A DNA stretch of 64,000 nt, taken from Gemmatimonadales bacterium. Lineage in GTDB: Bacteria; Gemmatimonadota; Gemmatimonadetes; Gemmatimonadales; GWC2-71-9. The DNA is taken from assembly GCA_965249575.1 (NCBI GenBank), contig OZ252244.1, forward strand, positions 142,612-206,611, written 5' to 3'. The position numbers were made by a program, and so were the translations under genes. Below, piece by piece: positions 1 to 64,000 of the stretch; positions within the stretch are counted from its first letter, which is position 1; each line of letters starts with the position of its first letter. The notes under the pieces were generated by a model that worked only from the letters and a program-made list of their open reading frames with translations, was not told the origin of the DNA and did no database searches.

Positions 1-292
1 AGGTGAGCCCCGGAATCTTCGGGAGGAGCTCGAACACCGTTGGCCGATGGCGTGGATCCCTCCGGGTGACCACGTATCCGACCGGCTTGTGCAACGCGAT
101 CCAGGCCGATCGGCTGGGCCCGACACGCTTCCCCGAAACGGTGATTACGTCGGCCTCGGGATTGACACTCATGCCGATCGAGGCAACCGACCCGTTCACC
201 CGCACCCGGCCGCCGCGGATCAGATCCTCCGCCCGGCGCCTCGAGGCAATGCCAGCACGCGCGAGCGCGCGTTGGAGGCGCATCGACGTCAT
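1..292 (-). CDS. rluB: Pseudouridine synthase, RluB/RsuA family (N-terminal part only; gene runs off the window)
   Basis: Not in the ORF track because no stop lies in the window. My minus-strand translation from ATG 292-290 gives MTSMRLQRALARAGIASRRRAEDLIRGGRVRVNG...ALHKPVGYVVTRRDPRHRPTVFELLP. This is an S4 RNA-binding domain followed by the start of a pseudouridine synthase core. ATGA start/stop overlap with scpB. scpA-scpB-rluB is a known conserved gene order. Confidence 0.75.
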   Translation of the reverse strand, partial: MTSMRLQRALARAGIASRRRAEDLIRGGRVRVNGSVASIGMSVNPEADVITVSGKRVGPSRSAWIALHKPVGYVVTRRDPRHRPTVFELLPKIPGLT

Positions 293-837
293 TCCGGCGG
301 AGTCCCCATGGCGGGTCGTAGGGCGACCGCCAGCTCTTCCGCCTGCGGTAGCTCTCCGAGCTCTCGTAGCCCGAGCAACTCGAGGAAGGTGGGCGTCGTG
401 CCGTACAGCAACGGACGCCCCAGCGCTTCCCCCCGCCTGACCACGTCGACCAGCCCGCGCTCCTGCAGGGACCGTAACACGCCATCCGAAGCAACGCCAC
501 GAATCTCCTCGATCTCCGCCCGGCCGACTGGTTGCCGGTAGGCGATGATCGCGAGCGCTTCCATGGCCGCCTGCGACAGCCGGCGGGGGCGATGGACGAT
601 CTGCGCCTCCACAATCGCGTCGGCGAACTCCCGCCGGCTCAACACCTGCATCCCTTCCGCAAGCTCGACCAACTCTACGCCGTGCCCGCCGTTCGTGTAT
701 TCATCTCCCAGCTCGTTGAGTGCGGCTCGAATATCCCCGGGCGATGCGCTGATATCGAGGGACCCCAGCTCTCGGAGAGAGAGCGGACGGGAGGCCGCAA
801 ACAGAGCGGCCTCAATCAGTCGTGCCAGATCCGTCAC
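289..837 (-). CDS. scpB: Segregation and condensation protein B (ScpB)
   Basis: 182-aa ORF. N-terminus IEAALFAASRPLSLRELG and the ALAIIAYRQPVGRAEIEEIRGV winged-helix motif are typical of ScpB. Overlaps and follows scpA. Confidence 0.9.
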   Translation of the reverse strand: MTDLARLIEAALFAASRPLSLRELGSLDISASPGDIRAALNELGDEYTNGGHGVELVELAEGMQVLSRREFADAIVEAQIVHRPRRLSQAAMEALAIIAYRQPVGRAEIEEIRGVASDGVLRSLQERGLVDVVRRGEALGRPLLYGTTPTFLELLGLRELGELPQAEELAVALRPAMGTPPE

Positions 838-1546
838 GCGCGACCTCTAGACCAGAAAACGGCTCGACTTGCACGAGGCGGACATCTCCGAGCCTGGCCA
901 GCTCCAACAAGGCCAGGAGCACCGACAAGATCTCGGCCACCGTCGGGTGGGCTCCAACGATGTCCGCGAAACTCAGTTCGTCCCGAGCCCCGAGTAATTC
1001 CCGAATGCGTGCTGTGGCCCCCTCGACATCCAGCGGTCGGGGGACGACCCGATGGATGATCGGGCGAGGCATTCCGTCGATCGCGCGCTCGGCAGCCTCG
1101 ACCAAGCCCGCGAGATCGATGTGAATTGGAGGCGGCGGGAGCTCGGGTGGATCCGGCACCCAGCCCCGGACGAAATGATCCGCCTGCAGCCCCGCGCGCG
1201 CACTCAGCCACACTGCGACTTCCCGTACTTGTTCGTACTCGAGTAAACGGCGTACGAGTTCCGCTCGAGGATCTTCCCAGTCCTCCTCGTCCAATGGACG
1301 AGGCAGCAGCATCTGGATCTTGATACGAAGGAGCTGCGCGGCCATCTCCAGATAATCTGCCGCCTGATTGAGGCCGAGTGCCGCGATCGCCGAAAGGAAT
1401 TGTTCCGCGACTCGAGCGATCGGAATGTCGGTAATGTCGATTTCCTGCTCTCGGATCAGGTGCAGGAGCAGCTCGAGGGGCCCGGAAAAGTCCTCCAGCT
1501 CGACCACGAACGCGCGGTCGGTGGAGAAAGCTACCGGGGTACTCAT
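812..1546 (-). CDS. scpA: Segregation and condensation protein A (ScpA kleisin)
   Basis: 244-aa ORF. The FSGPLELLLHLIREQEIDITDIPIARVAEQF motif is characteristic of ScpA. Operon with scpB. Confidence 0.9.
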   Translation of the reverse strand: MSTPVAFSTDRAFVVELEDFSGPLELLLHLIREQEIDITDIPIARVAEQFLSAIAALGLNQAADYLEMAAQLLRIKIQMLLPRPLDEEDWEDPRAELVRRLLEYEQVREVAVWLSARAGLQADHFVRGWVPDPPELPPPPIHIDLAGLVEAAERAIDGMPRPIIHRVVPRPLDVEGATARIRELLGARDELSFADIVGAHPTVAEILSVLLALLELARLGDVRLVQVEPFSGLEVARDGSGTTD

Positions 1547-2224
1547 CTACCAGACCGGGAGCGGCTGAAGTGCGAACGGGGCCGCCAGATCGAACGCAAG
1601 TCCGTAGAGCGCGAATGCGGGCATCAGGAGCGTGAAGAAGAAGCCGCGGAAGAAGATCAAGAGCCCAAGGAGTATGAGAATACCATAGGGCGCCAAGGCT
1701 CGGTAACGTGCCCCGACCCGCGGTGGTAGGAGATGATAAAGGATGTGGGAGCCGTCGAGCGGCGGAATGGGGATCAGGTTGAAAAAGCCGAGCAGCAGGT
1801 TGAGCCAGATACCAATGAAGGCCATCTGCTGGATGAACCCGAGGCTCGTCTCGGTCGAGGTCGCCCGCCCGATGATGCCGATCGCGATGCTCAATCCGAC
1901 GCATAGGATCGCAAGCGCAAAGTTGGTCACGACCCCCGCGGACGATACGATGATATCGCCCCGCCGATAGTTCCGGTACTTCCGCGGATCGACCGGGACT
2001 GGCTTGGCACCGCCGAAGACGAAACGTCCACCCGAGCCGTACCATAGCATCAGCGGGAGGAGCACGGTCATCCACGGATCGATGTGCTTGAGGGGATTAA
2101 ACGTGAGACGGCCCATCCGGTACGCGGTGTCATCGCCTTGCCGCAGCGCGGCATAGCCGTGCGCGAACTCGTGCGCCACCATCGAGATGAGGAGCACGGG
2201 CATCGCCAGCAGAAATTCTCGCAT
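1547..2224 (-). CDS. Site-2 protease family (M50) zinc metalloprotease, membrane-embedded
   Basis: HEFAHG zinc motif, NLIPIPPLDGSH second motif, and several hydrophobic helices. I chose ATG 2224 (MREFLLAMPVLL...) rather than the track start at 2296. Confidence 0.85.
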   Translation of the reverse strand: MREFLLAMPVLLISMVAHEFAHGYAALRQGDDTAYRMGRLTFNPLKHIDPWMTVLLPLMLWYGSGGRFVFGGAKPVPVDPRKYRNYRRGDIIVSSAGVVTNFALAILCVGLSIAIGIIGRATSTETSLGFIQQMAFIGIWLNLLLGFFNLIPIPPLDGSHILYHLLPPRVGARYRALAPYGILILLGLLIFFRGFFFTLLMPAFALYGLAFDLAAPFALQPLPVW

Positions 2225-2351
2225 GTGGGAGCGTGTTCCGTTGCGTCCGAGTGCGCGTAAACTAACGGGCCGCGCTTGACCACACAACACGGCCACGGTA
2301 GCTTTTTAGACTGTACGCGTCACGAGAGTGCGTTCCAGCGAAGGAGATGAT

Positions 2352-2603
2352 GTGCCGAACACCCGGTCGGCGAAAAAGCGGCAGCGTCAGTCCGTCAGGG
2401 CAAACGCCCGAAACCGTGCGAGTCGATCCGCGATTCGCACAGCTATCAAGAAGGTTCGTGCTGCACAGACGGGGAAGGAAGCCGAAGCCGCGTACCGGAG
2501 CGCTGAGGTGCTGCTGGACCGTGCCGCGCGAACCGGCCTCATTCACCGAAACAACGTTGCGCGGCACAAATCGAGGCTGCAAAAGGGTCTGACCAAGACC
2601 TGA
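2352..2603 (+). CDS. rpsT: 30S ribosomal protein S20
   Basis: PNTRSAKKRQRQSVRANARNRASRSAIRTAIKK is the S20 signature. GTG 2352 lies 5 nt after AAGGAG (2341-2346). Confidence 0.95.
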   Translation: MPNTRSAKKRQRQSVRANARNRASRSAIRTAIKKVRAAQTGKEAEAAYRSAEVLLDRAARTGLIHRNNVARHKSRLQKGLTKT

Positions 2604-2606
2604 CGC

Positions 2607-3515
2607 TTACAGCGCTGCCAGTTCCGCCCCACAGCGCTCGCAGTACCACTCCGTTGGCAGGTTCAGCGCACTGCAGTCCCCACACTTGAGCGTTTTCTCG
2701 GTCGACCCCGACCCCTTTTCGTGGGTAACCGACTGTCCCGAGCCGACGCCTTCGGCCCCGACATCGAGACCGCCCCCGGCCTTGCCTCCGCCCCGCCCCC
2801 CACCACTCGAGTAATCGGCGGTCTTGTACGAACCGCTAGCGCGCGACGCCGCGGGGCCATGCGTATCGTCTTCCGTCACCGACTTCAAGAACGCGAGCTC
2901 GTCGAACGCATTCGTCTGCGACGTCGACGGTGCGGGCTCCTCTTGGGGGTGCCCGCGGCTGGGCGGCGAAGCCCCGACAGGAGGGGGCGAAGGCACCGAG
3001 GCCGATGCCCGGCGGGGTGGTGGCGGGATTTCCTCGGACGCACGAGCCGGCGCCGCTCGTGAGGTCGGCGCCGCTTTCTTTCCCTCGACGAGCACCATGA
3101 CCTCTTCAAGCCGGCCGATTTCCTCATCCACCCGCTTGAGGTCTTCGCGTGCCGTGCCCAGTGCCGTCTGCACGTCCGAGTGCAGCTCGCGCCACTTGGA
3201 TTCGTCGTACTCGCCCACGGCATGTCTCAACTCGGCTTCCGCGAGCCGTTCGGCGGCTTGGCCCTCACGCTCCGCCAGCCCCTCTCGGTTTTCGCGATGG
3301 CGCCGAAGCGCCTCCGACAGATCTTCCGTGTAGCCCCTGAGCTCGCCAAGCACATCGGAGAGCCGCTTCCGATAATCGGCCCGGACCCGCTCTCGAACAG
3401 GCTCTGGCGTCTTGTCGGCGGCCATCTCCAGCCGTTCCAGCCAGCGCTCGACCTCACGCCGCTCGGCAAGCAGGCGTTGGATCGCTGCAACGGATTTGGA
3501 TGTGGCCTTAGCCAT
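2607..3515 (-). CDS. Hypothetical coiled-coil protein with Pro-rich linker and C-terminal zinc ribbon
   Basis: ATG 3515 preceded by GGAGGG. The N-terminal half is heptad-like and charged (ERLEMAADK...LAEAELRHAVGEYDESKWREL). C-terminus is KCGDCSALNLPTEWYCERCGAEL (CxxC...CxxC). No family assigned. Confidence 0.6.
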   Translation of the reverse strand: MAKATSKSVAAIQRLLAERREVERWLERLEMAADKTPEPVRERVRADYRKRLSDVLGELRGYTEDLSEALRRHRENREGLAEREGQAAERLAEAELRHAVGEYDESKWRELHSDVQTALGTAREDLKRVDEEIGRLEEVMVLVEGKKAAPTSRAAPARASEEIPPPPRRASASVPSPPPVGASPPSRGHPQEEPAPSTSQTNAFDELAFLKSVTEDDTHGPAASRASGSYKTADYSSGGGRGGGKAGGGLDVGAEGVGSGQSVTHEKGSGSTEKTLKCGDCSALNLPTEWYCERCGAELAAL

Positions 3516-3786
3516 GCAATCCCTCCATACGGCCGCGCCGGCCGGGATTCCAACCAGGGCGTGGGTCGGCCCCCCTTCCCCGAGTTCCACCCCACCGTCT
3601 TACCCCAATGACGGACCCACGGCCCCAGGGCGCTTCCGCTGATCGCCGGTGCCGCCCCTGAGCGCCTCCGCAAGATAAACTCAGCCCCGCCACGGCGTTA
3701 GCCAGCTTGCCAGGACTCAGAACGCTTAAAGATGTAGGGAACAGCCCCCAGTTCCAAGGCCGGATCCGTGCAACCGCCAGCCGAGC

Positions 3787-5076
3787 TCAGGCCGTCCCAG
3801 CTTCGAAGGCCGTCACCCCCCTCACAATGGTGCGGACCACCCGTCCGCAAACCTCTCGGCCGGCAAACGGCGTGTTTCGGCTCTTCGATAGGAATCGGTC
3901 CGGATCGACCACCCACCGCACCTCCGGCTCGAACACGACGAGATCGGCGACCGATCCGCGTCTGAGCGATCCACCGGGCAGGCCGAAGATCTTGGCCGGC
4001 TTGGAGCTCATTCGGTCGATGAGGTCGGACAGCGTGAGCACGCCTCCACGCACCAGCGCGTCGATCCCGAGGGCCAGCGCAGTCTCCAACCCCACGATCC
4101 CCATCGGCGCGTCGTCAAACTCCCGTTCCTTGGCATCGTAGTGGTGTGGAGCGTGGTCCGATGCCACTACGTCGAGCGTGCCATCCGCGAGCCCCTCACG
4201 GACCGCTGCAATGTCCTCCTCCTCCCGGAGGGGCGGGTTCATTTTCGCATTCGTGTTGTAGCCCTCGCACGCCTCATGAGTCAGCACAAAGTGGTGCGGA
4301 GTCGCTTCTGCGGTTACGAATACCCCGCGTTCCTTCCCGCGGCGGATGATCTCCACCGACCCGCGGGTGGAAACATGACACAGGTGTACATGTCCACCGG
4401 TCAGTTCAGCGAGAATCACGTCTCTGGCCACCATGATTTCCTCGGCGGCGGCGGGAATGCCCCTCAACCCGAGGCGGGTCGAGACCAGCCCTTCGTGCAT
4501 GACCCCGCCAGCGGCCAGCGTAGGGTCCTCGCAGTGATCGGCGACTGGAATCCCAAAGGTACGGGCGTACTCGAGGGCGGTACGCATGAGCTGGCTCGAC
4601 ACCACGGGGCGGCCGTCGTCGCTCACCGCTACCGCTCCCGCCCCAACGAGCTCCCCAAATTCGGCGAGTTGCACGCCCTTCTGACCGAGTGAGATCGCGC
4701 CGATCGGATAGACGCGCGCCGCCCGGGCGGTGATCGCCTGTTTGACGATGAATCCGACGGCGGCCTGATTGTCCGTCACGGGGTCGGTGTTCGGCATAGC
4801 GCACACGGCGCTGAAGCCGCCGGCAGCGGCCGCGCGGGCGCCGGTTGCCACCGTCTCCATATGCTCCTGCCCGGGCTCTCGCAGGTGCACGTGCACATCG
4901 ATCAGCCCCGGCGAGACGATTTTCCCGGACACGTCGATTCGCTCCGCGTCGTCGGGTGGGCCCAGCCCGCGACCGATCGCCTCTACCTTTCCCTCGGCGA
5001 GCAGGACATCGGCGACGTCGTCGAAATCTTGGGAGGGATCGACGACCCGGCCCCCGGTGAAGAGAATCGGCCTCAT
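3787..5076 (-). CDS. pyrC: Dihydroorotase
   Basis: 429 aa. Has the [10 protein letters not shown] metal-binding motif and SDHAPH later in the sequence. 4-nt overlap with pyrB. Confidence 0.95.
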
Positions 5077-6047
5077 TCTGCACCCTCACGATTGCCGCCC
5101 TTAGCCGCCTCCGCCCGAGCCGGGTTTCCCCCGGAAAGGAGGTAGAGTACCGCCATTCGGACGGCGATCCCGTTGGTCACCTGGTGCAGGATGACACTCT
5201 CGGGACCGTCGACCACGCGCGAGTCTACCTCCACCCCGCGGTTGACCGGCCCCGGATGCAAGACGATGGGTGCCTTGCCGGCGCACGCCAGGCGCTCGGC
5301 CGTCACACCAAACACCCGATTGTACTCTCTGACGGACGGGATGAACCCGGCGTGCATCCGCTCGAGCTGCAACCGCAAGACGTTGAGCGCGTCCGCCCAC
5401 CGAATCGCGTCCTCGATCCGGTCGAACGCCTGGACACCGAGCTGTTCGATACCCCTGGGCATCAGCGACTTGGGACCGCACACCGCGACCTCCGCGCCCA
5501 ACTTGAGCAGTCCCCAAATGTTCGAACGCGCGACGCGACTGTGCAGGATGTCGCCGCAAATGCAAACCTTGGCTCCGCGAATGGAGCCGAGCCGGTCTCG
5601 AATGGTCAGAAGGTCGAGTAGCGCCTGCGTGGGGTGTTCGTGCTTCCCATCTCCCGCATTGATCACGCTGGAGCGGATCCGATTGGCCAGAAAATGCGCG
5701 GCCCCAGACGACGGGTGCCGCATGACGACCATGTCGATCCGCATGGACTCAAGATTCCGCGCCGTGTCGACGAGGTTTTCGCCTTTTTCGACCGACGACC
5801 CAAGCGATACGACGTTGACGGTGTCAGCCGACAGTCGTTTCTCCGCGAATTCGAACGATATGCGCGTGCGGGTCGAGGCCTCGAAGAACAGATTGACGAT
5901 CGTCTTCCCGCGCAGGGTGGGTACCTTCTTGATGGCGCGTTCGCTGACCTCCTTGAAGGGCTCGGCGGTATCCAGTATCAGCTCGATCTGTTCTGGGGTC
6001 AGCTCTTCGAGCCCCAGCAGGTCCTTCCCAAGCGAAGGTGTGGTCAC
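5073..6047 (-). CDS. pyrB: Aspartate carbamoyltransferase catalytic subunit
   Basis: 324 aa with STRTR carbamoyl-phosphate motif, HPTQALLD and HPGP motifs. Lies between pyrR and pyrC. Confidence 0.95.
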
Positions 6048-6589
6048 CTGGTACGCACCAACTCCACGGCGTCCCGTCCGTCCAGGTCCGCTACCAGCAC
6101 CTCCACCACGTCGCCCGGCCCCGCATCCACGGTTTTCCCGACCACGTCGGCCTGGATCGGGAGTTCGCGTCCTCCCCGGTCGATCAGGATACAGAGACTG
6201 ATACGGGCCGGCCGGCCGAAGTCCACGAGTTGGTCCAGCGCGGCCCGGACGGTGCGTCCGGTGTACAAGACGTCGTCGACGATGATGACATTGCTCCCAG
6301 ACAGATCGCCAGGGAGGTGGGTCTCCCCGATGACGGGCCGAGGACCGACCGTTTCGAGATCGTCTCGGTACAGCGTGATGTCGAGCGCACCTCGATCGAC
6401 ATCCCGCTGGGTTTTCTCGGCGATCGTTTTCGCAAGGCGGTCCGCCAGCTGCACGCCACGCCGCTGAATACCGACCAAGACGAGCGGCCTGGCGGTGCCC
6501 GAGAGCTCAATAATCTGATCCGCCATTTGTTGGACCGCCCGTGCGACCGCACGGGCGTCGAGGAGAGTGGTGCGCTCGGCGGAACCCAT
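6044..6589 (-). CDS. pyrR: Bifunctional pyrimidine operon regulator / uracil phosphoribosyltransferase PyrR
   Basis: 181 aa with the PRPP-binding loop [18 protein letters not shown]. First gene of the pyrR-pyrB-pyrC operon. Confidence 0.9.
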
Positions 6590-6674
6590 AGCCGTGGCGC
6601 AAGTTAGGTGGTCTCCCCAGGTCCGTCAACGATCGGCGACCAAACCCGGAAGCCAAAGGGCGACCGGCGGGACC

Positions 6675-7641
6675 TCAGGCCAGAGCCGGTGTAAGGGGCT
6701 CCCCGCCATCGAGTACCGCCTGGACGTTTCGCACCGCGAGCGCCGCCATCGCCTTGCGTGAGACGGAGGTCGCGCTCCCGAGATGGGGCAGCGCCACGAT
6801 GCACGGATGTTGCAGGAGCCGACGATCCACCTCGGGTTCGCTCGAGAAAACGTCCAGACCGGCTGCTCGGAGGCGGCCGGAATCGAGCGCCTCGAGAAGG
6901 GCGGGCTCGTGGACCAGGTCACCGCGTGCCGTATTGACGAATATGGAGCCAGCCTTCATGCGGCCGAAGCTGGCGGCGTCCATTAGACCGACCGTTTCCG
7001 GGGCCGAGCGCACGTGCAGTGACACGACGTCGCTGCCCGCCAGCAGGGGAGTCGAGGACCACGTGCCGGGCACCCATCTCAGCCTCGAATTCCGGTTTGG
7101 CCGTTCGGGAGGTGTACAGGAGCCGCATCCCAAAGCCGAGGGCCCGGCGCCCAACGGCCTGTCCGATGCGGCCGGCCCCCACGATGCCGAGCGTGTGGCC
7201 CGCTAGCTCTAGCCCGAGCAGCTCATTCGGGTTCCAACCCTGCCACCCACCCGACAACAGGAGCTCGCGCCCTTCATTGATCCGGCGGGCAGCAGCTAGG
7301 ATGAGTGCCCATGTCAGATCCGCGGTAGACTCCGTGAGGACCCCGGGGGTGTTCGTGACGACGATCCCCCGTCGCTCGGCAGCGGCCAGATCGATGTTGT
7401 CGACCCCGGTAGCGCAATTCGCGATGACTCGAAGTTGGGGGAGCCGCGCAAGATCATCATCGCGAACGTGCCGGGTCAGAAGCGGCACGATGCCGGTGAA
7501 GGGTCCGGCGGGAATCGGCGCTCCGCTCGCTACCCACCGAACCGAGCGCCCCGGAAGCGGATCGGCACCGAGAAGATCTCGAAGCTCCTCGGCGATCAAG
7601 ACGCTATCTGGCACAGCCTGCGCGAAAAGTCCGGCTGCCAT
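6675..7641 (-). pseudogene. D-isomer-specific 2-hydroxyacid dehydrogenase (glyoxylate/hydroxypyruvate reductase-like), split by an apparent 1-nt frameshift
   Basis: ORF 6919..7656 carries the N-terminal half, including the GIVGAGRIGQAVGRR NAD fold, up to ...EMGARHVVLDS. ORF 6675..7154 in another frame continues with LLAGSDVVSLHV...FVNTARGDLV...LDVFSSEPE...PHLGSAT. The two frames can only be joined inside the GGGG run at 7046-7049. Confidence 0.8.
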
Positions 7642-7669
7642 GGAATCGCACCACACTTGAATCTATAAT
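7641..7669 (+). promoter_or_regulatory. Candidate sigma70-type promoter of tRNA-Ser(CGA)
   Basis: Perfect TATAAT at 7664-7669, 10 nt before the tRNA 5' end. Weak -35 TGGAAT lies 17 nt upstream. Confidence 0.4.
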
Positions 7670-7678
7670 GCACGCCCG

Positions 7679-7765
7679 GGAGAGGTGTCCGAGTGGCTGA
7701 AGGAGCCGGTCTCGAAAACCGGTAAGCCCGCAAGGGTTTCGTGGGTTCGAATCCCACCCTCTCCG
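7679..7765 (+). tRNA. tRNA-Ser (anticodon CGA)
   Basis: Folded by hand. Acceptor GGAGAGG/CCTCTCC, D arm TCC-GAGTGGCTGAA-GGA, anticodon stem CCGGT/ACCGG with loop CTCGAAA, long variable arm, and T arm GTGGG-TTCGAAT-CCCAC. CCA is not encoded. Confidence 0.95.
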
Positions 7766-7821
7766 CTGGCAGTATGCTCGTCAGAGGTGCGATCCCTCGA
7801 CCGTTGCTACATCTTCACCGG

Positions 7822-7843
7822 CTCACGAACGGCCGTTCGTGAG
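7822..7843. promoter_or_regulatory. Perfect 22-nt palindrome CTCACGAACGGCCGTTCGTGAG (candidate operator or U-tract-less terminator)
   Basis: Read directly from the sequence. Lies 30 nt upstream of the esterase start and 57 nt after the tRNA-Ser 3' end. No T-run follows it. Confidence 0.35.
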
Positions 7844-7873
7844 GTACTAGCCGTGTGACGTAAGGAGAACGCA

Positions 7874-9628
7874 ATGATGCACCCCCCGCTGGCCGTACGC
7901 CGTCGATTCCACGCGCCCGCTCTCATCGCGGTCCTGCTACTGGTCGCCGGTCCGCTACAGGCGGACGCGGCTCAGGCCCCCCCCCCTTCCGACCTTCAGT
8001 TCACGATCTCGGTCGCGGCGTCGGCGCACAGCGAGCCCATCACCGGCCGCATGTACGTACTAATCGACACGGACTCGACCAGTCCCGCGCTGTCCCAGCG
8101 AAGCCTCGGGCATCAGCCCATATCGAGCTCACGCGGCGTCCCCTTCTTCGCAATCGACATTCATCAACTGGAACCCGGACAGACCGCGGTCATCGACGCT
8201 TCGACGCCGGGGTTCCCCCAGCGTTCCCTGCGTGACCTGCCGCCCGGGGACTATTTCGTCCAGGCCCTGGTCAACGTCTATACTGAATTTCACCGTGCTG
8301 ACGGGCATGTGATCTGGGCGCACATGGACCAGTGGGATGGCCAGCATTTCAATTGGGCGCCGGGGAACCTGCTGAGCGCTGTCAAGAGAGTCCGCCTCGA
8401 CCCGGTGGTAGGCTACGACGTAGCGCTCGCGGCAACCGAAGTCATCCCGCCGATCGAGATGCCGCCCGACGACGAGTGGGTAAAGCGTGTCCGAATCCAG
8501 AGCGACCTGCTCAGCGAGTTCTGGGGCCACCCGATCTACATAGGGGCCACGGTGCTCTTGCCAAAGGGATACGACACGAACCCCAACGTGCGCTACCCAA
8601 CCGTGTACCAGCAGGGGCACTTCGACCTCCGAGCGCCGTTTCGGTTTCAGACGACACCACTCAACGAGTCGCCGGCCGCCCGGGCCGCGAGACTCGGGCG
8701 CGGTGTAGAGAACGGGTATGAGTTTTACCAGGCGTGGAACTCGCCCGATTTCCCGCGCATGTTCGCCGTCACCTTCCAACACCCCACGCCGTACTTCGAC
8801 GACTCCTACACCGTCAACTCGGCGAACAACGGACCGTATGCCGACGCAATCCTGACGGAGCTGATCCCGTACCTCGAGCAAGAGTTCCGGATGATTCCCG
8901 AATCGTACGCCCGGCTCTTGACCGGCGGGTCGACGGGCGGTTACGAGGCGCTCGCGCTTCAGGTACACCATCCGACGTTTTTTGGCGGCACGTGGGTGTA
9001 TTACCCGGACACAATCGATTTTCGACGGCTGTTTCTGATCAACATCTACGAGGACGAGAACGCCTTCCTCGTACCGGGTTGGGGGCTCGGAAACGTCCAG
9101 CCGGAGCGCTATGCGTTTCGCTCCGCCGAAGGACAGTCGATCTTCACCATTCGCGATCTCAGCCGCCTCGCGTCGATGCTCGGGAGCAAGGGACGATCGA
9201 CGGACTACCTCGAAGCGTGGGAAGCCTCGTTCGGACCGGTTGGTGACGACGGCTACACGAGGCCGCTCTGGGACAAACAAACGGGGAAGATCGACCGGGA
9301 AGTGGCACAGTACTGGAGGGAGGAAGGCTACGATCTGCGCTACTACACGGAGCAGAACTGGTCGACGATCGGGCAGCACCTGGTCGGCAAGCTGCACTTC
9401 ATCTGCGGCGATATGGACAACTACTTCTTCAATCAGCCCGTCTACATGATGGAAGAGTTCCTCGAGGGCACCACCGACCCATACTACGCCGGCTCGTTTC
9501 GCTACGGCCGTCCGAACAAACCTCATGGGTGGACGCCGATCACCAATGCCGAGTTGATGGACGAAATGGCCGCGTTGATCACCCAAAACACACCGGCAGG
9601 GCACGACGCCGGGATGTGGCGATACTAG
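7874..9628 (+). CDS. Secreted esterase-family alpha/beta hydrolase (enterochelin-esterase-like fold)
   Basis: TAAGGAG lies before ATG 7874. Signal-like N-terminus ALIAVLLLVAGPLQADAAQA. Nucleophile-elbow-like LLTGGSTGGYEALALQ. 584 aa. Confidence 0.7.
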   Translation: MMHPPLAVRRRFHAPALIAVLLLVAGPLQADAAQAPPPSDLQFTISVAASAHSEPITGRMYVLIDTDSTSPALSQRSLGHQPISSSRGVPFFAIDIHQLEPGQTAVIDASTPGFPQRSLRDLPPGDYFVQALVNVYTEFHRADGHVIWAHMDQWDGQHFNWAPGNLLSAVKRVRLDPVVGYDVALAATEVIPPIEMPPDDEWVKRVRIQSDLLSEFWGHPIYIGATVLLPKGYDTNPNVRYPTVYQQGHFDLRAPFRFQTTPLNESPAARAARLGRGVENGYEFYQAWNSPDFPRMFAVTFQHPTPYFDDSYTVNSANNGPYADAILTELIPYLEQEFRMIPESYARLLTGGSTGGYEALALQVHHPTFFGGTWVYYPDTIDFRRLFLINIYEDENAFLVPGWGLGNVQPERYAFRSAEGQSIFTIRDLSRLASMLGSKGRSTDYLEAWEASFGPVGDDGYTRPLWDKQTGKIDREVAQYWREEGYDLRYYTEQNWSTIGQHLVGKLHFICGDMDNYFFNQPVYMMEEFLEGTTDPYYAGSFRYGRPNKPHGWTPITNAELMDEMAALITQNTPAGHDAGMWRY

Positions 9629-9716
9629 CCGGCGCCGGGAACACGGTGTGCGGCCGTGGCCCACCCGTTGACCGGACACCGGTAAACTGGCTCCTCCCGC
9701 GCGATCGCGCCGCCTG

Positions 9717-11048
9717 GTGACCGCCCCAGCCGTGGCGGCGCCGGTCTCCGCGCTGCTCGAGCAGTTTCGACGCAAACGACTGCTCGTGACCATCCTGCTG
9801 TTCGTCGCGTACGCGGGGTACTACTTCTGCCGCGTGACTCTTCCGGTTGCACTGCCGGTCATCCGAGACGCCTTCGACTACACCAATACCGAGATGGGCT
9901 TCATCCTCTCGGCTTATTTCACCGTCTACGCCGTCTCAAAGCTCGCGAACGGATTCCTCGGAGATCGCGTCGGCGGCAAAGTGATGCTCTTGGTCGGTGT
10001 CACCGGAACCGTGGTGTGCAATGTCACGTTCGGATTCGGGCGCGAACTCACCTTCTTTGTCCTCATCTGGGCGACCAACGCCTTCTTCCAGTCCATGGGA
10101 TGGCTATCCATCGTTCCGATCATGGCCCAGTGGTATACGAACCGGGAGACCGGGAAAACGATGGGCGTCATGGCTTTGAGCTATCAGCTGGGAGATTTTG
10201 CCGCCCGATCCTCCGCGGCGGCCCTGATCGTCGCTCTCGGCTGGTCCGGGTTGTTCTGGGCGCACGCCGCATTACTCGGATTGCTGGGCGTCGCGCTGAT
10301 CGTGCTGGTCAAACCGTCTCCGGTAAGATTGGGGCTTCCAGACATCGGCCAATACACCGCGTACGTCGTGTCGGGAGACCCGGACCAACTCACGGCCGAG
10401 CCGGACCAGCCGCGGGACTCGCCGGGGCGATCTGCCATCGCGAACCGTTGGATGCGCGGCATGCTGGCCAACTTCCAGTTTTGGGTCGTTTGCACCAGTT
10501 ATCTCTTCATCTCCATCATTCGGTACGTGTTCTGGGGTTGGTCCGTGCAGTACTTGATCGAGAACGGAGCTACCCTCGGCTCGGCTGCTTTCACGTCTGC
10601 GATCTTCCCGTTGCTGGGATCCGCGGGCTCGATCACGGCGGGCTGGGTGTCTGACAGCATCGGCGCGAGGCGGGGCCCGGTCCTCGCGGTCATGGGCCTT
10701 CTGTTGACCGCTTCGGTCTATTTCTTTAGCCAAGTGCCCGGAGATCAGCCCGTGTGGCTCATGATCGGGCTAGGTCTGGTCGGGTTCACCTTGTACGGAC
10801 CCTATTCCTTGATGGCGGGCGCGGTGGCCATGGATTTCGGCTGGAAGTACTCCTCTTCGACGGCCGCGGGCATCATCGACGCGATCGGGGCCGTCGGAGC
10901 CATCCTGACTGGTGTCGGGATGGGATTTCTCATCGACTCCTATGGCTGGGACAACGCGTTCGCCATCATTATCGCCATGGCCCTCGTGTCGAGCGCGCTG
11001 AACTTCACGCTCTGGAATCTCAAACCCTCTCACACGATCAACCACTAG
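9717..11048 (+). CDS. MFS transporter (organophosphate:Pi antiporter / GlpT-UhpC-like)
   Basis: 443 aa with about 12 hydrophobic segments. YAGYYFCRV and GFLGDRVGGK motifs are typical of the sugar-phosphate MFS subfamily. GTG start. Confidence 0.8.
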   Translation: MTAPAVAAPVSALLEQFRRKRLLVTILLFVAYAGYYFCRVTLPVALPVIRDAFDYTNTEMGFILSAYFTVYAVSKLANGFLGDRVGGKVMLLVGVTGTVVCNVTFGFGRELTFFVLIWATNAFFQSMGWLSIVPIMAQWYTNRETGKTMGVMALSYQLGDFAARSSAAALIVALGWSGLFWAHAALLGLLGVALIVLVKPSPVRLGLPDIGQYTAYVVSGDPDQLTAEPDQPRDSPGRSAIANRWMRGMLANFQFWVVCTSYLFISIIRYVFWGWSVQYLIENGATLGSAAFTSAIFPLLGSAGSITAGWVSDSIGARRGPVLAVMGLLLTASVYFFSQVPGDQPVWLMIGLGLVGFTLYGPYSLMAGAVAMDFGWKYSSSTAAGIIDAIGAVGAILTGVGMGFLIDSYGWDNAFAIIIAMALVSSALNFTLWNLKPSHTINH

Positions 11049-11063
11049 CAGAGGCCGTTGACG

Positions 11064-12077
11064 ATGCTGTTTAGGCGATGGATTTCAACAGTCGACACCC
11101 ATACTGAGGGTGAACCCACCCGGATCATCACCGGGGGTCTCGCCCCGCTCAAAGGCGACACGATGTTGGCGCGGCTCGAAGATTTTCGCGCGCGCATGGA
11201 CGACGTCCGTCGGACACTCATCGCCGAGCCACGTGGCCACAAGGACATGTACGGGTGTGTCCTCACGCCCCCGATCGCACCCGGGGCCGCCTACGGCGTA
11301 TTCTTCATGGACAACGCCGACTATATGACCATGTGCGGGCACGCGACGGTCGGCGTGTCGACCGCCCTCGTCGATTTGGGGATGGTGCCCGTCGAGGAGC
11401 CAACCACCCGTTTCGTGCTCGAGACTCCAGCGGGGTTGGTGGAATCCACGGTCACGACCAAGAATGGGAGGGCGGAGCGTGTCGCCTTCCGAAACGTGCC
11501 GGCCTTTGTGGAGCAGCTGGACGTCCGCATCTCGGTTCCGGGGATCGGTGACGTAACGGCAGATATCGCCTACGGCGGGAACTGGTTCGCGTTCTTCGAC
11601 GCCGGCGAGATGGGACTGGAGCTCTCATTACGCAACATCAAGAACGTAGTGGACGTTGGGATGAGAATCATGGACGCCGCAAACGACCAGGTGACCGTAC
11701 AGCATCCCGAGGTTCCCCGAAGCAACCGCATCAACATCGTGACCGCGGTGACGAAGCCCGAAGATCCCACCCGTACGTACCGGAACGTGCACGTGTTCGG
11801 CCCACGGCAATTCGACCGGTCTCCCGGCGGCACGGGGACCTGCGCCAGAATGGCGGTGCTCCACGCAAGGGGCCGACTCGCGGTCGGTGGAGACGTGTTC
11901 GTTGAGAGCGTCACAGGAGGTGTCTTTCGCGGCCGGATTCTCGACGAGACCACGGTCGGGACCCACAAGGCGGTCGTTCCGGAGATCACCGGCTCCGCCC
12001 ACATCACCGGCATTCACCAGTTCGTGGTCGATCCCCGCGATCGGCTGCAGACCGGATTCCCGACGGAATGGGCCTGA
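11064..12077 (+). CDS. Proline racemase family enzyme (4-hydroxyproline 2-epimerase / proline racemase type, Cys/Cys)
   Basis: The N-terminal VDTHTEGEPTRIITGG motif is diagnostic. Both catalytic positions are Cys (MCGHAT and SPGGTGTCARMA), which is the racemase/epimerase configuration. TTG 11058 is an alternative start. Confidence 0.85.
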   Translation: MLFRRWISTVDTHTEGEPTRIITGGLAPLKGDTMLARLEDFRARMDDVRRTLIAEPRGHKDMYGCVLTPPIAPGAAYGVFFMDNADYMTMCGHATVGVSTALVDLGMVPVEEPTTRFVLETPAGLVESTVTTKNGRAERVAFRNVPAFVEQLDVRISVPGIGDVTADIAYGGNWFAFFDAGEMGLELSLRNIKNVVDVGMRIMDAANDQVTVQHPEVPRSNRINIVTAVTKPEDPTRTYRNVHVFGPRQFDRSPGGTGTCARMAVLHARGRLAVGGDVFVESVTGGVFRGRILDETTVGTHKAVVPEITGSAHITGIHQFVVDPRDRLQTGFPTEWA

Positions 12078-12171
12078 GCGCCTACGCCGCTCTCCGAACG
12101 GCACGGGGCGTTCGCGCGTCAGAGTGCGCCCGCGCGTTTCCGGTCTCCGATCGAGCGAGCCGCGCCTCCAC

Positions 12172-12633
12172 ATGATGGAGAAGCGCCAACCCCATCAACT
12201 GCTCGCGGAGTTCGCGGTGATCGTACGCCTCCCCGTCCAATGGGGTGAGCTGGACGCCTATGGACACGTGAACAACTCGATGTTCTTCCGCTATTTCGAG
12301 TCCGCACGCATGGAATACCTGGAGCGATGCGGTTTCCTCCATTCGTACGAGCGGGACAAAGTCGGCGCGATCCTGCACTCGACTCAGTGCCGATTCAAGC
12401 GGGCGTTGTTCTTCCCAGACACGATCGAGGTCGGCACTCGCGTGATCGAAATGCAGGAAGACCGGTTCACCATGGAGTACCACGTGGTGTCGCTGGGCCA
12501 GGATGCACTCGTCGCGGAGGGAACCGGCGTCATCGTCTCGTTTGACTACACGGGGAAGGCAAAGGCTCCCATTCCGCCCGACGTGCGGGAGGCTATCGGA
12601 TCGCTGGATCGGGGACGCGGCGCGCGGGATTAG
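12172..12633 (+). CDS. Acyl-CoA thioesterase, 4HBT/YbgC-like hotdog fold
   Basis: VRLPVQWGELDAYGHVNNSMFFRYFESARMEYL is the YbgC/4HBT catalytic-region pattern. Start set at ATG 12172, because the upstream part of track ORF 11887.. overlaps the previous gene. Confidence 0.8.
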   Translation: MMEKRQPHQLLAEFAVIVRLPVQWGELDAYGHVNNSMFFRYFESARMEYLERCGFLHSYERDKVGAILHSTQCRFKRALFFPDTIEVGTRVIEMQEDRFTMEYHVVSLGQDALVAEGTGVIVSFDYTGKAKAPIPPDVREAIGSLDRGRGARD

Positions 12634-12660
12634 CGCGCCAGGGACACGGCTCTCGGAACG

Positions 12661-12867
12661 CTACTGCAGCGCGATGGTGCCATCGACCGTCGCCTCGGAG
12701 TCGAGACCGTCGATGGTCAACCGCGCACGAGCCCGAAGCGTCTCACTGCCCGACAGGGACCCGGACCTGACGCCTTCGCGAACGGCTCGCTCCATCTCTC
12801 GCTGCGCCGCGATGCCGAACTTCTTGAGGAACTTCCTCAACTCGAGGTTGAAGACCTCTTCGTTCAC
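12661..12867 (-). CDS. Small conserved hypothetical protein (68 aa)
   Basis: GTG 12867 is preceded by GGAGAAGG. The peptide VNEEVFNLELRKFLKKFGIAAQREMERAV... has normal, non-shadow composition. The family assignment is my recollection only (a small DUF-type protein). Confidence 0.5.
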   Translation of the reverse strand: MNEEVFNLELRKFLKKFGIAAQREMERAVREGVRSGSLSGSETLRARARLTIDGLDSEATVDGTIALQ

Positions 12868-12886
12868 TGACCTTCTCCTCCCACCC

Positions 12887-13915
12887 CTATGCCGCCACTG
12901 TCCAGGTCGCGCCCTTGCGTAGCAACGACCCGAAATCCTCCTCCGAAAGGCCCTGCTGGGCGGCTTCGATCTGAGCATGGACGTCGGCCTCGTAAGTCGG
13001 TGCCGGGGCGTCGTACAGGACCCCGGTGGCAACCGGGAACTCAGGGGCTTCGAGCGAACCCAGCAGCGTCGCAAGCATTCGGTTCGTTTGGTCGTGCACG
13101 AGGACGTCTTCGCGCCGGACTCCGCCCTCGCCCACGCGCACGATTTCGAAGGCCAGGCCGTTCGACGTGAGCCGCAGTCCTTTGTCCTGATTTGCCCCGA
13201 AAAGCAGCGGCTCCCCGTGCTCTACCCGGAGTTGCATCTCGGACGCGACCGCCTTCGCCGTGAAATCATCAAAGACGCCGTCGTTGAAGACAACGCAGTT
13301 CTGGAAGACTTCCACGAATGCCGCACCCCGATGTTCGTGAGATCGCTTCAAGATGCCCACCAGGTGCTGCTGTTGGGTATCGATCGAGCGCGCCACGAAC
13401 CGCGCCCCGGCTCCCAGCGCGAACGCCACCGGTGAAACAGGGTTGTCCAGCGAACCCTGCGGGGTCGACGGTGACCGTGTACCCCGTCGCGACGTCGGTG
13501 AATACTGCCCTTTGGTCAGCCCGTAGATCTCGTTATTGAAGAGGATGATCTGCAGATCGACGTTCCGCCGCAGAATGTGAAGCATGTGATTGCCGCCGAT
13601 GCTGAGGCCGTCACCATCGCCGACGATGACCCACACGTCGAGGTCGGGATTGGCCAACTTGACGCCCGTCGCCACCGCTGGCGCGCGGCCATGAATCGTG
13701 TGAAATCCATACGTGGCCATATAGTACGGGAAACGTGCCGCGCACCCGATGCCGGAGACGAAAACCGTCTGCTCCGGTGACGCGCCTATCTCGGCCATGG
13801 TCTTCTGCATCGCCTTGAGAATCGCGTAGTCGCCGCAACCGGGGCACCACCGCACCTCCTGGTCCGACGCGTAATCCTTTGGTTTGAGGGACTCGGTGCG
13901 AGTCGCGACAATCAT
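12887..13915 (-). CDS. korB: 2-oxoglutarate:ferredoxin oxidoreductase, beta (TPP-binding) subunit
   Basis: CPGCGDY motif and the GDGDGLSIGGNH TPP-binding motif. ATG 13915 lies 1 nt after the korA stop, with GGAG 8 nt upstream. Confidence 0.9.
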   Translation of the reverse strand: MIVATRTESLKPKDYASDQEVRWCPGCGDYAILKAMQKTMAEIGASPEQTVFVSGIGCAARFPYYMATYGFHTIHGRAPAVATGVKLANPDLDVWVIVGDGDGLSIGGNHMLHILRRNVDLQIILFNNEIYGLTKGQYSPTSRRGTRSPSTPQGSLDNPVSPVAFALGAGARFVARSIDTQQQHLVGILKRSHEHRGAAFVEVFQNCVVFNDGVFDDFTAKAVASEMQLRVEHGEPLLFGANQDKGLRLTSNGLAFEIVRVGEGGVRREDVLVHDQTNRMLATLLGSLEAPEFPVATGVLYDAPAPTYEADVHAQIEAAQQGLSEEDFGSLLRKGATWTVAA

Positions 13916-13916
13916 C

Positions 13917-15791
13917 TCACTGCTCCAATCTCGACCGGACCGCGTCAACGATCTCGGTAATCTTGAACGGTTGGCCCGTCACCTTGTTCAATCCCTCGGC
14001 CGGCAGGAGATACGTGCTGCGGAGAATGGTGACGAGCTGGCCCGCGTTCATTTCGGGTACCAGGATGTGATCGAATCCCTGCAACAGCTGGCCCAGGTTC
14101 GACGGGAATGGGTTCAAGTACCGAATGTGGATGTGCGATACCTCCAGACCATCCGCACGCAATCGTTTGACCGCCTGGTGGATCGCGCCATGCGTAGATC
14201 CCCACGCAACCAAGGCGAGCCGTCCGCGCTCCTCACCCAGATCGACCTGTTGCTGCGGCACGTCCTTGGCGATCCCCGCGATCTTGGCCGCCCGCACCTC
14301 GGTCATCTTCTCGTGGTTCTCTGGATCGTAGGAGATATGGCCCGTATCGTAGCTCTTCTCGATCCCCCCGATCCGATGCTCGAGACCCGGCGTTCCTGGG
14401 AGGGCCCAGGCCCGCGCGAGCGTCTTGGGGTCTCGCACGAAGGGGTGGAATCCTTCGGGCTCCGTGCGGAACGAAACCGGGAATGGCGGTAGTGATTCGG
14501 TCTCCGGAATGAGCCACGGCTCCGCCGCGTTGGCCAGGTAGCCGTCGGTCAGCACGATGACCGGGGTCATGTAGCGCGTGGCCAACCGGACGGCCTCCAT
14601 CGCTACCTCGAAACAGTCGCCCGGCGTCGCGGACGCGATGACCGGCAGCGGCGCATCGGCGTTCCGCCCGTAGAGCGCTTGGAACAGATCCGATTGCTCC
14701 GTTTTGGTCGGCATACCGGTAGAGGGTCCCGCCCGCTGCGAATTCACCACGATGAGCGGCAGTTCGGCGCTGATCGCCAGACCGAGCGCTTCGGCTTTCA
14801 GGGCGACCCCGGGACCCGAGCTGGACGTTATACCCAAGACGCCCGTATACGACGCTCCAATGGCCGCGCAGATCGCGCTGATCTCGTCTTCCGCCTGGAA
14901 CGTGATGACGCCGTACTGCTTCAGATTGGCCAACGTGTGCAGCAGCGGCGACGCGGGCGTGATGGGATACGATCCAAGAAAGAGATTCTTCAACCCGGCG
15001 CGGCGCGCACCAAGCAACAGGCCCCACGCCATGGTCTCGGTTCCGCTGACCGTGCGATAGGTGCCCGGCGCAACGGTGGCTTTGGGTACATATGCCGTGA
15101 ACTCGCTCCCGAGCTCCGCCGTCTCGCCGAAGGCGTGTCCCGCGTTGAGGGCAGTGATGTTCGCGTTGGCCACGTCCGGAATCTTGGCAAATTTTTTCGC
15201 GAGCCAGTCGACCGTCGCCTGCCGGTCGCGCCCGAACATCCAGAGCGCGAGTCCCAGCGCCCACATGTTTCGCGAGCGCAGCGCTTGTTTCTGGCTGAGA
15301 CCAAACTCCTTGACCGCCTCGAGCGTGAGCTTGGAGATGTCGAACTTGAGTACGCGGTAGGGCGCCATCTCGCCGTCATCCAACGGGCTCTCGGAAAACC
15401 CCGCTTTCGCGATGTTCCGATTCGTAAACGCACCGGTATCGACGACGATGGTTCCGCCCTGGCGGAGATCTCGGACGTTTACTTTGAGCGCGGCAGGGTT
15501 CATGGCGAACAACACGTCCAGCTCATCGCCGGGTGTCGTGACGTCGCCCGAACCAAAGTGTACCTGAAAGGCCGATACCCCGAATGTCGTCCCTGCTGGA
15601 GCGCGAATCTCGGCGGGAAAATCCGGGAAGGTGGCGAGGTCGTTACCGATTAGGGCCGTTTCGAGCGTGAACTGCGACCCCGTGAGCTGCATGCCATCGC
15701 CCGAGTCACCCGCGAACCGCACGACGACCGAGTCGCGCGGCTCGCGGGCCTGAGCTCCCTCAGGCGCGTTGTTACCGTTTCCCGCGTCCAT
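13917..15791 (-). CDS. korA: 2-oxoglutarate:ferredoxin oxidoreductase, alpha subunit
   Basis: VRFAGDSGDGMQLTG... through YPITPAS motifs typical of KorA/OorA. Start taken at ATG 15791 (MDAGNG), with ATG 15809 as an alternative. The track start at 15902 is unlikely. Confidence 0.9.
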   Translation of the reverse strand: MDAGNGNNAPEGAQAREPRDSVVVRFAGDSGDGMQLTGSQFTLETALIGNDLATFPDFPAEIRAPAGTTFGVSAFQVHFGSGDVTTPGDELDVLFAMNPAALKVNVRDLRQGGTIVVDTGAFTNRNIAKAGFSESPLDDGEMAPYRVLKFDISKLTLEAVKEFGLSQKQALRSRNMWALGLALWMFGRDRQATVDWLAKKFAKIPDVANANITALNAGHAFGETAELGSEFTAYVPKATVAPGTYRTVSGTETMAWGLLLGARRAGLKNLFLGSYPITPASPLLHTLANLKQYGVITFQAEDEISAICAAIGASYTGVLGITSSSGPGVALKAEALGLAISAELPLIVVNSQRAGPSTGMPTKTEQSDLFQALYGRNADAPLPVIASATPGDCFEVAMEAVRLATRYMTPVIVLTDGYLANAAEPWLIPETESLPPFPVSFRTEPEGFHPFVRDPKTLARAWALPGTPGLEHRIGGIEKSYDTGHISYDPENHEKMTEVRAAKIAGIAKDVPQQQVDLGEERGRLALVAWGSTHGAIHQAVKRLRADGLEVSHIHIRYLNPFPSNLGQLLQGFDHILVPEMNAGQLVTILRSTYLLPAEGLNKVTGQPFKITEIVDAVRSRLEQ

Positions 15792-16178
15792 CTGGACTGA
15801 GCCTCCCATATTCTTGTGCCGCATAACAATATGACGTAGCTGAACCCCAGACGCCAACCTCCCCGGCGGCGCCGCGATCGTTGGAGGGCGGCTTTCCGGC
15901 ACGTCAGCCTCGCCTCAGTTGTCCAGTGGGGGCCGCCCGAGGGGCCGACTTGGCCTCGCCGCACCGCCCCGGGGGGGTACCGCCGGCACCGGCATGCTTG
16001 ATGCAACCTGAGGTCTCTGGTGGTTCTCGGGCGGTGGGAACCCGCCCGACCGCCGCGGCGGGCACGCCACGCAAGTGCATATCTCACTTGACGATCCTTG
16101 GCAGCGGGCGCAAGTTCGGCGGGTCAGCGCGAACGAAATCGCACGCCCCGAGCGCTCGACGGGAGAGAGCGACCCTAC

Positions 16179-18033
16179 ATGCAGTGCGCCCAATGTGCTA
16201 CACCTGTCCCTGAAGACGCGAGGTTCTGCCACAGCTGTGGCTCGCTGGTCTCCGACGCCGAGGGCCAAGCCGCCGCGACCGGGGCAATGGATGCATCGGC
16301 GTTCCAGCACATGGAGCAGCTCGTTCGCGACGACACCACTGGCGAGTTTGAGATCCTGCGCATGTTGGGACGCGGCGGCATGGCGATGGTGTACCTCGCC
16401 AATGAGGTCCACCTAGCCCGAAAAGTCGCCATCAAGGTCCTTCCGCCCGAACTGACCTTCGGCCACGGCGTCGAGCGCTTCAAGCGCGAGGCGAAGACCG
16501 CCGCCGCCCTGGACCATCCAAACATCGTTCCGATCTACCGAGTCGCATCCGGGGGGGAAATCTTCTGGTACGCGATGAAGTACCTCGAGGGGCAATCGCT
16601 GGACGACCTCTTGAAGGAGCGGGGCCGATTTTCCCTCGGCGAGACCATCGGGATCCTCGGACAGGTCGCAGACGCTCTGGACTACGCGCACGAGCACCGG
16701 GTCATCCATCGCGACATCAAACCGGCCAACGTCATGCTCGACTCCAGAAACCGCGTCGTGGTGACGGATTTCGGGATTGCCAAGGCACTGACCGAGGGAA
16801 CCCTGACGGCGTCGGGGTCGGTCATCGGAACACCGTACTTCATGTCCCCCGAGCAAGGGATGGGAAAACCGGTCACCGGTGCGTCCGATCTGTACTCGGT
16901 GGGGGTCATGGCCTATCGCATGCTCGCGGGCCAGGTACCGTTCGAGGGCGATTCGGCGATCGACATCCTTCACAAGCACTGCATGATTCCCGCGCCGCCG
17001 CTCGATTCCGCATGGCCCGAAGCGCCAGCTCACGTCGTGCGGGCACTCCAGCGGACGCTGGAAAAAGCGCCGGAGCGACGGTTCCCGACGGTCAACGCGT
17101 TTGTCGAGGGTCTCAAAGCGCCCGGAGCCCAGGACGCCGAGCGGGAGGCGGCGACCGTGATGGTGCCGAAGGAGGCCGCGTCAGGCGTCGCCTCGCGGTC
17201 CCTCGATGCGGCATCGCAGCGCACGGAGATCATGGAGTCCAGCGGTGACCCAACGGGCCGGACCAGGCCGCCCATGCAGACGAGACCGCCGGCACCGAAG
17301 CCGAAGTCCCGCTGGCCGGTGCGCGTGGCAGCCGGGGTTACGCTGCTGGCCGCTGGAGCGGGAGCCGCGTGGTGGTTCTCGAACCAACCCGCGTCGACCA
17401 CGGCTGCCGGTGCCACCGACGCCGCGGTGCTCGCGTCCGCCGTCAATCGATCCGACCGAGCCCGCCGGAACCGCGTTGGCGCCGCCGGTCGATTCGACGC
17501 CGACGGCTGCCGCACTTCCACCACCTCCCGAGCCCACCACCGGGCGCGTGACAGTTACAGGTTTGCCATCGGGAGGAACGGTGAGCGTGAATGGCCGCCG
17601 GCAGACGGGGACGACGTTCGAACTTTCAGAGGGCCGGCACACCATCCGCATGGCCGCCGCCGGTTACGAGCCGGTCACGGACAACATCAACATCGTGGCC
17701 GGCGAGGCGCTGCGGATCCGATTCGTGGCTCGGCGAGTGGCCCAGGCGCCGCCTCGGGTGACGCAGACACCTCCGGCCCGGCAACAGCCGGCTCCACCCC
17801 CGGCACCCGCGGCGCCTACCAGGGGGGTCTTGCTCATGCGCATCAACCCGTGGGCCAACGTGTTCATCGACGGCGTGGAGCTGGGGGCGAAGACCACCGT
17901 CCGAGACACGTTGACCGCCGGCGCTCACGCGCTTCGCCTCGAGCGAGAGGGATTCGCAACGGTGGACACCACGATCGCCATTACCGCGGGTGCGGACACC
18001 CGGATGAACGTACGCCTGAGGAGTCAGCCATAA
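16179..18033 (+). pseudogene. Hanks-type Ser/Thr protein kinase (zinc ribbon - kinase - TM - 2x PEGA) with an apparent +1 frameshift near 17400-17445
   Basis: Frame 0 from ATG 16179 gives the zinc ribbon MQCAQCATPVPEDARFCHSCG. The kinase domain is complete: GRGGMAMVY, VAIKVL, HRDIKPAN, DFGIAK, SPEQ. A TM helix VRVAAGVTLLAAGAGAAWWF follows. The PEGA-like domains GRVTVTGLPSGGTVSVNG...GYEPV and INPWANVFIDG...EREGFATV are in frame +1 (track ORF 17206..18033). That frame ends TAA 18031-18033 and overlaps the next ATG as TAATG. Confidence 0.8.
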
Positions 18034-18980
18034 TGCCGAGAACCATCGTGGCCCGCGCGGTATGGGTTGGAATCGCGATCGCGATCCTGCTCGCGCCGCG
18101 GTTGGCCTGGGCACAGGACGATCGGGACCAAATGATCGCCAATGCTCAGAGCGCCTACGACAACTTCGAGAGCGCCCGCGCTGCTCAGCTCCTCAGAACC
18201 GCGCTCAACCCCACGTTGGGCCCGCAGACCGGCGCGTGGGCGAGCGGGGGCCAGCTGCTCCTCCAGATCTTGATCGAAGAGGGTCAGACCACGACCGCTC
18301 GAGTCTGGGCGCCATGGGCTGTGCGGCTCGACCCGACGATGCCAATCGACAGCGTGACGTTCCTGCCGGCAGTCGTGCAGGCAGTCGTGGACGCGCGGGT
18401 GTTCGTGGGGCCACGGACGGCGGCCGACGTAGCGACGACGACGACATGGGATTGGAGCGACGTGAACTCCGGCAGCGCTACCGGCCGGGTGAGCGTCGCG
18501 CCATCGGCCCAGCAGGCGCGGGTGCTGCTCATCGGTGTGGGGCTCCTTCCTCCCGGTGGAGTGCGCGATCTCGCCGCCGGCAGCTATCAGATCGAGGCCG
18601 CGGCCGATGGCTTCGTGACCGCTCGCGTCACGCGCGAGGTGCTGCCCGGTGTCGCCACGACACTCGCCTTCGACCTGGTGTCCGACGCACCGGTCGCGCA
18701 AGCACCACCACCGGACGCGGCGCCGCCACCGGTAGCCGATACGGCCGAGGCGGCTCTACCCCAAGCACCTCCGCCTCCCGGCCCGGCGCAGCCCGAGCCG
18801 GAGGTCGAGCAGGGCGGAGGCTTTCCGGTAGCGGTGTTCGCGGTGCTGGGGATCGCCGGCGCGGGGGCCGCGGTGGCGGTGCTGGCAGGTGGCAAAAAGC
18901 CCGGACCGGTCACTAACGGGAACGGGCCCAACGGGCCCACCACCGGCGGCATCACCATCAGCGTCCCGGTAGATCCGTAG
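18033..18980 (+). CDS. Secreted, C-terminally membrane-anchored protein with PEGA-like domain and Pro-rich linker
   Basis: ATG 18033 is coupled to the upstream stop (TAATG). Signal peptide VWVGIAIAILLAPRLAWAQ, PEGA-like GSYQIEAAADGFVTARVTREV, a PPPDAAPPPV...PPPPGP stretch, and TM FPVAVFAVLGIAGAGAAVAVLAG. The track shows it only as the tail of the 960-aa ORF. Confidence 0.65.
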   Translation: MPRTIVARAVWVGIAIAILLAPRLAWAQDDRDQMIANAQSAYDNFESARAAQLLRTALNPTLGPQTGAWASGGQLLLQILIEEGQTTTARVWAPWAVRLDPTMPIDSVTFLPAVVQAVVDARVFVGPRTAADVATTTTWDWSDVNSGSATGRVSVAPSAQQARVLLIGVGLLPPGGVRDLAAGSYQIEAAADGFVTARVTREVLPGVATTLAFDLVSDAPVAQAPPPDAAPPPVADTAEAALPQAPPPPGPAQPEPEVEQGGGFPVAVFAVLGIAGAGAAVAVLAGGKKPGPVTNGNGPNGPTTGGITISVPVDP

Positions 18981-19004
18981 GCGCCCGAGGTTATGAGGTA
19001 GTTA

Positions 19005-21575
19005 ATGACCAAGCGTTTCGGTACCGCTTTCTGTCTCGTCGTCGCGGCCTAGCTGGCCTGCGACGAAGACCCGCTCCGTCCCTCGACGACCGGGAGTATC
19101 GTCGTTCAACTGGTGACTCCCGCGCCCGCGGTTCCTGCGGCGTCCGAAGCGGCGGAACCGGAGACGGGGTCACCAGTCTCGTCGGGGATCGCGCCTGGCG
19201 AGTCGAACGACGGTGACGCGGAGGAAGAGGGGCTTTCCCTGAGCCGAGTCCCGGCGGGCGCGGCGGCCCGAGCTGCCGCCTCGCAGACGAGCACCGCCTC
19301 GGCGCTCGTGCTCGACTCGGTGCGGGTCTCGGTGGCCGGACCGACACCCCGCACGGTCGTCGCTCGGACGCCGAGTGGTGGCGTATTCAACGTCACCGTC
19401 GATCAACTCAACCCGGGCACCTACGCGGTGGCGGTCGAGGGGGTCTCAAACAACCAGGTCGACTTCTTCGGGCAGTCGACCGGCGTATCGGTCAACGCCG
19501 GCCTGGCGACGACCACGCCGGTCACGTTTACGTCGTTCCGGCCCATTCTGGCCACCTTCACCCCGAATCCCACGACGTCCCTGGTCCTCCCGGTGACCTT
19601 CAGCGCCGTCCCCCTCGCGACGGGCTACCGCGTGGCGTGGGATACCGACATGGCGTTCACCAATCCGACCACGCTCGATGTGGGGGTGCAGACGAGTGGC
19701 GACATCGCGGTGACGGACGTGGGGACCTACTACGTAACCGTCCAGGCACAAAACCCCATTACGGGCTTTGGGCGGGCGAGCGACCTGGAATCGGTCGACG
19801 TCGTCACGGATATTACCTCGAGCGGCGACGATGCAGGATCTGCGCCGTTGCTCGGGTTCGGGATCGGCATAAACCAGACTCTCTCCGACCTGAACATTTT
19901 CCCGGACACCGATGTGGACTGGTTCCAGTTCCAGGCGTGCGCCGGAGACTCCGTGTTCGTCGAAACGTTCGCTGACGGGCTGGTTCCACCGTCGAATCTC
20001 AACACCTTTCTGCACCTGTTCGCATCCGATGGGACCACCGCACTCGATGCCAATGACGATCTGGACACCAACACCGTCGACTCGTACGTCGAGGCCGAGC
20101 TGCCCGCCGACGGCGTCTACTACATAACCGTCGAAGCCTCCAACGCCGCCACGGTCGGCCACTACGAGCTGGACCTCCAGGTTTGGGAGGGCGCCAACAA
20201 CAACGGAACGTCCTGCGGTCCGCTGGCCACGGCAGTGGCCGTGTCGCCGGATGGCGCCTCCAACACCGTAGGGGGTTTCTCGACCTTCGTCGCGACAGCC
20301 TTCGACGTTGGAATGAACCCCATCCCCGGCAAGTTCATCAACTGGGCCTCGCTGAACCCCAACGTCGCGACGGTCGACGCTTCGGGTCAGGTGACGGCCG
20401 TCGCCGCCGGGCAGGCGATCATTTCGGCTGAGGCCGATGGTGCCAAGGACTATGCGGTCTTCACCGTCGAGGAAGCCGCGGCGACCTTCCCGGTGAATAT
20501 CTGGGCCGCGGACATCGCCATGCAGACACCGCGACTACGCGATGTGTGGGGAACCGCTCCGGACAACGTGTGGGCGGTGGGAAGCGGCTCGACCATCATG
20601 CACTACGACGGAGCGTCTTGGAACTCCGTGCCCCCTCCAGTCACCGGCCAATTCCTACACGGTATTTGGGGCAGTTCCGCTGACAACATCTACACAGTGG
20701 GGGGCAATGGGACAGTCTTCCACTACGACGGCAACGGCTGGGCCGACGTTACCCCGAGTTCCGGATTCACGACGGAGATCCTGACTGGTGTCTGGGGATC
20801 GTCACCCAGTGACATCTACGCCGTGGGCTTCGCGGGAACGATCGCACATTACGACGGGAGCGCGTGGAGTATCGTGACCCCCGCTCCGACCTCAGAGGCG
20901 CTCCGGGACGTGTGGGGCACATCGGAAAGTGATGTCTGGGCGGTGGGCAATATGGGAGCGATCTTGCATTTCGATGGCACGTCGTGGAGCGCGGACCCGG
21001 CCTCCGGAATCCTCACGACGGAAACGCTGCAGAGCATCTGGGGGTTCGCCGCCGACGATATCGAGGTCGTCGGCAACAACGGCACTCACCTCCACCGCAA
21101 CGCGGTGGGTTGGTCAGATCAATCGTCGGCCGGATACCTGGGATCCCCGCTGTTTGGATTCTGGGGCTCCACTGCGGGCGAGACCGCCGGCGGCGTGGTC
21201 ATCCTGGATTTCGGGATCGCCAAGGCCCTGTCAAAGGACGGCGGGAACCTGTCGATCAGCGGTGAGCTGCTCGGCTCGCCGGCGTACCTCAGCCCGGAGC
21301 AGGCGGCAGGATCGAAGGACCTGGACCACCGCGTAGATATCTACAGTTGGGGAGTGGTGAGCTATCAACTGCTGACCGGCCGCTTGCCCTTCACCGGCGA
21401 CTCCGTGCAACAGATGCTGTACCAGCACATGACCGCTCCACCACCCCCACTCCGGGATCTTCGACCCGAGACACCGCCCAGACTCATCACGGTCGTCGAG
21501 CGCTGCTTGGAGAAGGACCCGGATCGACGGTGGCAAGGCCTCGCCGACGCGGCGCGAGAGCTGGAAGCGCTTTAG
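19005..21575 (+). pseudogene. Lipoprotein-type surface protein (PPC domain, Big_2 domain, 5+ propeller-like repeats) with an in-frame TAG in the signal peptide and a C-terminal fused Ser/Thr-kinase C-lobe fragment
   Basis: ATG 19005 is in frame with track ORF 19113.. and reads MTKRFGTAFCLVVAA-TAG(19050-19052)-LACDEDP. PPC-like DVDWFQFQACAGDSV...NDDLD...GVYYITVEA. Big_2-like VAVSPDG...ATVDASGQVTAVAAGQAIISA. Five repeats of about 48 aa have the form WG(T/S)xxxD(V/I)(W/Y)AVGxxGT(I/V)xHYDGxxW. From about 21195 the sequence is ILDFGIAKAL...YLSPEQ...DIYSWGVVSYQLLTGRLPF...CLEKDPDRRW, which corresponds to kinase subdomains VII-XI only. Confidence 0.7.
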
Positions 21576-21655
21576 CTCTTTCAACGCGCGCGCCGCACAC
21601 CGATTAACTTACTCCCCCGAACGACCCCGTTTTCGCACGCCGAGGAGGCATCGAT

Positions 21656-23056
21656 ATGCCCACACCGGGCTCCGACGCCCAGCCGCTCCGTGTGGCCATC
21701 ATCGGCTCCGGTCCGGCTGGATTCTACGTGGCCCAGCGGCTCCTCATGCAGAAAGAGCACGTCGTTCAGGTCGACATGTACGACCGGCTCCCCGCCCCGT
21801 TCGGTCTGGTACGATTCGGCGTCGCCCCCGATCATCAAGAGATCAAGGCAGTTACCCGCGTCTTCGACAAGGTGGCGGCGCGAGAGGGTTTTCGGTTCTT
21901 CGGCAACGTCGACATCGGCGAGCATCTCACACTCGACGACCTCAAGCGGCACTACCATCAGATCTGTTTCGCGACGGGCGCGCAGACGGACCGCCGCATG
22001 GGGATCCCGGGCGAGGACCTCGACCGGAGCCATGCCGCAACGGAGTTCGTAGCCTGGTATAACGGACACCCCGACTACCGGGACAGCGAATTCGATCTCT
22101 CGGTCGAACGGGTCGCGGTGGTCGGCGTGGGGAACGTCGCGGTTGATGTCGCGCGCATCCTTTGCCGCTCGCACGAGGAGCTGGCAGCGACCGATATCGC
22201 CGACTACGCTCTCGATGCACTCAACCACAGCCGAGTCAAGGAAGTTTACATGCTCGGCCGCCGGGGCCCCGCACAAGCTGCGTTCACGAATCCGGAGATT
22301 TGCGAGCTGGGCGAAATGCCATGCGCCGACATCGCCGTCCGCACGGAGGAGGTCGAGCTAGACGACCTGACCCGCGCGGTGGTCGAAGAGCGGAAAGACA
22401 AGTCAACCAACAAGAAAATCGAGATTCTCCAGGGATTCACCACCCTCGTTCCAAAGGGACACCCGCGTAGGCTCACCGTACGGTTCCTGGTCTCTCCAGT
22501 AGAACTGATCGGAAACGACGCCGGCGAGGTGACGGGACTCCGACTGGTGCGAAACGTCCTGCGCTCGAGCGAGAACGGGACGCTGCGTCCCAAGGCAACC
22601 GACCGGTTCGAGGAGCTGCCCGTCGGCATGGTGTTTCGATCGGTCGGATACCACGGCATCCCGTTGCCCGATCTCCCCTTCGACGAGAAATCCGGTGTCG
22701 TTCCGAACGAAAAGGGTGGAGTAGTCGATCTCGGCGGCAATCGGATAGCCGGGATCTACGTGAGCGGATGGATCAAGCGCGGGCCGACCGGCGTGATCGG
22801 AACCAATAAACCCGACGCAGCGCAGACGGTGCGCACGATGCTTGAAGATCGGGGTACGGGAAACACACTCGACCCTGCATCACCCGACCCACAGTCCATT
22901 GAACGCCTGATTCGTGACAGAAGCCCCGCGTTCGTATCGTACGCCGATTGGCAGGCTCTCGATCGCCTCGAGATCGAACGGGGGGAAGTGATGGGGAAAC
23001 CTCGCGCGAAGTTCGTGACGGCGGACGAGATGCTCGCTGCGCTCAACCGGGCCTAG
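21656..23056 (+). CDS. Ferredoxin-NADP+ reductase, FprA/adrenodoxin-reductase-like
   Basis: 466 aa with the N-terminal FAD fold VAIIGSGPAGFYVA and a second nucleotide fold VAVVGVGNVAVDVARIL. Overall architecture matches FprA-type reductases. Confidence 0.85.
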   Translation: MPTPGSDAQPLRVAIIGSGPAGFYVAQRLLMQKEHVVQVDMYDRLPAPFGLVRFGVAPDHQEIKAVTRVFDKVAAREGFRFFGNVDIGEHLTLDDLKRHYHQICFATGAQTDRRMGIPGEDLDRSHAATEFVAWYNGHPDYRDSEFDLSVERVAVVGVGNVAVDVARILCRSHEELAATDIADYALDALNHSRVKEVYMLGRRGPAQAAFTNPEICELGEMPCADIAVRTEEVELDDLTRAVVEERKDKSTNKKIEILQGFTTLVPKGHPRRLTVRFLVSPVELIGNDAGEVTGLRLVRNVLRSSENGTLRPKATDRFEELPVGMVFRSVGYHGIPLPDLPFDEKSGVVPNEKGGVVDLGGNRIAGIYVSGWIKRGPTGVIGTNKPDAAQTVRTMLEDRGTGNTLDPASPDPQSIERLIRDRSPAFVSYADWQALDRLEIERGEVMGKPRAKFVTADEMLAALNRA

Positions 23057-23061
23057 AACGG

Positions 23062-23970
23062 ATGCCTTCGGAATTACTCGTCTACGTCAACGGCCAACTG
23101 GTTCCCCGCTCCGAGGCACACGTGTCCGTATTCGACGCGGGCTTTCAGTCCGGGGATGGGATATGGGAAGGCCTCCGGATCTACCACGGTCGGGTGTTCG
23201 AGTTGGACGCTCACATGAATCGCCTGTATGACTCCGCCAAGGCGCTGTCCATGGAGGTGCCGCTCTCGAGGCCGGAGCTGGACGATGCCCTGTGCGAGAC
23301 ACTTCGAGCGAACGAGCTATATCACGACGCGCATGTCAGACTCATGGTGAGCCGCGGAGAGCGACGCACCTCGGGCATGGATCCCACGTTCGTCGAAGGG
23401 CGCCCGGGCACTGTCGTAATCATCGCGGAGCACAAGCCGCCGATATTCGACAAGAACGGCGTGCGGCTCGTGGCGTCGAGCGTGCGCCGCCCGTCACCCG
23501 ACACCCTGGATCCCCGGATACACCACGCCAACCAGTTGAATTCCATCCTCGCCAAACTCGAGGCGAACCGCGCCCAAGTCGACGGCGCGATCATGCTCGA
23601 CCGGAACGACTTCGTCGCTGAGTCCGACGCGGCAAATCTCTTCATCGCGAAGGAGGACGAGCTGGCAACCCCCAATGCGACGGCCTGCTTGCACGGCATC
23701 ACTCGTGGCCTCGTCATCCAGGAGGCGCGCAGCGCTGGCATTCCGATTCTCGAGCGGGATGTCTCGCTACTCGAAGTGCACACCGCAGACGAGGTGTTCC
23801 TCACGGGAACCATCGGCGAGATCGTTCCGGTCATCGAGGTAGACGGCCGTACCATCGGCGCGGGCGCGCCGGGCCCGATGACACTTCGCCTCGCAGACCG
23901 CTATCGGACGCTTACCGACCAGACCGGCGTCCCGATCCCCGGCGTGACTGCGGCGCGCGGTCGCTCGTGA
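23062..23970 (+). CDS. Class IV aminotransferase (branched-chain / D-amino-acid aminotransferase or aminodeoxychorismate-lyase family)
   Basis: ATG 23062. VSVFDAGFQSGDGIWEGLRIYHG and EVFLTGTIGEIVPVIEVDGR are fold-type IV PLP enzyme patterns. Confidence 0.85.
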   Translation: MPSELLVYVNGQLVPRSEAHVSVFDAGFQSGDGIWEGLRIYHGRVFELDAHMNRLYDSAKALSMEVPLSRPELDDALCETLRANELYHDAHVRLMVSRGERRTSGMDPTFVEGRPGTVVIIAEHKPPIFDKNGVRLVASSVRRPSPDTLDPRIHHANQLNSILAKLEANRAQVDGAIMLDRNDFVAESDAANLFIAKEDELATPNATACLHGITRGLVIQEARSAGIPILERDVSLLEVHTADEVFLTGTIGEIVPVIEVDGRTIGAGAPGPMTLRLADRYRTLTDQTGVPIPGVTAARGRS

Positions 23971-25316
23971 GCGACGGATTGTCCCCTTCGCAACCGTCCA
24001 AGCCGGTCCGGCTCGAGCGGGCCCTTGGCCGGTGGGATCTCACGGCGATCGGCGTCAATCAGACGATCGGCGCCGGGGTGTTCTTCGTCCCCGCACTTGT
24101 TGCGGGGCACGTCGGACCGTGGAGTCCGATCCTGTTCTTGGCCATCGGCGTTTCGACCCTCCTGGTCGCGCTGTGCTTCGCCGAGGTCGGCAGCCGGTTT
24201 GACGGCACGGGTGGGCCTTACCTCTACACCCGAGCGGCGTTCGGTCGTTTTTTCTCCTTCGAGATCGGCTGGATGCAGTGGTTCATGCGGGTCACCGCAC
24301 AGGCGTCGGTGATCAACGGCCTCGTGCTCGCGCTGGGTTTCTATTGGCCGAACATCACGGGGGGTGCGGGCCGAGTCGCGATCATCACCGGCGTAATCGT
24401 CTCTTTGGCGGCGGTGAACGTGCGCGGCGTGCGACAGGCTGCCTGGGTCGTCGACATGCTGACCATCGGCAAGCTCATTCCGCTCGCCATTTTCATTCTG
24501 GTTGGGATGTTTTTCGTTGACGTGGCTCGCGTGACACCCACGGAGCCGATCACGACATCGGACGCCTTGGCAGGCGCGCTCCTGCTGATTTTCATCTTCG
24601 GCGGGTTCGATGTCATCCCTGTTCCCGCCGGTGAATCGCGAGACCCCAAGAGACATGTGCCATTTGCGCTCGTGATGACCGTGGTTGGGATCACAGGGAT
24701 CAACACGTTGGTCGCGGTGGTCGCGGTGGGGACGCTGCCCACGCTGGCGTCGTCTGAGACACCCTTGGCCGACGCCGCGCTGGCGTTCATGGGGGTGTCC
24801 GGCGCGCTCCTGGTGGGAATCGGATCCGTCATCTCGATAGCCGGCAACACCGCGAACCAGATACTCACTGGATCCCGCACCCTTTACGCCCTGGCCGAGA
24901 ACGGCGATCTGCCCCGCGTGCTGGGACGCGTGCACCGCTCGTACCACACCCCGGCCAACACGATCATCTTCACCGCCGGCGTTGCGCTCGTGCTCGCGCT
25001 GTCGGGCTCCTTCGCCGCACTCGCCGCTGCCAGCGCGCTCGCGCGGCTCTTGATCTACGTGGGGGTTTGCGCCTCCACTCTCCGACTGCGGCGGTCTACC
25101 GTTCACCAGAAACTCCATCCGGCGCAGTACATCCTGCCGTTCGGCGCCGTGATCCCTGCACTCGCCATTCTCTCGGCCCTTTTGATCGTGCTGGGCCTCA
25201 CGATGCAGCACATCGTGACTGGCCTCGCCGCCCTGGTCGCGGGAGCCGCTCTCTTCTGGTGGAGGGTGCGGGTCGAAGGACGAGGCGAAACAGAAAAACC
25301 GGACGCCGGAGCCTAG
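23967..25316 (+). CDS. APC-family amino acid permease
   Basis: 449 aa with about 12 TM segments. DLTAIGVNQTIGAGVFF is the APC signature region. GTGA overlap with the upstream aminotransferase. Confidence 0.9.
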   Translation: MSDGLSPSQPSKPVRLERALGRWDLTAIGVNQTIGAGVFFVPALVAGHVGPWSPILFLAIGVSTLLVALCFAEVGSRFDGTGGPYLYTRAAFGRFFSFEIGWMQWFMRVTAQASVINGLVLALGFYWPNITGGAGRVAIITGVIVSLAAVNVRGVRQAAWVVDMLTIGKLIPLAIFILVGMFFVDVARVTPTEPITTSDALAGALLLIFIFGGFDVIPVPAGESRDPKRHVPFALVMTVVGITGINTLVAVVAVGTLPTLASSETPLADAALAFMGVSGALLVGIGSVISIAGNTANQILTGSRTLYALAENGDLPRVLGRVHRSYHTPANTIIFTAGVALVLALSGSFAALAAASALARLLIYVGVCASTLRLRRSTVHQKLHPAQYILPFGAVIPALAILSALLIVLGLTMQHIVTGLAALVAGAALFWWRVRVEGRGETEKPDAGA

Positions 25317-26116
25317 CGGCCGGAGTAACGCGGCTCGCGCTTCTCGACGAACGACCGCAGGCCCTCCGCGGCGTCCTCGCTCGCGAGACACTCCATGAGA
25401 GCATCGACCTCGAGCTGCAGTGCACCCTCGAGGTCGAGCTGCTGCGCTCGCAAGAGTCCCCGCTTGAGCAGTCGCACGGAGATCGGTGCGTTCGCGCCGA
25501 TGGTGCGGGCCACCTCGGTCGCCGTGGACAACAGGTTCTCGGGAGCGACGACCTCGCTCACGAGCCCCAGGTCGCGCGCCTCGGCCGCCGCGACGTTCCT
25601 CCCAGTGAGCAGGAGCTCGAAGGCGCGGCCGTAGCCGATCAACTTCGGGAGCAGGAAGAGCACTCCGTTCGTCACGAAGAGCCCTCGTTTCACCTCCGCG
25701 AACGAGAACGTTGCGTTGCTCGAAGCGATACGAACGTCGCACACGATGCTCAGCTCGATTCCGAAACCGGTGGCAATCCCGTTTACCGCCGCAATCACCG
25801 GCTTTGCGTCGTCCACAACCCGTCGTGTGATCTCCTGCACCCGCAGGACCCGCTCCCGCCACCGCTCGACGGAGGCCTCGCCCGTGAGGAGCTGCGCCGC
25901 TTCCTTCAGATCCTCGCCCGCGGAAAACGCCCGCCCGGAGCCGGTAAGCACCAATGCGCCAGCGCTCTCATCATCCCGAAACCGATCGAGCACGTCGAGG
26001 AGCTCACGGTAAGTAGAGTCCCGGAACGCATTCAAGCGTTCGGGCCGGCTAAAGGTCGCCACGGCGACCCCGTCGGACGTCGCGTAACGGATGTCGTTGA
26101 GTTCCACGGAGCTCAA
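25313..26116 (-). CDS. Enoyl-CoA hydratase/isomerase (crotonase) family protein
   Basis: 267 aa. VLTGSGRAFSAGEDL and PVIAAVNGIATGFGIELS are oxyanion-hole motifs. TTG start at 26116. Confidence 0.9.
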   Translation of the reverse strand: MSSVELNDIRYATSDGVAVATFSRPERLNAFRDSTYRELLDVLDRFRDDESAGALVLTGSGRAFSAGEDLKEAAQLLTGEASVERWRERVLRVQEITRRVVDDAKPVIAAVNGIATGFGIELSIVCDVRIASSNATFSFAEVKRGLFVTNGVLFLLPKLIGYGRAFELLLTGRNVAAAEARDLGLVSEVVAPENLLSTATEVARTIGANAPISVRLLKRGLLRAQQLDLEGALQLEVDALMECLASEDAAEGLRSFVEKREPRYSGR

Positions 26117-26247
26117 TTCCGTCCCCCCCCCGGCGCGATAGGCCTAATGCACGGGTGCTTCTACCGGGTAGCCGATCGTTTCGCAGTACCCGACGTGCGA
26201 GCCCCCAGTGATCGTCCGTAATCCCGAACGCCGGAGGATAGTGACTT

Positions 26248-28674
26248 GTGGCCATCGGTTGCGCAACCATCCAAGATTTGAAACACCACCGGCCGGTGGC
26301 CATCAAGGTGCTGAACCCGGACCTGGCCGTTCAGAGCGAGCGTTTTCTCCGCGAAATCAAGATCGCTGCAAGCCTTCAGCACCCCCATATCGTCCCGCTC
26401 TACGACTCAGGCACGACCGGCGACCTCTTGTACTACGTCATGGCGTACGTAGAAGGCGAGTCACTCCGCGACCGGCTCGCCCGGGAAGAGCAGCTGTCCC
26501 TCGACGACGCGATTCGGGTCACGTCCGAGGTCTCCAGCGCGCTCGCGTACGCTCACTCGCACGGTGTAGTGCACCGAGACGTCAAGCCGGAGAACATCTT
26601 GCTGTCGGGCGACACCGCCGTCGTCGCGGACTTCGGCATCGCCCGGGCGCTGGAGGCAGCTGGCGACCACCATCTGACCCAGACCGGAACGGTCATCGGG
26701 ACGCCGTTTTATATGAGCCCGGAACAGGCCACCGCCGGCGGAGAGATCGATGGCCGGAGCGACCAATATAGCCTGGCGTGTGTTCTTTACGAGTGTCTGG
26801 TAGGGGAGGCTCCGTTCACCGGCCCCACACCGCAGGCAGTAATGGCCCGGCACTCGCTCGACGCCGTCTCTCCACCCACGATCGTGCGCGACACCATCCC
26901 CGATGCCGTCGAGGACGCGCTGCTCAGGGCACTTTCCAAGCTCCCAGCCGACCGTTTCGCTACGACCCACCTGTTCGCCGAGGCCCTCCACACACCCTCG
27001 GGGACCACGGGCGCACGCCGGCATACGGCATCGGCCCACCCGATGGCACCCCGCCGCAGCCGATTGATACAAAACCTGGCACTGGCTTTCACTCCCCTCA
27101 CGATCGTGGCGGCGGCGTGGGGTGCGTGGTCGTGGTGGCGAAACGCTGGGCCCTCGGACACGGAGCCCCCGGGCGGCGGACTGGATCCTCATCGAATCGC
27201 CGTGCTCTACTTCGACGACCTCGGAAACGATCAGAGCTTGGAACACTTGGCGGGCGGATTCACCGAGGCACTCATTCAGGAGCTCGGCCGCGTGTCCGCG
27301 CTGCAAGTAATCTCCCGAAACGGCGTCTTGCCGTACCGCGACGCGCGGGTGGCGCCGGACAGCATTGCGCGCGCGCTCCGCGCCGGGACCCTCGTCGAGG
27401 GCACGGTCGCCGAAAGCGGCGGTCGCCTGCGGGTGAGGGTAAGTCTCATCAACGCGCGCACTGGGACCACGTTTGGCAGCAAGACGCTCGAACGTCCTCG
27501 AACGGAGATCTTCGAGCTTCAAGACGACCTCGCCGGTGAGGTCTCGATCTTCCTCCGCGAGCGCCTCGGGCAAGAGATCGCGCTGCAGCGAAGCCGCGCC
27601 GGTACGGAGAACGCCGGCGCCTGGGAACTCCTGCAAGAGGCCCAGCAGGCCGCTCGTGATGCCGACGCCCTCCTTGCCACAGGCGATGCCGCCGCGGCAT
27701 CCAGACTCCTCACGCAGGCGGATTCTCTGCTCGGTGCAGCGGAATCGCGCGATGAGCGCTGGGTGCGCCCCGTGGTCGAGCGCGCGCGCGTGGCCTACCG
27801 ACAGGCCCGAGTCGCCGAGACGGTCGGAAAGCCGGATTGGCTGAGGACCGGCGTCAAGCACGCCGAACGCGCCCTGGCACTCGAGCCCCGCGAGGCCGAC
27901 GCGCTCGAGCTGCGGGGCACCCTACGTTACTACAGCTGGATTTTCAGCCTGACACCGGATCCCGCGGCAGCGTCGCAGGCGTTCGCGGAAGCGGAGGCGG
28001 ACCTCCGCGCCGCGGTCGCGGCGAACGGCGCGCAGGCATCCGCGTGGAGCACGCTGAGCCACCTCCTGTCGAACAAATCCGAAACGGCCGAGTCGAAGCT
28101 GGCCGCTCTTCGAGCGTACGAGGCCGATCCGTATCTCAACACAACCGACGTGAGTCTGTGGCGGCTGTTCACCAGTTCCTACGATCTCGAAGATCCGGTC
28201 GAGGCGGCGCACTGGTGCGACGAAGGGGGCAGGCGTTTCCCCGCGGACTTTCGGTTTGCAGAGTGCCGGCTGTGGCTACTCACGTTCGCCGGCCAGCGGC
28301 CGGACATCGAGAAGGCCTGGGATCTCCTGGATCGCTACGAGGAGCGGGTCAGTCCGAGCGACCGGGAATACCGTCGCTTGCGGGGACAGATGGCCGTCGC
28401 GGCCGCGCTGGTACGGGCGGGACTACAAGACAGTGCCCGGACCGTGCTAGCCGCGTCGCGAGCCGACGCCTCCGTCGATCCCGCCAGGGACCTGATGTAC
28501 CTCGAAGCGTTCGTCCGCAGCATACTGGGCGATCACGACGAAGCGATCAGGCTCCTGACCACGTTCCTCGCGATCAATCCGGAGCAGCGTTCCTCATTGA
28601 CGGAGGATGAGTCCTGGTGGTTCCGGAAGCTCAAGGCCGACGAGCGCTTCAAACGGCTCGCGGGCGCGGGTTGA
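26248..28674 (+). CDS. Ser/Thr protein kinase with TM, TolB-like and TPR-rich C-terminal region; 5' end truncated (no Gly-rich loop)
   Basis: The callable ORF starts at GTG 26248 inside beta2 (VAIGCATIQDLKHHRPVAIKVL). HRDVKPENILL, DFGIARAL and SPEQ are present, followed by TM LALAFTPLTIVAAAWGAWSWW. Then IAVLYFDDLGND...LVEGTVAESGGRLRVRVSLINA (TolB_N-like) and TPR-like helices. In frame immediately upstream I read ...NAGG-TAG-TGA-L. Confidence 0.8.
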   Translation: MAIGCATIQDLKHHRPVAIKVLNPDLAVQSERFLREIKIAASLQHPHIVPLYDSGTTGDLLYYVMAYVEGESLRDRLAREEQLSLDDAIRVTSEVSSALAYAHSHGVVHRDVKPENILLSGDTAVVADFGIARALEAAGDHHLTQTGTVIGTPFYMSPEQATAGGEIDGRSDQYSLACVLYECLVGEAPFTGPTPQAVMARHSLDAVSPPTIVRDTIPDAVEDALLRALSKLPADRFATTHLFAEALHTPSGTTGARRHTASAHPMAPRRSRLIQNLALAFTPLTIVAAAWGAWSWWRNAGPSDTEPPGGGLDPHRIAVLYFDDLGNDQSLEHLAGGFTEALIQELGRVSALQVISRNGVLPYRDARVAPDSIARALRAGTLVEGTVAESGGRLRVRVSLINARTGTTFGSKTLERPRTEIFELQDDLAGEVSIFLRERLGQEIALQRSRAGTENAGAWELLQEAQQAARDADALLATGDAAAASRLLTQADSLLGAAESRDERWVRPVVERARVAYRQARVAETVGKPDWLRTGVKHAERALALEPREADALELRGTLRYYSWIFSLTPDPAAASQAFAEAEADLRAAVAANGAQASAWSTLSHLLSNKSETAESKLAALRAYEADPYLNTTDVSLWRLFTSSYDLEDPVEAAHWCDEGGRRFPADFRFAECRLWLLTFAGQRPDIEKAWDLLDRYEERVSPSDREYRRLRGQMAVAAALVRAGLQDSARTVLAASRADASVDPARDLMYLEAFVRSILGDHDEAIRLLTTFLAINPEQRSSLTEDESWWFRKLKADERFKRLAGAG

Positions 28675-28897
28675 TTGAAGAAGGGTCGGGCGCGGAGCTT
28701 GTCCGTCGGTTGGGGCGCGGGCGCTACAAAACGACCGCGGCTTCATTCTGGCATTCGCGATCCCATCCGTCGATCAGGTAATCGCTTAGAGGACTGTCAC
28801 TTACCGCTCTCGACGGGGCTCGAAACTTGCGCATCACACCCACATCCTTCCCGAACTCACACGCAGGACCGAATACCGCCGTTCCCAGGAGCAACCA

Positions 28898-29905
28898 ATG
28901 AGGCGACGATTCGTTTGGTACTTGCCCGTAGCGACCGCGCTGCTATTCGCGAGCTGCGCCGATCGCGACCAGTCCTCGCCGACCGAGCCACCGTCGTTCT
29001 CCGTGGCCCCCCACAGCGGGGCCGCCGCTTCAGACGTCCGGGATATCCAGGCGCAGATCAGGGCGCTCTTCCCGAGGGACGACCGTGGGCTTCAGCACGC
29101 GGCGCTCAAGCGGTTCCGCAATATCGTGCGAGCACTACGGCGGGGTCGAGTGGAAAGCGCTCGGCGAAAGACGGTTCGATTCGTCGATTTCACGCTCCGT
29201 AAGTTCCAGCAGGAGCGGCTCCTAGATCCCAACGGGGCCGAACCCCCAACCACCGAGGAAGCAGTCTGTACGCTGATCGCATCGATGCTCCACCTCGTCG
29301 GACTTCCCAGCCCCGCGGCCTGCCCACTCGGACCCAATTCGGCCGCGGCCGTCGTGGGACGGAGCGGTGGTCTCGTCGTCACAGGCGCAGAGGAGGCCGG
29401 GGTCGACATTCCGCGCGGATCGCTCGAGGAAACGGTGGTGGTCACGGTTCAACTGATCTCTGGGCCATTCGATGAGAGCGGGGGTCCACTGAACACCGAG
29501 CTCGATCAGTTCGGACCGTTCTATCAAATCGAGACATTCCCTGCGGTCTCGAGCTTCAGCGGTGATGTCGTCGTCGGTTTGTGCATCGAGGAGTTGGAAG
29601 AGGGTTTCCGCCTAGCGCATAACAACGCCGAAGGAACCGGCATCGAGATCCTCCCACTCGCTGGCGCTCCCTTCCTTGACTGCAATGCCGACATCGGGAG
29701 CCGATCGATACAGGACGACGAACCGGCGACGATATGGGGCCGCGCGGTACGGCTCGCCAAACGCCTGTTCGCTCCAGCTCCTCTGCATGCTGGGAACGCC
29801 CTGATCTTCGGTGGCCTCGGCGGCTCCTCGGGCTCGTTCAGTCCATTCGGCGCGGTGGATACTCAGGCATCCACGCCGGATGAAGGCGGTCCAGACGACT
29901 TCTAA
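28898..29905 (+). CDS. Hypothetical lipoprotein
   Basis: AGGAG lies before ATG 28898. Signal peptide with lipobox LLFASC. 335 aa of normal composition. No family recognised. Confidence 0.55.
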   Translation: MRRRFVWYLPVATALLFASCADRDQSSPTEPPSFSVAPHSGAAASDVRDIQAQIRALFPRDDRGLQHAALKRFRNIVRALRRGRVESARRKTVRFVDFTLRKFQQERLLDPNGAEPPTTEEAVCTLIASMLHLVGLPSPAACPLGPNSAAAVVGRSGGLVVTGAEEAGVDIPRGSLEETVVVTVQLISGPFDESGGPLNTELDQFGPFYQIETFPAVSSFSGDVVVGLCIEELEEGFRLAHNNAEGTGIEILPLAGAPFLDCNADIGSRSIQDDEPATIWGRAVRLAKRLFAPAPLHAGNALIFGGLGGSSGSFSPFGAVDTQASTPDEGGPDDF

Positions 29906-29929
29906 CTGACTCCGGCTTTTGTGAAAATC

Positions 29930-29973
29930 GGCCGGCTCCCGCGCGATGCGGGGGCTGGCCGCTTCTTTTTTTT
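29930..29973 (+). terminator. Rho-independent terminator, probably bidirectional
   Basis: 13-bp stem GGCCGGCTCCCGC / GCGGGGGCTGGCC (two G-U pairs), 5-nt loop, then GCTTCTTTTTTTT. On the opposite strand the stem is followed by GATTTT. It sits between the convergent genes ending at 29905 and 29990. Confidence 0.7.
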
Positions 29974-29989
29974 GCTTGCTTGGTGGCAG

Positions 29990-31651
29990 CTACGCCGCGG
30001 CGGCCGGAGCGGAGCGCTGCTCACCGTCAGGGACCAGCTTCAACTCTACGAGAAAGCGCGAGCCGGCACCCTCCTCACCCTCGACCCAGAGCCGGCCACC
30101 CAGGCCCTCGACGATGTTCTTGCTGATGGCTAACCCGAGGCCCGCTCCTCCGTGCGTCCGAGTGGCGGAGCGCTCAAGCTGCATGAACTTCTCGAAGATC
30201 ACCTCGCGCCTGTCCGCCGGAATACCTGGCCCCCGATCCGCGATTTCGACTACGGCGGACTCGTCGTCGACGCGCCATTGAACGGTCACCGGCGCGTCGG
30301 GCGGGGAGAACTTAATGCCGTTCGACAGCAGGTTCACGATCACCTGTTCCAGCGGATCGCGGGCAGCCAGCACGGTTGCCGCGCGGTCACCGTCCGACTC
30401 GATCTCCACGCCGCGATCCCGCGCGAATCCGCTCACCGCCTCTACCGCCCGGGCAACAGCCCCCTCGAGCGAGACCGGGGCCAATTCGAACTCGAAGCGT
30501 CCGCTCTGCATTCGTGACATTTGCAGCAGGTCGTCGACCAAGCGGACCAGACGGTCGAGATTGCGCAGCGCGATATCGACGAACTCCCACATCGCTCGCG
30601 GGAGGTCGCCAGCCGCCCCGTTCTTGATGAGACCCAGCGAGGTCTTGACGGACGTGAGTGGCGTACGCAACTCGTGGCTCACGATCGATACGAATTCGTC
30701 CTTTGCCTCCTCCGCCGCGGCCTCACGGGTGATATCGCGATACAAAATGAGATGACCAAGCATCGACCGCTGGTCGACGACCGGCACGACGGTTCGCTGG
30801 CAAACGGATTTCTGTGGAAAGGCGAACTCGACCCGATCCCGGAGCGGTTCCGCCTCCGCGTCGAGCGCGGCGACTTGCGACGAGAGATCGTTCGGCTCGC
30901 TCAGGCAACGGGCGAACGCCTGATTGACCTGGGCCACGGGTGATCCCATCACCACTTCCCACGGCATTCCGATCAAGTCCGCTAGCGCGCGGTTCGCATG
31001 CACGACCCTACCATCCGCGACCATGAGAATCGCCGCGTCACTCGCTTCGATCAGTGCCTTGAGCCGCGTCCGTTCGGACAGCACCTTCGCGTTCTGGAGC
31101 GCGAGCCTCTCACGCTGACTCTCGATGGTCGAGAGGAGCTTCGAGTAGTGCAGGGATGTCTCGATTTGTCGCGCGAGGAGTGCCGCAAGCTCGAGATCTT
31201 CTTGACCATACCGCTCGGACTCTTTGGAGCCGAAGTTGAGCGCGCCAATGATCTCACCGTCCACGTGAAGCGGAACGATGATGGCTGACAACGCACTCTC
31301 GTTCGGCAGCCGGATGCCCTCGGTCCCCGGAAGGTCCGGGACGAGAAGCGGCTCGCCAGTCCGAATCACCTCCCCCGTCAGCCCCTGCGCTAGCGGAAAG
31401 CGGCCCCTCCCCTCTATGAATCCATCGCGTTCAGCATCGAAGAGCGTGTGAAGTTCATAGTGATCCCCTTCCTCCGAGACCAGCGCGACGCTGGCCCGCC
31501 GGAACATCATTACCCGTTGAAGCTTGGTGATGGCCGCCTGGAAGATCTCTTCGAGATCGAACGTCGTGTTGATGAGGGTCGCGAGCTCGCCGACGACTTC
31601 CAGTCGTTCCGAAGCCATCGTGTGGCGCGTTTCCAACGCGGTCGGCATCAT
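29990..31651 (-). CDS. Cytoplasmic sensor histidine kinase (GAF - PAS - HisKA - HATPase_c)
   Basis: 553 aa. H-box SHELRTPLTS, N-box LLSNGIKFS, G-boxes DRGPGI and GGAGLGLAI. GAF-like N-terminus and no TM segment. ATGA overlap with the Hpt gene. Confidence 0.9.
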   Translation of the reverse strand: MMPTALETRHTMASERLEVVGELATLINTTFDLEEIFQAAITKLQRVMMFRRASVALVSEEGDHYELHTLFDAERDGFIEGRGRFPLAQGLTGEVIRTGEPLLVPDLPGTEGIRLPNESALSAIIVPLHVDGEIIGALNFGSKESERYGQEDLELAALLARQIETSLHYSKLLSTIESQRERLALQNAKVLSERTRLKALIEASDAAILMVADGRVVHANRALADLIGMPWEVVMGSPVAQVNQAFARCLSEPNDLSSQVAALDAEAEPLRDRVEFAFPQKSVCQRTVVPVVDQRSMLGHLILYRDITREAAAEEAKDEFVSIVSHELRTPLTSVKTSLGLIKNGAAGDLPRAMWEFVDIALRNLDRLVRLVDDLLQMSRMQSGRFEFELAPVSLEGAVARAVEAVSGFARDRGVEIESDGDRAATVLAARDPLEQVIVNLLSNGIKFSPPDAPVTVQWRVDDESAVVEIADRGPGIPADRREVIFEKFMQLERSATRTHGGAGLGLAISKNIVEGLGGRLWVEGEEGAGSRFLVELKLVPDGEQRSAPAAAA

Positions 31652-32025
31652 GAGGTCGGATCGAATCGGGACTGGTACAGCCGCACGGAAGACGCCAACC
31701 GTTCAAGACCAGCCACGCCATCGGCGAGTCCCTCGGGAGACAGTGCCCCGCCCTCCCGCCACCGCCGTCCGAGATCCTCCAGGAACGCCGCCGGCTCCGA
31801 GAGGTCGTTCGCGCCAAACGATGCCGCGGTCCCCTTCAATGAGTGCGCTCCGCGATGGAAGGTCTCGATCATTCCTTCGTCGCGGCTCTGCTCGAGCACC
31901 TCCAATGCCGAACGCATCTTCTCGACTCGGTCCGGCAACCCAGCCGCGAATTCACGCCTCACCAAGGTCAGCGGGTCGAGATCGCTCTCGATCGGGGCCT
32001 CGGGAAGTCTAGGCCTTGCTTTCAA
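31648..32025 (-). CDS. Stand-alone Hpt (histidine phosphotransfer) domain protein
   Basis: 125 aa with the phospho-accepting motif FHRGAHSLKGTAASFGA. TTG start overlaps the end of the upstream receiver gene by 17 nt. Confidence 0.8.
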   Translation of the reverse strand: MKARPRLPEAPIESDLDPLTLVRREFAAGLPDRVEKMRSALEVLEQSRDEGMIETFHRGAHSLKGTAASFGANDLSEPAAFLEDLGRRWREGGALSPEGLADGVAGLERLASSVRLYQSRFDPTS

Positions 32026-32380
32026 CGCACAGGTCCTTGATCCGTGTGGCGAGCTCCTCCGGCTCGAATGGCTTGAACGCGATTCCGGCAGCGCCCGCCA
32101 ACACAGCCTCTGACTCCTGCATCTCTTTGCGCGCCGTCAACAGGACGACCGGGATCGAGGTCGTCTCGGGATCTGCTCGCAGCCGACGACACACCTCGTA
32201 CCCATGCATCCCTGGCATCATCACGTCCGCGATCACCGCATCGGGCTGAACACGGCGCACGGTCTCGATCCCCTCCACTCCGTCTGCGGCAACTGCCACC
32301 TCCCATCCCGCCGTGTACTCGAGTGTCAGCTTGATCAGCTTGCGGAGATCCGGATCGTCGTCGATTACCACGACGCGCAT
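32009..32380 (-). CDS. Single-domain response regulator (REC only, 123 aa)
   Basis: ATG 32380 (MRVVVIDDDPD). Phospho-acceptor D in AVIADVMMPGMHG, then LLTARK and AFKPF. No output domain. Confidence 0.9.
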   Translation of the reverse strand: MRVVVIDDDPDLRKLIKLTLEYTAGWEVAVAADGVEGIETVRRVQPDAVIADVMMPGMHGYEVCRRLRADPETTSIPVVLLTARKEMQESEAVLAGAAGIAFKPFEPEELATRIKDLCVESKA

Positions 32381-32501
32381 AGGAGCATCCTCTCGTTTTG
32401 CCACCAATGATGAGACCTCCGGACGTTCATCTCGCACGACTGGCCCGGCGTCATCGCGACTCAGCGCTCGGTCAACTTTCACAGATCGCGCGGAACACGA
32501 A

Positions 32502-33116
32502 TCATCCGGTAACCGATGGTCCGTCCCGTTTCCCATCTCCCGCACCGGGGGCGTGCTCACCCGGGTCGATCTGAGACGCGTCCAACGGCACTGGGATGGG
32601 TGCCTCCGGCCGTCGGTCGGCACCTTGGTGACCGATGAGGCGGCCCGTGCCCACGGAGAGCAGTACCAGCAATCCCACAGCCGCTGACCGAAGTAGCCGC
32701 CGCCTGAGAGTCGGTCGGAGTCGCGCCCGCAGCCTGACGTTTGCCTGCCGAACGGCGGCATTCTCCGCCGCTCGCTCAACCGCCGCGGCCAAGTGCCCCA
32801 TGTTCACGGGCTTCGTCAAGAAATTCTCGGCGCCCAGACGCATTGCCTCGACCGCCGGGCCCAGTTCGCCGCTGGCGGTGAGCATGATGACCATTGCCCG
32901 CTTCTTCCTCAGGATCTCGAGCACTTCGAGTCCCGACATGCCGGGCATGGACAGATCGAGCACCGTCACGTCCGGTCTCGCTCGCTCGTGCAGAGCAAGA
33001 CCCTCCGACCCAGACTCCGCCTCGTAGACTCGATGTCCAAGGCGCTCGAACTCGGTCCGGAGAAGCCGGAGCATGTCCGGGTCATCGTCTATGAAAAGCA
33101 CAGTACGGGAACTCAT
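32502..33116 (-). CDS. Response-regulator receiver domain fused to a C-terminal transmembrane helix and Pro-rich tail
   Basis: ATG 33116 (MSSRTVLFIDDDPD). Has VTVLDLSMPGMSG, MLTASG and LTKPV. This is followed by RRRLLRSAAVGLLVLLSVGTGRLIG (TM) and ...PEAPIPVPLD.... No DNA-binding or enzymatic output is visible. Confidence 0.8.
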   Translation of the reverse strand: MSSRTVLFIDDDPDMLRLLRTEFERLGHRVYEAESGSEGLALHERARPDVTVLDLSMPGMSGLEVLEILRKKRAMVIMLTASGELGPAVEAMRLGAENFLTKPVNMGHLAAAVERAAENAAVRQANVRLRARLRPTLRRRLLRSAAVGLLVLLSVGTGRLIGHQGADRRPEAPIPVPLDASQIDPGEHAPGAGDGKRDGPSVTG

Positions 33117-33360
33117 GGATCCCTCCCCTAGGCACCGCCTGATGTTATCGGCCGCCGGACAGCGCTTCTTGAGGATGGAGGGGCGCATTTCTCCCACCAC
33201 TCAGAACGGGGAATCGAGACACTAGACGATTTCCAGAAGTGATGACGCGGCAAGCACTTAGAGTATACGGGAACCGCGTGATGGCGCGCGGGTCTCCAGG
33301 GAGGGCCCCGGAGACGTTCGGGTCTGCCTTCTTGGACGGAGAGCTGCTACGGCGTTAGCG

Positions 33361-34440
33361 TCAGTTGCCTCGCAAGTGGCGCACGAGCATGTCCCCCATC
33401 GCCGACGTCGCGATGCCGCTTCGAGCGTCAGCCGATGGCACCTCGCCACTGCGAAGCAGAGAGGCCGTCGCCTCTTCTATGCGCTGGGCGGCCGCCGTTT
33501 CGCCGAGGAAGTCCAGCATCATGCCCGTGGCCGCCGTTGCGCCGAGAGGACAGGCGATATTCTTACCCGCGTGTTTCGGTGCGGACCCGTGGATCGGCTC
33601 GAACATCGACGTCTTCCCGGGGTGGATGTTACCCGACGCGGCGATGCCCATCCCGCCCTGGAGCATCGCGCCGAGGTCGGTGATGATGTCCCCGAACAGA
33701 TTCGTCGTAACGATTACGTCGAACCATTCCGGATTCTTGATCATCCACATGCAGCAGGCGTCTATATAGGCGTGGTCGGTTTCAATGTCCGGGAAGTCCT
33801 CGGCCACGTGGCGGTGGGCGCGGGTCCAGATGTCGTGGGGTCGGATTGCGTTCGCCTTGTCCACAAGGGTGACCTGGCGCTTTCCGGCGTCACGCCCTTC
33901 TCCGGCACGTCTTCGCGCCAGCTCGAAGGCATAGCGCACCGCCCGTTCGCACCCCTTCCACGTGTAAACGCCGTTGACGATTGCGACTTCGTCCGCGGTA
34001 CCCTTCTTCAAGTGCCCGCCGATCTGTGAATACATTCCCTCGGTGTTCTCACGGACGACGACGAAATCGATGTCGTCCGGTTTCTTGTTCTTGAGAGGAC
34101 ACAGGTGCTCGGAGTACAGTCGTATCGGGCGCAGGTTGATGTAGAGATCGAGCCCAAACCGGAGCCCGAGGATGACTGAACGCTCTACGAGCCCTGGCTC
34201 CACGTCCGGATGCCCGATCGCGCCGAGTAGTACGGCGTCGAGTGTCCGCCATTCATCGATGACGGATTCGGGCACGAGCTCCTTGGTCTTGAGATAGTAC
34301 TCCCCGCTGTAAGGGTAGTCGACCAGCTGGTATCGAAACCCCTCGAGGTCGGCCGCGGCCTCCAGCACCTTCAGGGCTTCACGCGTAACCTCCGGCCCGA
34401 TCCCGTCCCCCGGTAGAACACCGATGGAATAGTCCTTCAT
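33361..34440 (-). CDS. Isocitrate/isopropylmalate dehydrogenase family oxidoreductase (tartrate/D-malate dehydrogenase-like)
   Basis: 359 aa with GDGIGPEV, VRENTEGMY and NLFGDIITDLGA motifs of the beta-decarboxylating dehydrogenases. The N-terminal region resembles the tartrate dehydrogenase subfamily. Confidence 0.85.
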   Translation of the reverse strand: MKDYSIGVLPGDGIGPEVTREALKVLEAAADLEGFRYQLVDYPYSGEYYLKTKELVPESVIDEWRTLDAVLLGAIGHPDVEPGLVERSVILGLRFGLDLYINLRPIRLYSEHLCPLKNKKPDDIDFVVVRENTEGMYSQIGGHLKKGTADEVAIVNGVYTWKGCERAVRYAFELARRRAGEGRDAGKRQVTLVDKANAIRPHDIWTRAHRHVAEDFPDIETDHAYIDACCMWMIKNPEWFDVIVTTNLFGDIITDLGAMLQGGMGIAASGNIHPGKTSMFEPIHGSAPKHAGKNIACPLGATAATGMMLDFLGETAAAQRIEEATASLLRSGEVPSADARSGIATSAMGDMLVRHLRGN

Positions 34441-34784
34441 TCCGCGCTCCGGGACGGCTGAATCCGTCTTGACATGCCTGCATTCCTCCCCTGCTGATCA
34501 TTTGAGAGGTCGTCGCCGGGCGCGCCCGCGACGGGCCAGGGGACGCACCGTGACCGTTTGCGACCGGACGGAAGGTAAACGCGCGGGGCGGTTCGCGCAG
34601 GAGCGGCGCGGTCGGACTCCGGCTGCGCGGCGCTACTGGATGGCGGCCGAGTGGCCCCGGCCTCCTGGTCCCGTCAGACAGCACGACCCCTCGACCTCGC
34701 CAGTGTCGCAGCCAGGCACTAGTTTCGCGAGGTCTTACGTCGTCCAGCGCCGTCCACCGTCGTCAGCTCGGATACCCAGCCAGC

Positions 34785-35882
34785 ATGAGCGACCGATTCA
34801 TAAAGCCGGCCCTTCTGTGCCTGTCACTGGTCGCATCCATCCCCGTTGGGGAGCTGCTCGCCCGAATCGCCCTGGATGAGGTCAACTATTTACGACCCAC
34901 ACTGGTGGCTCATCCAATCCTCCGGCATGCCGTACGCGCCGGAAGCGGGGGCCATGATCGGTGGGGGGTTCGTAACGGCCGGGTTCCAGCCGACGTCGAC
35001 GTCCTCGCCATCGGCGACTCGGAGACGTATGGCTACTCCGCCCCCTCCGTCGAGTCGTGGCCCTCGTGGCTCGAGAGGCTCTCCGGACGCTCGGTGTACA
35101 ACATGGGCCTCGGTGGATATGGCCCGCCGGATTACCGGTATCTCCTCGAGCAGCAGGGGGACTCGCTCGATCCCGACGTCGTGATAATCGGCTTCTACTT
35201 TGGAAACGATCTGCGAAGCGCCTACGCGGACGCCGTTGGTATCCAAGAAGAGTCGGTCACGCTCCACCCGCCTCCCGACCCGCGGATCTTCGGCGACCTG
35301 CGCACTTGGCTCAGCCGCAACAGCGTCCTATACCAGGCCGTCAAGCATCACGCGCGCTCCCCTATGGATGTGATCCGCTTTCGGGAAACGACCTCGTACG
35401 CCACGGATGGTCATTATCCACTCGACCACCCGGTGTCTCGCACGGTCTTTGCGCCGGGGGATCAGCTGGAACGGTTGGACCAGGCCGACGAGCGGAACCG
35501 CAGGGGCCTGGAGCAGACGCTGGAGATCTTCCTGGAGATCGAGACGTGGTGCGGCACTCGCCACGTTGCCTGCCTGTACCTGCTCATCCCGACCAAGGAA
35601 TCCGTCTATTGGGAGCTTGCGAGCGAGCGTCTGAGCGGCCCCGGACGCGATGAGGTCTCCCGAGTCGTCCACGCCGAGACCGCGGTGCGAGAGCACATCG
35701 TCCACTTCTTGAGCCGCAATGAAATGACGTATGTGGACCCGCTACCCCAAATGCGATCGGCGGCTCACCAGGAGCGCCTGTACTTGGCCAACATCGACGG
35801 ACACCCCAACGGAACCGGATACCGGATCATCGCCGAGACGATTGCAGAGATGCTCGCCGATTGCGGTGCGTGTACTCGGTAG
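34785..35882 (+). CDS. SGNH/GDSL-type hydrolase with N-terminal membrane anchor
   Basis: N-terminal hydrophobic segment PALLCLSLVASIPVG. Block I is VLAIGDSETYGY and the catalytic end is NIDGHPNGTGY (DxxH-like). 365 aa. Confidence 0.65.
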   Translation: MSDRFIKPALLCLSLVASIPVGELLARIALDEVNYLRPTLVAHPILRHAVRAGSGGHDRWGVRNGRVPADVDVLAIGDSETYGYSAPSVESWPSWLERLSGRSVYNMGLGGYGPPDYRYLLEQQGDSLDPDVVIIGFYFGNDLRSAYADAVGIQEESVTLHPPPDPRIFGDLRTWLSRNSVLYQAVKHHARSPMDVIRFRETTSYATDGHYPLDHPVSRTVFAPGDQLERLDQADERNRRGLEQTLEIFLEIETWCGTRHVACLYLLIPTKESVYWELASERLSGPGRDEVSRVVHAETAVREHIVHFLSRNEMTYVDPLPQMRSAAHQERLYLANIDGHPNGTGYRIIAETIAEMLADCGACTR

Positions 35883-35883
35883 A

Positions 35884-37065
35884 TCATCGATTGACCTCAT
35901 CGAGGAGTGCACGTAGCGTCCCGAAATCCCGCCTGTTGAACGGGAGCAACAGACGCGGGAGCCCGGCGAGGTCAGGGACGTCCGCCTCGGCTGGCATGAG
36001 AGGGCCCGTCTCCCTAATAACGCCCCGGCCGGGCATCAGCAGCGATGCGAACCGCTCGTTCAAGAGTTCGAGTCGGCCGGGTGGCAGCGGCTCGGCCAAC
36101 CGAATCAGCAGCTCGTCGCGAACGTAGCGGCTGGAGTGGTATCGCCCATAAAAGCGACAGATCTCCTCGACGGCCGCGTCGATGTCACCCGTGATCTTGA
36201 ACAGGTTCAGGTCCTGCTCGCTGATCATTCCTTCTTCCAGCAGATGCGTGCGCACGTAGTCCAACCAGGTCGTCCAGTATGTCGAGCCACCCGGCTCGAT
36301 CAACACGACCGGCACCAGCGACGTCTTCCCTGTCTGGATGAGTGTGAGCGCCTCGAACACCTCGTCGTGGGTGCCCAGTCCACCGGGAAACCCAGCGACC
36401 GCTGACGCTTCCTTCAGAAAGCAGAGTTTCCTCGTGAAGAAGTAGCGAAAGTGAAGTAGCTTCTCGTCCCCGTCGATGACGGGATTGGCCGCCTGCTCGA
36501 AGGGCAGCTTGATGTTCACGCCGAAGCTGTTCTCTCGGCCCGCCCCCTCGTGGCCGGCCTGCATGATCCCCGGGCCGGCCCCGGTTATGACCATGTACCC
36601 CCGCCCGACCATGCGCTTGCTGAACTCGGCAGCAGCGACGTAATCGGGACCCCCTGGATCCGTTCGTGCGGATCCGAAGATCGATACTTTTCTGCGGTCC
36701 GCGTGCTCGCCGAAAACCCTGAAGGCTTCATGCATCTCGCGAAGTGAAGCCGACAGGATCTTGATGTCCAACCGCGACGCGTCGGAACGCACCAGCTCCA
36801 CCCCTACCCGTAAGATCTCGGCAACGAGCTCTCGATCTGGATGTTCCCCCGCGACTCCCAGAAGCGCCGCGATTTGTTCTTCAGCGGCGGGCTCGAGACG
36901 GCGTCCCCTGAGGCGGGCGGACTTCCCGGAGGGCCGGACCGGCGGTGTGGGCGCCAACAACTCGGCCGTCGGCGGATCTTCGTCGAGAAACTCCCGATCC
37001 AACTCCGTCATGTCGGATGTACTCGCCCGGTCGTTCACACCCTTCTTGCGTCGTCGAGGTCCCAT
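35884..37065 (-). CDS. LOG-family (TIGR00730-type) nucleotide 5'-monophosphate nucleosidase-like protein with N- and C-terminal extensions
   Basis: Core motifs VSIFGSAR, ITGAGPGIMQAG and GFPGGLGTHDEVFEALTLIQTGK, where PGGxGTxxE is the LOG signature. An extra ~110 aa N-terminal and ~110 aa C-terminal sequence recalls the PpnN-type architecture. Confidence 0.8.
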   Translation of the reverse strand: MGPRRRKKGVNDRASTSDMTELDREFLDEDPPTAELLAPTPPVRPSGKSARLRGRRLEPAAEEQIAALLGVAGEHPDRELVAEILRVGVELVRSDASRLDIKILSASLREMHEAFRVFGEHADRRKVSIFGSARTDPGGPDYVAAAEFSKRMVGRGYMVITGAGPGIMQAGHEGAGRENSFGVNIKLPFEQAANPVIDGDEKLLHFRYFFTRKLCFLKEASAVAGFPGGLGTHDEVFEALTLIQTGKTSLVPVVLIEPGGSTYWTTWLDYVRTHLLEEGMISEQDLNLFKITGDIDAAVEEICRFYGRYHSSRYVRDELLIRLAEPLPPGRLELLNERFASLLMPGRGVIRETGPLMPAEADVPDLAGLPRLLLPFNRRDFGTLRALLDEVNR

Positions 37066-37195
37066 GCGCGCCTGTCGATGTCCTGGTGAAGGAAAGGGGG
37101 TAAGGGGGGCAACTGGCTCTCACGGGGCCTCCCGCTAATGAGCCTCCGCCCATCGCACCGCTCGTCCACAGTATCGGCCGTTCGGAGCTGCCGAC

Positions 37196-37684
37196 TCAGC
37201 GATCGGCGCTGTTCGGCACGTCAATCACGATCCCACGCAGCGCACCTCCTCTACTCTTGAGATCGGCATCTCCCGCCGGCGGGCCGCACAGGCTGAGCAC
37301 GTAGGCCAGAACGTCCTCATACTCCCGCCGGCTAAGACTCCCGGGATTCTCATACGGCATTTGTCTGCGTATGAGAGCAAAGAGGGCGTCGACGGTCTGG
37401 CCGGCCCAGGTCTCGAGGTAGCTGGGATCGCCGAACTGCCCCACCGGATGGCATTCGGTACAGTCCGACGCAAAGATACCAGCTCCACGTTCGGCCTGGG
37501 CCGTGGAATAGACGCCTTCCCAGACGGACTGGGTAGTCACATCCGGCTCGGCGGTCTGTGAGTGCGCCAATTCCCCCGATGCTGGGAGCAGGGCCGCGCC
37601 GATGAACAGCGCGGGCCACAGGATCCCCGCTGGCGCACCGTTGGTGCTAGGCCAGAAGTTACATGTCGCCCGGTCGACGGTCAT
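37196..37684 (-). CDS. Secreted c-type cytochrome (single haem)
   Basis: CTECH haem-binding motif and a downstream Met-containing segment (RRQMPYENPG). Signal-like WPALFIGAALLPASG. Confidence 0.75.
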   Translation of the reverse strand: MTVDRATCNFWPSTNGAPAGILWPALFIGAALLPASGELAHSQTAEPDVTTQSVWEGVYSTAQAERGAGIFASDCTECHPVGQFGDPSYLETWAGQTVDALFALIRRQMPYENPGSLSRREYEDVLAYVLSLCGPPAGDADLKSRGGALRGIVIDVPNSADR

Positions 37685-37869
37685 CCGGGAATAAGCTGTG
37701 CTGGGGACTAATGGGCCGCCAGGGACGAATCGCCGACGGCTGTCGCCGCTCGACGTGCATCACCGTTCGCCCCTTGCCCCTCCGCACTTGCCGAACCAGG
37801 GCCTCCGGCGGAAAATCAGGCGCCACCGGTAAGCGCAGATATGGCAAGATCTTTGCACAGGACGCACCT

Positions 37870-38889
37870 GTGAACGACCTCCAACCACGCGCCGCGACGG
37901 GCGGCCGTAGCAACCGTGCAACAGGCTTCCGGGCACGCCGTTCCCGGCTTCACGCCGGGGCGGCTGCCCTGGTCCTGCTCGCCGGAGGCACGCTATTCTC
38001 CCCAGAACGGGCACGCGCGCAGAACTCCCCTGAAGAATTGATCCTCGAAGTCAGCAGAGCACGGGACCTCGCGGTGCTCGCCCTCGAGGACCTCGTGGGG
38101 CCCGTCGGACTGATGCTCTTGCGCATCGGCCCTTCGAGCGCCTTTGCTTCGGACCCCCGGGGCCTCGGCCATGGCTCGCTCACGTTCGGAGCGGTGGCCG
38201 GCGCGCTGACGCTCACGAGCCCGGACTATACCGACGCCGATCCCGCCGGAGGAGACCGAATCGACGCCGCTGTCGGCTCAGTCAACACGGACATTACCAT
38301 CGGGCTCGCCTCGGGCCGAGCGATCGGACGCCTGGAAGGGGTCGGTAGTGTAGACGTCCTGCTACGACTCGGGTACACCCTTGGGGACCAAGACGACATC
38401 GCCGATAACGTCGATGTTGGCAGCCTCAAGTCCATCCTTGGAGCCGGACTGCGCATCGGAGTACTCAAGGGTGAAGGACTCCCGGCGGTATCGCTGGCGG
38501 GAGGGTTCAACGTCCTCCGGCGCCGAACGTTCAACGTGCGCGGGACGGCTTCGAACAACGGCGCCACCAAGCCGTTCGTAATCGCCCTCGAGCTCGAGCA
38601 GACAACCGCGTTTGCGATAGCCGAGATCGCAAAGCGACTCGGGTTCGTCACGCCGTTCGCCGCCTTTGGCGTCGCCGGTCACACCTTCGAATCACATTAC
38701 GACTCCGAGGTCGTTTATGACGCGACGTCGAACAGCGTCATCGTGAGCGACGACGTCGAGATCAAGCGTACGTCCGGCATCGCACTCGCTGGACTCGAGT
38801 TCGGCGCCGCTCCCGCTGGCATCGTGCTGGAAGGCGGGACAGCTGGTGGGGAAGCCTTTGGAGCCTTTTATATCCGCTTCCGGCGATGA
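37870..38889 (+). CDS. Hypothetical secreted protein, possibly beta-barrel-like (start uncertain)
   Basis: The frame of track ORF 37663.. has plausible protein composition only after about 37870 (GTG). Signal-like RRSRLHAGAAALVLLAGGTLF...ARAQ. Gly/Ala-rich alternating strands. No family assigned. Confidence 0.5.
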   Translation: MNDLQPRAATGGRSNRATGFRARRSRLHAGAAALVLLAGGTLFSPERARAQNSPEELILEVSRARDLAVLALEDLVGPVGLMLLRIGPSSAFASDPRGLGHGSLTFGAVAGALTLTSPDYTDADPAGGDRIDAAVGSVNTDITIGLASGRAIGRLEGVGSVDVLLRLGYTLGDQDDIADNVDVGSLKSILGAGLRIGVLKGEGLPAVSLAGGFNVLRRRTFNVRGTASNNGATKPFVIALELEQTTAFAIAEIAKRLGFVTPFAAFGVAGHTFESHYDSEVVYDATSNSVIVSDDVEIKRTSGIALAGLEFGAAPAGIVLEGGTAGGEAFGAFYIRFRR

Positions 38890-38902
38890 CGAAGAGCTAA
38901 CA

Positions 38903-39838
38903 ATGTTCGGTCCGACCAACTCCCCAATTCGGCGCGGTGCGCTCTTCGGCCCAATGACCGCGGGCCTGCTCCTCGCGTGCTCCTCCACAACGACTGGGCC
39001 GGGTCAGCGTGACATCGTGCTGACGGCGCGCCTGGTGGCCGGGCAGGCCAGCGTGGTGCCGTGCGCAACCGCACAACAGTTCGTCCAGGACTTTGCGAAC
39101 GTTTCGGCGCGCGTGGATGTCCTGTCCGTGAGCGAAGGCCCGTTCTTCAAGCAGCAGGACCTCGCGGTCCGCCAGGCAGGCGCCCCGGACATCGTCCAGC
39201 TCATTGGTGACGTTAGCTTCCCCGTGCTCTCCGGCCGTGGCCCGTTCCTCGTGAGCGTCGCGCTGGGATACCAGGGCGACGAGGTAGAGGGACAGTTCGC
39301 CGGCTTTCTCCAGCTCGAGTCGGGGATCGGCATCACGATCGAATCGTTGACCATTCCCACACTGATCCCCCAGACCGACGGCACGCTGATGACGACCAAC
39401 GCCGTCCTCTGCGTTTCGTCAGACGCGGTCGAGCAGGGCCGGACGTTCTGCACGACGGACTCCGACATCGACAGCCAGAACCTGATCTACGACCCCGTCG
39501 CGAACCGTTTCACCTACTCCTACCGCCGGCAGAACATCGATTGGCAGGACCAGGGATTCCGCACCGTCGTCTTCGAGCTGGACGGGAAACTGGACCCGGC
39601 GGACATCTACCGCGGCTCCGCACAGATCACAGGCGGGATCGGCCAGCTCGCGGATCTCCAGATCGACGTCCAACCCGTCATCGACGGGGGCCCCGGGGGC
39701 TTGGGCGAAGGTATATCGGGAGACGTGCTCGTCCACTTCGAGGACGGTCGCGGCCCGACCGAGGGGGGAAGCTTCTCCCTGGCTCGGACCCAGCGCCTCG
39801 CGTGCAATCCTTTGGAGATGTTGGCCGCCCGTCGTTAG
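38903..39838 (+). CDS. Hypothetical lipoprotein
   Basis: ATG 38903 lies 14 nt after the previous stop. Lipobox LLLACSS. 311 aa. Confidence 0.55.
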   Translation: MFGPTNSPIRRGALFGPMTAGLLLACSSTTTGPGQRDIVLTARLVAGQASVVPCATAQQFVQDFANVSARVDVLSVSEGPFFKQQDLAVRQAGAPDIVQLIGDVSFPVLSGRGPFLVSVALGYQGDEVEGQFAGFLQLESGIGITIESLTIPTLIPQTDGTLMTTNAVLCVSSDAVEQGRTFCTTDSDIDSQNLIYDPVANRFTYSYRRQNIDWQDQGFRTVVFELDGKLDPADIYRGSAQITGGIGQLADLQIDVQPVIDGGPGGLGEGISGDVLVHFEDGRGPTEGGSFSLARTQRLACNPLEMLAARR

Positions 39839-40026
39839 CGCCGCTGCAGGTCAAAGCCGACCCTACCTGATTACCACGACGGTGCATGCCGCTGCGCGTT
39901 GCGCTGACTCAGCCGCTCGACCGGTCGTCGTGGGCCCTCTGCGTCCGCTCCGAGAACCACGTTCCCCAGCCCAGGAGCGGCCATCGGGACTAGGATCGGG
40001 TTGTTCGCTCGCTGGACGTCACCGCA

Positions 40027-40809
40027 TCAAAACGTGAGCTGCAGGTGCACTCCTCCGTGTCGGCGGCCCGCAAACGGCGTAATACTCAGCCGACCCTCAC
40101 CGCCGCCCGATTCGGACGCGAAACGAGACACCGTCCGGCCGACCACGTACCCCAACACCCCGCCGGCGACGATGTCCGAGAAGAAATGTTCGTTGTCTTC
40201 CACACGGCTCACGGCGATGTACGTGGCCACGAGCGTCGCGGGTATCCCCACTTCGGGACCGAAGTGACGTGTCAAAACCGTTGCCCAGGTGAACGCGGTC
40301 GACGTGTGCCCCGAGGGGAACGAACGGGAATTTGTGCTATCGGGTCGCTGGCGGCCAAAGGAGCGTTTGAAGATTCCCGTGAGGGCGCCGTTGATGACCA
40401 ACCCTTGGGCGAGGTCGAAGGTGACCCGGCGAAAGCGGCCCGCGGGAGCGATCTGCCCGGCCGCGAACAGCCCCAGGGTGCCTCCTGTGACAACGAGCCC
40501 GTGGCCGATCGCATCGCCAAGGTCGCCCACTCCCTCGACGCGATCAGCGAGCGCGCCCTGCACCTCATGGTCGAACGGTCGGGCGGTGAGGGTCAAACCG
40601 GTGCCCGCGAGGAACGGGGCGAGGTTGCCGAGGGAGGCCAGGGCCACGGTACTCGACGCCAGGGCTCCAGGAAACGAAGCAATGATGTGGGGCGCTGCCC
40701 GGACATTTAGTGAATCGAGTGCGGCGCGGCTATCAGGTGATTGAATCTGCTGCGCAGCGCTGAGTGCGGGCGCAACGCAGAGCAGCAGGGACAATGCGAT
40801 CCGGATCAT
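40027..40809 (-). CDS. PAP2-superfamily phosphatase (secreted or membrane-associated)
   Basis: Signal peptide MIRIALSLLLCVAPALSAAQ. PAP2 motifs KRSFGRQRP, SFPSGHTS and SRVEDNEHFFSDIVAG. Confidence 0.8.
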   Translation of the reverse strand: MIRIALSLLLCVAPALSAAQQIQSPDSRAALDSLNVRAAPHIIASFPGALASSTVALASLGNLAPFLAGTGLTLTARPFDHEVQGALADRVEGVGDLGDAIGHGLVVTGGTLGLFAAGQIAPAGRFRRVTFDLAQGLVINGALTGIFKRSFGRQRPDSTNSRSFPSGHTSTAFTWATVLTRHFGPEVGIPATLVATYIAVSRVEDNEHFFSDIVAGGVLGYVVGRTVSRFASESGGGEGRLSITPFAGRRHGGVHLQLTF

Positions 40810-40901
40810 CCCCGGTCCTTTCGACTTTCAGTCCAACCAAGGTGTGCGGTCAGCCCCGCAAGCGCCAGCAAGCACGGCTTCCCCCACCTCGACCTGGCGG
40901 G

Positions 40902-40929
40902 TTGACCCAAACTCGTAACCTAGTTTAAT
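40902..40929 (+). promoter_or_regulatory. Candidate sigma70-type promoter of tRNA-Ser(GGA)
   Basis: TTGACC (40902-40907), 16-nt spacer, TTTAAT (40924-40929). The tRNA starts 22 nt downstream. Confidence 0.45.
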
Positions 40930-40951
40930 TCAATCGCTTAGGCCAATACAA

Positions 40952-41038
40952 GGACAGGTGGCCGAGTGGCTGAAGGCACGCGCCTGGAGAGCGCGTGAGC
41001 GGGGAACCGTTCCGTGGGTTCGAATCCCACCCTGTCCG
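40952..41038 (+). tRNA. tRNA-Ser (anticodon GGA)
   Basis: Folded by hand. Acceptor GGACAGG/CCTGTCC, anticodon stem CGCGC/GCGCG with loop CTGGAGA, long variable arm, and T arm GTGGG-TTCGAAT-CCCAC. Confidence 0.95.
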
Positions 41039-41039
41039 T

Positions 41040-41072
41040 GAGGGTAGTAAATAGTGAGTAGCGGGTGGCGAA
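41040..41072 (+). repeat. Left copy of a 33-nt imperfect direct repeat (GAGGGTAGTAAATAGTGAGTAGCGGGTGGCGAA)
   Basis: Manual alignment with 43529-43561 gives 28/33 identical, and the last 16 nt are identical. It begins 2 nt after the tRNA-Ser 3' end and has stop codons in all three forward frames. Confidence 0.6.
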
Positions 41073-41205
41073 GTTGGTAGTCGTTAGACGGTGCGATGGA
41101 GCTGGGGGAGTCGTGTAGGTCCGGACGCGTTGGCACCGCCGGGCGCGTTCCGCCCCAGGGGGCGTCAGCTCTTGGAACAGTGAACTCGGAAAGGATCAGC
41201 GTTTT

Positions 41206-42519
41206 TTGAATACAGGAACCGTGGCTCTGTGTACCATTGCCGTCCTGACCGCGGCCGTCGTTGGTCCGGCCGCGGCACAACTCGACCGCATTCCTCCAGA
41301 GGTCCCTCTCCAGGGCGAGAATGGTCTCTACGTGGCAGAGCGCGACGACACCGTGCGGGTCCATTGGATCACGCAATACCCCGAGGCGGGACTGCTGGAG
41401 GTGTGGGTCTCGGATTCCCTGGTCCAATCGGCCATGACGGATTCTGGGCGGGCGCATTCGACCGCCATCACCAACCGAGCCGCGGCGGAGCTTCTGCTGC
41501 GGTACGGCGGTAAGCGCCACACGACCGACCGACACAACACCGTCCTTTCGCTCGAACCGCGGCCCAAACGGGCCGAGTCCGTCGTCAAGCGGGCAGACTC
41601 CATTTACGTGCTCGGCGACGTCCACGGCCAGTTCGAATCGCTCGTCACCCTCCTCGAGAACGCCAAAGTCATCGACGGCGATCACCGGTGGACGGGGGGG
41701 AAGGCACATGTGGTCTTCCTCGGTGATCTGTTCGACCGCGGTAACGATGTCGTCCGGACATTGTGGTTCATCTACCGCCTCGAGCGCGAGGCTCGCAAGC
41801 AAGGCGGCGCCATTCACGTCGTACTCGGCAATCACGAGATCATGACGTTTCTGTATGACCACCGGTACGTGGCGCCGAAGGAAGAGCTCGTGGCCCTATT
41901 CCATGGCACCCGCTACGGCACGATGTTCAATGTCGAAGAGTCGGTGCTGGGGCGGTGGCTTGCCTCCAAGCCCGGAATCCTGAAGATCGAGGACATCGTC
42001 TTTGCGCACGGTGGTGTCACCCCGACGTACGCACACTTCGACGTCGAGGAATACAACGACTCCTTATATCGATATCTGTACGACCCCATGTTCCTCGATC
42101 TGCTCAGCGAAGATCCAGCCGTTGTTGCGCGATACGACTCGCTTCAGTTTCTGCAGCGGCTCGCTTTTTTCTTCTATGACGGAACTCCATTCTGGTATCG
42201 CGGTTATGTCCAGGGCCAGCAGAGCGATACTATGGACATGGCAAAGAGCGAGACCGTCGTCATGCAGGCGCGCGAGCACGACACGCTCCGGCTACAGCTC
42301 GACTACGTGCTCGACCGGTATGACGCCCGGCTGCATGTGGTCGCCCACACGCCGGTCGAATCGGTGGCGCCCCGTTTCGGAGGCAAGCTCGTCGCCGTCG
42401 ATCTGCTCAAACCCGCGACGGAAATGCTCCTGCTGGTTCGCGACAGGAAAAAGCGACGGCGCTATCGGATCGATTCGGATGGCAACGTCACTGAATTGAA
42501 AGCCGAGCGGATTTCCTAA
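41206..42519 (+). CDS. Secreted PPP-family metallophosphoesterase (Ser/Thr-phosphatase / Shelph-like)
   Basis: Signal peptide VALCTIAVLTAAVVGPAAAQ. Motifs VLGDVHG, FLGDLFDRGND, LGNHE, AHGG and VVAHTP. TTG 41206 or GTG 41221 start. TAATG coupling to the next gene. Confidence 0.8.
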   Translation: MNTGTVALCTIAVLTAAVVGPAAAQLDRIPPEVPLQGENGLYVAERDDTVRVHWITQYPEAGLLEVWVSDSLVQSAMTDSGRAHSTAITNRAAAELLLRYGGKRHTTDRHNTVLSLEPRPKRAESVVKRADSIYVLGDVHGQFESLVTLLENAKVIDGDHRWTGGKAHVVFLGDLFDRGNDVVRTLWFIYRLEREARKQGGAIHVVLGNHEIMTFLYDHRYVAPKEELVALFHGTRYGTMFNVEESVLGRWLASKPGILKIEDIVFAHGGVTPTYAHFDVEEYNDSLYRYLYDPMFLDLLSEDPAVVARYDSLQFLQRLAFFFYDGTPFWYRGYVQGQQSDTMDMAKSETVVMQAREHDTLRLQLDYVLDRYDARLHVVAHTPVESVAPRFGGKLVAVDLLKPATEMLLLVRDRKKRRRYRIDSDGNVTELKAERIS

Positions 42520-43550
42520 TGGCCACGCGCGTAGCGGAGCCGCCAAGACTCACCGAGATCTCGTTGGTCGTCATCGCCGCCGTCGCGATCGCGGCAGCCA
42601 TCGCATACACCCGCCCGGTCATGGTTCCCTTCGTCCTGGCGGTGTTCATCGCCTACGCGGTTTCGCCCCTCGTGGACCTCGCCCAGGACCGGTTTCGGAT
42701 TCCGAGGGCCGTGTCGATCGTATTTGCCCTGGCCGTGGCCATCGGTCTCCTCACCCTCCTGGTGCTACTGATCAGCACGTCCACGGAGCGCATCCTCGCG
42801 TCCGCGAATATCTACCGAGACCGACTCGCGTCAATCGCGCAGAAGGTCTTCGCGGTACTCGACCGGTTGGGTATCGATTTGGGCCAGCAGCCGCTGCTAC
42901 GGGGCCTGGAGGAGCTTCCCCTCGCAAGCATGGTCCGGGGCACGGCGGGAACCGTCGTCGGCCTGCTGACGACCGGAGGCCTCGTCGCGATTTTTGTCGT
43001 GTACCTCTTGGCCGGGAGGCGGCCGGCCGAGCTGCGGACGGGCTTCTATGCCGAGATCGACGCCAAGGTCCAGCGATACATCGTGACCAAGGTCGCCGTG
43101 TCGGCAACGACGGGAATGCTGGTTGGCCTCATCTTGTGGTTATTCGGGCTAGAACTGGCCCTGGTGTTCGGCGTCGCCGCCTTCTTGCTGAACTTCATTC
43201 CATCAGTCGGATCGATAGTCGCCACGCTCCTGCCGCTTCCGATAGCATTGATCCAATACGAATCCATCTGGCCGATTATCGGCGTGCTGGCACTCCCGGG
43301 CGCCGTGCAAATCACCATCGGCAACGGCGTCGAACCGATTCTCTTGGGCGAAAGCCTGGACCTGCACCCGGTGGTGGTGCTGCTCGCCCTCATTTTCTGG
43401 GGGATGCTCTGGGGAGTCGTCGGCATGCTGCTGGCCGCGCCGATCACCGCCATACTTCGCATCGTGCTGGCCCGCATCGAAACCACGCGGCCGGTAGCAG
43501 AGATCTTGGCCGGGAGACTTCCGGCGGGGAGGGTAACGAGTAGTCAGTAG
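42519..43550 (+). CDS. AI-2E family transporter (PerM/UPF0118)
   Basis: 343 aa with about 8 TM segments. FLLNFIPSVGSIVA and LLGESLDLHPVVVLLALIFWGMLWGVVGMLLAAPI are typical AI-2E blocks. Confidence 0.85.
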   Translation: MATRVAEPPRLTEISLVVIAAVAIAAAIAYTRPVMVPFVLAVFIAYAVSPLVDLAQDRFRIPRAVSIVFALAVAIGLLTLLVLLISTSTERILASANIYRDRLASIAQKVFAVLDRLGIDLGQQPLLRGLEELPLASMVRGTAGTVVGLLTTGGLVAIFVVYLLAGRRPAELRTGFYAEIDAKVQRYIVTKVAVSATTGMLVGLILWLFGLELALVFGVAAFLLNFIPSVGSIVATLLPLPIALIQYESIWPIIGVLALPGAVQITIGNGVEPILLGESLDLHPVVVLLALIFWGMLWGVVGMLLAAPITAILRIVLARIETTRPVAEILAGRLPAGRVTSSQ

Positions 43551-43561
43551 CGGGTGGCGAA
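43529..43561 (+). repeat. Right copy of the 33-nt imperfect direct repeat (GAGGGTAACGAGTAGTCAGTAGCGGGTGGCGAA)
   Basis: Covers the last 7 codons plus the stop of the AI-2E gene and the 11 nt beyond. In the same register the left copy reads RVVNSE-stop against RVTSSQ-stop here. Confidence 0.6.
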
Positions 43562-43571
43562 CAGAAGTGCT

Positions 43572-44111
43572 CTAGGTTCCCGTCTGCACCCATTGCGCGG
43601 CGTGTTGAACGAGTTGAGCCGCGCTGCCCAACTGCATCTTCTTCTTGATGTGCTCCCGATGAGATTCAATAGTCTTCACGCTGAGCGTGAGCTCGGAGGC
43701 AATCCCCCGTGTGGTGCGGCCAAGTCCTATGAGCCGGAAGACCTCGAGCTCGCGATCGCTCAGCGTGTCCACCGGTGATTGCGGAGCCTCATCTGCGCCA
43801 TCCACGACGCGGCGTAGCAGTCGTGACTGTATTCTGGGGCTCACGTACAGCTCCCCACTCATGACCCGGCGAATGGCCGTCAGGACGTTCTGCGACGCCT
43901 CCTGTTTCATGATGTAGCCGTGGGCTCCCGCTCGCAGCGCCCGCTCCGCGTAGACGTCTTCGCTGTGCATCGAGAGCACGAGCATCGGTAGGTCCGCCCA
44001 CCGGGCTTTCACTCGCTTGATTAGCTCGAGGCCGTCGGCTCCCTCCAACGCGATATCCACGATTAACACGCCGGGGGACGCGTCCTCGAGTGCCCGCATT
44101 GCCTCCTCCAC
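43572..44111 (-). CDS. NarL/FixJ-type (LuxR HTH) response regulator, N-terminally truncated receiver
   Basis: HTH block LSDRELEVFRLIGLGRTTRGIASELTLSVKTIESHR. The receiver retains the acceptor region VLIVDIALEGADG, LSMH and YIMK. It lacks beta1/alpha1 with the acidic DD pair. Receiver-homologous sequence (REGLAQLIGQSTDLSVSGEAG) continues upstream without any start codon, into the 3' end of the kinase ORF. Confidence 0.75.
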   Translation of the reverse strand: MEEAMRALEDASPGVLIVDIALEGADGLELIKRVKARWADLPMLVLSMHSEDVYAERALRAGAHGYIMKQEASQNVLTAIRRVMSGELYVSPRIQSRLLRRVVDGADEAPQSPVDTLSDRELEVFRLIGLGRTTRGIASELTLSVKTIESHREHIKKKMQLGSAAQLVQHAAQWVQTGT

Positions 44112-44121
44112 CGTACCAGCC

Positions 44122-45840
44122 TCACCTGAAACGGAAAGGTCGGTACTCTGGCCAATGAGCTGCGCGAGCCCCTCCCGCCGCGGCGCCCTCGATCACGACG
44201 CGGGTCGGGCGCGCGTGCTTTACGGCGTTGGTTACAGCCTCGCTGACGATATGGTAGAGGTGGTGGGCGACCCCCACATCGGTTACGGCAACGGCCTGGC
44301 TCACCTGGCAGGCACACGAAATACCAAACATCCCCTCGGTGTGGGCCGCGAGTTCCCCGAGGGCCTCGGCCAGGCTGCCGGTGTCGAGCGCCAGGAGATG
44401 CAGTCCCCGCGCCAAACTGCGCACGTCGGAGATCGCCCCGTCGATGAGGTCAGCGATTCTCAAGACATCTTTTCCGGACTGCGAGCCGACATCCAGTCTC
44501 TCAGCCAGCGCCCGCGAAAAAAAGGCGATTCCAGTCAACCGCTGTCCCAGCCCGTCATGAAGATCTTGACCGATCCGACGTTGCTCGCGGACGCCCGCGC
44601 TCAGAATCTCCCGCTCCAGGCGTCGGCGCCATGTTACGTCCCGCGCGATCCCGTGGTAACCAATCACCTCGCCGTTCTTCGAGCGCCACAACGTCGACGT
44701 GATGACGCAGTCGATCTCCACACCGTCCCGGCGACGAAGCTTCACGTCATAGTCCCGCACAGCTCCCTGCCGCATCATGATTTCTTGCAATCGTTCTCGA
44801 TCTCGCGGGTCGACGTAGGAGTCTCTGACGTTCAGACGAAGCATCTCTTCGCGCGTGTAGCCAAGTAGGTCCAACGTCGCATCGTTGCAGTCCATCACCT
44901 GCCCGCCTGGGGTGGTGACGTAGACCGCGTCCTGTGATCCCTCAAAGAGGCTTCGGTAGCGCTGCTCACTCTGCCGCAGGGCTTCCTGGGCCAACCTGCG
45001 CCCGGTGATGTCTCGCGCAATCCCTACGACCCTTGCGTCCCCGCTCCCATCCTCGACGGTGAGCCCGCTCTCATGCATCCACCCAATGGATCCGTCGGGC
45101 CGAACGACCCGATACTCCTCGTCGAACCCAACCGAGTTCCGAGCCCGCTCATAAGCCTGGTGCATTCGCGGCGAATCGTCCGGATGAACGGTGTGGGCCC
45201 ACGTCGCGTCGGTCTCTCCGTTTCCCCCCTGAGTGCCCGTAGGCTCGGAGGGCGGGGAGCTCTGGTAGGCACGCCGTCGACCCTCCGCATCCATCACCCA
45301 GAACACGGCATCAACGTTTTCTGCGAGCCGCCGGAGGCACCGCTCGTTGTCCCTGAGCGCCGCTTCCGCCTCGTGCCGGAATGTTGTGTCCCGCACGAGG
45401 GCCGTAACCTCGTCGGGGCCGCTCGCCACAATCCGAGCCTCGCGGTACCGCGTCCCCTTCGGCGTGAGGAGTCGATACTCCACTGTCTGCGGAGCGCCCG
45501 TCTGCAGCGCCTTCTCGTTCGCGACTTCCAGCCGCTCAACGACGTCGGAGGGCAGTATGTCCCGGATGTTCCGACCGACGATTTGATTCGTTGGGATGAT
45601 CCCCGGAAACTCGATTGCTCGATTTGCGGCGAGGTAGGTTCCGTCCCCCGTACACCGCACGACGAGGTCCGGCACTATCGAGAGGGCACTCTGGTATCGG
45701 CGATCCGCCGCCTGCAGTGACCGCTGCAGATCATCACGTGCGACCGCCACTCGCTCTAGCTCCTTCACGCGTCGACGCAACCGAGCCACCTCCTGGTGGA
45801 GTCGCTCGTGGGCGGCATAAGACGCTCGTTGGGGAATCAC
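44122..45840 (-). CDS. Multi-PAS sensor histidine kinase (HisKA_3 type), C-terminally truncated within HATPase_c
   Basis: Coiled coil plus about three PAS-like modules. H-box RIGQDLHDGLGQRL and N-box SEAVTNAVKHA are present. The ORF then ends 26 codons later with no DxGxG or GxGxG ATP-lid motifs. Start is provisional at GTG 45840. The track start at 46275 overlaps tadA. Confidence 0.75.
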   Translation of the reverse strand: MIPQRASYAAHERLHQEVARLRRRVKELERVAVARDDLQRSLQAADRRYQSALSIVPDLVVRCTGDGTYLAANRAIEFPGIIPTNQIVGRNIRDILPSDVVERLEVANEKALQTGAPQTVEYRLLTPKGTRYREARIVASGPDEVTALVRDTTFRHEAEAALRDNERCLRRLAENVDAVFWVMDAEGRRRAYQSSPPSEPTGTQGGNGETDATWAHTVHPDDSPRMHQAYERARNSVGFDEEYRVVRPDGSIGWMHESGLTVEDGSGDARVVGIARDITGRRLAQEALRQSEQRYRSLFEGSQDAVYVTTPGGQVMDCNDATLDLLGYTREEMLRLNVRDSYVDPRDRERLQEIMMRQGAVRDYDVKLRRRDGVEIDCVITSTLWRSKNGEVIGYHGIARDVTWRRRLEREILSAGVREQRRIGQDLHDGLGQRLTGIAFFSRALAERLDVGSQSGKDVLRIADLIDGAISDVRSLARGLHLLALDTGSLAEALGELAAHTEGMFGISCACQVSQAVAVTDVGVAHHLYHIVSEAVTNAVKHARPTRVVIEGAAAGGARAAHWPEYRPFRFR

Positions 45841-46043
45841 GGGGCGTTTCCACTGCGCGCGCGGGCGATGTGGCGCATGGACGGCTGTTGGATCGGGATC
45901 GCGCCGTCCCCGTGCACCGGTGCCAGAACTGGGCGTCCCTTGTCCAAGAGTCCCTGGTCTCTGTCGGTGACTCGACAAACCTAGGACATGGGACGGACGG
46001 CCGCTAGCGAGTTGTTCGGCGGTCCCGAGCGAGGGGTGTTCGC

Positions 46044-46547
46044 CTACGGCGTGGGATCGTTGCCCCGCCGTCCACGTTTCGGCTCGAAGAACTCCCGCAG
46101 CAGCTCCGCGCACTCTTGCTCCATCACCCCACCCCGCACTTCCGGCGAGTGATTGAGCACCGGATGGCGCAGAAGGTCCCCGACGCTTCCTCCCATGCCG
46201 GTCTTGGGTTCGTACGCGCCGAACACGACCCGGCCGACGCGGGCGAGAACGGCTGCACCGGCACACTGCGCACACGGTTCGACCGTCACGTAGAGAATGC
46301 CGTCCGTCAGCCGGTCGACACCGAGCGTTTTGAGCGCCGACCGTATCGCGGTCAGCTCGGCATGCCGGGTCAGGTCACGCTCCGCCACGGTCTCGTTGTG
46401 TGCGGTGGCGACGACCTGATCGCCAACCACTACGGCGGCTCCGATTGGTACTTCGCCGGTTGCCGCGCCGCACCGCGCCGCCTGGATGGCTGCCCGCATC
46501 CCCAGCTGGTCGACAGCGGTCGGCTTGGGACCCCTAGGCGCCGACAC
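46044..46547 (-). CDS. tadA: tRNA adenosine(34) deaminase
   Basis: HAELTAIR and PCAQCAGA zinc-binding motifs of the CDA fold. GTG 46547 overlaps the clpB end, and ATG 46499 is an alternative start. Confidence 0.9.
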
Positions 46548-49164
46548 TCGCCGGCTCAGTTGCTGACGTGCGATCGATACGCTCGAACTCCAATCGTCGA
46601 CCCCCGGAGGACCGCCGCACTTCGACGGTGTCGCCGTCGGCGAAGCGGCCCTCGAGGATCGCCAACGCGAGTGGATTCTGTATCTCCCGCTGGATGACCC
46701 GCTTCAGTGGCCGCGCCCCGTAGATCGGGTCGTAACCCTCGCCGATCAGGAGTTCTTTCACGTCGGGACGTACCTCGAGCCCCAAGCGTCTGTCGGCGAG
46801 CAGCGCCGCGACGCGCTCGAGCTGGAGGTCGATAATCTGAATGAGATCGTCACGATCGAGCGGACGGTAGAAGATGATGTCGTCGACCCGATTCAAGAAC
46901 TCGGGCTTGAACGCCTGACGGAGCGCCTCGTTTACTCTGCGCTGCGCCTCGTCCCACTGGCGCTCGCCCAACTCCAGGAGCCACTGGCTACCGACGTTGG
47001 ACGTCATGATGATCACGGTATTACGGAAGCTGACCGTCCGGCCCTGGCTGTCCGTGAGACGCCCGTCGTCCAGGATCTGCAGCAATACGTTGAAGACGTC
47101 GGGGTGTGCTTTTTCGATCTCGTCGAACAACACTGTTGAATACGGCCGGCGGCGGACTGCTTCAGTGAGCTGCCCACCCTCTTCGTAGCCGATGTAGCCC
47201 GGAGGGGCGCCGATCATTCGGGCCACCGCGTGTTTTTCCATGTATTCCGACATGTCGAGCCGAACCAGGGCCCGCTCGTCGTCGAAGAGGAACTCCGCCA
47301 GAGCGCGCGCGGTCTCCGTCTTCCCGACGCCCGTCGGTCCAAGGAAGATGAAGCTGCCGATCGGCCGATTGGGATCCTGCAGGCCGGCGCGCGACCGGCG
47401 GACGGCGTTGGCCACCGCTTCTACCGCTTCCCCCTGCCCCACGACACGCCGGCCCAGCTCACCCTCGAGCTTGGTCAGCCGCTCCTTTTCGGACTCCATC
47501 ATTCTCGTAACCGGAATGCCGGTCCACTTCGCGACGATCTCCGCTACGTCCTCGGCATCGACTTCTTCCTTCAAGTATTTCGCGCTTTTCTGAATTTCGC
47601 CGAGGCGGGCATCCTCCTCGACGATGGTACGCTCAAGATCGGGAAGGCGGCCATACGTGATCTCTGCCGCCCTCTGGAGGTCTCCCTCACGAGTAGCCTG
47701 TTCGGCCTGGATGCGAGCGGCTTCGAGCTCCGCTTTCTTGTCGCGGAGGCGCTGAATCGCGGCCTTCTCCGCTTGCCATTGCGCCTTCATGGCCTGCGAC
47801 CGCTCGCCCAACTCTGCGAGCTCTCGCTTGACGGCATCACGCCGCTCTCGGCTGGCGTCATCCTTTTCCCGAGACAGCGCCTGCTCTTCGATCTTGAGCT
47901 GCACCATGCGCCGCTCGACTTCGTCGATGTCCTGCGGCAGGCTGTCGATCTCGATCCGCAGGCGGCTCGCAGCCTCGTCGATGAGATCGATGGCCTTATC
48001 CGGCAGGAAGCGATCGCCGACGTACCGGTCCGAAAGCGTCGCGGCCGCGACGAGCGCGTTGTCCGTGATCCGTACGCCGTGGTGCACCTCGTAGCGCTCC
48101 TTGAGCCCCCGGAGGATCCCAATGGTATCTTCGACCGAGGGCTCTCCAACGAACACCGGCTGGAACCGCCGCTCGAGCGCCTTGTCCTTCTCGATTCGTT
48201 TGCGGTATTCGTCGAGCGTCGTGGCACCGACGACGTGCAGCTCTCCACGCGCCAGCGCCGGCTTCAGCATGTTCGAGGCATCGACCGCACCCTCCGCCGC
48301 TCCAGCCCCAACGATGGTGTGCAGCTCGTCGATGAACACGACGTAGCGCCCCTCCTGGCTCGTCACTTCCTTCAATACGGCTTTGAGCCGTTCCTCGAAC
48401 TCGCCCCGGTACTTGGCGCCGGCGAGCAGCTGCCCCATGTCGAGGACCAAGATCTGTTTCCCCTTCAGTGAGTCCGGCACGTCCCCATCGATGATGCGCG
48501 TTGCGAGGCCTTCGACGATTGCCGTCTTCCCGACGCCCGGCTCACCGATGAGCACTGGGTTGTTCTTGGTCCGGCGAGAGAGAACCTGCACGACCCGACG
48601 GATCTCCTCGTCACGGCCTATGACCGGATCGAGCTTGCCTTGCCGCGCGAGGGCCGTGAGATCCTTCGTGAACCGCTCGAGCGCCTGATATTTCCCCTCC
48701 GGCTCGGCATCAGTCACCCGGTGGCTGCCCCGCACGGCCTCCAGCGCTTCGAGGAGTGTCTCGTGATTGATGCCTTTCGCCGCCAGGAGCGCACGCGCAC
48801 TCGTCCCCTTCGTCTCCACGAGCGCCACCAGGACGTGCTCGGTCGAGATGAATGCATCGCCCAGTTGCTTCGCGACCCGATCCGCGGCGTCAAACGCCTC
48901 GCCCAGCTCGCGCGACATCGACGGTGCCGGGCCGCCAGTCTGCGTTGGAAGGCGATCCACCTCTTGTTCGACCGCGGCCGCGAGATCGCGCGTATCGAGC
49001 CCGGCCTTCTGGAGCACCGGGGTGACGATGCCTTCTTCCTGCCGGAGGAGTGCGAGCAACAGGTGCGCATCATTGACGACCGGATTGCCCCGTGCGCTCG
49101 CCAGCGCGGCGGCATCCTGTAGTGCTTCGTTGGCCTTCAACGTCAAACGATCAGGTCGGATCAT
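46534..49164 (-). CDS. clpB: ATP-dependent chaperone ClpB
   Basis: 876 aa with two AAA+ modules (GEPGVGKT and GPTGVGKT Walker A motifs). A long middle coiled-coil domain is present, along with a Clp_N-type N-terminus. Confidence 0.97.
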
Positions 49165-49307
49165 CTCCGGGTGTCAGGCTCCGAGTGTGAGGGTTCAGGT
49201 ATTGGTTTCGTGGTCCCCAAGGCCGGCCTTTACGGGCGCACGTCAACCGTGGAGTGGTAGGGCAACCATTGTGCCCCGGAAAAGCTGTCATTTCTGCGCA
49301 TTACTGC

Positions 49308-49347
49308 CAAAAAGACAGACGCGCCGTTCCGGTTGAAACGACGCGTC
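49308..49347 (-). terminator. Rho-independent terminator after the T9SS-CTD gene
   Basis: Minus strand shows GACGCGTCGTT-(8 nt)-AACGGCGCGTC (11 bp, one G-U) followed by TGTCTTTTTGG. Confidence 0.65.
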
Positions 49348-49377
49348 ATCGTCGCAAATGCGATCGAGTGCGATCGA

Positions 49378-49803
49378 TTACTTCACGATCGTCATCTTCT
49401 TGGTCACGCTCTTACCATCGACGATGAGCTGATAGACGTAGACGCCGGACGGTGCTTCCCGATCCGTGCCCCGGAGCTTCCCATCCCAATACGCCGTATA
49501 GCTCCCAGTCCCGTTCCAGTCCAGCCGGAGGTTCTCCAGCGCTTCTCCGGAGTTCTGCACGATCGGGATGGCGACGAGCTGAGCCAGCACATTGTAAATG
49601 CGGACGCTCACCACCGGCTGGTGCCCATCGGCGAAGACCTGATCGCTCAGGGCGAACGGGATGAAAGTTTCGGGATTGAATGGATTCGGGTAGTTGCGCC
49701 CGAGTTCCACGCTCGCACCCGACGACCCTTCCTGCGCACGCAGGCCAGCCGGTGCTACCACCGAGAGCCCGAGCAACAAAACCGCCCAGGCAAGCCACTT
49801 CAT
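49378..49803 (-). CDS. Small secreted protein consisting of a signal peptide plus a T9SS type-A sorting / FlgD-Ig-like C-terminal domain
   Basis: 141 aa. Signal MKWLAWAVLLLGLSVVAPAGLRAQ. Then NYPNPFNPETFIPF...SGVYVYQLIVDGKSVTKKMTIVK, the usual CTD pattern. Confidence 0.7.
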   Translation of the reverse strand: MKWLAWAVLLLGLSVVAPAGLRAQEGSSGASVELGRNYPNPFNPETFIPFALSDQVFADGHQPVVSVRIYNVLAQLVAIPIVQNSGEALENLRLDWNGTGSYTAYWDGKLRGTDREAPSGVYVYQLIVDGKSVTKKMTIVK

Positions 49804-49906
49804 TTGATGCTCCTATCTGACGAAAAAAGTCGCGTTAGGACCCGCTCCTCTTGAAGAGACGTATCTCACCAGCATGGGCTAAGTTAGGACCGCGCTGCGA
49901 GCTTTG

Positions 49907-51799
49907 TCAAGCGCCCTCCAGCACCCGCTGGGCATTCGGCCCCAATCGCCGCGCGTCGCCCACTCGCACCGTCATCCCCTGTCCGTCCATCCACTCGAGC
50001 ACGGGGATGAGGTATTTCCGGGTCAAACCGAGCGTGCCCCGAAGCTGAGCTGGCGTAGCGTCTCCAGCGCCCTGGATCGTTCGCAGGGCCGCCACCGCCA
50101 CCGCCTCTAACACCCCCCGATCATAGTATCGGTTCCCAACCCGGATCGCGGTGCCAGACCTCACATAGTAGTCAGCCAGTTCGCGAGCATCTTGTCGCAC
50201 GTGACGTGCCAGCTCGGCCACCGTTCTCCCCTGGCCACCCGCATCTGCCAGCAGCCGCTGGAGCAACGCACCGGCCTGCCGCTGACCGGCCGCAAGGGCG
50301 GGCGCGTGCGCGCTCAACCGCACCGTATCGCCCTCGATCACGATCCAATCCTCATCGGCGAGGGCAGTGTGGACATGTTCGGCAACCTCCGGCGAAGGGG
50401 CCAACTGGCGCAGGAGTTCCCGAGGCATGCCCGGCTCTAGGGGTCGCTCGTTGTGGTATGCTGCCAGCCGGTCGAGGACCGTTCGCCGGGCGTCGGCGAC
50501 TGCCTGGCCTGAGACCAGCGACTTCCCGAGGCGGGCGGGACCGCCCTCGCGAGCCAAGACCGCGGAGATCGTGGGCTCCACATCGCGCGGTCGGAGACCG
50601 GTCCGGACTGGGAGCGACGAGATCTCCAGCCCTTCGGGACTGGTGAGGTCCGCGAGCGTCACCACCCTCTGGCTCGCGTCGTCCACAGCGAGGTCAGGAT
50701 GCACCGGGGGCCGCCTGGGCCGGAGGGGTGGCCACGGATCGATCACGACCGCGCCCCCAATGGTCGCGACCGGCGAGTACTGCCGGATCACCGCTCGGTC
50801 ACCCCAGCGCGCCACGATCGGCGCTTCGAGTCTCAGCCGGGCCACCGCTGGCGTCCCGGAGTTCAGTCGCGGCCCCGCGGGGGTAACGCGGGCCATGATC
50901 TCCGCGGTGCCCAGCAGCAGCCGGACCCGTGACCTCTGGGTCAGCGGACGGGCGCCGGGGAGCAGAGTGAGCAAGACGTCCAGCGTCCCGGTGGCCTGCC
51001 ACGCCGGATCGCTCACGACCACGCTCCCGCGCACGGCCGCACCGCGCTCGAGACCGCTCAGCGCGAGGGCCGTCCGCCGGCTCGGGAGGGCCTGTCTGGC
51101 GGCCTCGCCATGCACCTGGATGCTCCGTATACGGGCACGCGCTCCAGCGGGCAGGACGCGGACATCTTCTCCCACTTGGACAGATCCGGTCGTGACGGTC
51201 CCCGTAACAACCGAGCCCGCACCCGGGAGGCTGAACACGCGATCGACTGGCAGCCGAAACAGGTCCGCGGTGTCGCGTGCGACCGCCTGTCCGCACCCAC
51301 GAGCCAGGGCCGCTTGCAGCTCCGTCAGCCCGACCCCACTCTCCACCGATACCGCGATCGGCCGCTCCCACGCGACGCTGCTCTCCGCGAGCCGCTCCGA
51401 TACCTCCTCCGAGACCAGCTCGAGCCAGTCTGCGTCCACCAGATCGCTTTTCGTGATGGCAATTACGCCGGCCTGCAGACCCAGCAATTCGAGGATCGCC
51501 ACGTGCTCCGTCGTCTGCGGCATGATCCCCTCGTCCGCGGCGACCACGAGCAGCGCGACGTCGACGCCGCTCGCCCCGGCAACCATGTTCCGCACGAAAT
51601 CCTCATGGCCCGGGACGTCCACGATGCTCGCGCGCATGCCGCCACCCAGGTCGAGGGCCGCGAATCCGAGATCGATCGTTATGCCCCTGCGCTTCTCCTC
51701 GGCCCAGCGATCGGTGTCGATCCCCGTGAGTGCCTTGACCAGGGCCGTTTTACCGTGGTCGACGTGCCCCGCCGTGCCAATGGTTACGTGTCGAGCCAC
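49907..51799 (-). CDS. selB: Selenocysteine-specific translation elongation factor SelB
   Basis: G-domain motifs GTAGHVDHGKT, DVPGHE and TKSD. EF-Tu-like domains II/III are present. A long C-terminal winged-helix region ends LTRKYLIPVLEWMDGQGMTVRVGDARRL. GTG 51799 is preferred, and the track start is TTG 51814. Confidence 0.9.
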   Translation of the reverse strand: MARHVTIGTAGHVDHGKTALVKALTGIDTDRWAEEKRRGITIDLGFAALDLGGGMRASIVDVPGHEDFVRNMVAGASGVDVALLVVAADEGIMPQTTEHVAILELLGLQAGVIAITKSDLVDADWLELVSEEVSERLAESSVAWERPIAVSVESGVGLTELQAALARGCGQAVARDTADLFRLPVDRVFSLPGAGSVVTGTVTTGSVQVGEDVRVLPAGARARIRSIQVHGEAARQALPSRRTALALSGLERGAAVRGSVVVSDPAWQATGTLDVLLTLLPGARPLTQRSRVRLLLGTAEIMARVTPAGPRLNSGTPAVARLRLEAPIVARWGDRAVIRQYSPVATIGGAVVIDPWPPLRPRRPPVHPDLAVDDASQRVVTLADLTSPEGLEISSLPVRTGLRPRDVEPTISAVLAREGGPARLGKSLVSGQAVADARRTVLDRLAAYHNERPLEPGMPRELLRQLAPSPEVAEHVHTALADEDWIVIEGDTVRLSAHAPALAAGQRQAGALLQRLLADAGGQGRTVAELARHVRQDARELADYYVRSGTAIRVGNRYYDRGVLEAVAVAALRTIQGAGDATPAQLRGTLGLTRKYLIPVLEWMDGQGMTVRVGDARRLGPNAQRVLEGA

Positions 51800-52557
51800 G
51801 GGGTTCCTTCCCAAATAGAGAGCGCTTTCAACTCGCGCTCCTCCGCTACGTGACGGCGGACGAAGCGCACGAGCAGGCGGCGGTGCGCGGCGGCCCGGCG
51901 GTCGGAAAGCTCATCTCCGTCATCGGCGCCACCCCGCCCCACGACGAAGGCTTGCAGGGCTGCCCGATCTTCGGGCGAAAGGGTGGGCGCCGCCGACCCC
52001 GGAGGGGGGGCGCACCTGGCACACAGGAACCCCCCCTCGGCGACCGAGAAAACGACCGAGCCCGAGGGAAGTGCTCTCCCATCGACCGCGCACTGGTCGA
52101 GTGAGGGCGCGAATCCCAAGGCCGCTACCGTTCGCCACAAGGCAACAAGCGCGGCGACCCGAGCACCGGCCGGCTCGGTTTCCACGAGGCGATCCAGTTC
52201 AAGCGCCAGGCAATCGAAAATCAACGGGTTGGGCTCCGCGGGCGAGCACCTGAGCACGAGCTCTCCCAGCGCCGACGCGGCGGCGAACCGCTCGACGTCA
52301 TGGGCGAGCGACGCGCGTTGGACCCCAACATCGAACGAGGCGAGCGTGTGGAGATCGCGTGTCGGCTTGTAGAAGTACTGCGCGATCCCCTGGCTCAGGG
52401 GCTGCAGCCGGGCCCCGAAGGCGCTCTTGGATCGGGACGCCCCCTTGGCGATCGCGCTCTGTACACCCTGGTCGCGGGTGGCAAGGCGTACGATCTTCGA
52501 CGTCTCGCTATACCGGAATCCGTGCAGCACGATGGCCGGCGTCGTAATGAGGGGCAT
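51784..52557 (-). CDS. recO: DNA repair protein RecO
   Basis: 257 aa. N-terminal OB-fold pattern TPAIVLHGFRYSETSKIVRLATRDQG. Zinc-finger-like CAVDGR...FLCARC. Confidence 0.85.
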   Translation of the reverse strand: MPLITTPAIVLHGFRYSETSKIVRLATRDQGVQSAIAKGASRSKSAFGARLQPLSQGIAQYFYKPTRDLHTLASFDVGVQRASLAHDVERFAAASALGELVLRCSPAEPNPLIFDCLALELDRLVETEPAGARVAALVALWRTVAALGFAPSLDQCAVDGRALPSGSVVFSVAEGGFLCARCAPPPGSAAPTLSPEDRAALQAFVVGRGGADDGDELSDRRAAAHRRLLVRFVRRHVAEERELKALSIWEGTPWLDT

Positions 52558-52577
52558 GATTCGGAAGATACACCACG

Positions 52578-52604
52578 AGGGGGAGCGGCTGGCGGCCTCC
52601 CCCT
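52578..52604 (-). terminator. Possible U-tract-poor terminator hairpin after the TonB-dependent receptor gene
   Basis: AGGGGGAG-(11 nt)-CTCCCCCT, a perfect 8-bp G/C stem 34 nt after the stop. There is no clear T-run, so this is weak. Confidence 0.3.
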
Positions 52605-52637
52605 AAGGTGCGTCCGTATGCGGGCGCTACCTGGGAC

Positions 52638-54599
52638 TCACCACCGCACTCTTGTGCCGAACAGCAGCGTGCGCCCCCGACCCGGGAACCCCACAACCTC
52701 GGTATAGTCCTCGTCCAGCGCGTTCTCGGCCCTGAGCGTCAACACCACCTCCGGCGCGCCGCCGCCCCCGGTCATGACCGTGTATTGCGCCGAGCCGGTC
52801 AGGACGCCGTAGCCCGGTAACGACACCCGGACGGCGGGGAACGCCGAAAAATCACGGTCGGCTCGGGAGCCAACGAACTGCACTCCGGCCGTCAGCGCGC
52901 CGCGCGCCCACCGAAACGCCGCGCGCACCGAGCCGCCGTGAGTTGGCCGGCGCAGCAGGCGTTCGCCATCGACGAAGGTCGCGTCCGGTCCGGTGTCGAA
53001 CCCCGGATCGGTCACCGTGGTGCGTAGATACGTATACCGACCACTGAGCGCGAGCCCGCGCGCGGGCGTGATAGTGGCATCGACCTCGACCCCCGACGCG
53101 TTCGCGCCGGCTACGTTGAAGTAGTTGGGCTGGCCTGGCGACGGGGGTGAGAACGTGAACTGGATGAGGTCACGAAAACGCTGGTCGAAGTACGTCGTAC
53201 CAATCTGCAGCGCGCCTCCAGCGATCCGTTGCTCGATGCCGACTTCCCAGCTGAACGAACGCTCCGGTTCCAGCGATGGATTCCCGGTCACGAATCCCGA
53301 CGCGAAATTCTCGAAAAACGTCGGCTCCTTGAACCCCGTGCCCGCCGTCGCGCGTACTCGAGTGTCACGCCAACGGTACGCGGCGCCGGTGCGATACGTA
53401 GCAAACGTCCCGAAGCTGTCGTTGTCGTCCAGACGCCCTCCGACGTTCAGTGCGAGCCCGGTCGTCGGCTGTGCGATCAGCTGCACGTATGCCGCGTCAT
53501 TCACGCGCTCAAGATCGAGCGATGTCGATGACGTTCCAAACTCGCTTAGGGACTCGTCAACACTCCGCTCCGACTGCTGTTCGATTTGGGCTCCGGCGGT
53601 GACCACGATTTTCGGGCCCAAGTACGCGTTCGCACGAACATCGGCTGTGCGTGTTCGCACGTGGCCGAGGCTACTGAACCCAAAGAACCCGAGTGTGTCC
53701 GCGGCACCGTCGGGCCGGTCGTCGAACCCACGGTCGGCCTCGTGGGCCGAGAGGTGTAACTGAGCCTCCACGTGTTCCGTGAGAAACCTGCTGATGTTCA
53801 CTCCGACGGACGTCGCGTCCTCAAATGTGAACTGGTTCCGGTCCACGAGGTTGCCGGATCCGTCCGTCGGGAAGTGATACGTGTTCTCTCCATAGCGCAG
53901 CGACAGGGATGCGGTCGTACGATCGTCCGGCTCGAACTCTATGAAGCCGGTTCCCGAGAGGTTGTGGTACTGGTTGTTGAAGTCGTAGATGCCGTCGGAG
54001 GAGAACCGCGAAAGCGAGAACGAGTAGCTCGCCCGATCGCTCCCACCACGCAGCGAGGCGTCCCAATGAACAGTGCCGAAGGTGCCAGCACGTGTACCCA
54101 GCCCAATGGACGGCCTCCCCGACCCGCGGCTCGTGAAGAGCTGCACGACCCCCGAGACGGCGTCGGAGCCATAGAGCACACTCGACGGACCACGCAACAC
54201 CTCGATGCGCTCAAGGTTATCCGTTGTCAGGTTCGCGAAATTGAATGCCCCACCCGGACTGTTCATGGAAATCCCATCGACCAGGACCTGTACGTAGTCG
54301 CTTTCGCCGCCCCGCAAGAACAGCGACGCGGTACCGCCGAACGACCCACCCTGCACGACCGAAGCACCCGGGACGTCTCGGAGCGCGTCGAATGCCTGGT
54401 ACGTTCCGTCCAATCGCAGCTCCGCGCCGTCTATGACCGCCACGGCCGAGGCAACGGCGTCCCGCAAAGTCGGAAGGCGAGTGACCGTCACCACGAGCTC
54501 CTCGAGCAGAAAGGTGTCCCGCTGGACGGCTGTGGCCGTTGCGGGCGTCCAGGCGACCACGGTGGCCGGGATGAACCAGGCGTAGACCTTCGATGTCAT
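52638..54599 (-). CDS. btuB: TonB-dependent outer-membrane receptor (BtuB-like, cobalamin/corrinoid)
   Basis: 653 aa with a plug domain (LEELVVTVTR, DALRDVPGASVVQGG, SLFLRGGESDYVQVLVDG). A beta-barrel follows, ending ...GTRVRW. Last gene of a cobalamin-riboswitch-led operon. Confidence 0.85.
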   Translation of the reverse strand: MTSKVYAWFIPATVVAWTPATATAVQRDTFLLEELVVTVTRLPTLRDAVASAVAVIDGAELRLDGTYQAFDALRDVPGASVVQGGSFGGTASLFLRGGESDYVQVLVDGISMNSPGGAFNFANLTTDNLERIEVLRGPSSVLYGSDAVSGVVQLFTSRGSGRPSIGLGTRAGTFGTVHWDASLRGGSDRASYSFSLSRFSSDGIYDFNNQYHNLSGTGFIEFEPDDRTTASLSLRYGENTYHFPTDGSGNLVDRNQFTFEDATSVGVNISRFLTEHVEAQLHLSAHEADRGFDDRPDGAADTLGFFGFSSLGHVRTRTADVRANAYLGPKIVVTAGAQIEQQSERSVDESLSEFGTSSTSLDLERVNDAAYVQLIAQPTTGLALNVGGRLDDNDSFGTFATYRTGAAYRWRDTRVRATAGTGFKEPTFFENFASGFVTGNPSLEPERSFSWEVGIEQRIAGGALQIGTTYFDQRFRDLIQFTFSPPSPGQPNYFNVAGANASGVEVDATITPARGLALSGRYTYLRTTVTDPGFDTGPDATFVDGERLLRRPTHGGSVRAAFRWARGALTAGVQFVGSRADRDFSAFPAVRVSLPGYGVLTGSAQYTVMTGGGGAPEVVLTLRAENALDEDYTEVVGFPGRGRTLLFGTRVRW

Positions 54600-54656
54600 G
54601 TCGATTCCTCACAGATATGGCTTCGATTCGAATGCAGGGGTCGTCGAGCGCGGGGG

Positions 54657-55460
54657 TCATGCATCACGGCGCTCTCCGTGCCGGAGGGGGATGAGCTGCG
54701 GTACCCCGCGCCAGCGAATGAGATCGATCGGGCATCCGAAGACGTCCTCCAGCAGGTCGCGGTGCAGGACCGCTTCCGGTGACCCGGTACTCGCCGCCCG
54801 GCCGCCGTCCATGACGACGAGCCGGTCGACGAAACGCGCGGCGAGATTGACGTGATGGGTTACGAGCAATCCGGCGAGCCGTTCGTTACGCACGAGGCCC
54901 GCGACGAGCTCGAAGACCTCCATCTCGTGGCGTACGTCGAGGTTTGCGGTGGGCTCGTCCAGCACGAGCGCGCGAGGTTCCTGCGCGAGAGCCCTGGCGA
55001 TGCGGACCCGCTGCCACTCTCCGCCTGAGAGGGTATCGATCCAGCGGCCGCGCAGCGCGTCGACGTCACACTGGCGGAGCGCTCGCGAAACCGCAGCGTG
55101 ATCCGAGGGGCCGGGGGCCGCCAATGGCTTCAGGTGCGGGTACCGACCCAGGAGAACACTCTCTTCGACTTTGAGCGGGAACGCCGGCTCCTCACGCTGC
55201 GTGACAACACCGACGACGCGTGCCAGCGCCCGCCGGTCCCACTCACTGGCCGGGCGCTCCAGAATACGGGCGCTTCCCACAGTGGGCGGGAGGACACCGA
55301 GGAGGATGCGGAGCAGTGTCGTTTTGCCGCTGCCGTTCGGTCCGACGATCCCAACCAATTCCCCCGCGCCAACGCGAAGGTCGATCTCGTCAACAGCCGT
55401 GGCTCGCGCCCGGGGATACGCGTATGCGACTCCGCGGGCCTCGAAGATCACCTGGTCCAT
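54657..55460 (-). CDS. btuD: ABC transporter ATP-binding protein (FecE/BtuD family)
   Basis: ATG 55460. Walker A GPNGSGKTT, signature LSGGEWQRV and Walker B LVLDEPTANLD. Confidence 0.85.
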   Translation of the reverse strand: MDQVIFEARGVAYAYPRARATAVDEIDLRVGAGELVGIVGPNGSGKTTLLRILLGVLPPTVGSARILERPASEWDRRALARVVGVVTQREEPAFPLKVEESVLLGRYPHLKPLAAPGPSDHAAVSRALRQCDVDALRGRWIDTLSGGEWQRVRIARALAQEPRALVLDEPTANLDVRHEMEVFELVAGLVRNERLAGLLVTHHVNLAARFVDRLVVMDGGRAASTGSPEAVLHRDLLEDVFGCPIDLIRWRGVPQLIPLRHGERRDA

Positions 55461-56416
55461 CGTCTCAAGAGCAACGCAAAGACAGGGACCCCCACGAGCG
55501 CGGTGACCACGCCGACCGGCATCTCGACAGGGGCAAACGCCGTGCGGGACACAGCATCGGCGCTCACCAAGAGGCTGCCTCCGAGCAGAAACGCCGCCGG
55601 CAGCAACCTGAGGTGCAGGTGGCCCCACACCATGCGAACGGCGTGTGGCACAACCAAGCCCACGAACCCGATGAGCCCGGACACGGCGACCGCCGCGGCG
55701 GTCAAGACCGAGGCGGCGAGGAAGATGACGCGCTTGAGACGATCGACGTCCGCGCCGAGAAAACTCGCGGGCTCTTCCCCCAACGACAGGAGGTCGAGGG
55801 GACGGCTCGCCCCGTAAAGGACCGCCAACGGCAGGAGAGAATAGACCGAGAAGATCGCGACGGTTCGCCACGAGGCGCCGTGAAACCCACCCAGTAGCCA
55901 GAGGAGCGCGTTTCGAAGCTCCGGAGCCGGTGATACCGCCATGATCGCGCCCATGATGGACGCCGCGAACGCACCAACCACGACACCGGCGAGCACAAGC
56001 ACGCGGGAATCTAGCGCTCCGCCCGCGACCAACGCGAGACGATACACGAGCACCACGGACAGCAGGGCACCGGTGAAGGCCAACCCCGGTAGCGACCACA
56101 GCCCACCGAACCCAAAGGCGATGGCGACGACCGCTCCGAGGCCGGCGCCCCCCGACAGCCCGAGGAGGTACGGATCCGCGAGCGGGTTCCGCACCACGGC
56201 CTGAAGGACTGCTCCCGAAACCGCCAGACTCCCACCGACGAGAAAAGCCAACAAGCCCCGCGGCGCGCGAAGATCCCGCACGATCGCCACCGTCGTCGGC
56301 TCACCGCGGCCCCGCAACGCATCGGCGACCGCGGCAAGCCCGATGTCGGCCGGACCCAAGATGGTGGCGACGAGCAGCGCGCTGCACGAGACGATGGCCA
56401 GGCCCACCCACTTCAC
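55448..56416 (-). CDS. btuC: FecCD-family ABC permease (BtuC-like)
   Basis: About 9 TM segments with typical FecCD blocks (RNPLADPYLLGLSGGAGLGAV). GTG 56416 makes a GTGA overlap with the btuF stop. Confidence 0.85.
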   Translation of the reverse strand: MKWVGLAIVSCSALLVATILGPADIGLAAVADALRGRGEPTTVAIVRDLRAPRGLLAFLVGGSLAVSGAVLQAVVRNPLADPYLLGLSGGAGLGAVVAIAFGFGGLWSLPGLAFTGALLSVVLVYRLALVAGGALDSRVLVLAGVVVGAFAASIMGAIMAVSPAPELRNALLWLLGGFHGASWRTVAIFSVYSLLPLAVLYGASRPLDLLSLGEEPASFLGADVDRLKRVIFLAASVLTAAAVAVSGLIGFVGLVVPHAVRMVWGHLHLRLLPAAFLLGGSLLVSADAVSRTAFAPVEMPVGVVTALVGVPVFALLLRRWTR

Positions 56417-57294
56417 GGAGAGCCCCCCCCCTGGAAGATCCCGCGCAGCGTCTCCACGGCTCCAATTGACCGAAACGACGGCCATCCGAACTCGGTGCCG
56501 GAGACGGCGATGAACTCACGATTGTTGACGGCGTCGACCGCTTGCCACTCGGGCCTGTCGGCGAGCTCGGGAACCGCCGAACGACCGATCACGATGATGC
56601 GGTCCGGATTCCGGGATGCGATCGTCTCGATACTCACGGTCGCGGATGGACTGTCGACATCGTCGAAGACGTTCCGACCACCGGCCAGCCGGATGAGCTC
56701 GGTGAGGAAACTGCCCGCCCCGATAATGATGGGCGGGCTCTCCCATGCGACGACGGCAGCCCTGGTTGGCGATTGCCGCCGAACCGCTCGCTCCGTCGAG
56801 TCCAGCCATGCCTCGAAATGAAGAGCGAGCGAATCGGCGTGTTCGCCACGCCCGGCTACCTCCCCGAGTATCCGTGCCGCCCTCGGCACGTCGCTCAGGG
56901 CATCGAAGCGTACGTTGAGGGCCGGTATGCCCATCCGACTGAACTGTTCGATTACGGTCGCGTTGGAATTCGAGGCGTACATCACGACGAGGTCGGGTTC
57001 GCGGGCGGCCACGATCTCGACGTTTGGGAACAACCCATCCCCGACGCTCGGAATGGCTTCCGCTTCGGGCGGGTACTCGCACCACCGGGTCCGACCCGCC
57101 AGCCGGTGGCCCGCGCCAATGGCAAACAGTAGCTCGGTAACGGCGGGGGCGAGCGACACGATGCGCCTGGCCGGCGCGTCGAGACTCACGCGGTGCCCCA
57201 AATCGTCGACGAGGACCGTCCGGCCCTGACTGTCGGAGGACCGGCATGCGATGACGGCGGCTGCTCCGCACAAGAACACCCAGAAACGCGACAC
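56413..57294 (-). CDS. btuF: Periplasmic substrate-binding lipoprotein of the BtuF/FhuD (cluster A) type
   Basis: GTG 57294 lies 5 nt after AGGAG. Lipobox VIAC. RIVSLAPAVTELLFAIG and PDLVVMY are typical of cobalamin/siderophore binding proteins. The track start at 57387 would run into the riboswitch. Confidence 0.8.
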   Translation of the reverse strand: MSRFWVFLCGAAAVIACRSSDSQGRTVLVDDLGHRVSLDAPARRIVSLAPAVTELLFAIGAGHRLAGRTRWCEYPPEAEAIPSVGDGLFPNVEIVAAREPDLVVMYASNSNATVIEQFSRMGIPALNVRFDALSDVPRAARILGEVAGRGEHADSLALHFEAWLDSTERAVRRQSPTRAAVVAWESPPIIIGAGSFLTELIRLAGGRNVFDDVDSPSATVSIETIASRNPDRIIVIGRSAVPELADRPEWQAVDAVNNREFIAVSGTEFGWPSFRSIGAVETLRGIFQGGGSP

Positions 57295-57385
57295 GCTCAC
57301 TCCTGGCACCTGGCGGCGAGGTTGTGAGCGCGACTGAACGGGTGTTCGCGTCTCCACCACCCTCCCGCGAGGGTTTGCTGGTGGC

Positions 57386-57524
57386 ACGAACGGGAACGTC
57401 TCCTGGCTCCGGGCGGTCGGCTCGCCTTCCCGGTCTCCCAGTGGCGCCGTAAGCCGACTCGAACTGCCCGTTACAGTGGCGGGGCCGCGCCGGGTTCACA
57501 CCGGCTTCCGTGCTCCGCGTTCGT
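57386..57524 (-). promoter_or_regulatory. Cobalamin (B12) riboswitch
   Basis: The minus strand reads ACGAACG-CGGAGCAC-GGAAGCCGGTGTGAACCCGGCGCGGCCCCGCCACTGTAACGGG...GAGCCAGGAGACGTTCC-CGTTCGT. It has the conserved GCCGGTG..AA.CCGG..C.G.CCCGCCACTGT core and a B12-box-like AGCCAGGAGAC. The P1 stem is ACGAACG/CGTTCGT. It lies directly upstream of btuF. Confidence 0.85.
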
Positions 57525-57552
57525 CAACACTTCAATTGTGTACGTTGGGAAC

Positions 57553-58680
57553 TTAGAGTGCGCGATTCCGAGACGCAATGGCCTCGGCGAGGCGTCGTTT
57601 CAGTTCGGCGCGCTGCGAGCGGTAGGAGTCGTGGTCGCGCCCCTCATGTGCTACGTCGAGCGCAGCGATCCGAGCCGCCAGCGTCTCGGCATCGCCGAAC
57701 GCCGGGACCGGCCGCTGGGATCGGCGCCACCAAACCGCGAGGCTCCACGCGAGTCCGAATCCAAACAGGACCACCACGACCCACCAGAAATTTCGCGCGC
57801 CCCACGATCGGACGCCAAACCGCACGACCACGGGGGCGCCCGCCGGAACCGCGAATCCCTCAAACCGCCGAAAGCTGAGATCTTCGAAACGTTCTGCGCC
57901 GAGCTCCTGTACCGATCCACCCACCACGGTGCCGCTCGCGTCTTCGATCATGATGTTCAGCCGGCCGACGGATGGATCGATTGGGATGATGAGTTCGCGC
58001 CGATCCGCGGGGATCAAGTAGGTCAGGAGGATCTGTTTCTCACCGGGAGGCAGCGGCGCGAGCACCGCCACCGAGTCGCCCCGCCTCATGACGGTTTCGG
58101 CGCTGACGTCACTCTCACCCGGTTGCAGCTGGACCGCCGCGTCGGGAATCGCGCCCAGCCACACTGGGGTGGTGTCCCCGGATGCGATCCGGGTGAGCGA
58201 GCCCTTGTTCGACAACACCAGGAGCTCGAGCACCTGGCGAGCGCCAGTTTCCTCGTCGGTACGAAAGACCAAATGACGCTGCTCGAGTGAGATGGACGGC
58301 GAGGAGCTAGACGTATCGTAGACGACGAGCGTGCCAACCGCTTCATCCACGCTACTGCTCGCGCGCATCGGAGGCGTCAGATAGGCGATGCCGTGGTGAC
58401 TCGCGCTGACGAAGAACACGCTGGCCGTATCCGGCGACAACGCCCTCAGCCGGTACCGTCCGGCGCCATCGGTCGTCGCAGAATCGACCGGCGTTCCGCC
58501 TCCCAAAGAGACCTGATGCAGCACCGCCTCGACCCGCGAGAGCGGAAGCGTGTCCGTACCCCGCACCTCGACGACTCGCCCGGTGAACGAGAGCCCCTGC
58601 GCGGTGGCGGTAGCTCCCGTCCCCGCGGTGAGGGCTACGAGCAGCGCGAGGCTACGGCGTGAACTTGCCGAAATCTTCAG
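57553..58680 (-). CDS. Hypothetical exported protein with carboxypeptidase-regulatory-like N-terminal domain and C-terminal TM helix (start codon unresolved)
   Basis: Tat/Sec-like signal SSRRSLALLVALTAGTGATATAQG, then GRVVEVRGTDTLPLSRVEAVL...TDGAGRYRL (CarboxypepD_reg-like). TM FWWVVVVLFGFGLAWSLAVWW near the C-terminus. There is no ATG/GTG/TTG between 58848 and 58566 in this frame. Confidence 0.55.
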   Translation of the reverse strand: MKISASSRRSLALLVALTAGTGATATAQGLSFTGRVVEVRGTDTLPLSRVEAVLHQVSLGGGTPVDSATTDGAGRYRLRALSPDTASVFFVSASHHGIAYLTPPMRASSSVDEAVGTLVVYDTSSSSPSISLEQRHLVFRTDEETGARQVLELLVLSNKGSLTRIASGDTTPVWLGAIPDAAVQLQPGESDVSAETVMRRGDSVAVLAPLPPGEKQILLTYLIPADRRELIIPIDPSVGRLNIMIEDASGTVVGGSVQELGAERFEDLSFRRFEGFAVPAGAPVVVRFGVRSWGARNFWWVVVVLFGFGLAWSLAVWWRRSQRPVPAFGDAETLAARIAALDVAHEGRDHDSYRSQRAELKRRLAEAIASRNRAL

Positions 58681-59146
58681 GATCGAGGTTTTGCAGGTAG
58701 TTCTTGAGAGAATCTTCGTCGGGGGGTCCCGAGCCGCTGCTCGGATCGACCGTATCGACCGACGTGATCTCCAGCAGGTCGTCCTGCGCGAAGATCGGCG
58801 CCTTGAGCCGGAGTGCGACCGCGATACTGTCCGAAGGACGAGCGTCAACCTGGAAGACATGATCTTCCCGGTGAATGTGCAGCTCCGCGAAGTAGGTGCT
58901 GTCCTTGACCTGGGTAATCAGGACTTGCCGCAGCTCGCCGCCGAGCCCGACGATGATTTGCTTGACCAGGTCGTGCGTGAGTGGGCGAGTGAACTGCACT
59001 CCGGCGAGCTCCATGGCAATCGCGCTTGCTTCGGCCGGCCCGATCCAAATCGGCAGGACGCGCTCGCCGTCCTTCTCCTGCAAGATCACCACCGGGGTGT
59101 TGGTGTTACGGTCGAGCCCGAGGTGGGCCACCTTCACTTCGATCAC
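58652..59146 (-). CDS. Bifunctional nuclease (BFN/DUF151) family protein
   Basis: 164 aa. NTPVVILQEKDGERVLPIWIGPAEASAIAMELAG...RPLTHDL is the DUF151 core pattern. Confidence 0.8.
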   Translation of the reverse strand: MIEVKVAHLGLDRNTNTPVVILQEKDGERVLPIWIGPAEASAIAMELAGVQFTRPLTHDLVKQIIVGLGGELRQVLITQVKDSTYFAELHIHREDHVFQVDARPSDSIAVALRLKAPIFAQDDLLEITSVDTVDPSSGSGPPDEDSLKNYLQNLDPEDFGKFTP

Positions 59147-59230
59147 GCGGCAAGTCCTACCACCGGCGGTGAGGGCCTGTCGGGCTCAGCAACCTGCCGG
59201 GCTCGTGGGGTTTCGGAGGTTTGGCGAACG

Positions 59231-60418
59231 TCAGGCGGCCCGACGGGCAGCATCGGTGAGATCTGCAACGAGGGACGGCTCCTCCCACGTGAAGCGTCGG
59301 ACCTGAATATCGTGCTCGTACGTCGTCTCGGGCGTCCGGCCGAAGTGACCGTAGGCCGCCGTTTCCCGGTAGATCGGCTTGCGGAGATCGAGAGCTCGAA
59401 TGATACCAGCGGGCGTCAGGTCGAAGATATCGCGCACGGCCCGCTCCAGCGCCGGCTCCGGCAGCGAGCCGGTCCCGAATGTATCGACCATCACCGATAC
59501 GGGCTCAGCGACCCCAATCGCGTACGCAAGCTGTACCTCGCACCGGTGAGCGAGTTTCGCCGCAACGATGCTCTTCGCCACCCAGCGCGCGGCGTAGCAC
59601 GCGGAGCGGTCGACCTTCGAGGGATCCTTCCCGCTGAATGCGCCCCCGCCGTGCCGCCCCGCACCACCGTAGGTGTCGACGATGATCTTCCGACCCGTGA
59701 GGCCGGCGTCACCCTGCGGACCACCTACCACGAAACGTCCGGTCGGGTTGATGAGCAGGCGCACGTCTCCAGTCTCCAGAGTGGTCTCGCGTAGCACCGG
59801 ATTGATCACGAGCTCCGTTAACCCTTCGGCCAGCTCGGCCGTGGCGACGGACGGCGCGTGCTGGGTCGACAACACGACGGCGCGCACCGCCACCGGCTTG
59901 TTGTCGACGTATTCGATCGTGACCTGGCTCTTTCCATCGGGACGGAGCCATTTCAAGTCTCCACACTTGCGTGTTTTGGCGAGCCGTTGGGTCAGGCGGT
60001 GGGCGATCATGATCGGGTACGGCATCAACTCGGGAGTTTCGTCGGTTGCGTAGCCGAACATCATGCCCTGATCCCCGGCTCCGCCAGTGTCCACACCCAT
60101 CGCAATGTCCGGAGACTGGGTATCGATCGACGTTAGCACCGCACATGTGTGTGCATCGAACCCGCATGCCGCGTCCGTATAGCCAATGCGCTCGACGGTC
60201 TGCCGCACGATGTCCGGGACGTGAACGTACGATTCGGTCGTGATCTCGCCCGCCACCACCGCCATGCCCGTCGTCACCAACGTCTCGCACGCGACCCGGG
60301 CGACGGGATCCTTCGCAACGATCGCATCGAGGACTGCATCGGAAATCTGATCGGCGATCTTGTCCGGATGCCCTTCGGTAACCGATTCTGACGAGAAAAT
60401 ATGACGATGGGAGGCCAT
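59231..60418 (-). CDS. metK: S-adenosylmethionine synthetase
   Basis: ATG 60418. [37 protein letters not shown] and [16 protein letters not shown] motifs. Confidence 0.97.
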
Positions 60419-60470
60419 GGGACTCGCTAAGTGGAGCCGACGTGAACGCGCGCGCGCGATCGTCCGGGTA

Positions 60471-62276
60471 TTACGCCTTGAAGCTAGTGACCCGCCGACT
60501 TCGGGGCAACCGGCCGGCCTCGAGCCAGCGGAGGTCCACGCACTCGGCAATGCCCTCCTGGAGGATTCGATTCACCTCCCCGGTGGTCCCGACCGCGAGT
60601 GCATCGGCGGCCGCGCGCGTGGCGGCGTCGATGTCGATCTGGCGCAGCACCCAACGGATGAGCGGGAGCGCGGGAGGCGACACACTGAGCACGCGATACC
60701 CCAGCCCCAGCAGCAGGAACGCCGCGATGGGCTCCGACGCCATCTCGCCGCACACACTGGCCGACATGCCGGCGGCAGCGGTCGCATCGGATATTTCCTT
60801 CAGCACGCGCACCACCGCCGGGTGGAACGCGGTGAACCGGTCGGCCAGCCGTACATTGCCTCGATCGACTACCAGCATGTACTGCGTCAAATCATTGCTG
60901 CCAACGCTCACGAAGTCGCTTCGCGTGAGGAGCTGATCGGCGATGATCGCCGCAGCAGGCGTTTCGATCATCACGCCCACCGGCACGCTACCGGCCGCTT
61001 CCTTGCCCTCGCTCGCCAGCTCGGCCGCGCACTGCTCGACGAGCTCCCGTGTGCGCTCGACCTCCTCGACGGACGTGACCAAGGGGAGCATGAGCTTGAC
61101 ATCGCCAGCGACGCGAGCCTGAAGTACCGCCCGAATCTGCGTGCGAAACACCTCCGGCTCATCGAGGCATACGCGAATCGCGCGCCAGCCCAGGAACGGA
61201 TTCGGTTCCGACGGCGGGCGGAATGGAGCCGGAAACTTGTCCCCGCCCAGATCGTAGCTGCGGATGATGACCGGGTGGTCCTCGAAGCGACCCGCGACCC
61301 GCTTGAAATAGGTGGTCTGTTCTTCCTCACTGGGCAGCTCGGTGCGCCCGACGAGGAGGAATTCCGTGCGTAGCAGTCCCACGCCTTCGGCCGCGTGCAG
61401 GACCGCCTGCTCCAGTTCTTCCGGCACGTCGACGTTTCCCTGGAGCGACACTCTCTCGCCGTCAACGGTGACCGCGGGGCGGCCGAGATTCTTGTTTAGC
61501 TCGCGCACGAGCGCACGCCGGCGGCGGTCCTGCACCTTCGCTTCTTTCACGTCCGCTTTCGTGGGATCGAGACGCACGGTACCGTGCGTTCCGTCGACGA
61601 TGATCTCGACGCCCGCACGGATCTGCTGGAGCCCACCACCCAACCCCATGACGCATGGGATTCCAAGACTGTGGGCCAGGATGGCCGCGTGAGACGTCCG
61701 GGTACCGGCTTCGCTGACGAAGCCGGCCACGAGATCCGGCTCGAACTGAACGGTCAGTCCGGGAGTGAGCTCGCGCGTGAACACGATGGCAGGTCGGCCG
61801 GCGGCGGTTTCGAAGCCCTCGACCAGCGGCTCGCCCACCAGCTCGTGCAGCACCCGTACCTGGACTCCAAACAGGTCGGCGCGGCGCTCCCTGAGCAGCG
61901 AACTCGACGACTGGGACCACAGCGCCCGAAGCTCGAGTGCTTTGAACTCGAAAGCCTGCGCCGCCGAGAGTTGGTTTGCGCGGATCAGGCGCTCGACGCC
62001 ACCGAGGAAGTCGACGTCCTCGAGCATCAGGATCTGAGCGTCGAAGATCTTCGATTCGGCGGGGCCGACGCGGTCGACCGCTCGGGCGCGGAGCTCTTCC
62101 AGGCCGGTCCGCACCGATTCGACAGCCGATCGCAGCCGAACGATTTCGCCTTCGACATCCTCCGGCGCGACCGCGCTCGCCGGGACGTTGGGGAGGGCCC
62201 AGTGGAGCACGAGCGCCGGACCGATCGCTATGCCCGGAGACACTCCGATCCCCGTCAGGACCCGGCTGTCAGGCAT
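60471..62276 (-). CDS. ptsI: Phosphoenolpyruvate-protein phosphotransferase (PTS Enzyme I)
   Basis: 601 aa with the active-site His region [17 protein letters not shown] and the PEP-utilising C-terminal barrel (GSNDLTQY). 8-nt overlap with ptsH. Confidence 0.95.
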
Positions 62277-62559
62277 CCTTCGGGTCCTCCACGTCGCCGA
62301 AGCCGCTCATGACGAGCTCGGACAGCGCGAGAGCGGCCTTCTCTGCATCCTCGCCCTCGACCCGGAGCGTCAACTGGCTCCCGCACTCCGCGGCGAGCGT
62401 CATGACGCCCAGAATGCTCTTGCCGTTCACTTGCTGCTCATCCTTCGCAACGAGTACCTCCGATTCGAACGCCGCCGCAAGCTTCACGAACTCGGCCGCC
62501 GGCCGCGCGTGCAGTCCGAGCGGATTCACAATTTGGACCTTCCGCTCGATCAGGGCCAC
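62269..62559 (-). CDS. ptsH: Phosphocarrier protein HPr
   Basis: VNPLGLHARPAAEFV (active-site His) and GKSILGVMTLAA (regulatory Ser region). GTG 62559 or 62565 start. The long track ORF to 62832 is read-through of the IID gene in another frame. Confidence 0.85.
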   Translation of the reverse strand: MALIERKVQIVNPLGLHARPAAEFVKLAAAFESEVLVAKDEQQVNGKSILGVMTLAAECGSQLTLRVEGEDAEKAALALSELVMSGFGDVEDPKDA

Positions 62560-63287
62560 AACCACCCCGCAAGCAGGGCTACGCCAACGAGTGACAGCCC
62601 GAACCGGAGCGCGCCAAGCGTCGGCGCAATCCACCGGCCGATCGCGAAGCCGAGGAGCAGGATGAGCAGGACGCCCACCCGCGCCTCCGCGGCAAACTCG
62701 ACGGTCAGCCACGCGCCGACCAGGGGGAGCGCGAATCCGACAGCCAGTCCTGGAAGTGGCTTGGCCAGCTCGAGCGCTCGCTTTACCAGCGGGCCTCGAA
62801 GCACTTGCGCCGCCGTCGTTACACCGCGCCATCCAGACCGAAGGCCCCAGCTCCGCAGCGTGAGGTGGACCGCGTTATACAGGATCAGGAATACCACCGC
62901 TGCCACCGGCCACGGGGTTACGGTGACCAGTGCTAGGCCGATTCCCGATGCGACCGGGAGCGCGCCAGCCCACACCAGGCGGTCGCCAACCGAACCGAGT
63001 GGACCGGATAGTGCGAGTTTGAATCGCTCGATGTCAGCGGCGGGCACGCCGTCGTGCTCCGCACGGGCAACCGCCCCAATGGCGAACCCCGCCAGGTAGG
63101 GATGCGCGTTGAAAAAGCCGGCGGCGCGCTTCAACGCATCGTGGTACCTGTCCCCGGGAGAATCGTCGAGCGAGCGTAGCAGGGGTTCGATCACAAACGC
63201 GGCGCCGATGCCCTGCATGCGGTCGTAGTTCCACGACCCCTGAATGGAGAACAACCGGAACCATGCGTTCAGCATTCCCTTCGTCAC
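62550..63287 (-). CDS. PTS mannose/fructose/sorbose-family EIID component
   Basis: FRLFSIQGSWNYDRMQGIGAAFVIEP is the EIID N-terminal signature, with hydrophobic segments after it. GTG 63287 makes a GTGA overlap with the IIC stop. Confidence 0.85.
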   Translation of the reverse strand: MTKGMLNAWFRLFSIQGSWNYDRMQGIGAAFVIEPLLRSLDDSPGDRYHDALKRAAGFFNAHPYLAGFAIGAVARAEHDGVPAADIERFKLALSGPLGSVGDRLVWAGALPVASGIGLALVTVTPWPVAAVVFLILYNAVHLTLRSWGLRSGWRGVTTAAQVLRGPLVKRALELAKPLPGLAVGFALPLVGAWLTVEFAAEARVGVLLILLLGFAIGRWIAPTLGALRFGLSLVGVALLAGWLWP

Positions 63288-63949
63288 GTCAGCACCAACC
63301 ATCCGGTGCCGGCTAGGATCCCAATCCCGAACCATCGGAGGTCGAGACCTCGCCCGGCGAGCCGCAGCACACCGACCGTGCCCGCGGAGAGCGCCGCCCC
63401 GATAGTGACGGCCGTGAGGAGGACCGACCCCCGAAGACCGACCGGCGGCCACGCCCGCACCAACATGGCGAGCGACAACCCGAGGCCGGTGAGCAACGCG
63501 GCCCGACCGGCGTCCCACGTGATCCCGCGTAGATGCACTGCGGTCACCGCATTCGCCTGGCCTGCGTCGAGCCTTGCCTCAAAGCGGCGCACGTTGTCGG
63601 AATTGCGCCTCCTTACATATGCCAACGCGTGTTCTCCCGCGTAGGCAGTCACCAACCCGATCGCCACGGCAACGCCGTATCCCAGCACGCCAGGCGCCCC
63701 AGCCGCTGCCGCCGTTGCGGCCACGGTAGCGGGCCCGTAGTCGGGATACCGGGCCGCGCCGACCGGCAGGACGTCCAGGGCGAACAGCTCCAGGATGGCG
63801 CCAACGACCATGCCGGCCATGGGATCGCCAGCGATGCCCCCGGCAATCGTCCCGGCGACGAGTGGGCGGGCGATCATCATCTGAGGCATGCTCACCAGAT
63901 CGAGCCCGACGATCGTGCCCCAGGCCAGCAACCCGAGCATCGTGCCCAC
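63284..63949 (-). CDS. PTS mannose/fructose/sorbose-family EIIC component
   Basis: 221 aa. LLAWGTIVGLDLVSMPQMMIARPLVAGTIAG...LELFALDVLPVGAARYPD is the EIIC-Man pattern. GTG start. Confidence 0.85.
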   Translation of the reverse strand: MGTMLGLLAWGTIVGLDLVSMPQMMIARPLVAGTIAGGIAGDPMAGMVVGAILELFALDVLPVGAARYPDYGPATVAATAAAAGAPGVLGYGVAVAIGLVTAYAGEHALAYVRRRNSDNVRRFEARLDAGQANAVTAVHLRGITWDAGRAALLTGLGLSLAMLVRAWPPVGLRGSVLLTAVTIGAALSAGTVGVLRLAGRGLDLRWFGIGILAGTGWLVLT

Positions 63950-64000
63950 TATCCGCGACCCTCAGCCACGGACGCCGGCCCAGCGAGTGAGCGGGTCGCG
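63949..64000 (-). CDS. 3' end of an upstream gene (possibly another PTS component); only 16 codons are in the window
   Basis: The minus-strand frame ...ATRSLAGPASVAEGRG-TAG ends with TAGTG overlapping the IIC start. This is too short to identify. Confidence 0.3.
   Translation of the reverse strand, partial: ATRSLAGPASVAEGRG

Follow-up and report, generated by a model that had tools for sequence, protein, structure and literature searches.

Organization of the chimeric ORF and its neighbors

The window, by which we mean the whole 64,000-nucleotide stretch of DNA analyzed, carries an ORF in which a beta-propeller gene runs in frame into the C-lobe of a Hanks-type kinase. This chimeric gene end had been described in a sequence-only reading and is confirmed, the ORF and its sequence being as reported there. 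The features of the region are as follows.

16179–18033, plus strand: kinase 1 (upstream), a frameshifted gene of the same cluster as the chimera
18995–19061, plus strand: ancestral start of the lipoprotein gene as read from the sequence, with Shine-Dalgarno GAGG at 18995–18998 and ATG at 19005
19113–21575, plus strand: chimeric ORF, 820 aa, GTG start, TAG stop at 21573–21575, corresponding to database protein P0001
19911–20135, plus strand: PPC (bacterial pre-peptidase C-terminal) domain, aa 267–341 (Pfam PF04151, E = 4.5e-8)
20331–20435, plus strand: Big_2 Ig-like domain match, aa 407–441 (Pfam PF02368, E = 2.2e-7)
20538–21149, plus strand: five complete beta-propeller blades, aa 476–679 (alignment with seven-bladed homologues, AF2, Foldseek)
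21150–21182, plus strand: start of a sixth blade, LFGFWGSTAGE, aa 680–690, of which the first strand motif alone remains
21177–21197, plus strand: junction interval (BLASTP limits, Pfam and NCBIfam envelopes, tblastn with kinases)
21186–21572, plus strand: Hanks-type kinase C-lobe only, from the pre-DFG strand through the activation loop, SPE, DIYSWG and the subdomain XI Arg to ...ELEAL
21431–21575, plus strand: kinase tail, the last 47 codons and stop, the sole part of the chimera left in five conspecific contigs
21656–23056, plus strand: FAD-dependent oxidoreductase, ferredoxin-NADP reductase-like (Pfam Pyr_redox_2; cluster P0325, 5 members)

P0001 is 100% identical to the ORF, forms a one-member cluster and comes from one contig of 3,859,289 bp. 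Its domains are ordered PPC, Big_2, five whole blades, an 11-residue blade stub and the kinase C-lobe; PPC followed by Big_2 is also the domain order of P0002. The coding signal (GC3 and codon usage) keeps to a single frame between about 19000 and 21575, and both it and the base composition are continuous across the junction. The two other kinases of the window are damaged as well. Kinase 1 encodes a Zn-ribbon, a complete kinase domain and a transmembrane segment in one frame to about 17450, with two PEGA domains in the +1 frame at 17449–18030, and kinase 3, whose N-terminus lies around 26140–26260, is missing its Gly-rich loop. Neither a kinase N-lobe belonging to the chimera nor blades 6–7 were found elsewhere in the window, and an inversion or translocation with a reciprocal product was rejected on these grounds.

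The propeller part is incomplete and its export signal is interrupted

The blades carry the motif L..(V/I)WG....D.WAVG..G.I.HYDG..W, and the proposal of five complete repeats followed by the start of a sixth is borne out by alignment with homologues and by the AF2 model, in which five four-stranded blades are predicted with pLDDT of about 90. The repeat length had been put at about 48 aa and needs correction, as the blades recur every 39–43 aa. In Foldseek the blade region matches propellers with seven blades, Ycf48 and WRAP-T among them, and the homologues of the left part (P0002, P0003 and P0006) have seven blades and a closing LLRG strand. The chimera, having five blades and an 11-residue stub for which no strand is predicted (pLDDT 50–70), does not encode a closed seven-bladed ring with all of its blades and the closing strand.

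The ORF as defined from GTG 19113 has neither a Shine-Dalgarno sequence or other ribosome-binding site nor an export signal. Upstream of it, the GC3 coding signal is from about 19000 already in the frame of ATG 19005, and translation from this codon gives a signal peptide with lipobox, MTKRFGTAFCLVVAA*LAC, which is in frame with the ORF and has its Cys codon at 19059–19061. The asterisk is an in-frame TAG at 19050–19052. The paralogue L081:3072 begins MKRAFIVGTLVTLGLIVACDDDSLGPATTGSISV and aligns from its Met1 with the signal peptide at 19005, so that the peptide is conserved in the paralogue and interrupted in the window gene. Translation from ATG 19005 would therefore stop after 15 codons, and because the stop lies inside the signal peptide, the gene as encoded is not an intact exported lipoprotein; an uninterrupted signal peptide ending in L-x-x-C and in frame with the mature protein is not present. 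The earlier description of an exported lipoprotein thus holds for the signal peptide, which is found upstream of the public ORF start, and fails for its intactness. The signal-peptide stop codon had escaped that description. It could in principle be a base-calling error; taken as it stands, it marks a second, independent lesion and a lipoprotein gene already inactivated.

The kinase part consists of the C-lobe only

Pfam Pkinase (PF00069) aligns only over profile positions 137–253 of 263, on aa 695–808 (E = 3.8e-15), which is the C-lobe-only outcome that a profile check had been proposed to reveal; NCBIfam PknB_PASTA_kin aligns over positions 143–267, on aa 692–819; and in tblastn with full kinases the match extends only from homologue residue 152 onward. 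The motifs DFG (aa 699–701), SPE (727–729), DIYSWG (742–747) and DRRW are present. A Gly-rich GxGxxG loop and a VAIK lysine are absent from all 820 aa, as is an HRD catalytic loop, the sequence upstream of the C-lobe being propeller blade. The view that only kinase subdomains VII–XI are encoded is therefore upheld by both profiles and by motif reading, and with the Gly-rich loop, VAIK lysine, alpha-C helix and HRD loop missing, this C-lobe cannot be a kinase.

What remains of the domain is well preserved. Of the 23 columns with a conservation of 80% or more among 68 homologues, 20 are kept, compared with 21 of 23 in the two neighboring kinases, and AF2 predicts that the C-lobe folds, with pLDDT of about 90. 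The closest kinase homologues are 590–1047 aa long and all extend far past the kinase domain, whereas the kinase that contributed the C-lobe (kinase 2) ends directly after it; kinase 2 would have been either exceptionally short or truncated on an earlier occasion. A search with the C-lobe alone found no parent kinase, the matches being short kinase fragments of at most 57% identity. With identities of 45% to kinase 1 and 38% to kinase 3, a recent origin of the C-lobe by copying from either neighbor was rejected.

The junction is sharply defined and the fusion is a singleton

Alignments of propeller homologues in BLASTP stop at or before aa 689 and those of kinase homologues begin at aa 691–697, which places the junction within nt 21177–21197, inside the interval 21171–21200 where it was first put by eye. 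Matches in tblastn with kinases begin at nt 21195–21198. The peptide spanning the junction is ...FWGSTAGETAGGVVILDFGIAK.... The junction shares no repeat of 14 nt or longer with any other part of the window, only 12–13-mers at chance level, and the junction-spanning codon pattern has no match in JGI metagenome contigs.

No second protein covering both parts was found among 5.8 billion sequences, and the next best match after P0001 is 43% identical and covers the propeller only. When the propeller and C-lobe were searched against 1.84 billion representatives, P0001 was again alone in covering both among the best 150 matches; these are mainly giant proteins with several propellers, in which the scores of the repeats accumulate, so that this search excludes only fairly close fusion orthologues. 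Conservation of the same fusion in orthologues, which would have spoken for a genuine domain architecture, is thus not seen beyond P0001.

Conspecific strains have lost the propeller gene by deletion

With the downstream FAD oxidoreductase gene as an anchor we found five conspecific contigs (L082–L086), 96–99% identical to the window in nucleotide sequence, and the propeller gene is missing from all of them. Two different deletions are responsible, both of them larger than that proposed for the window and both clean, with 1–9 nt of microhomology. In L082, position 17121 of the window is joined to 21434, and in L083–L086, four ENA assemblies that we refer to as haplotype C, 16695 is joined to 18512–18631 and this in turn to 21432. 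The breakpoints in the relatives coincide at 21431–21434, without explanation. The kinase tail is present in 5/5 contigs, with about 80 nt between it and the oxidoreductase gene that follows, and is shared with only five substitutions (Sd 3, Nd 2), too few to be informative. Since the last 47 codons are kept in every contig, the common ancestor already had the kinase gene on the downstream side of the propeller gene, and the larger deletions with retention of the tail in sister strains indicate that the locus is being removed piecemeal.

The locus therefore exists in three structural states in strains 1–4% apart. The long form has a deletion scar together with a nonsense codon and a frameshift, and in the two shorter forms all junctions are precise microhomology joins. 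The conspecific contigs have 6–7 further gene-truncating deletions within about 20–25 kb, so that deletional erosion is an ongoing and real process here, and the gene block being lost comprises three Hanks kinases, a histidine kinase, an Hpt protein and two response regulators. In haplotype C, 4/6 deletions are in frame; one product is a 256-aa in-frame mosaic of the kinase 1 N-lobe, 40 aa of a secreted protein and the kinase 2 tail, fixed in the four related assemblies.

An intact arrangement, with a whole propeller gene followed by kinase 2, was found in no relative examined, and the comparison of synteny that had been suggested for an intact propeller gene and a stand-alone kinase returned, in the conspecific contigs, the kinase tail alone. 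In species-level genomes (the best 80 loci located with the oxidoreductase anchor, from Gemmatimonadota and other phyla, with oxidoreductases at best only 55–68% identical) there is no propeller gene and no syntenic kinase; the window's own genome is not one of these loci. Two further ideas about the divergence among strains were abandoned. Haplotype B as a mosaic of A-like and C-like DNA was unsupported after binning of the substitutions, the excess divergence lying in two small patches. The high synonymous divergence in kinase 1 was likewise no longer read as evidence of long-standing purifying selection: a single 37-nt patch accounts for half of it, and the pN/pS value is accordingly not relied on.

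Origin of the chimeric ORF

We consider it quite probable that ORF 19113–21575 is a recent deletion scar in a pseudogene, a gene remnant and not a working architecture. What would mark a pseudogene is found in two respects: orthologues of the same structure are absent and the gene is dispensable in relatives, as it is a singleton and missing from five conspecific contigs; and there are disabling lesions, namely the TAG in the signal peptide, the truncated propeller and the half kinase. The ancestral order would have been pyruvate:ferredoxin oxidoreductase (minus strand), kinase 1, secreted protein, lipoprotein, kinase 2 and FAD oxidoreductase, where the lipoprotein presumably had PPC, Big_2 and a roughly seven-bladed propeller and kinase 2 was a second Hanks kinase. 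In the lineage of the window an illegitimate deletion, putatively of the short-microhomology kind, would then have hit the propeller and kinase 2 genes, removing the remainder of the former, the spacer between the two genes and, from the latter, the 5' half with its N-lobe and catalytic loop, an estimated 0.7 kb or more. The join would be in frame by chance, so that the ORF continues to the native stop of kinase 2, and any product would be an unclosed propeller with half a kinase, unable to bind ATP or to catalyze phosphotransfer. The intact coding signal and the C-lobe residues (20/23 against 21/23) fit a recent event; an undecayed C-lobe would be expected equally if this piece were still under selection. 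The anatomy, the singleton status, the nonsense codon and the deletion polymorphism of the conspecifics are direct observations, whereas we infer that this junction arose through a deletion, which of the two lesions came first and that function is lacking. Of the possibilities raised by the sequence-only reading, the singleton fusion, the TAG lesion and the clean deletions in the five contigs thus favor a deletion by which two once separate genes were joined in frame. Its description as a rare snapshot of fusion or decay is overstated, because such scars are frequent in the population.

The junction is present in a single assembly, and it is conceivable, though unlikely, that the contig wrongly links the propeller gene to a kinase gene whose true place is another part of the genome or a different strain. 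Several structural haplotypes in, or related to, the sample would make assembly harder, and the greater divergence of the 15.9–23.5 kb region from the relatives, compared with the left flank, could reflect haplotype switching. However, as the junction shares no repeat of at least 14 nt with the rest of the window, there is nothing in the window to mislead an assembler, base composition and codon signal are unbroken there, and the TAG in the left gene would be left unexplained. Because every one of the five relatives has the kinase tail beside the same downstream gene, the right side is in its native place, and a mis-join would need to skip about 1 kb locally and yet stay in frame. The haplotype C junctions, which recur in four independent assemblies, show that real deletions of this type exist. 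We regard it as very unlikely that a piece of about 390 nt from within a kinase gene elsewhere was pasted behind an already broken propeller gene, as filler DNA in break repair or by homology-facilitated illegitimate recombination, with no deletion between neighbors. A kinase piece that has neither a 5' half nor the C-terminal extension of its close homologues, the small recombination patches at the locus and the unexplained coincidence of breakpoints would all suit such a capture, but the tail and its stop are at the same site upstream of the oxidoreductase in sister haplotypes that have no propeller gene, so that the kinase sequence predates the split and was resident at the locus, and a single deletion is the simpler account of the data.

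It appears very unlikely that a propeller plus C-lobe protein is produced and has a role, such as that of a pseudokinase-like docking or decoy module. Such a protein would lack an N-lobe, catalytic Lys and HRD loop, its ring is incomplete, its export signal is cut by a stop while the alternative GTG has no Shine-Dalgarno sequence, it has no orthologue of the same architecture, the whole gene is deleted in sister strains, and its two halves belong to separate compartments, the lipoprotein being exported and the kinase lobe cytoplasmic. These points outweigh, in our view, the in-frame join, the retention of conserved C-lobe positions including DFG, SPE and DIYSWG, the confident prediction that the lobe folds, and the existence of another in-frame mosaic, that of 256 aa, fixed in four related assemblies. 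Very doubtful, too, is a broader proposal in which a local hotspot of short-microhomology deletions, with the chimera as one of its products, reshuffles the signaling cluster within one species, with joins often in frame, and some of the mosaics might be both expressed and under selection as scaffolds with a catalytically dead kinase lobe, perhaps the propeller/C-lobe ORF among them, with re-initiation at GTG 19113. If true, it would mean that new genes arise via deletion-driven domain shuffling.

Under the preferred reading, that of a deletion scar, the public 820-aa ORF annotated with a protein kinase domain is best read as a pseudogene, not as a kinase or a new architecture. The locus would be a clean, dated example of how a bacterial gene disappears, and the loss of signal-transduction genes hints that environmental sensing is under relaxed selection in the lineage.

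Comparison with known systems

The kinase part is related to M. tuberculosis PknB (PDB 1MRU, 3F61), to whose C-lobe residues 693–820 of the chimera align with about 41% identity. In 3F61 the aligned chain residues are 153–275, past the catalytic loop and from the pre-DFG strand to the domain end, and the predicted C-lobe superposes at 1.0–1.5 Å over about 100 residues. Unlike PknB, the chimera has no Gly-rich loop, VAIK lysine, alpha-C helix or HRD loop, and no juxtamembrane, transmembrane or sensor segment after the domain. The N-terminal 690 aa have the domain order of PPC-Big_2-propeller lipoproteins from Gemmatimonadota and Myxococcota metagenomes (P0002, P0003, P0006), which belong to no curated family, and are 39–45% identical to P0002 and its neighbor, the lipoprotein signal peptide included. 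Those proteins have seven blades with LLRG closure and often more domains, whereas the chimera has its five blades, 11 further residues and a stop in the signal peptide. Structurally, the blades are best matched by Ycf48/HCF136-like seven-bladed propellers (PDB 2XBG, 5OJ5; Foldseek E about 1e-9), and with 13–16% sequence identity and an incomplete ring in the chimera this is a fold-level resemblance only.

Both kinds of module occur in one polypeptide in the M. tuberculosis receptor kinase PknD, which has a complete cytoplasmic kinase, a transmembrane helix and a complete extracellular NHL propeller. Order and topology are reversed in the chimera, where a truncated propeller is followed by half a kinase with no transmembrane segment between them.

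A literature search on pseudogenes in such lineages gave nothing relevant. A deletional bias of bacterial genomes was reportedly set out as a general principle by Mira, Ochman and Moran in 2001, and fusion and truncation pseudogenes that result from this bias are exemplified by Mycobacterium leprae and Sodalis. The present locus has in common with such pseudogenes multiple lesions per gene, clean microhomology deletions, strain-variable loss and damaged neighbors. It differs from them in that the divergence is very shallow, the conspecifics being 1–4% apart, and in that the erosion is concentrated in one cluster of signaling genes.

Anatomy of the chimeric ORF

The ORF at 19113-21575 (+) joins a propeller part in frame to the C-lobe of a Hanks-type kinase and encodes a product of 820 aa. 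An identical public protein (P0001), the sole member of its 90% cluster, is located on one 3.86-Mb contig. Pfam matches in the product are as follows:

aa 267-341, PPC domain
aa 407-441, Big_2 domain
aa 695-808, protein-kinase match (profile positions 137-253 of 263, E = 3.8e-15)

Five repeats with the motif L..(V/I)WG....D.WAVG..G.I.HYDG..W lie between Big_2 and the kinase part, with a period of 39-43 aa rather than the roughly 48 aa estimated in the sequence-only reading, and only the beginning of a sixth (LFGFWGSTAGE) is present. The in-frame switch from this partial blade to a kinase C-lobe, described in the same reading, is confirmed by Pfam, whose kinase envelope is restricted to the C-lobe as had been anticipated, by the NCBIfam PknB model, which covers the chimera through profile positions 143-267 only, and by the BLASTP limits. 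Propeller-homologue alignments stop at or before aa 689 and kinase alignments begin at aa 691 or later, and the junction is therefore placed at nt 21177-21197. Comparison with solved structures shows that the C-terminal part corresponds to a region of Mycobacterium tuberculosis PknB that begins with the strand preceding DFG and reaches to where the kinase domain ends (3f61 chain residues 153-275). An AlphaFold2 model of aa 455-820 (mean pLDDT 83) predicts five four-stranded blades (pLDDT about 90) and a confident helical C-lobe, with the junction and activation loop disordered. Phosphorylation by the kinase fold needs both an ATP-binding lobe and a catalytic loop, and because both are absent, any product of the chimera cannot phosphorylate.

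The left-hand gene carries a lesion of its own, which the sequence-only reading did not mention. Upstream of the public GTG start at 19113, at which we found no Shine-Dalgarno sequence, the frame stays open but for one TAG as far as the region of an ATG at 19005, with GAGG six bases 5' of it. Reading from this ATG gives MTKRFGTAFCLVVAA*LACDEDPLRPSTTGSIVVQLV, a lipoprotein signal peptide with a lipobox (19005-19061), of which codon 16 is the in-frame TAG (19050-19052). A paralogous lipoprotein gene, adjoining that of the propeller homologue P0002 on contig L081, starts MKRAFIVGTLVTLGLIVACDDDSLGPATTGSISVRV and aligns to the window sequence from Met1, and GC3 and codon-usage signal in the chimera frame extends from about 19000 onward; we therefore regard 19005 as the ancestral start, now broken by a nonsense codon. 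TAG is evidently an ordinary stop in the source genome, since the chimeric ORF itself terminates with it.

Damage to the neighbouring kinases

Kinase 1, upstream (16179-18033, ATG 16179), has a Zn-ribbon, a complete Pkinase domain and a TM segment in one frame and two PEGA domains in the +1 frame, indicating a frameshift near 17400-17500; the PEGA-frame stop and the ATG that opens the following gene overlap as TAATG (18031-18035). Kinase 3, downstream (26248-28671), matches Pkinase from profile position 21, lacks the Gly-rich loop found in all its homologues, and is directly preceded by TAG TGA (26239-26244). The peptide FYRVADRF, in another frame about 80 nt 5' of kinase 3, is a possible remnant of a lost N-terminus. 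Together with the half kinase of the chimera, this means that none of the window's three Hanks kinases is undamaged. Coding frames look continuous elsewhere in the window, and the assembly is therefore not error-ridden in general.

Conspecific haplotypes at the locus

Anchoring on the FAD-dependent oxidoreductase gene (21656-23056, +), we found no syntenic species-level genomes, identities being 68% or less and too distant. The 90% cluster of the oxidoreductase contains four further proteins, on contigs L082-L086 from five ENA assemblies, and we consider these contigs conspecific because they are 96-99% identical to the window in nucleotide sequence. An intact propeller gene followed by a stand-alone kinase was sought in relatives: the kinase tail is present ahead of the oxidoreductase gene in all five, but the propeller gene is missing from every one. 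In haplotype B (L082), window position 17121 is joined to 21434. In haplotype C (L083-L086, four assemblies), 16695 runs into a 120-nt piece (18512-18631), which in turn is joined to 21432; both joins are in frame and give one ORF:

L083 and L084 9152-9922, L086 8926-9696, 256-aa mosaic ORF, called as a protein kinase

The mosaic opens with the N-lobe of kinase 1, cut off just short of HRD, continues with 40 aa from the secreted protein encoded between kinase 1 and the propeller lipoprotein gene, and closes with the C-terminal 47 aa of kinase 2, the inferred source of the chimera C-lobe. Three of the four haplotype-C assemblies have it called as one ORF; L085 (2x coverage) has the same junctions, but there the stretch is split into two shorter ORF calls. 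Every junction in B and C is a clean deletion showing microhomology of 1-9 nt. The right-hand breakpoints of the two haplotypes agree within 3 nt (21431-21434) and the left ones differ, and a single deletion cannot turn either haplotype into the other; the common right breakpoint could reflect a hotspot, coincidence or a recombination event.

Every haplotype keeps the kinase tail and its TAG stop some 80 nt ahead of the oxidoreductase gene, from which we conclude that kinase 2 was resident here in the common ancestor, and that the window chimera is accordingly a join of two neighbouring genes. Kinase 2 has no sequence beyond its kinase domain in any haplotype, its closest homologues being 590-1047 aa long; perhaps it was a short stand-alone kinase, or perhaps it had been truncated already.

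The locus is undergoing piecemeal deletion in the population. L082-L086 differ from window 16.7-40.9 kb by 8-9 clean deletions that truncate genes, 0.2-7.5 kb long and with microhomology of 1-9 nt; six or seven of them lie beyond this locus at 23.3-40.9 kb. They are clustered within about 25 kb, the 9 kb on the left (7.8-16.7 kb) being free of them, and B and C frequently cut the same genes at distinct breakpoints (23284/24498 vs 23517/24914; 25727/30351 vs 25857/33368). Signalling proteins in the lost DNA include kinase 3 and, beside it, a two-component module. The segment 28898-33200 contains this module and one further ORF:

28898-29905, ORF without a Pfam match
29990-31651 (-), GAF-PAS-HisKA-HATPase histidine kinase
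31651-32136 (-), Hpt protein
32012-33200 (-), two response regulators

Genes within the deleted segments are database singletons, as is the chimera, and the long haplotype of the window has therefore been sequenced once only. To the right of the locus (21.4-23.5 kb) the window and the conspecifics differ by about 3.5%, against about 1% on the left. Two substitution clusters between window and conspecifics, at 15906-15987 (15 changes, intergenic) and 16199-16235 (11 changes in 37 nt, 10 at multiples-of-three spacing), are suggestive of small patches of recombination or gene conversion.

Origin and age of the junction

The junction is probably a real deletion scar, and the proposal in the sequence-only reading of an in-frame deletion joining two separate genes holds, given the resident kinase tail and the deletions of the same type in relatives. 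A single illegitimate deletion would have stripped the propeller gene of its end and kinase 2 of roughly its first 150 codons, together with the spacer between them, and the join presumably stayed in frame by chance. An assembly mis-join is improbable: the junction shares no repeat with other parts of the window, its right side occupies the native genomic position, base composition is continuous across it, the left gene bears an independent lesion in its TAG, and real deletions of exactly this type recur in independent assemblies of the sister haplotype. Capture of a kinase fragment is less probable still, and a functional fusion is the least probable reading.

Both halves of the chimera are covered by P0001 alone among 5.8 billion proteins. 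The next match, P0002, is propeller-only (43% identity, 66% of the query), and kinase matches, none above 48% identity, cover the last 15% of the query. When 1.84 billion representatives were scanned exhaustively with HMMER, the best 150 matches included no other that crossed the junction in a single stretch; multi-propeller giants dominate that list. The combination of propeller and C-lobe is thus not conserved. Short stand-alone kinase-fragment ORFs (106-236 aa; P0121-P0175) are numerous in public data, some on contigs of >100 kb, so metagenome annotations commonly include truncated Hanks-kinase ORFs.

Of the 23 columns conserved at 80% or more across 68 full-length homologues, the C-lobe retains 20, and the coding signal (GC3, codon usage) is undiminished; the truncation therefore appears recent. 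The three changed columns are conservative substitutions, and kinases 1 and 3 keep 21 of the same 23. That the C-lobe piece is instead still constrained is much less likely. The chimera is best read as a pseudogene from deletional erosion, a biologically ordinary phenomenon that the coexisting structural variants illustrate unusually well.

Comparison with related proteins

On L081 (JGI 3300027917, a 3.8-kb contig), P0002, the closest homologue of the propeller lipoprotein, is flanked by a divergent Zn-ribbon Ser/Thr kinase and the paralogous lipoprotein gene, an order that echoes the kinase-lipoprotein neighbourhood of the window; P0002 apparently lacks the signal peptide and first domain present in its neighbour. 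In the homologues P0002, P0003 and P0006 the propeller comprises seven blades and a closing LLRG strand, whereas that of the chimera cannot close. In modelled-structure matches the chimera blades resemble those of seven-bladed propellers such as Ycf48, and the modelled C-lobe superposes on PknB at 1.0-1.5 A.

Follow-up and report, generated by a model that had tools for sequence, protein, structure and literature searches.

Remnants of integrative elements that are flanked by att sites and have no recombination genes of their own are known as CIMEs, from the work on ICESt1 and ICESt3 of Streptococcus thermophilus. Genomic islands in tRNA genes (tDNA islands), bounded by att direct repeats, have been catalogued in Islander (PMC4383910). 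Here we examine a locus that resembles both in part. In a 64-kb stretch of a Gemmatimonadales genome (the whole stretch, hereafter the window), a short imperfect direct repeat lies beside tRNA-Ser(GGA) and recurs at the far end of a two-gene module.

The repeat pair and the operon between its copies

The features of the locus are as follows (coordinates in the window, strand, description).

40948-40995, +, 5' half of the tRNA, duplicated at island ends in conspecific strains (blastn junctions); site unoccupied in the window
40952-41038, +, tRNA-Ser(GGA), CCA not encoded (ARAGORN; Rfam tRNA, 57.8 bits); anchor of the variable slot
41040-41072, +, left repeat copy, GAGGGTAGTAAATAGTGAGTAGCGGGTGGCGAA, directly 3' of tRNA-Ser(GGA); the same in 4/4 conspecific contigs
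41073-41205, +, leader from the left copy to the phosphoesterase start; no terminator-like site, folding no better than shuffles
41206-42519, +, calcineurin-like metallophosphoesterase, 437 aa (Pfam PF00149, E 1.1e-13)
42519-43550, +, AI-2E family transporter, 343 aa (Pfam PF01594, E 1.2e-44)
43529-43561, +, right repeat copy; one G/A difference from the four conspecific contigs
43572-44111, -, NarL/LuxR-type response regulator, N-terminally truncated here (Pfam Response_reg profile positions 32-111 only, plus GerE)
44122-45855, -, PAS/HisKA_3 histidine kinase, start approximate (Pfam; without ATP-binding G-boxes in this strain)
46044-46547, -, dCMP/cytidine deaminase, first gene of the backbone deaminase-ClpB-SelB-RecO, which closes the slot

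The two copies of the 33-nt repeat match at 28 of 33 positions, with the final 16 nt exact, and the left copy begins 2 nt past the end of the tRNA. The sequence bears out the first-pass annotation on these points, as it does on the right copy, which comprises the final codons of AI-2E (RVTSSQ), its TAG stop (43548-43550) and 11 further nt that are part of the 21-nt spacer toward the convergent regulator gene. All three forward frames are stopped in both copies, as had also been reported, and the offsets are identical (6-8, 13-15 and 20-22). The homology is sharp-ended: gapped local alignment of the flanks yields the 33-mer alone. Four of the five mismatches are transitions (P ~0.04 if the similarity were due to chance). 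The right copy of the four conspecific contigs has the sequence GCGAGTGG, which lowers the match with the left copy to 27/33; given this extra mismatch, the exact 16-mer is strain-specific rather than a feature of the species.

With a period of 2,489 nt, the pair brackets a single operon. Its genes are translationally coupled, the AI-2E start overlapping the phosphoesterase stop (TAATG). The PF00149 and PF01594 genes are the only ones between the copies, with no tyrosine integrase among them, in agreement with the earlier observation that the module carries no integrase or transposase. The pairing of these two genes is unique to this lineage. The closest non-conspecific homologues of the phosphoesterase are 48-49% identical, and of 80 loci with phosphoesterase homologues, none has an AI-2E gene or tRNA-Ser alongside. 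The closest non-conspecific AI-2E homologue is 72% identical, and the nearest homologues lie in other contexts. A plasmid database returned a single match, 118 nt of AI-2E in Paludisphaera.

Across 25 AI-2E homologues, conservation stops at ...AGRLP and the tails beyond are unrelated. The repeat spans solely this C-terminal tail and therefore encodes a non-conserved extension, not an ancestral gene end, which contradicts the suggestion that the left copy is an orphaned gene 3' end.

The GC3 values of the phosphoesterase (0.753) and AI-2E (0.817) genes are normal for the window (mean 0.752, sd 0.048), and composition thus gives no hint that the module was acquired recently. The phosphoesterase gene had been described as AT-richer than its neighbours. 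Its GC content is indeed lower, and the difference sits in codon position 2 (GC2 0.393); a foreign origin does not follow, as GC3 equals the window mean. We therefore rejected foreign composition as a description of the module.

Similarity of the copies and their possible roles

Apart from two homologous tRNA-Ser genes, the repeat pair is the top direct match in the window. Taken by itself, the match is of marginal significance: its ungapped score of 41 was attained in 6 of 80 Markov-simulated 64-kb windows, giving a window-wide p of ~0.05-0.1. This could be due to a chance likeness between two boundary sequences that are stop-rich and, for a GC-rich genome, fairly AT-rich, sharing neither origin nor function. 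Arguing for chance, the centre of the repeat is of low complexity (TAG/AGT repeats), four of the five strains stand at 27/33 without a long exact run (score 36, the mean best of the simulations), and the homology has no backing from a third copy or a relative. Counter to this, the two copies both fall at gene boundaries, a class of sequence that accounts for ~14% of the window (8.9 kb, counting intergenic DNA and gene ends of 24 nt), and a null confined to these boundaries gave maxima of 22-26/33 over 30 shuffles, never reaching the real 28/33. The bias toward transitions, the identical stop offsets in three frames and the bracketing of exactly one operon inside a demonstrably variable slot also speak against chance. 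Because both copies are at gene boundaries and four of the five mismatches are transitions, we consider the pair non-random and a chance origin improbable. The first-pass annotation had likewise called chance unlikely, which holds once position and transitions are counted but not for the match alone.

In the DNA scanned, the repeat is confined to this locus. The window contains no third copy (next-best match 21-22/33), 1.09 Mb of fetched loci contain no other, and a pattern with 27 fixed bases found none in JGI metagenome contigs or IMG/VR. Two copies are thus the full count in the 64 kb plus ~25 kb of strain-specific DNA, and a dispersed REP-like repeat, which had been named beforehand as the finding that would overturn an insertion reading, is ruled out in the DNA scanned. 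No inverted partner was found that would make the repeat part of a palindromic or hairpin unit, and no older third copy, as might be left by tandem accretion, was found close to where the slot meets the deaminase.

A structured RNA, riboswitch or terminator was also rejected. The folding energies of the repeat regions equal those of shuffles (z -0.3 to +0.3), the tRNA is the sole match in an Rfam search, which returned no family at the repeat, and neither copy contains a terminator-like site. Since no intrinsic terminator follows the tRNA, transcription from the tRNA promoter may possibly read through into the module.

It is also conceivable that the repeat is a functional cis element used twice, either as an operator for the adjoining NarL/LuxR-type regulator or as a non-canonical 3'-end or processing signal after the tRNA and the operon. 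The left copy precedes the operon start by 134-166 nt, the right copy is found at the operon 3' end, 11 nt from the regulator stop, and the tRNA is without the canonical hairpin and T-run that follow tRNA-Ser(GGA) in the relatives L089 and L100. On its minus strand the repeat has TAC-rich heptamers that may resemble NarL half-sites. Both copies are conserved among strains save one base, which is little informative because the strains are ~98% identical. Against a cis element, the motif is found at none of the ~40 other gene boundaries of the window, it has neither an RNA structure signal nor an Rfam family, and the right copy, at convergent gene 3' ends, would be poorly located for an operator. 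Moreover, the regulator/kinase region has a 264-bp deletion relative to the four conspecific contigs, and the motif is nevertheless unchanged in this strain with its truncated two-component system. On balance, a regulatory or processing role seems unlikely.

The variable slot beside tRNA-Ser(GGA)

In the related Gemmatimonadota L089, L097, L100 and L101, tRNA-Ser(GGA) is syntenic with the dCMP deaminase-ClpB block. The deaminase is 62-68% identical in L088, L089, L097 and L101, with order and orientation kept. We define the slot as the stretch from the tRNA 3' end to this convergent block. Its length ranges from 7 nt in L101 to 5 kb in the window, with ~1 kb in L100, ~2 kb in L097 (ECF-sigma-like and other ORFs) and 3.3 kb in L089 (449-aa, cytochrome c and 168-aa ORFs). 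Slot genes are unrelated between lineages, while deaminase-ClpB-SelB-RecO stays syntenic. This comparison across relatives, which the first-pass annotation had proposed, thus revealed lineage-specific slot content, and the variation in slot size and gene content supports insertion. In the window, the regulator gene belongs to the second block of the slot; its partner kinase has no colinear representative above 42% identity.

Relatives were reached through the phosphoesterase, AI-2E, ClpB-anchored synteny and the kinase, and none is intermediate in identity: values step from 48-49% to 100% for the phosphoesterase, from 72% to 99% for AI-2E and from 82% to 99% for ClpB, and reach at most 42% for the kinase. 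A single-copy state was not seen in the relatives, including the empty 7-nt slot of L101, and the available relatives, the nearest non-conspecific ones being too distant, contain neither a pre-insertion site (tRNA, single copy, regulator) nor a second context for the module or motif.

Within the species, the module and both repeat copies are present in all four conspecific contigs (~98% identical). Across the five strains there is no presence/absence polymorphism, and neither an empty site nor a circular junction was seen. Conspecific strains do carry integrase islands at the same tRNA, on its 5' side. Their attachment site is the tRNA 5' half, with AATTAGGCCCA-like arm repeats, and in L001 and L084 a displaced tRNA 5' fragment accompanies an intact tRNA. 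These active-looking islands of sister strains replace the 5' half of tRNA-Ser(GGA), a configuration found in just 159 of the 3,919 tDNA islands in Islander (PMC4383910). Local alignment of the 33-mer regions with the island sequences gave background scores only (16-21).

Origin of the module and comparison with known systems

We tentatively interpret the repeat copies as junction repeats, now decayed, from an old recombination by which the operon of phosphoesterase and AI-2E genes came to lie directly 3' of tRNA-Ser(GGA), in a slot that repeatedly gains and loses genes, an account that we would put at slightly below even odds. A likely mechanism would be a single crossover of the Campbell type, in which a donor with one copy, circular or in tandem, recombined with a copy already present in the tRNA trailer. 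Such a crossover would duplicate the sequence on either side of the insert, and either copy could be the older one. The AI-2E frame would then read from ...AGRLP into the stop-rich repeat, gaining a short non-conserved tail and a stop codon. Vertical inheritance would have followed, with codon usage now host-like and the module fixed in all sampled strains. In favour of an insertion scar, tRNA-Ser(GGA) is an integrase target in conspecific strains. Counter to this, no pre-insertion site was found, all five strains carry the module, GC3 is normal, the match alone reaches only p ~0.05-0.1 and falls to 27/33 in the other strains, and the inserted blocks of L097, L089 and L100 have no bracketing repeats.

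The first-pass annotation had offered the scar of an integrated or tandemly duplicated element. A real, non-dispersed repeat that brackets one operon in a zone of gene gain sustains the first half of that suggestion; tandem duplication is retained as a rival only. In this alternative, the operon and its downstream sequence were duplicated locally, and a deletion left the 33-nt end beside the tRNA. The copies are direct repeats that bracket a unit with a 2,489-nt period, and their transition-biased divergence indicates common descent. However, two precise events would be needed, with the deletion ending 1-2 nt past the tRNA, exactly at the repeat start; the 166-nt leader holds no other duplicated remnant, and the lineage-specific slot content is left unexplained. 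We thus consider tandem duplication distinctly unlikely.

The module may, alternatively, be a CIME-like islet that has no integrase and can still be mobilised, with the repeats as attL and attR and a recombinase supplied in trans from elsewhere. In favour of this, the small cargo beside the tRNA has direct repeats with an exact core on either side, and conspecific strains have islands with integrases at that tRNA. Those integrases, however, use the tRNA 5' half as core, together with the arm repeats named above, and show no similarity to the 33-mer. The core is interrupted in four of the five strains, none of the five lacks the module, IMG/VR and JGI metagenome contigs do not contain the motif, and the codon usage of the two genes resembles that of the host. 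Such mobilisation is very unlikely, and we give marginally less credence still to the specific case in which the repeats are working attL and attR sites of a two-gene islet that is excised and re-integrated 3' of the tRNA by a trans-acting recombinase, for example one from the 5'-half islands of sister strains. Were the islet mobilised in trans, tRNA-Ser(GGA) would be a two-sided docking site. The module is recombinase-free and not demonstrably mobile today; with 5/5 strains occupied, no circular junction and no integrase seen to recognise the repeat, the earlier idea of a recombination-competent cassette is not supported.

If correct, the insertion reading would add a small example of tRNA-adjacent slots that accumulate cargo, and of a gene taking its stop codon from junction sequence. 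Very few mobile elements have been characterised in Gemmatimonadota, which gives the case modest descriptive value without a new principle. Of more use is the locus map obtained along the way, in which the slot 3' of tRNA-Ser(GGA) is hypervariable across the clade.

How does the module compare with known systems? Like REP and MITE sequences, the repeat is short, non-coding and placed at gene boundaries; unlike them, it is limited to two copies in the DNA scanned and is not palindromic. It recalls integron cassettes in that promoter-proximal genes are bounded by a repeat resembling a recombination site, and an integron-like GTTRRRY-type heptamer, GTTAGAC, lies near the left copy, as expected by chance. 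Unlike such cassettes, the module is an operon of two genes, not one promoterless ORF, and it has no IntI and no attC-type imperfect inverted repeat or fold; in the window, neither an attC structure nor an integrase was found near it.

With tDNA islands the module shares a lineage-specific gene block that adjoins a tRNA and has a short imperfect direct repeat at its ends; the tRNA is one that integrases demonstrably target in conspecific strains. In contrast to those islands, its repeat lies wholly outside the tRNA, and its right end bears no displaced tDNA fragment, where the right copy follows conserved AI-2E codons. The cargo measures just 2.5 kb; it is without an integrase, host-like in codon usage and fixed in the sampled strains; atypical composition, common in tDNA islands without being obligatory, is not seen. 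Because the right copy has no tRNA fragment and there is no integrase, the module departs from the standard tRNA-island signature (PMC4383910).

The comparison with CIMEs is the last. No recombinase is known or inferred for the 33-mer, which differs from the att core of the islands at this tRNA, and no mobility was observed; the neighbouring islands use a different site, on the opposite (5') side of the tRNA. Like CIMEs, the module is a segment without an integrase that lies between direct repeats at an integration hotspot, and it fits a stepwise accretion in which the newest block is nearest the tRNA.

Layout of the repeat pair and the chance of coincidence

The 33-nt imperfect direct repeat beside tRNA-Ser(GGA) is a real, modest feature and probably the fossil of a gene insertion. 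The coordinates, match and position reported in the first-pass annotation are borne out, with 28/33 positions identical and the last 16 nt exact. The pair brackets a two-gene module (operon) in a window of 64.7% GC.

Features of the locus (window coordinates)
40952-41038: tRNA-Ser(GGA)
41040-41072: left copy, GAGGGTAGTAAATAGTGAGTAGCGGGTGGCGAA, beginning two nt past the tRNA
133 nt: leader between left copy and phosphoesterase gene
41206-42519: calcineurin-like metallophosphoesterase, 437 aa (PF00149)
42519-43550: AI-2E family transporter, 343 aa (PF01594)
43529-43561: right copy, GAGGGTAACGAGTAGTCAGTAGCGGGTGGCGAA
43572-44111: NarL/LuxR-type response regulator, convergent to the AI-2E gene
Beyond the response regulator gene: PAS/HisKA_3 kinase

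The transporter ATG overlaps the phosphoesterase TAA (TAATG). The right copy comprises the final six transporter codons, the TAG stop and 11 nt of the 21-nt spacer that separates the transporter from the convergent regulator gene.

As a direct match within the window, the pair is second only to the two homologous tRNA-Ser genes. Arguing for chance similarity, 6 of 80 Markov simulations of a 64-kb sequence (first and second order) also reached its ungapped score of 41, and on its own the match exceeds chance only marginally. Counter to this, both copies fall in intergenic DNA or <=24 nt from a gene end, a fraction amounting to ~14% of the window, and within this boundary subset the real 28/33 compares with maxima of 22-26 in 30 shuffles. 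Four of the five mismatches (G/A, T/C, A/G, A/G, G/C) are transitions, as predicted by divergence from a single ancestor (P ~0.04 if sequences of this composition were unrelated). Stop codons occupy identical offsets in all three frames of both copies, one mismatch turning TAG into TAA. Boundary position, transition bias and shared stop offsets together argue against a chance origin, which we consider unlikely.

Homology ends sharply on both sides: gapped local alignment with 320-nt flanks returned the 33-mer and nothing past it. That the pair is the remnant of a tandem duplication seems very unlikely. The contrary case named in the first-pass annotation, a dispersed REP-like motif, is rejected: a third copy was absent from the window (next best match 21-22/33), from 1.09 Mb of fetched loci, and from IMG/VR and JGI metagenome contigs under a pattern with 27 bases fixed. 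A structured element is likewise rejected: the Rfam search matched the tRNA alone, folding energies at the 33-mer equalled those of shuffles, and neither copy has a terminator-like site. A cis-acting function for the repeat, for instance as a 3'-end signal or as an operator of the adjacent regulator, is improbable.

A variable slot 3' of the tRNA

Synteny was compared with ClpB as anchor; the window protein has 75-82% identity to the listed non-conspecific proteins, and all source-named matches among these are from Gemmatimonadota. Two relatives, L088 and L089, retain RecO-SelB-hypothetical-ClpB-dCMP deaminase, and in L089 the distance between tRNA-Ser(GGA) and ClpB is ~5 kb, the two being oriented to each other as in the window. 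A scan with the tRNA 3' half found 13 additional loci. From the tRNA 3' end to the convergent deaminase (window 41039-46043), the slot measures between 7 nt and 5 kb and holds unrelated genes; the backbone that closes it is convergent dCMP deaminase-ClpB-SelB-RecO.

Slot length and content in the window and relatives
L101: 7 nt, empty
L100: ~1.05 kb, one ORF
L097: ~2.0 kb, ECF-sigma-like and other ORFs
L089: 3.3 kb, 449-aa ORF, cytochrome c, 168-aa ORF
Window: 5.0 kb, phosphoesterase, AI-2E, regulator, kinase

Given this variation, the slot is a hypervariable tRNA-adjacent site across related Gemmatimonadota, and its four window genes are lineage-specific. No colinear kinase representative above 42% identity was found. 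A canonical terminator follows the tRNA in several relatives but not in the window. The slot blocks of L097, L089 and L100 have no bracketing repeats.

The genomic context of neither module gene recurs in other lineages. The closest non-conspecific phosphoesterase homologues share 48-49% identity, and an adjoining AI-2E gene, tRNA-Ser or two-component gene was found at 0/80 homologue loci. The closest AI-2E homologues (72-66% identity) adjoin proline dehydrogenase or form a beta-eliminating lyase / AI-2E / NhaA / GlnRS arrangement. Conservation among AI-2E proteins ends at ...TRPVAELLAGRLP, followed by unrelated tails of 3-17 residues, and the coding part of the 33-mer is only this non-conserved tail. 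Such a pattern speaks against the proposal that the left copy is an orphaned gene 3' end and fits a reading frame entering junction sequence.

The phosphoesterase gene had also appeared AT-richer. Its overall GC is indeed lower, but the difference arises at codon position 2 and reflects amino-acid content. GC3 is 0.753, and 0.817 for the transporter, against a mean of 0.752 (sd 0.048) over 46 window ORFs, so neither gene carries a compositional sign of recent foreign origin.

Conspecific strains and 5' integrase islands

Four conspecific metagenomic contigs (L001, L082, L083, L084; ~98% identity to the window) each contain the operon together with both copies; the module shows no presence/absence polymorphism among these and the window. 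A still-mobilisable CIME-like islet is a highly improbable reading. The left copy is invariant in the four contigs and the right copy is GCGAGTGG, so the copies there are 27/33 identical and only the window strain has the exact 16-mer. This G/A is the sole substitution between window and contigs in the surrounding 260 nt. The change cannot be rooted; a single mutation on the other branch would fit it, as would conversion of the right copy to resemble the left.

Relative to all four contigs, the window strain has a 264-bp deletion at 44173/44174 that takes out the kinase ATP-binding G-boxes (DDGIG...GLGI) and the response regulator N-terminus (MTRTVRRKGVFLVDDHAVV). This strain's two-component system, adjacent to the module, is probably inactive. 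A 4-nt AGTC slippage indel (window 41079-41082, 6 nt past the left copy) splits the strains exactly as does a 54-nt stretch close to the kinase's N-terminal region (45738-45791), present in the window and L084 and absent from L001, L082 and L083.

Islands of 6.9 kb (L001) and 8.4 kb (L084) lie 5' of the tRNA. Each is bounded by a 44-48-nt repeat of the tRNA 5' half (window 40948-40995) and keeps a displaced fragment of the tRNA 5' part; the tyrosine integrase gene stops 24 nt short of the restored tRNA, with AATTAGGCCCA-like arm repeats at both island ends. L082 and L083 keep the integrase end; the left end has been lost along with the chromosome next to it.

Integrase islands on conspecific contigs (1.3-8.4 kb)
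L084: 1250-9615
L001: 2169-9063
L083: 4647-9746
L082: 8404-9746

The window is the unoccupied state of this site. In Islander, 159 of 3,919 tDNA islands have a 5' fragment (PMC4383910); thus, the 5'-half configuration is a known minority. The islands have no similarity to the 33-mer: they mark the tRNA as an integration hotspot but leave the repeat unexplained. Just 3' of the segment they duplicate, variable-arm position 41011 is G in the window, making a stem A-U pair a G-U, and A in the four contigs and 14 distant tRNA-Ser(GGA) loci (L089, L091-L103). In the window and these 14 relatives CCA is unencoded and the base after the discriminator (window 41039 or equivalent) is T.

Different contigs lack different segments upstream of the tRNA (window 37897-40447 in L001, 37736-38303 in L082 and L083, 39039-40947 in L082), including a PAP2 gene and two ORFs without Pfam matches; the 5' side is therefore unstable too. 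L082 also lacks 16696-18511, 18636-21431, 23518-24910 and 25858-33367, with most of two paralogous Ser/Thr kinase genes. These large gaps may reflect genuine deletions in the strain or, in a contig of 5x coverage, collapse during assembly.

Origin of the repeat pair

Our best-supported reading, a tentative one, takes the two 33-mers as junction repeats, now decayed, of an old insertion by single crossover (Campbell-type). Such an event would have placed the operon next to the tRNA, ahead of a regulator-kinase block that was already there; the module would then have been inherited vertically, its composition converging on that of the host. No relatives intermediate in distance to the window lineage were present in the collections searched.

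In contrast to the standard tDNA-island signature of Islander, the module lacks an integrase and a tRNA fragment and is not atypical in composition, and thus should not be classed as a tDNA island. Relic islet junction is the better description, and the repeat-bracketed module does not represent a novel type of element.
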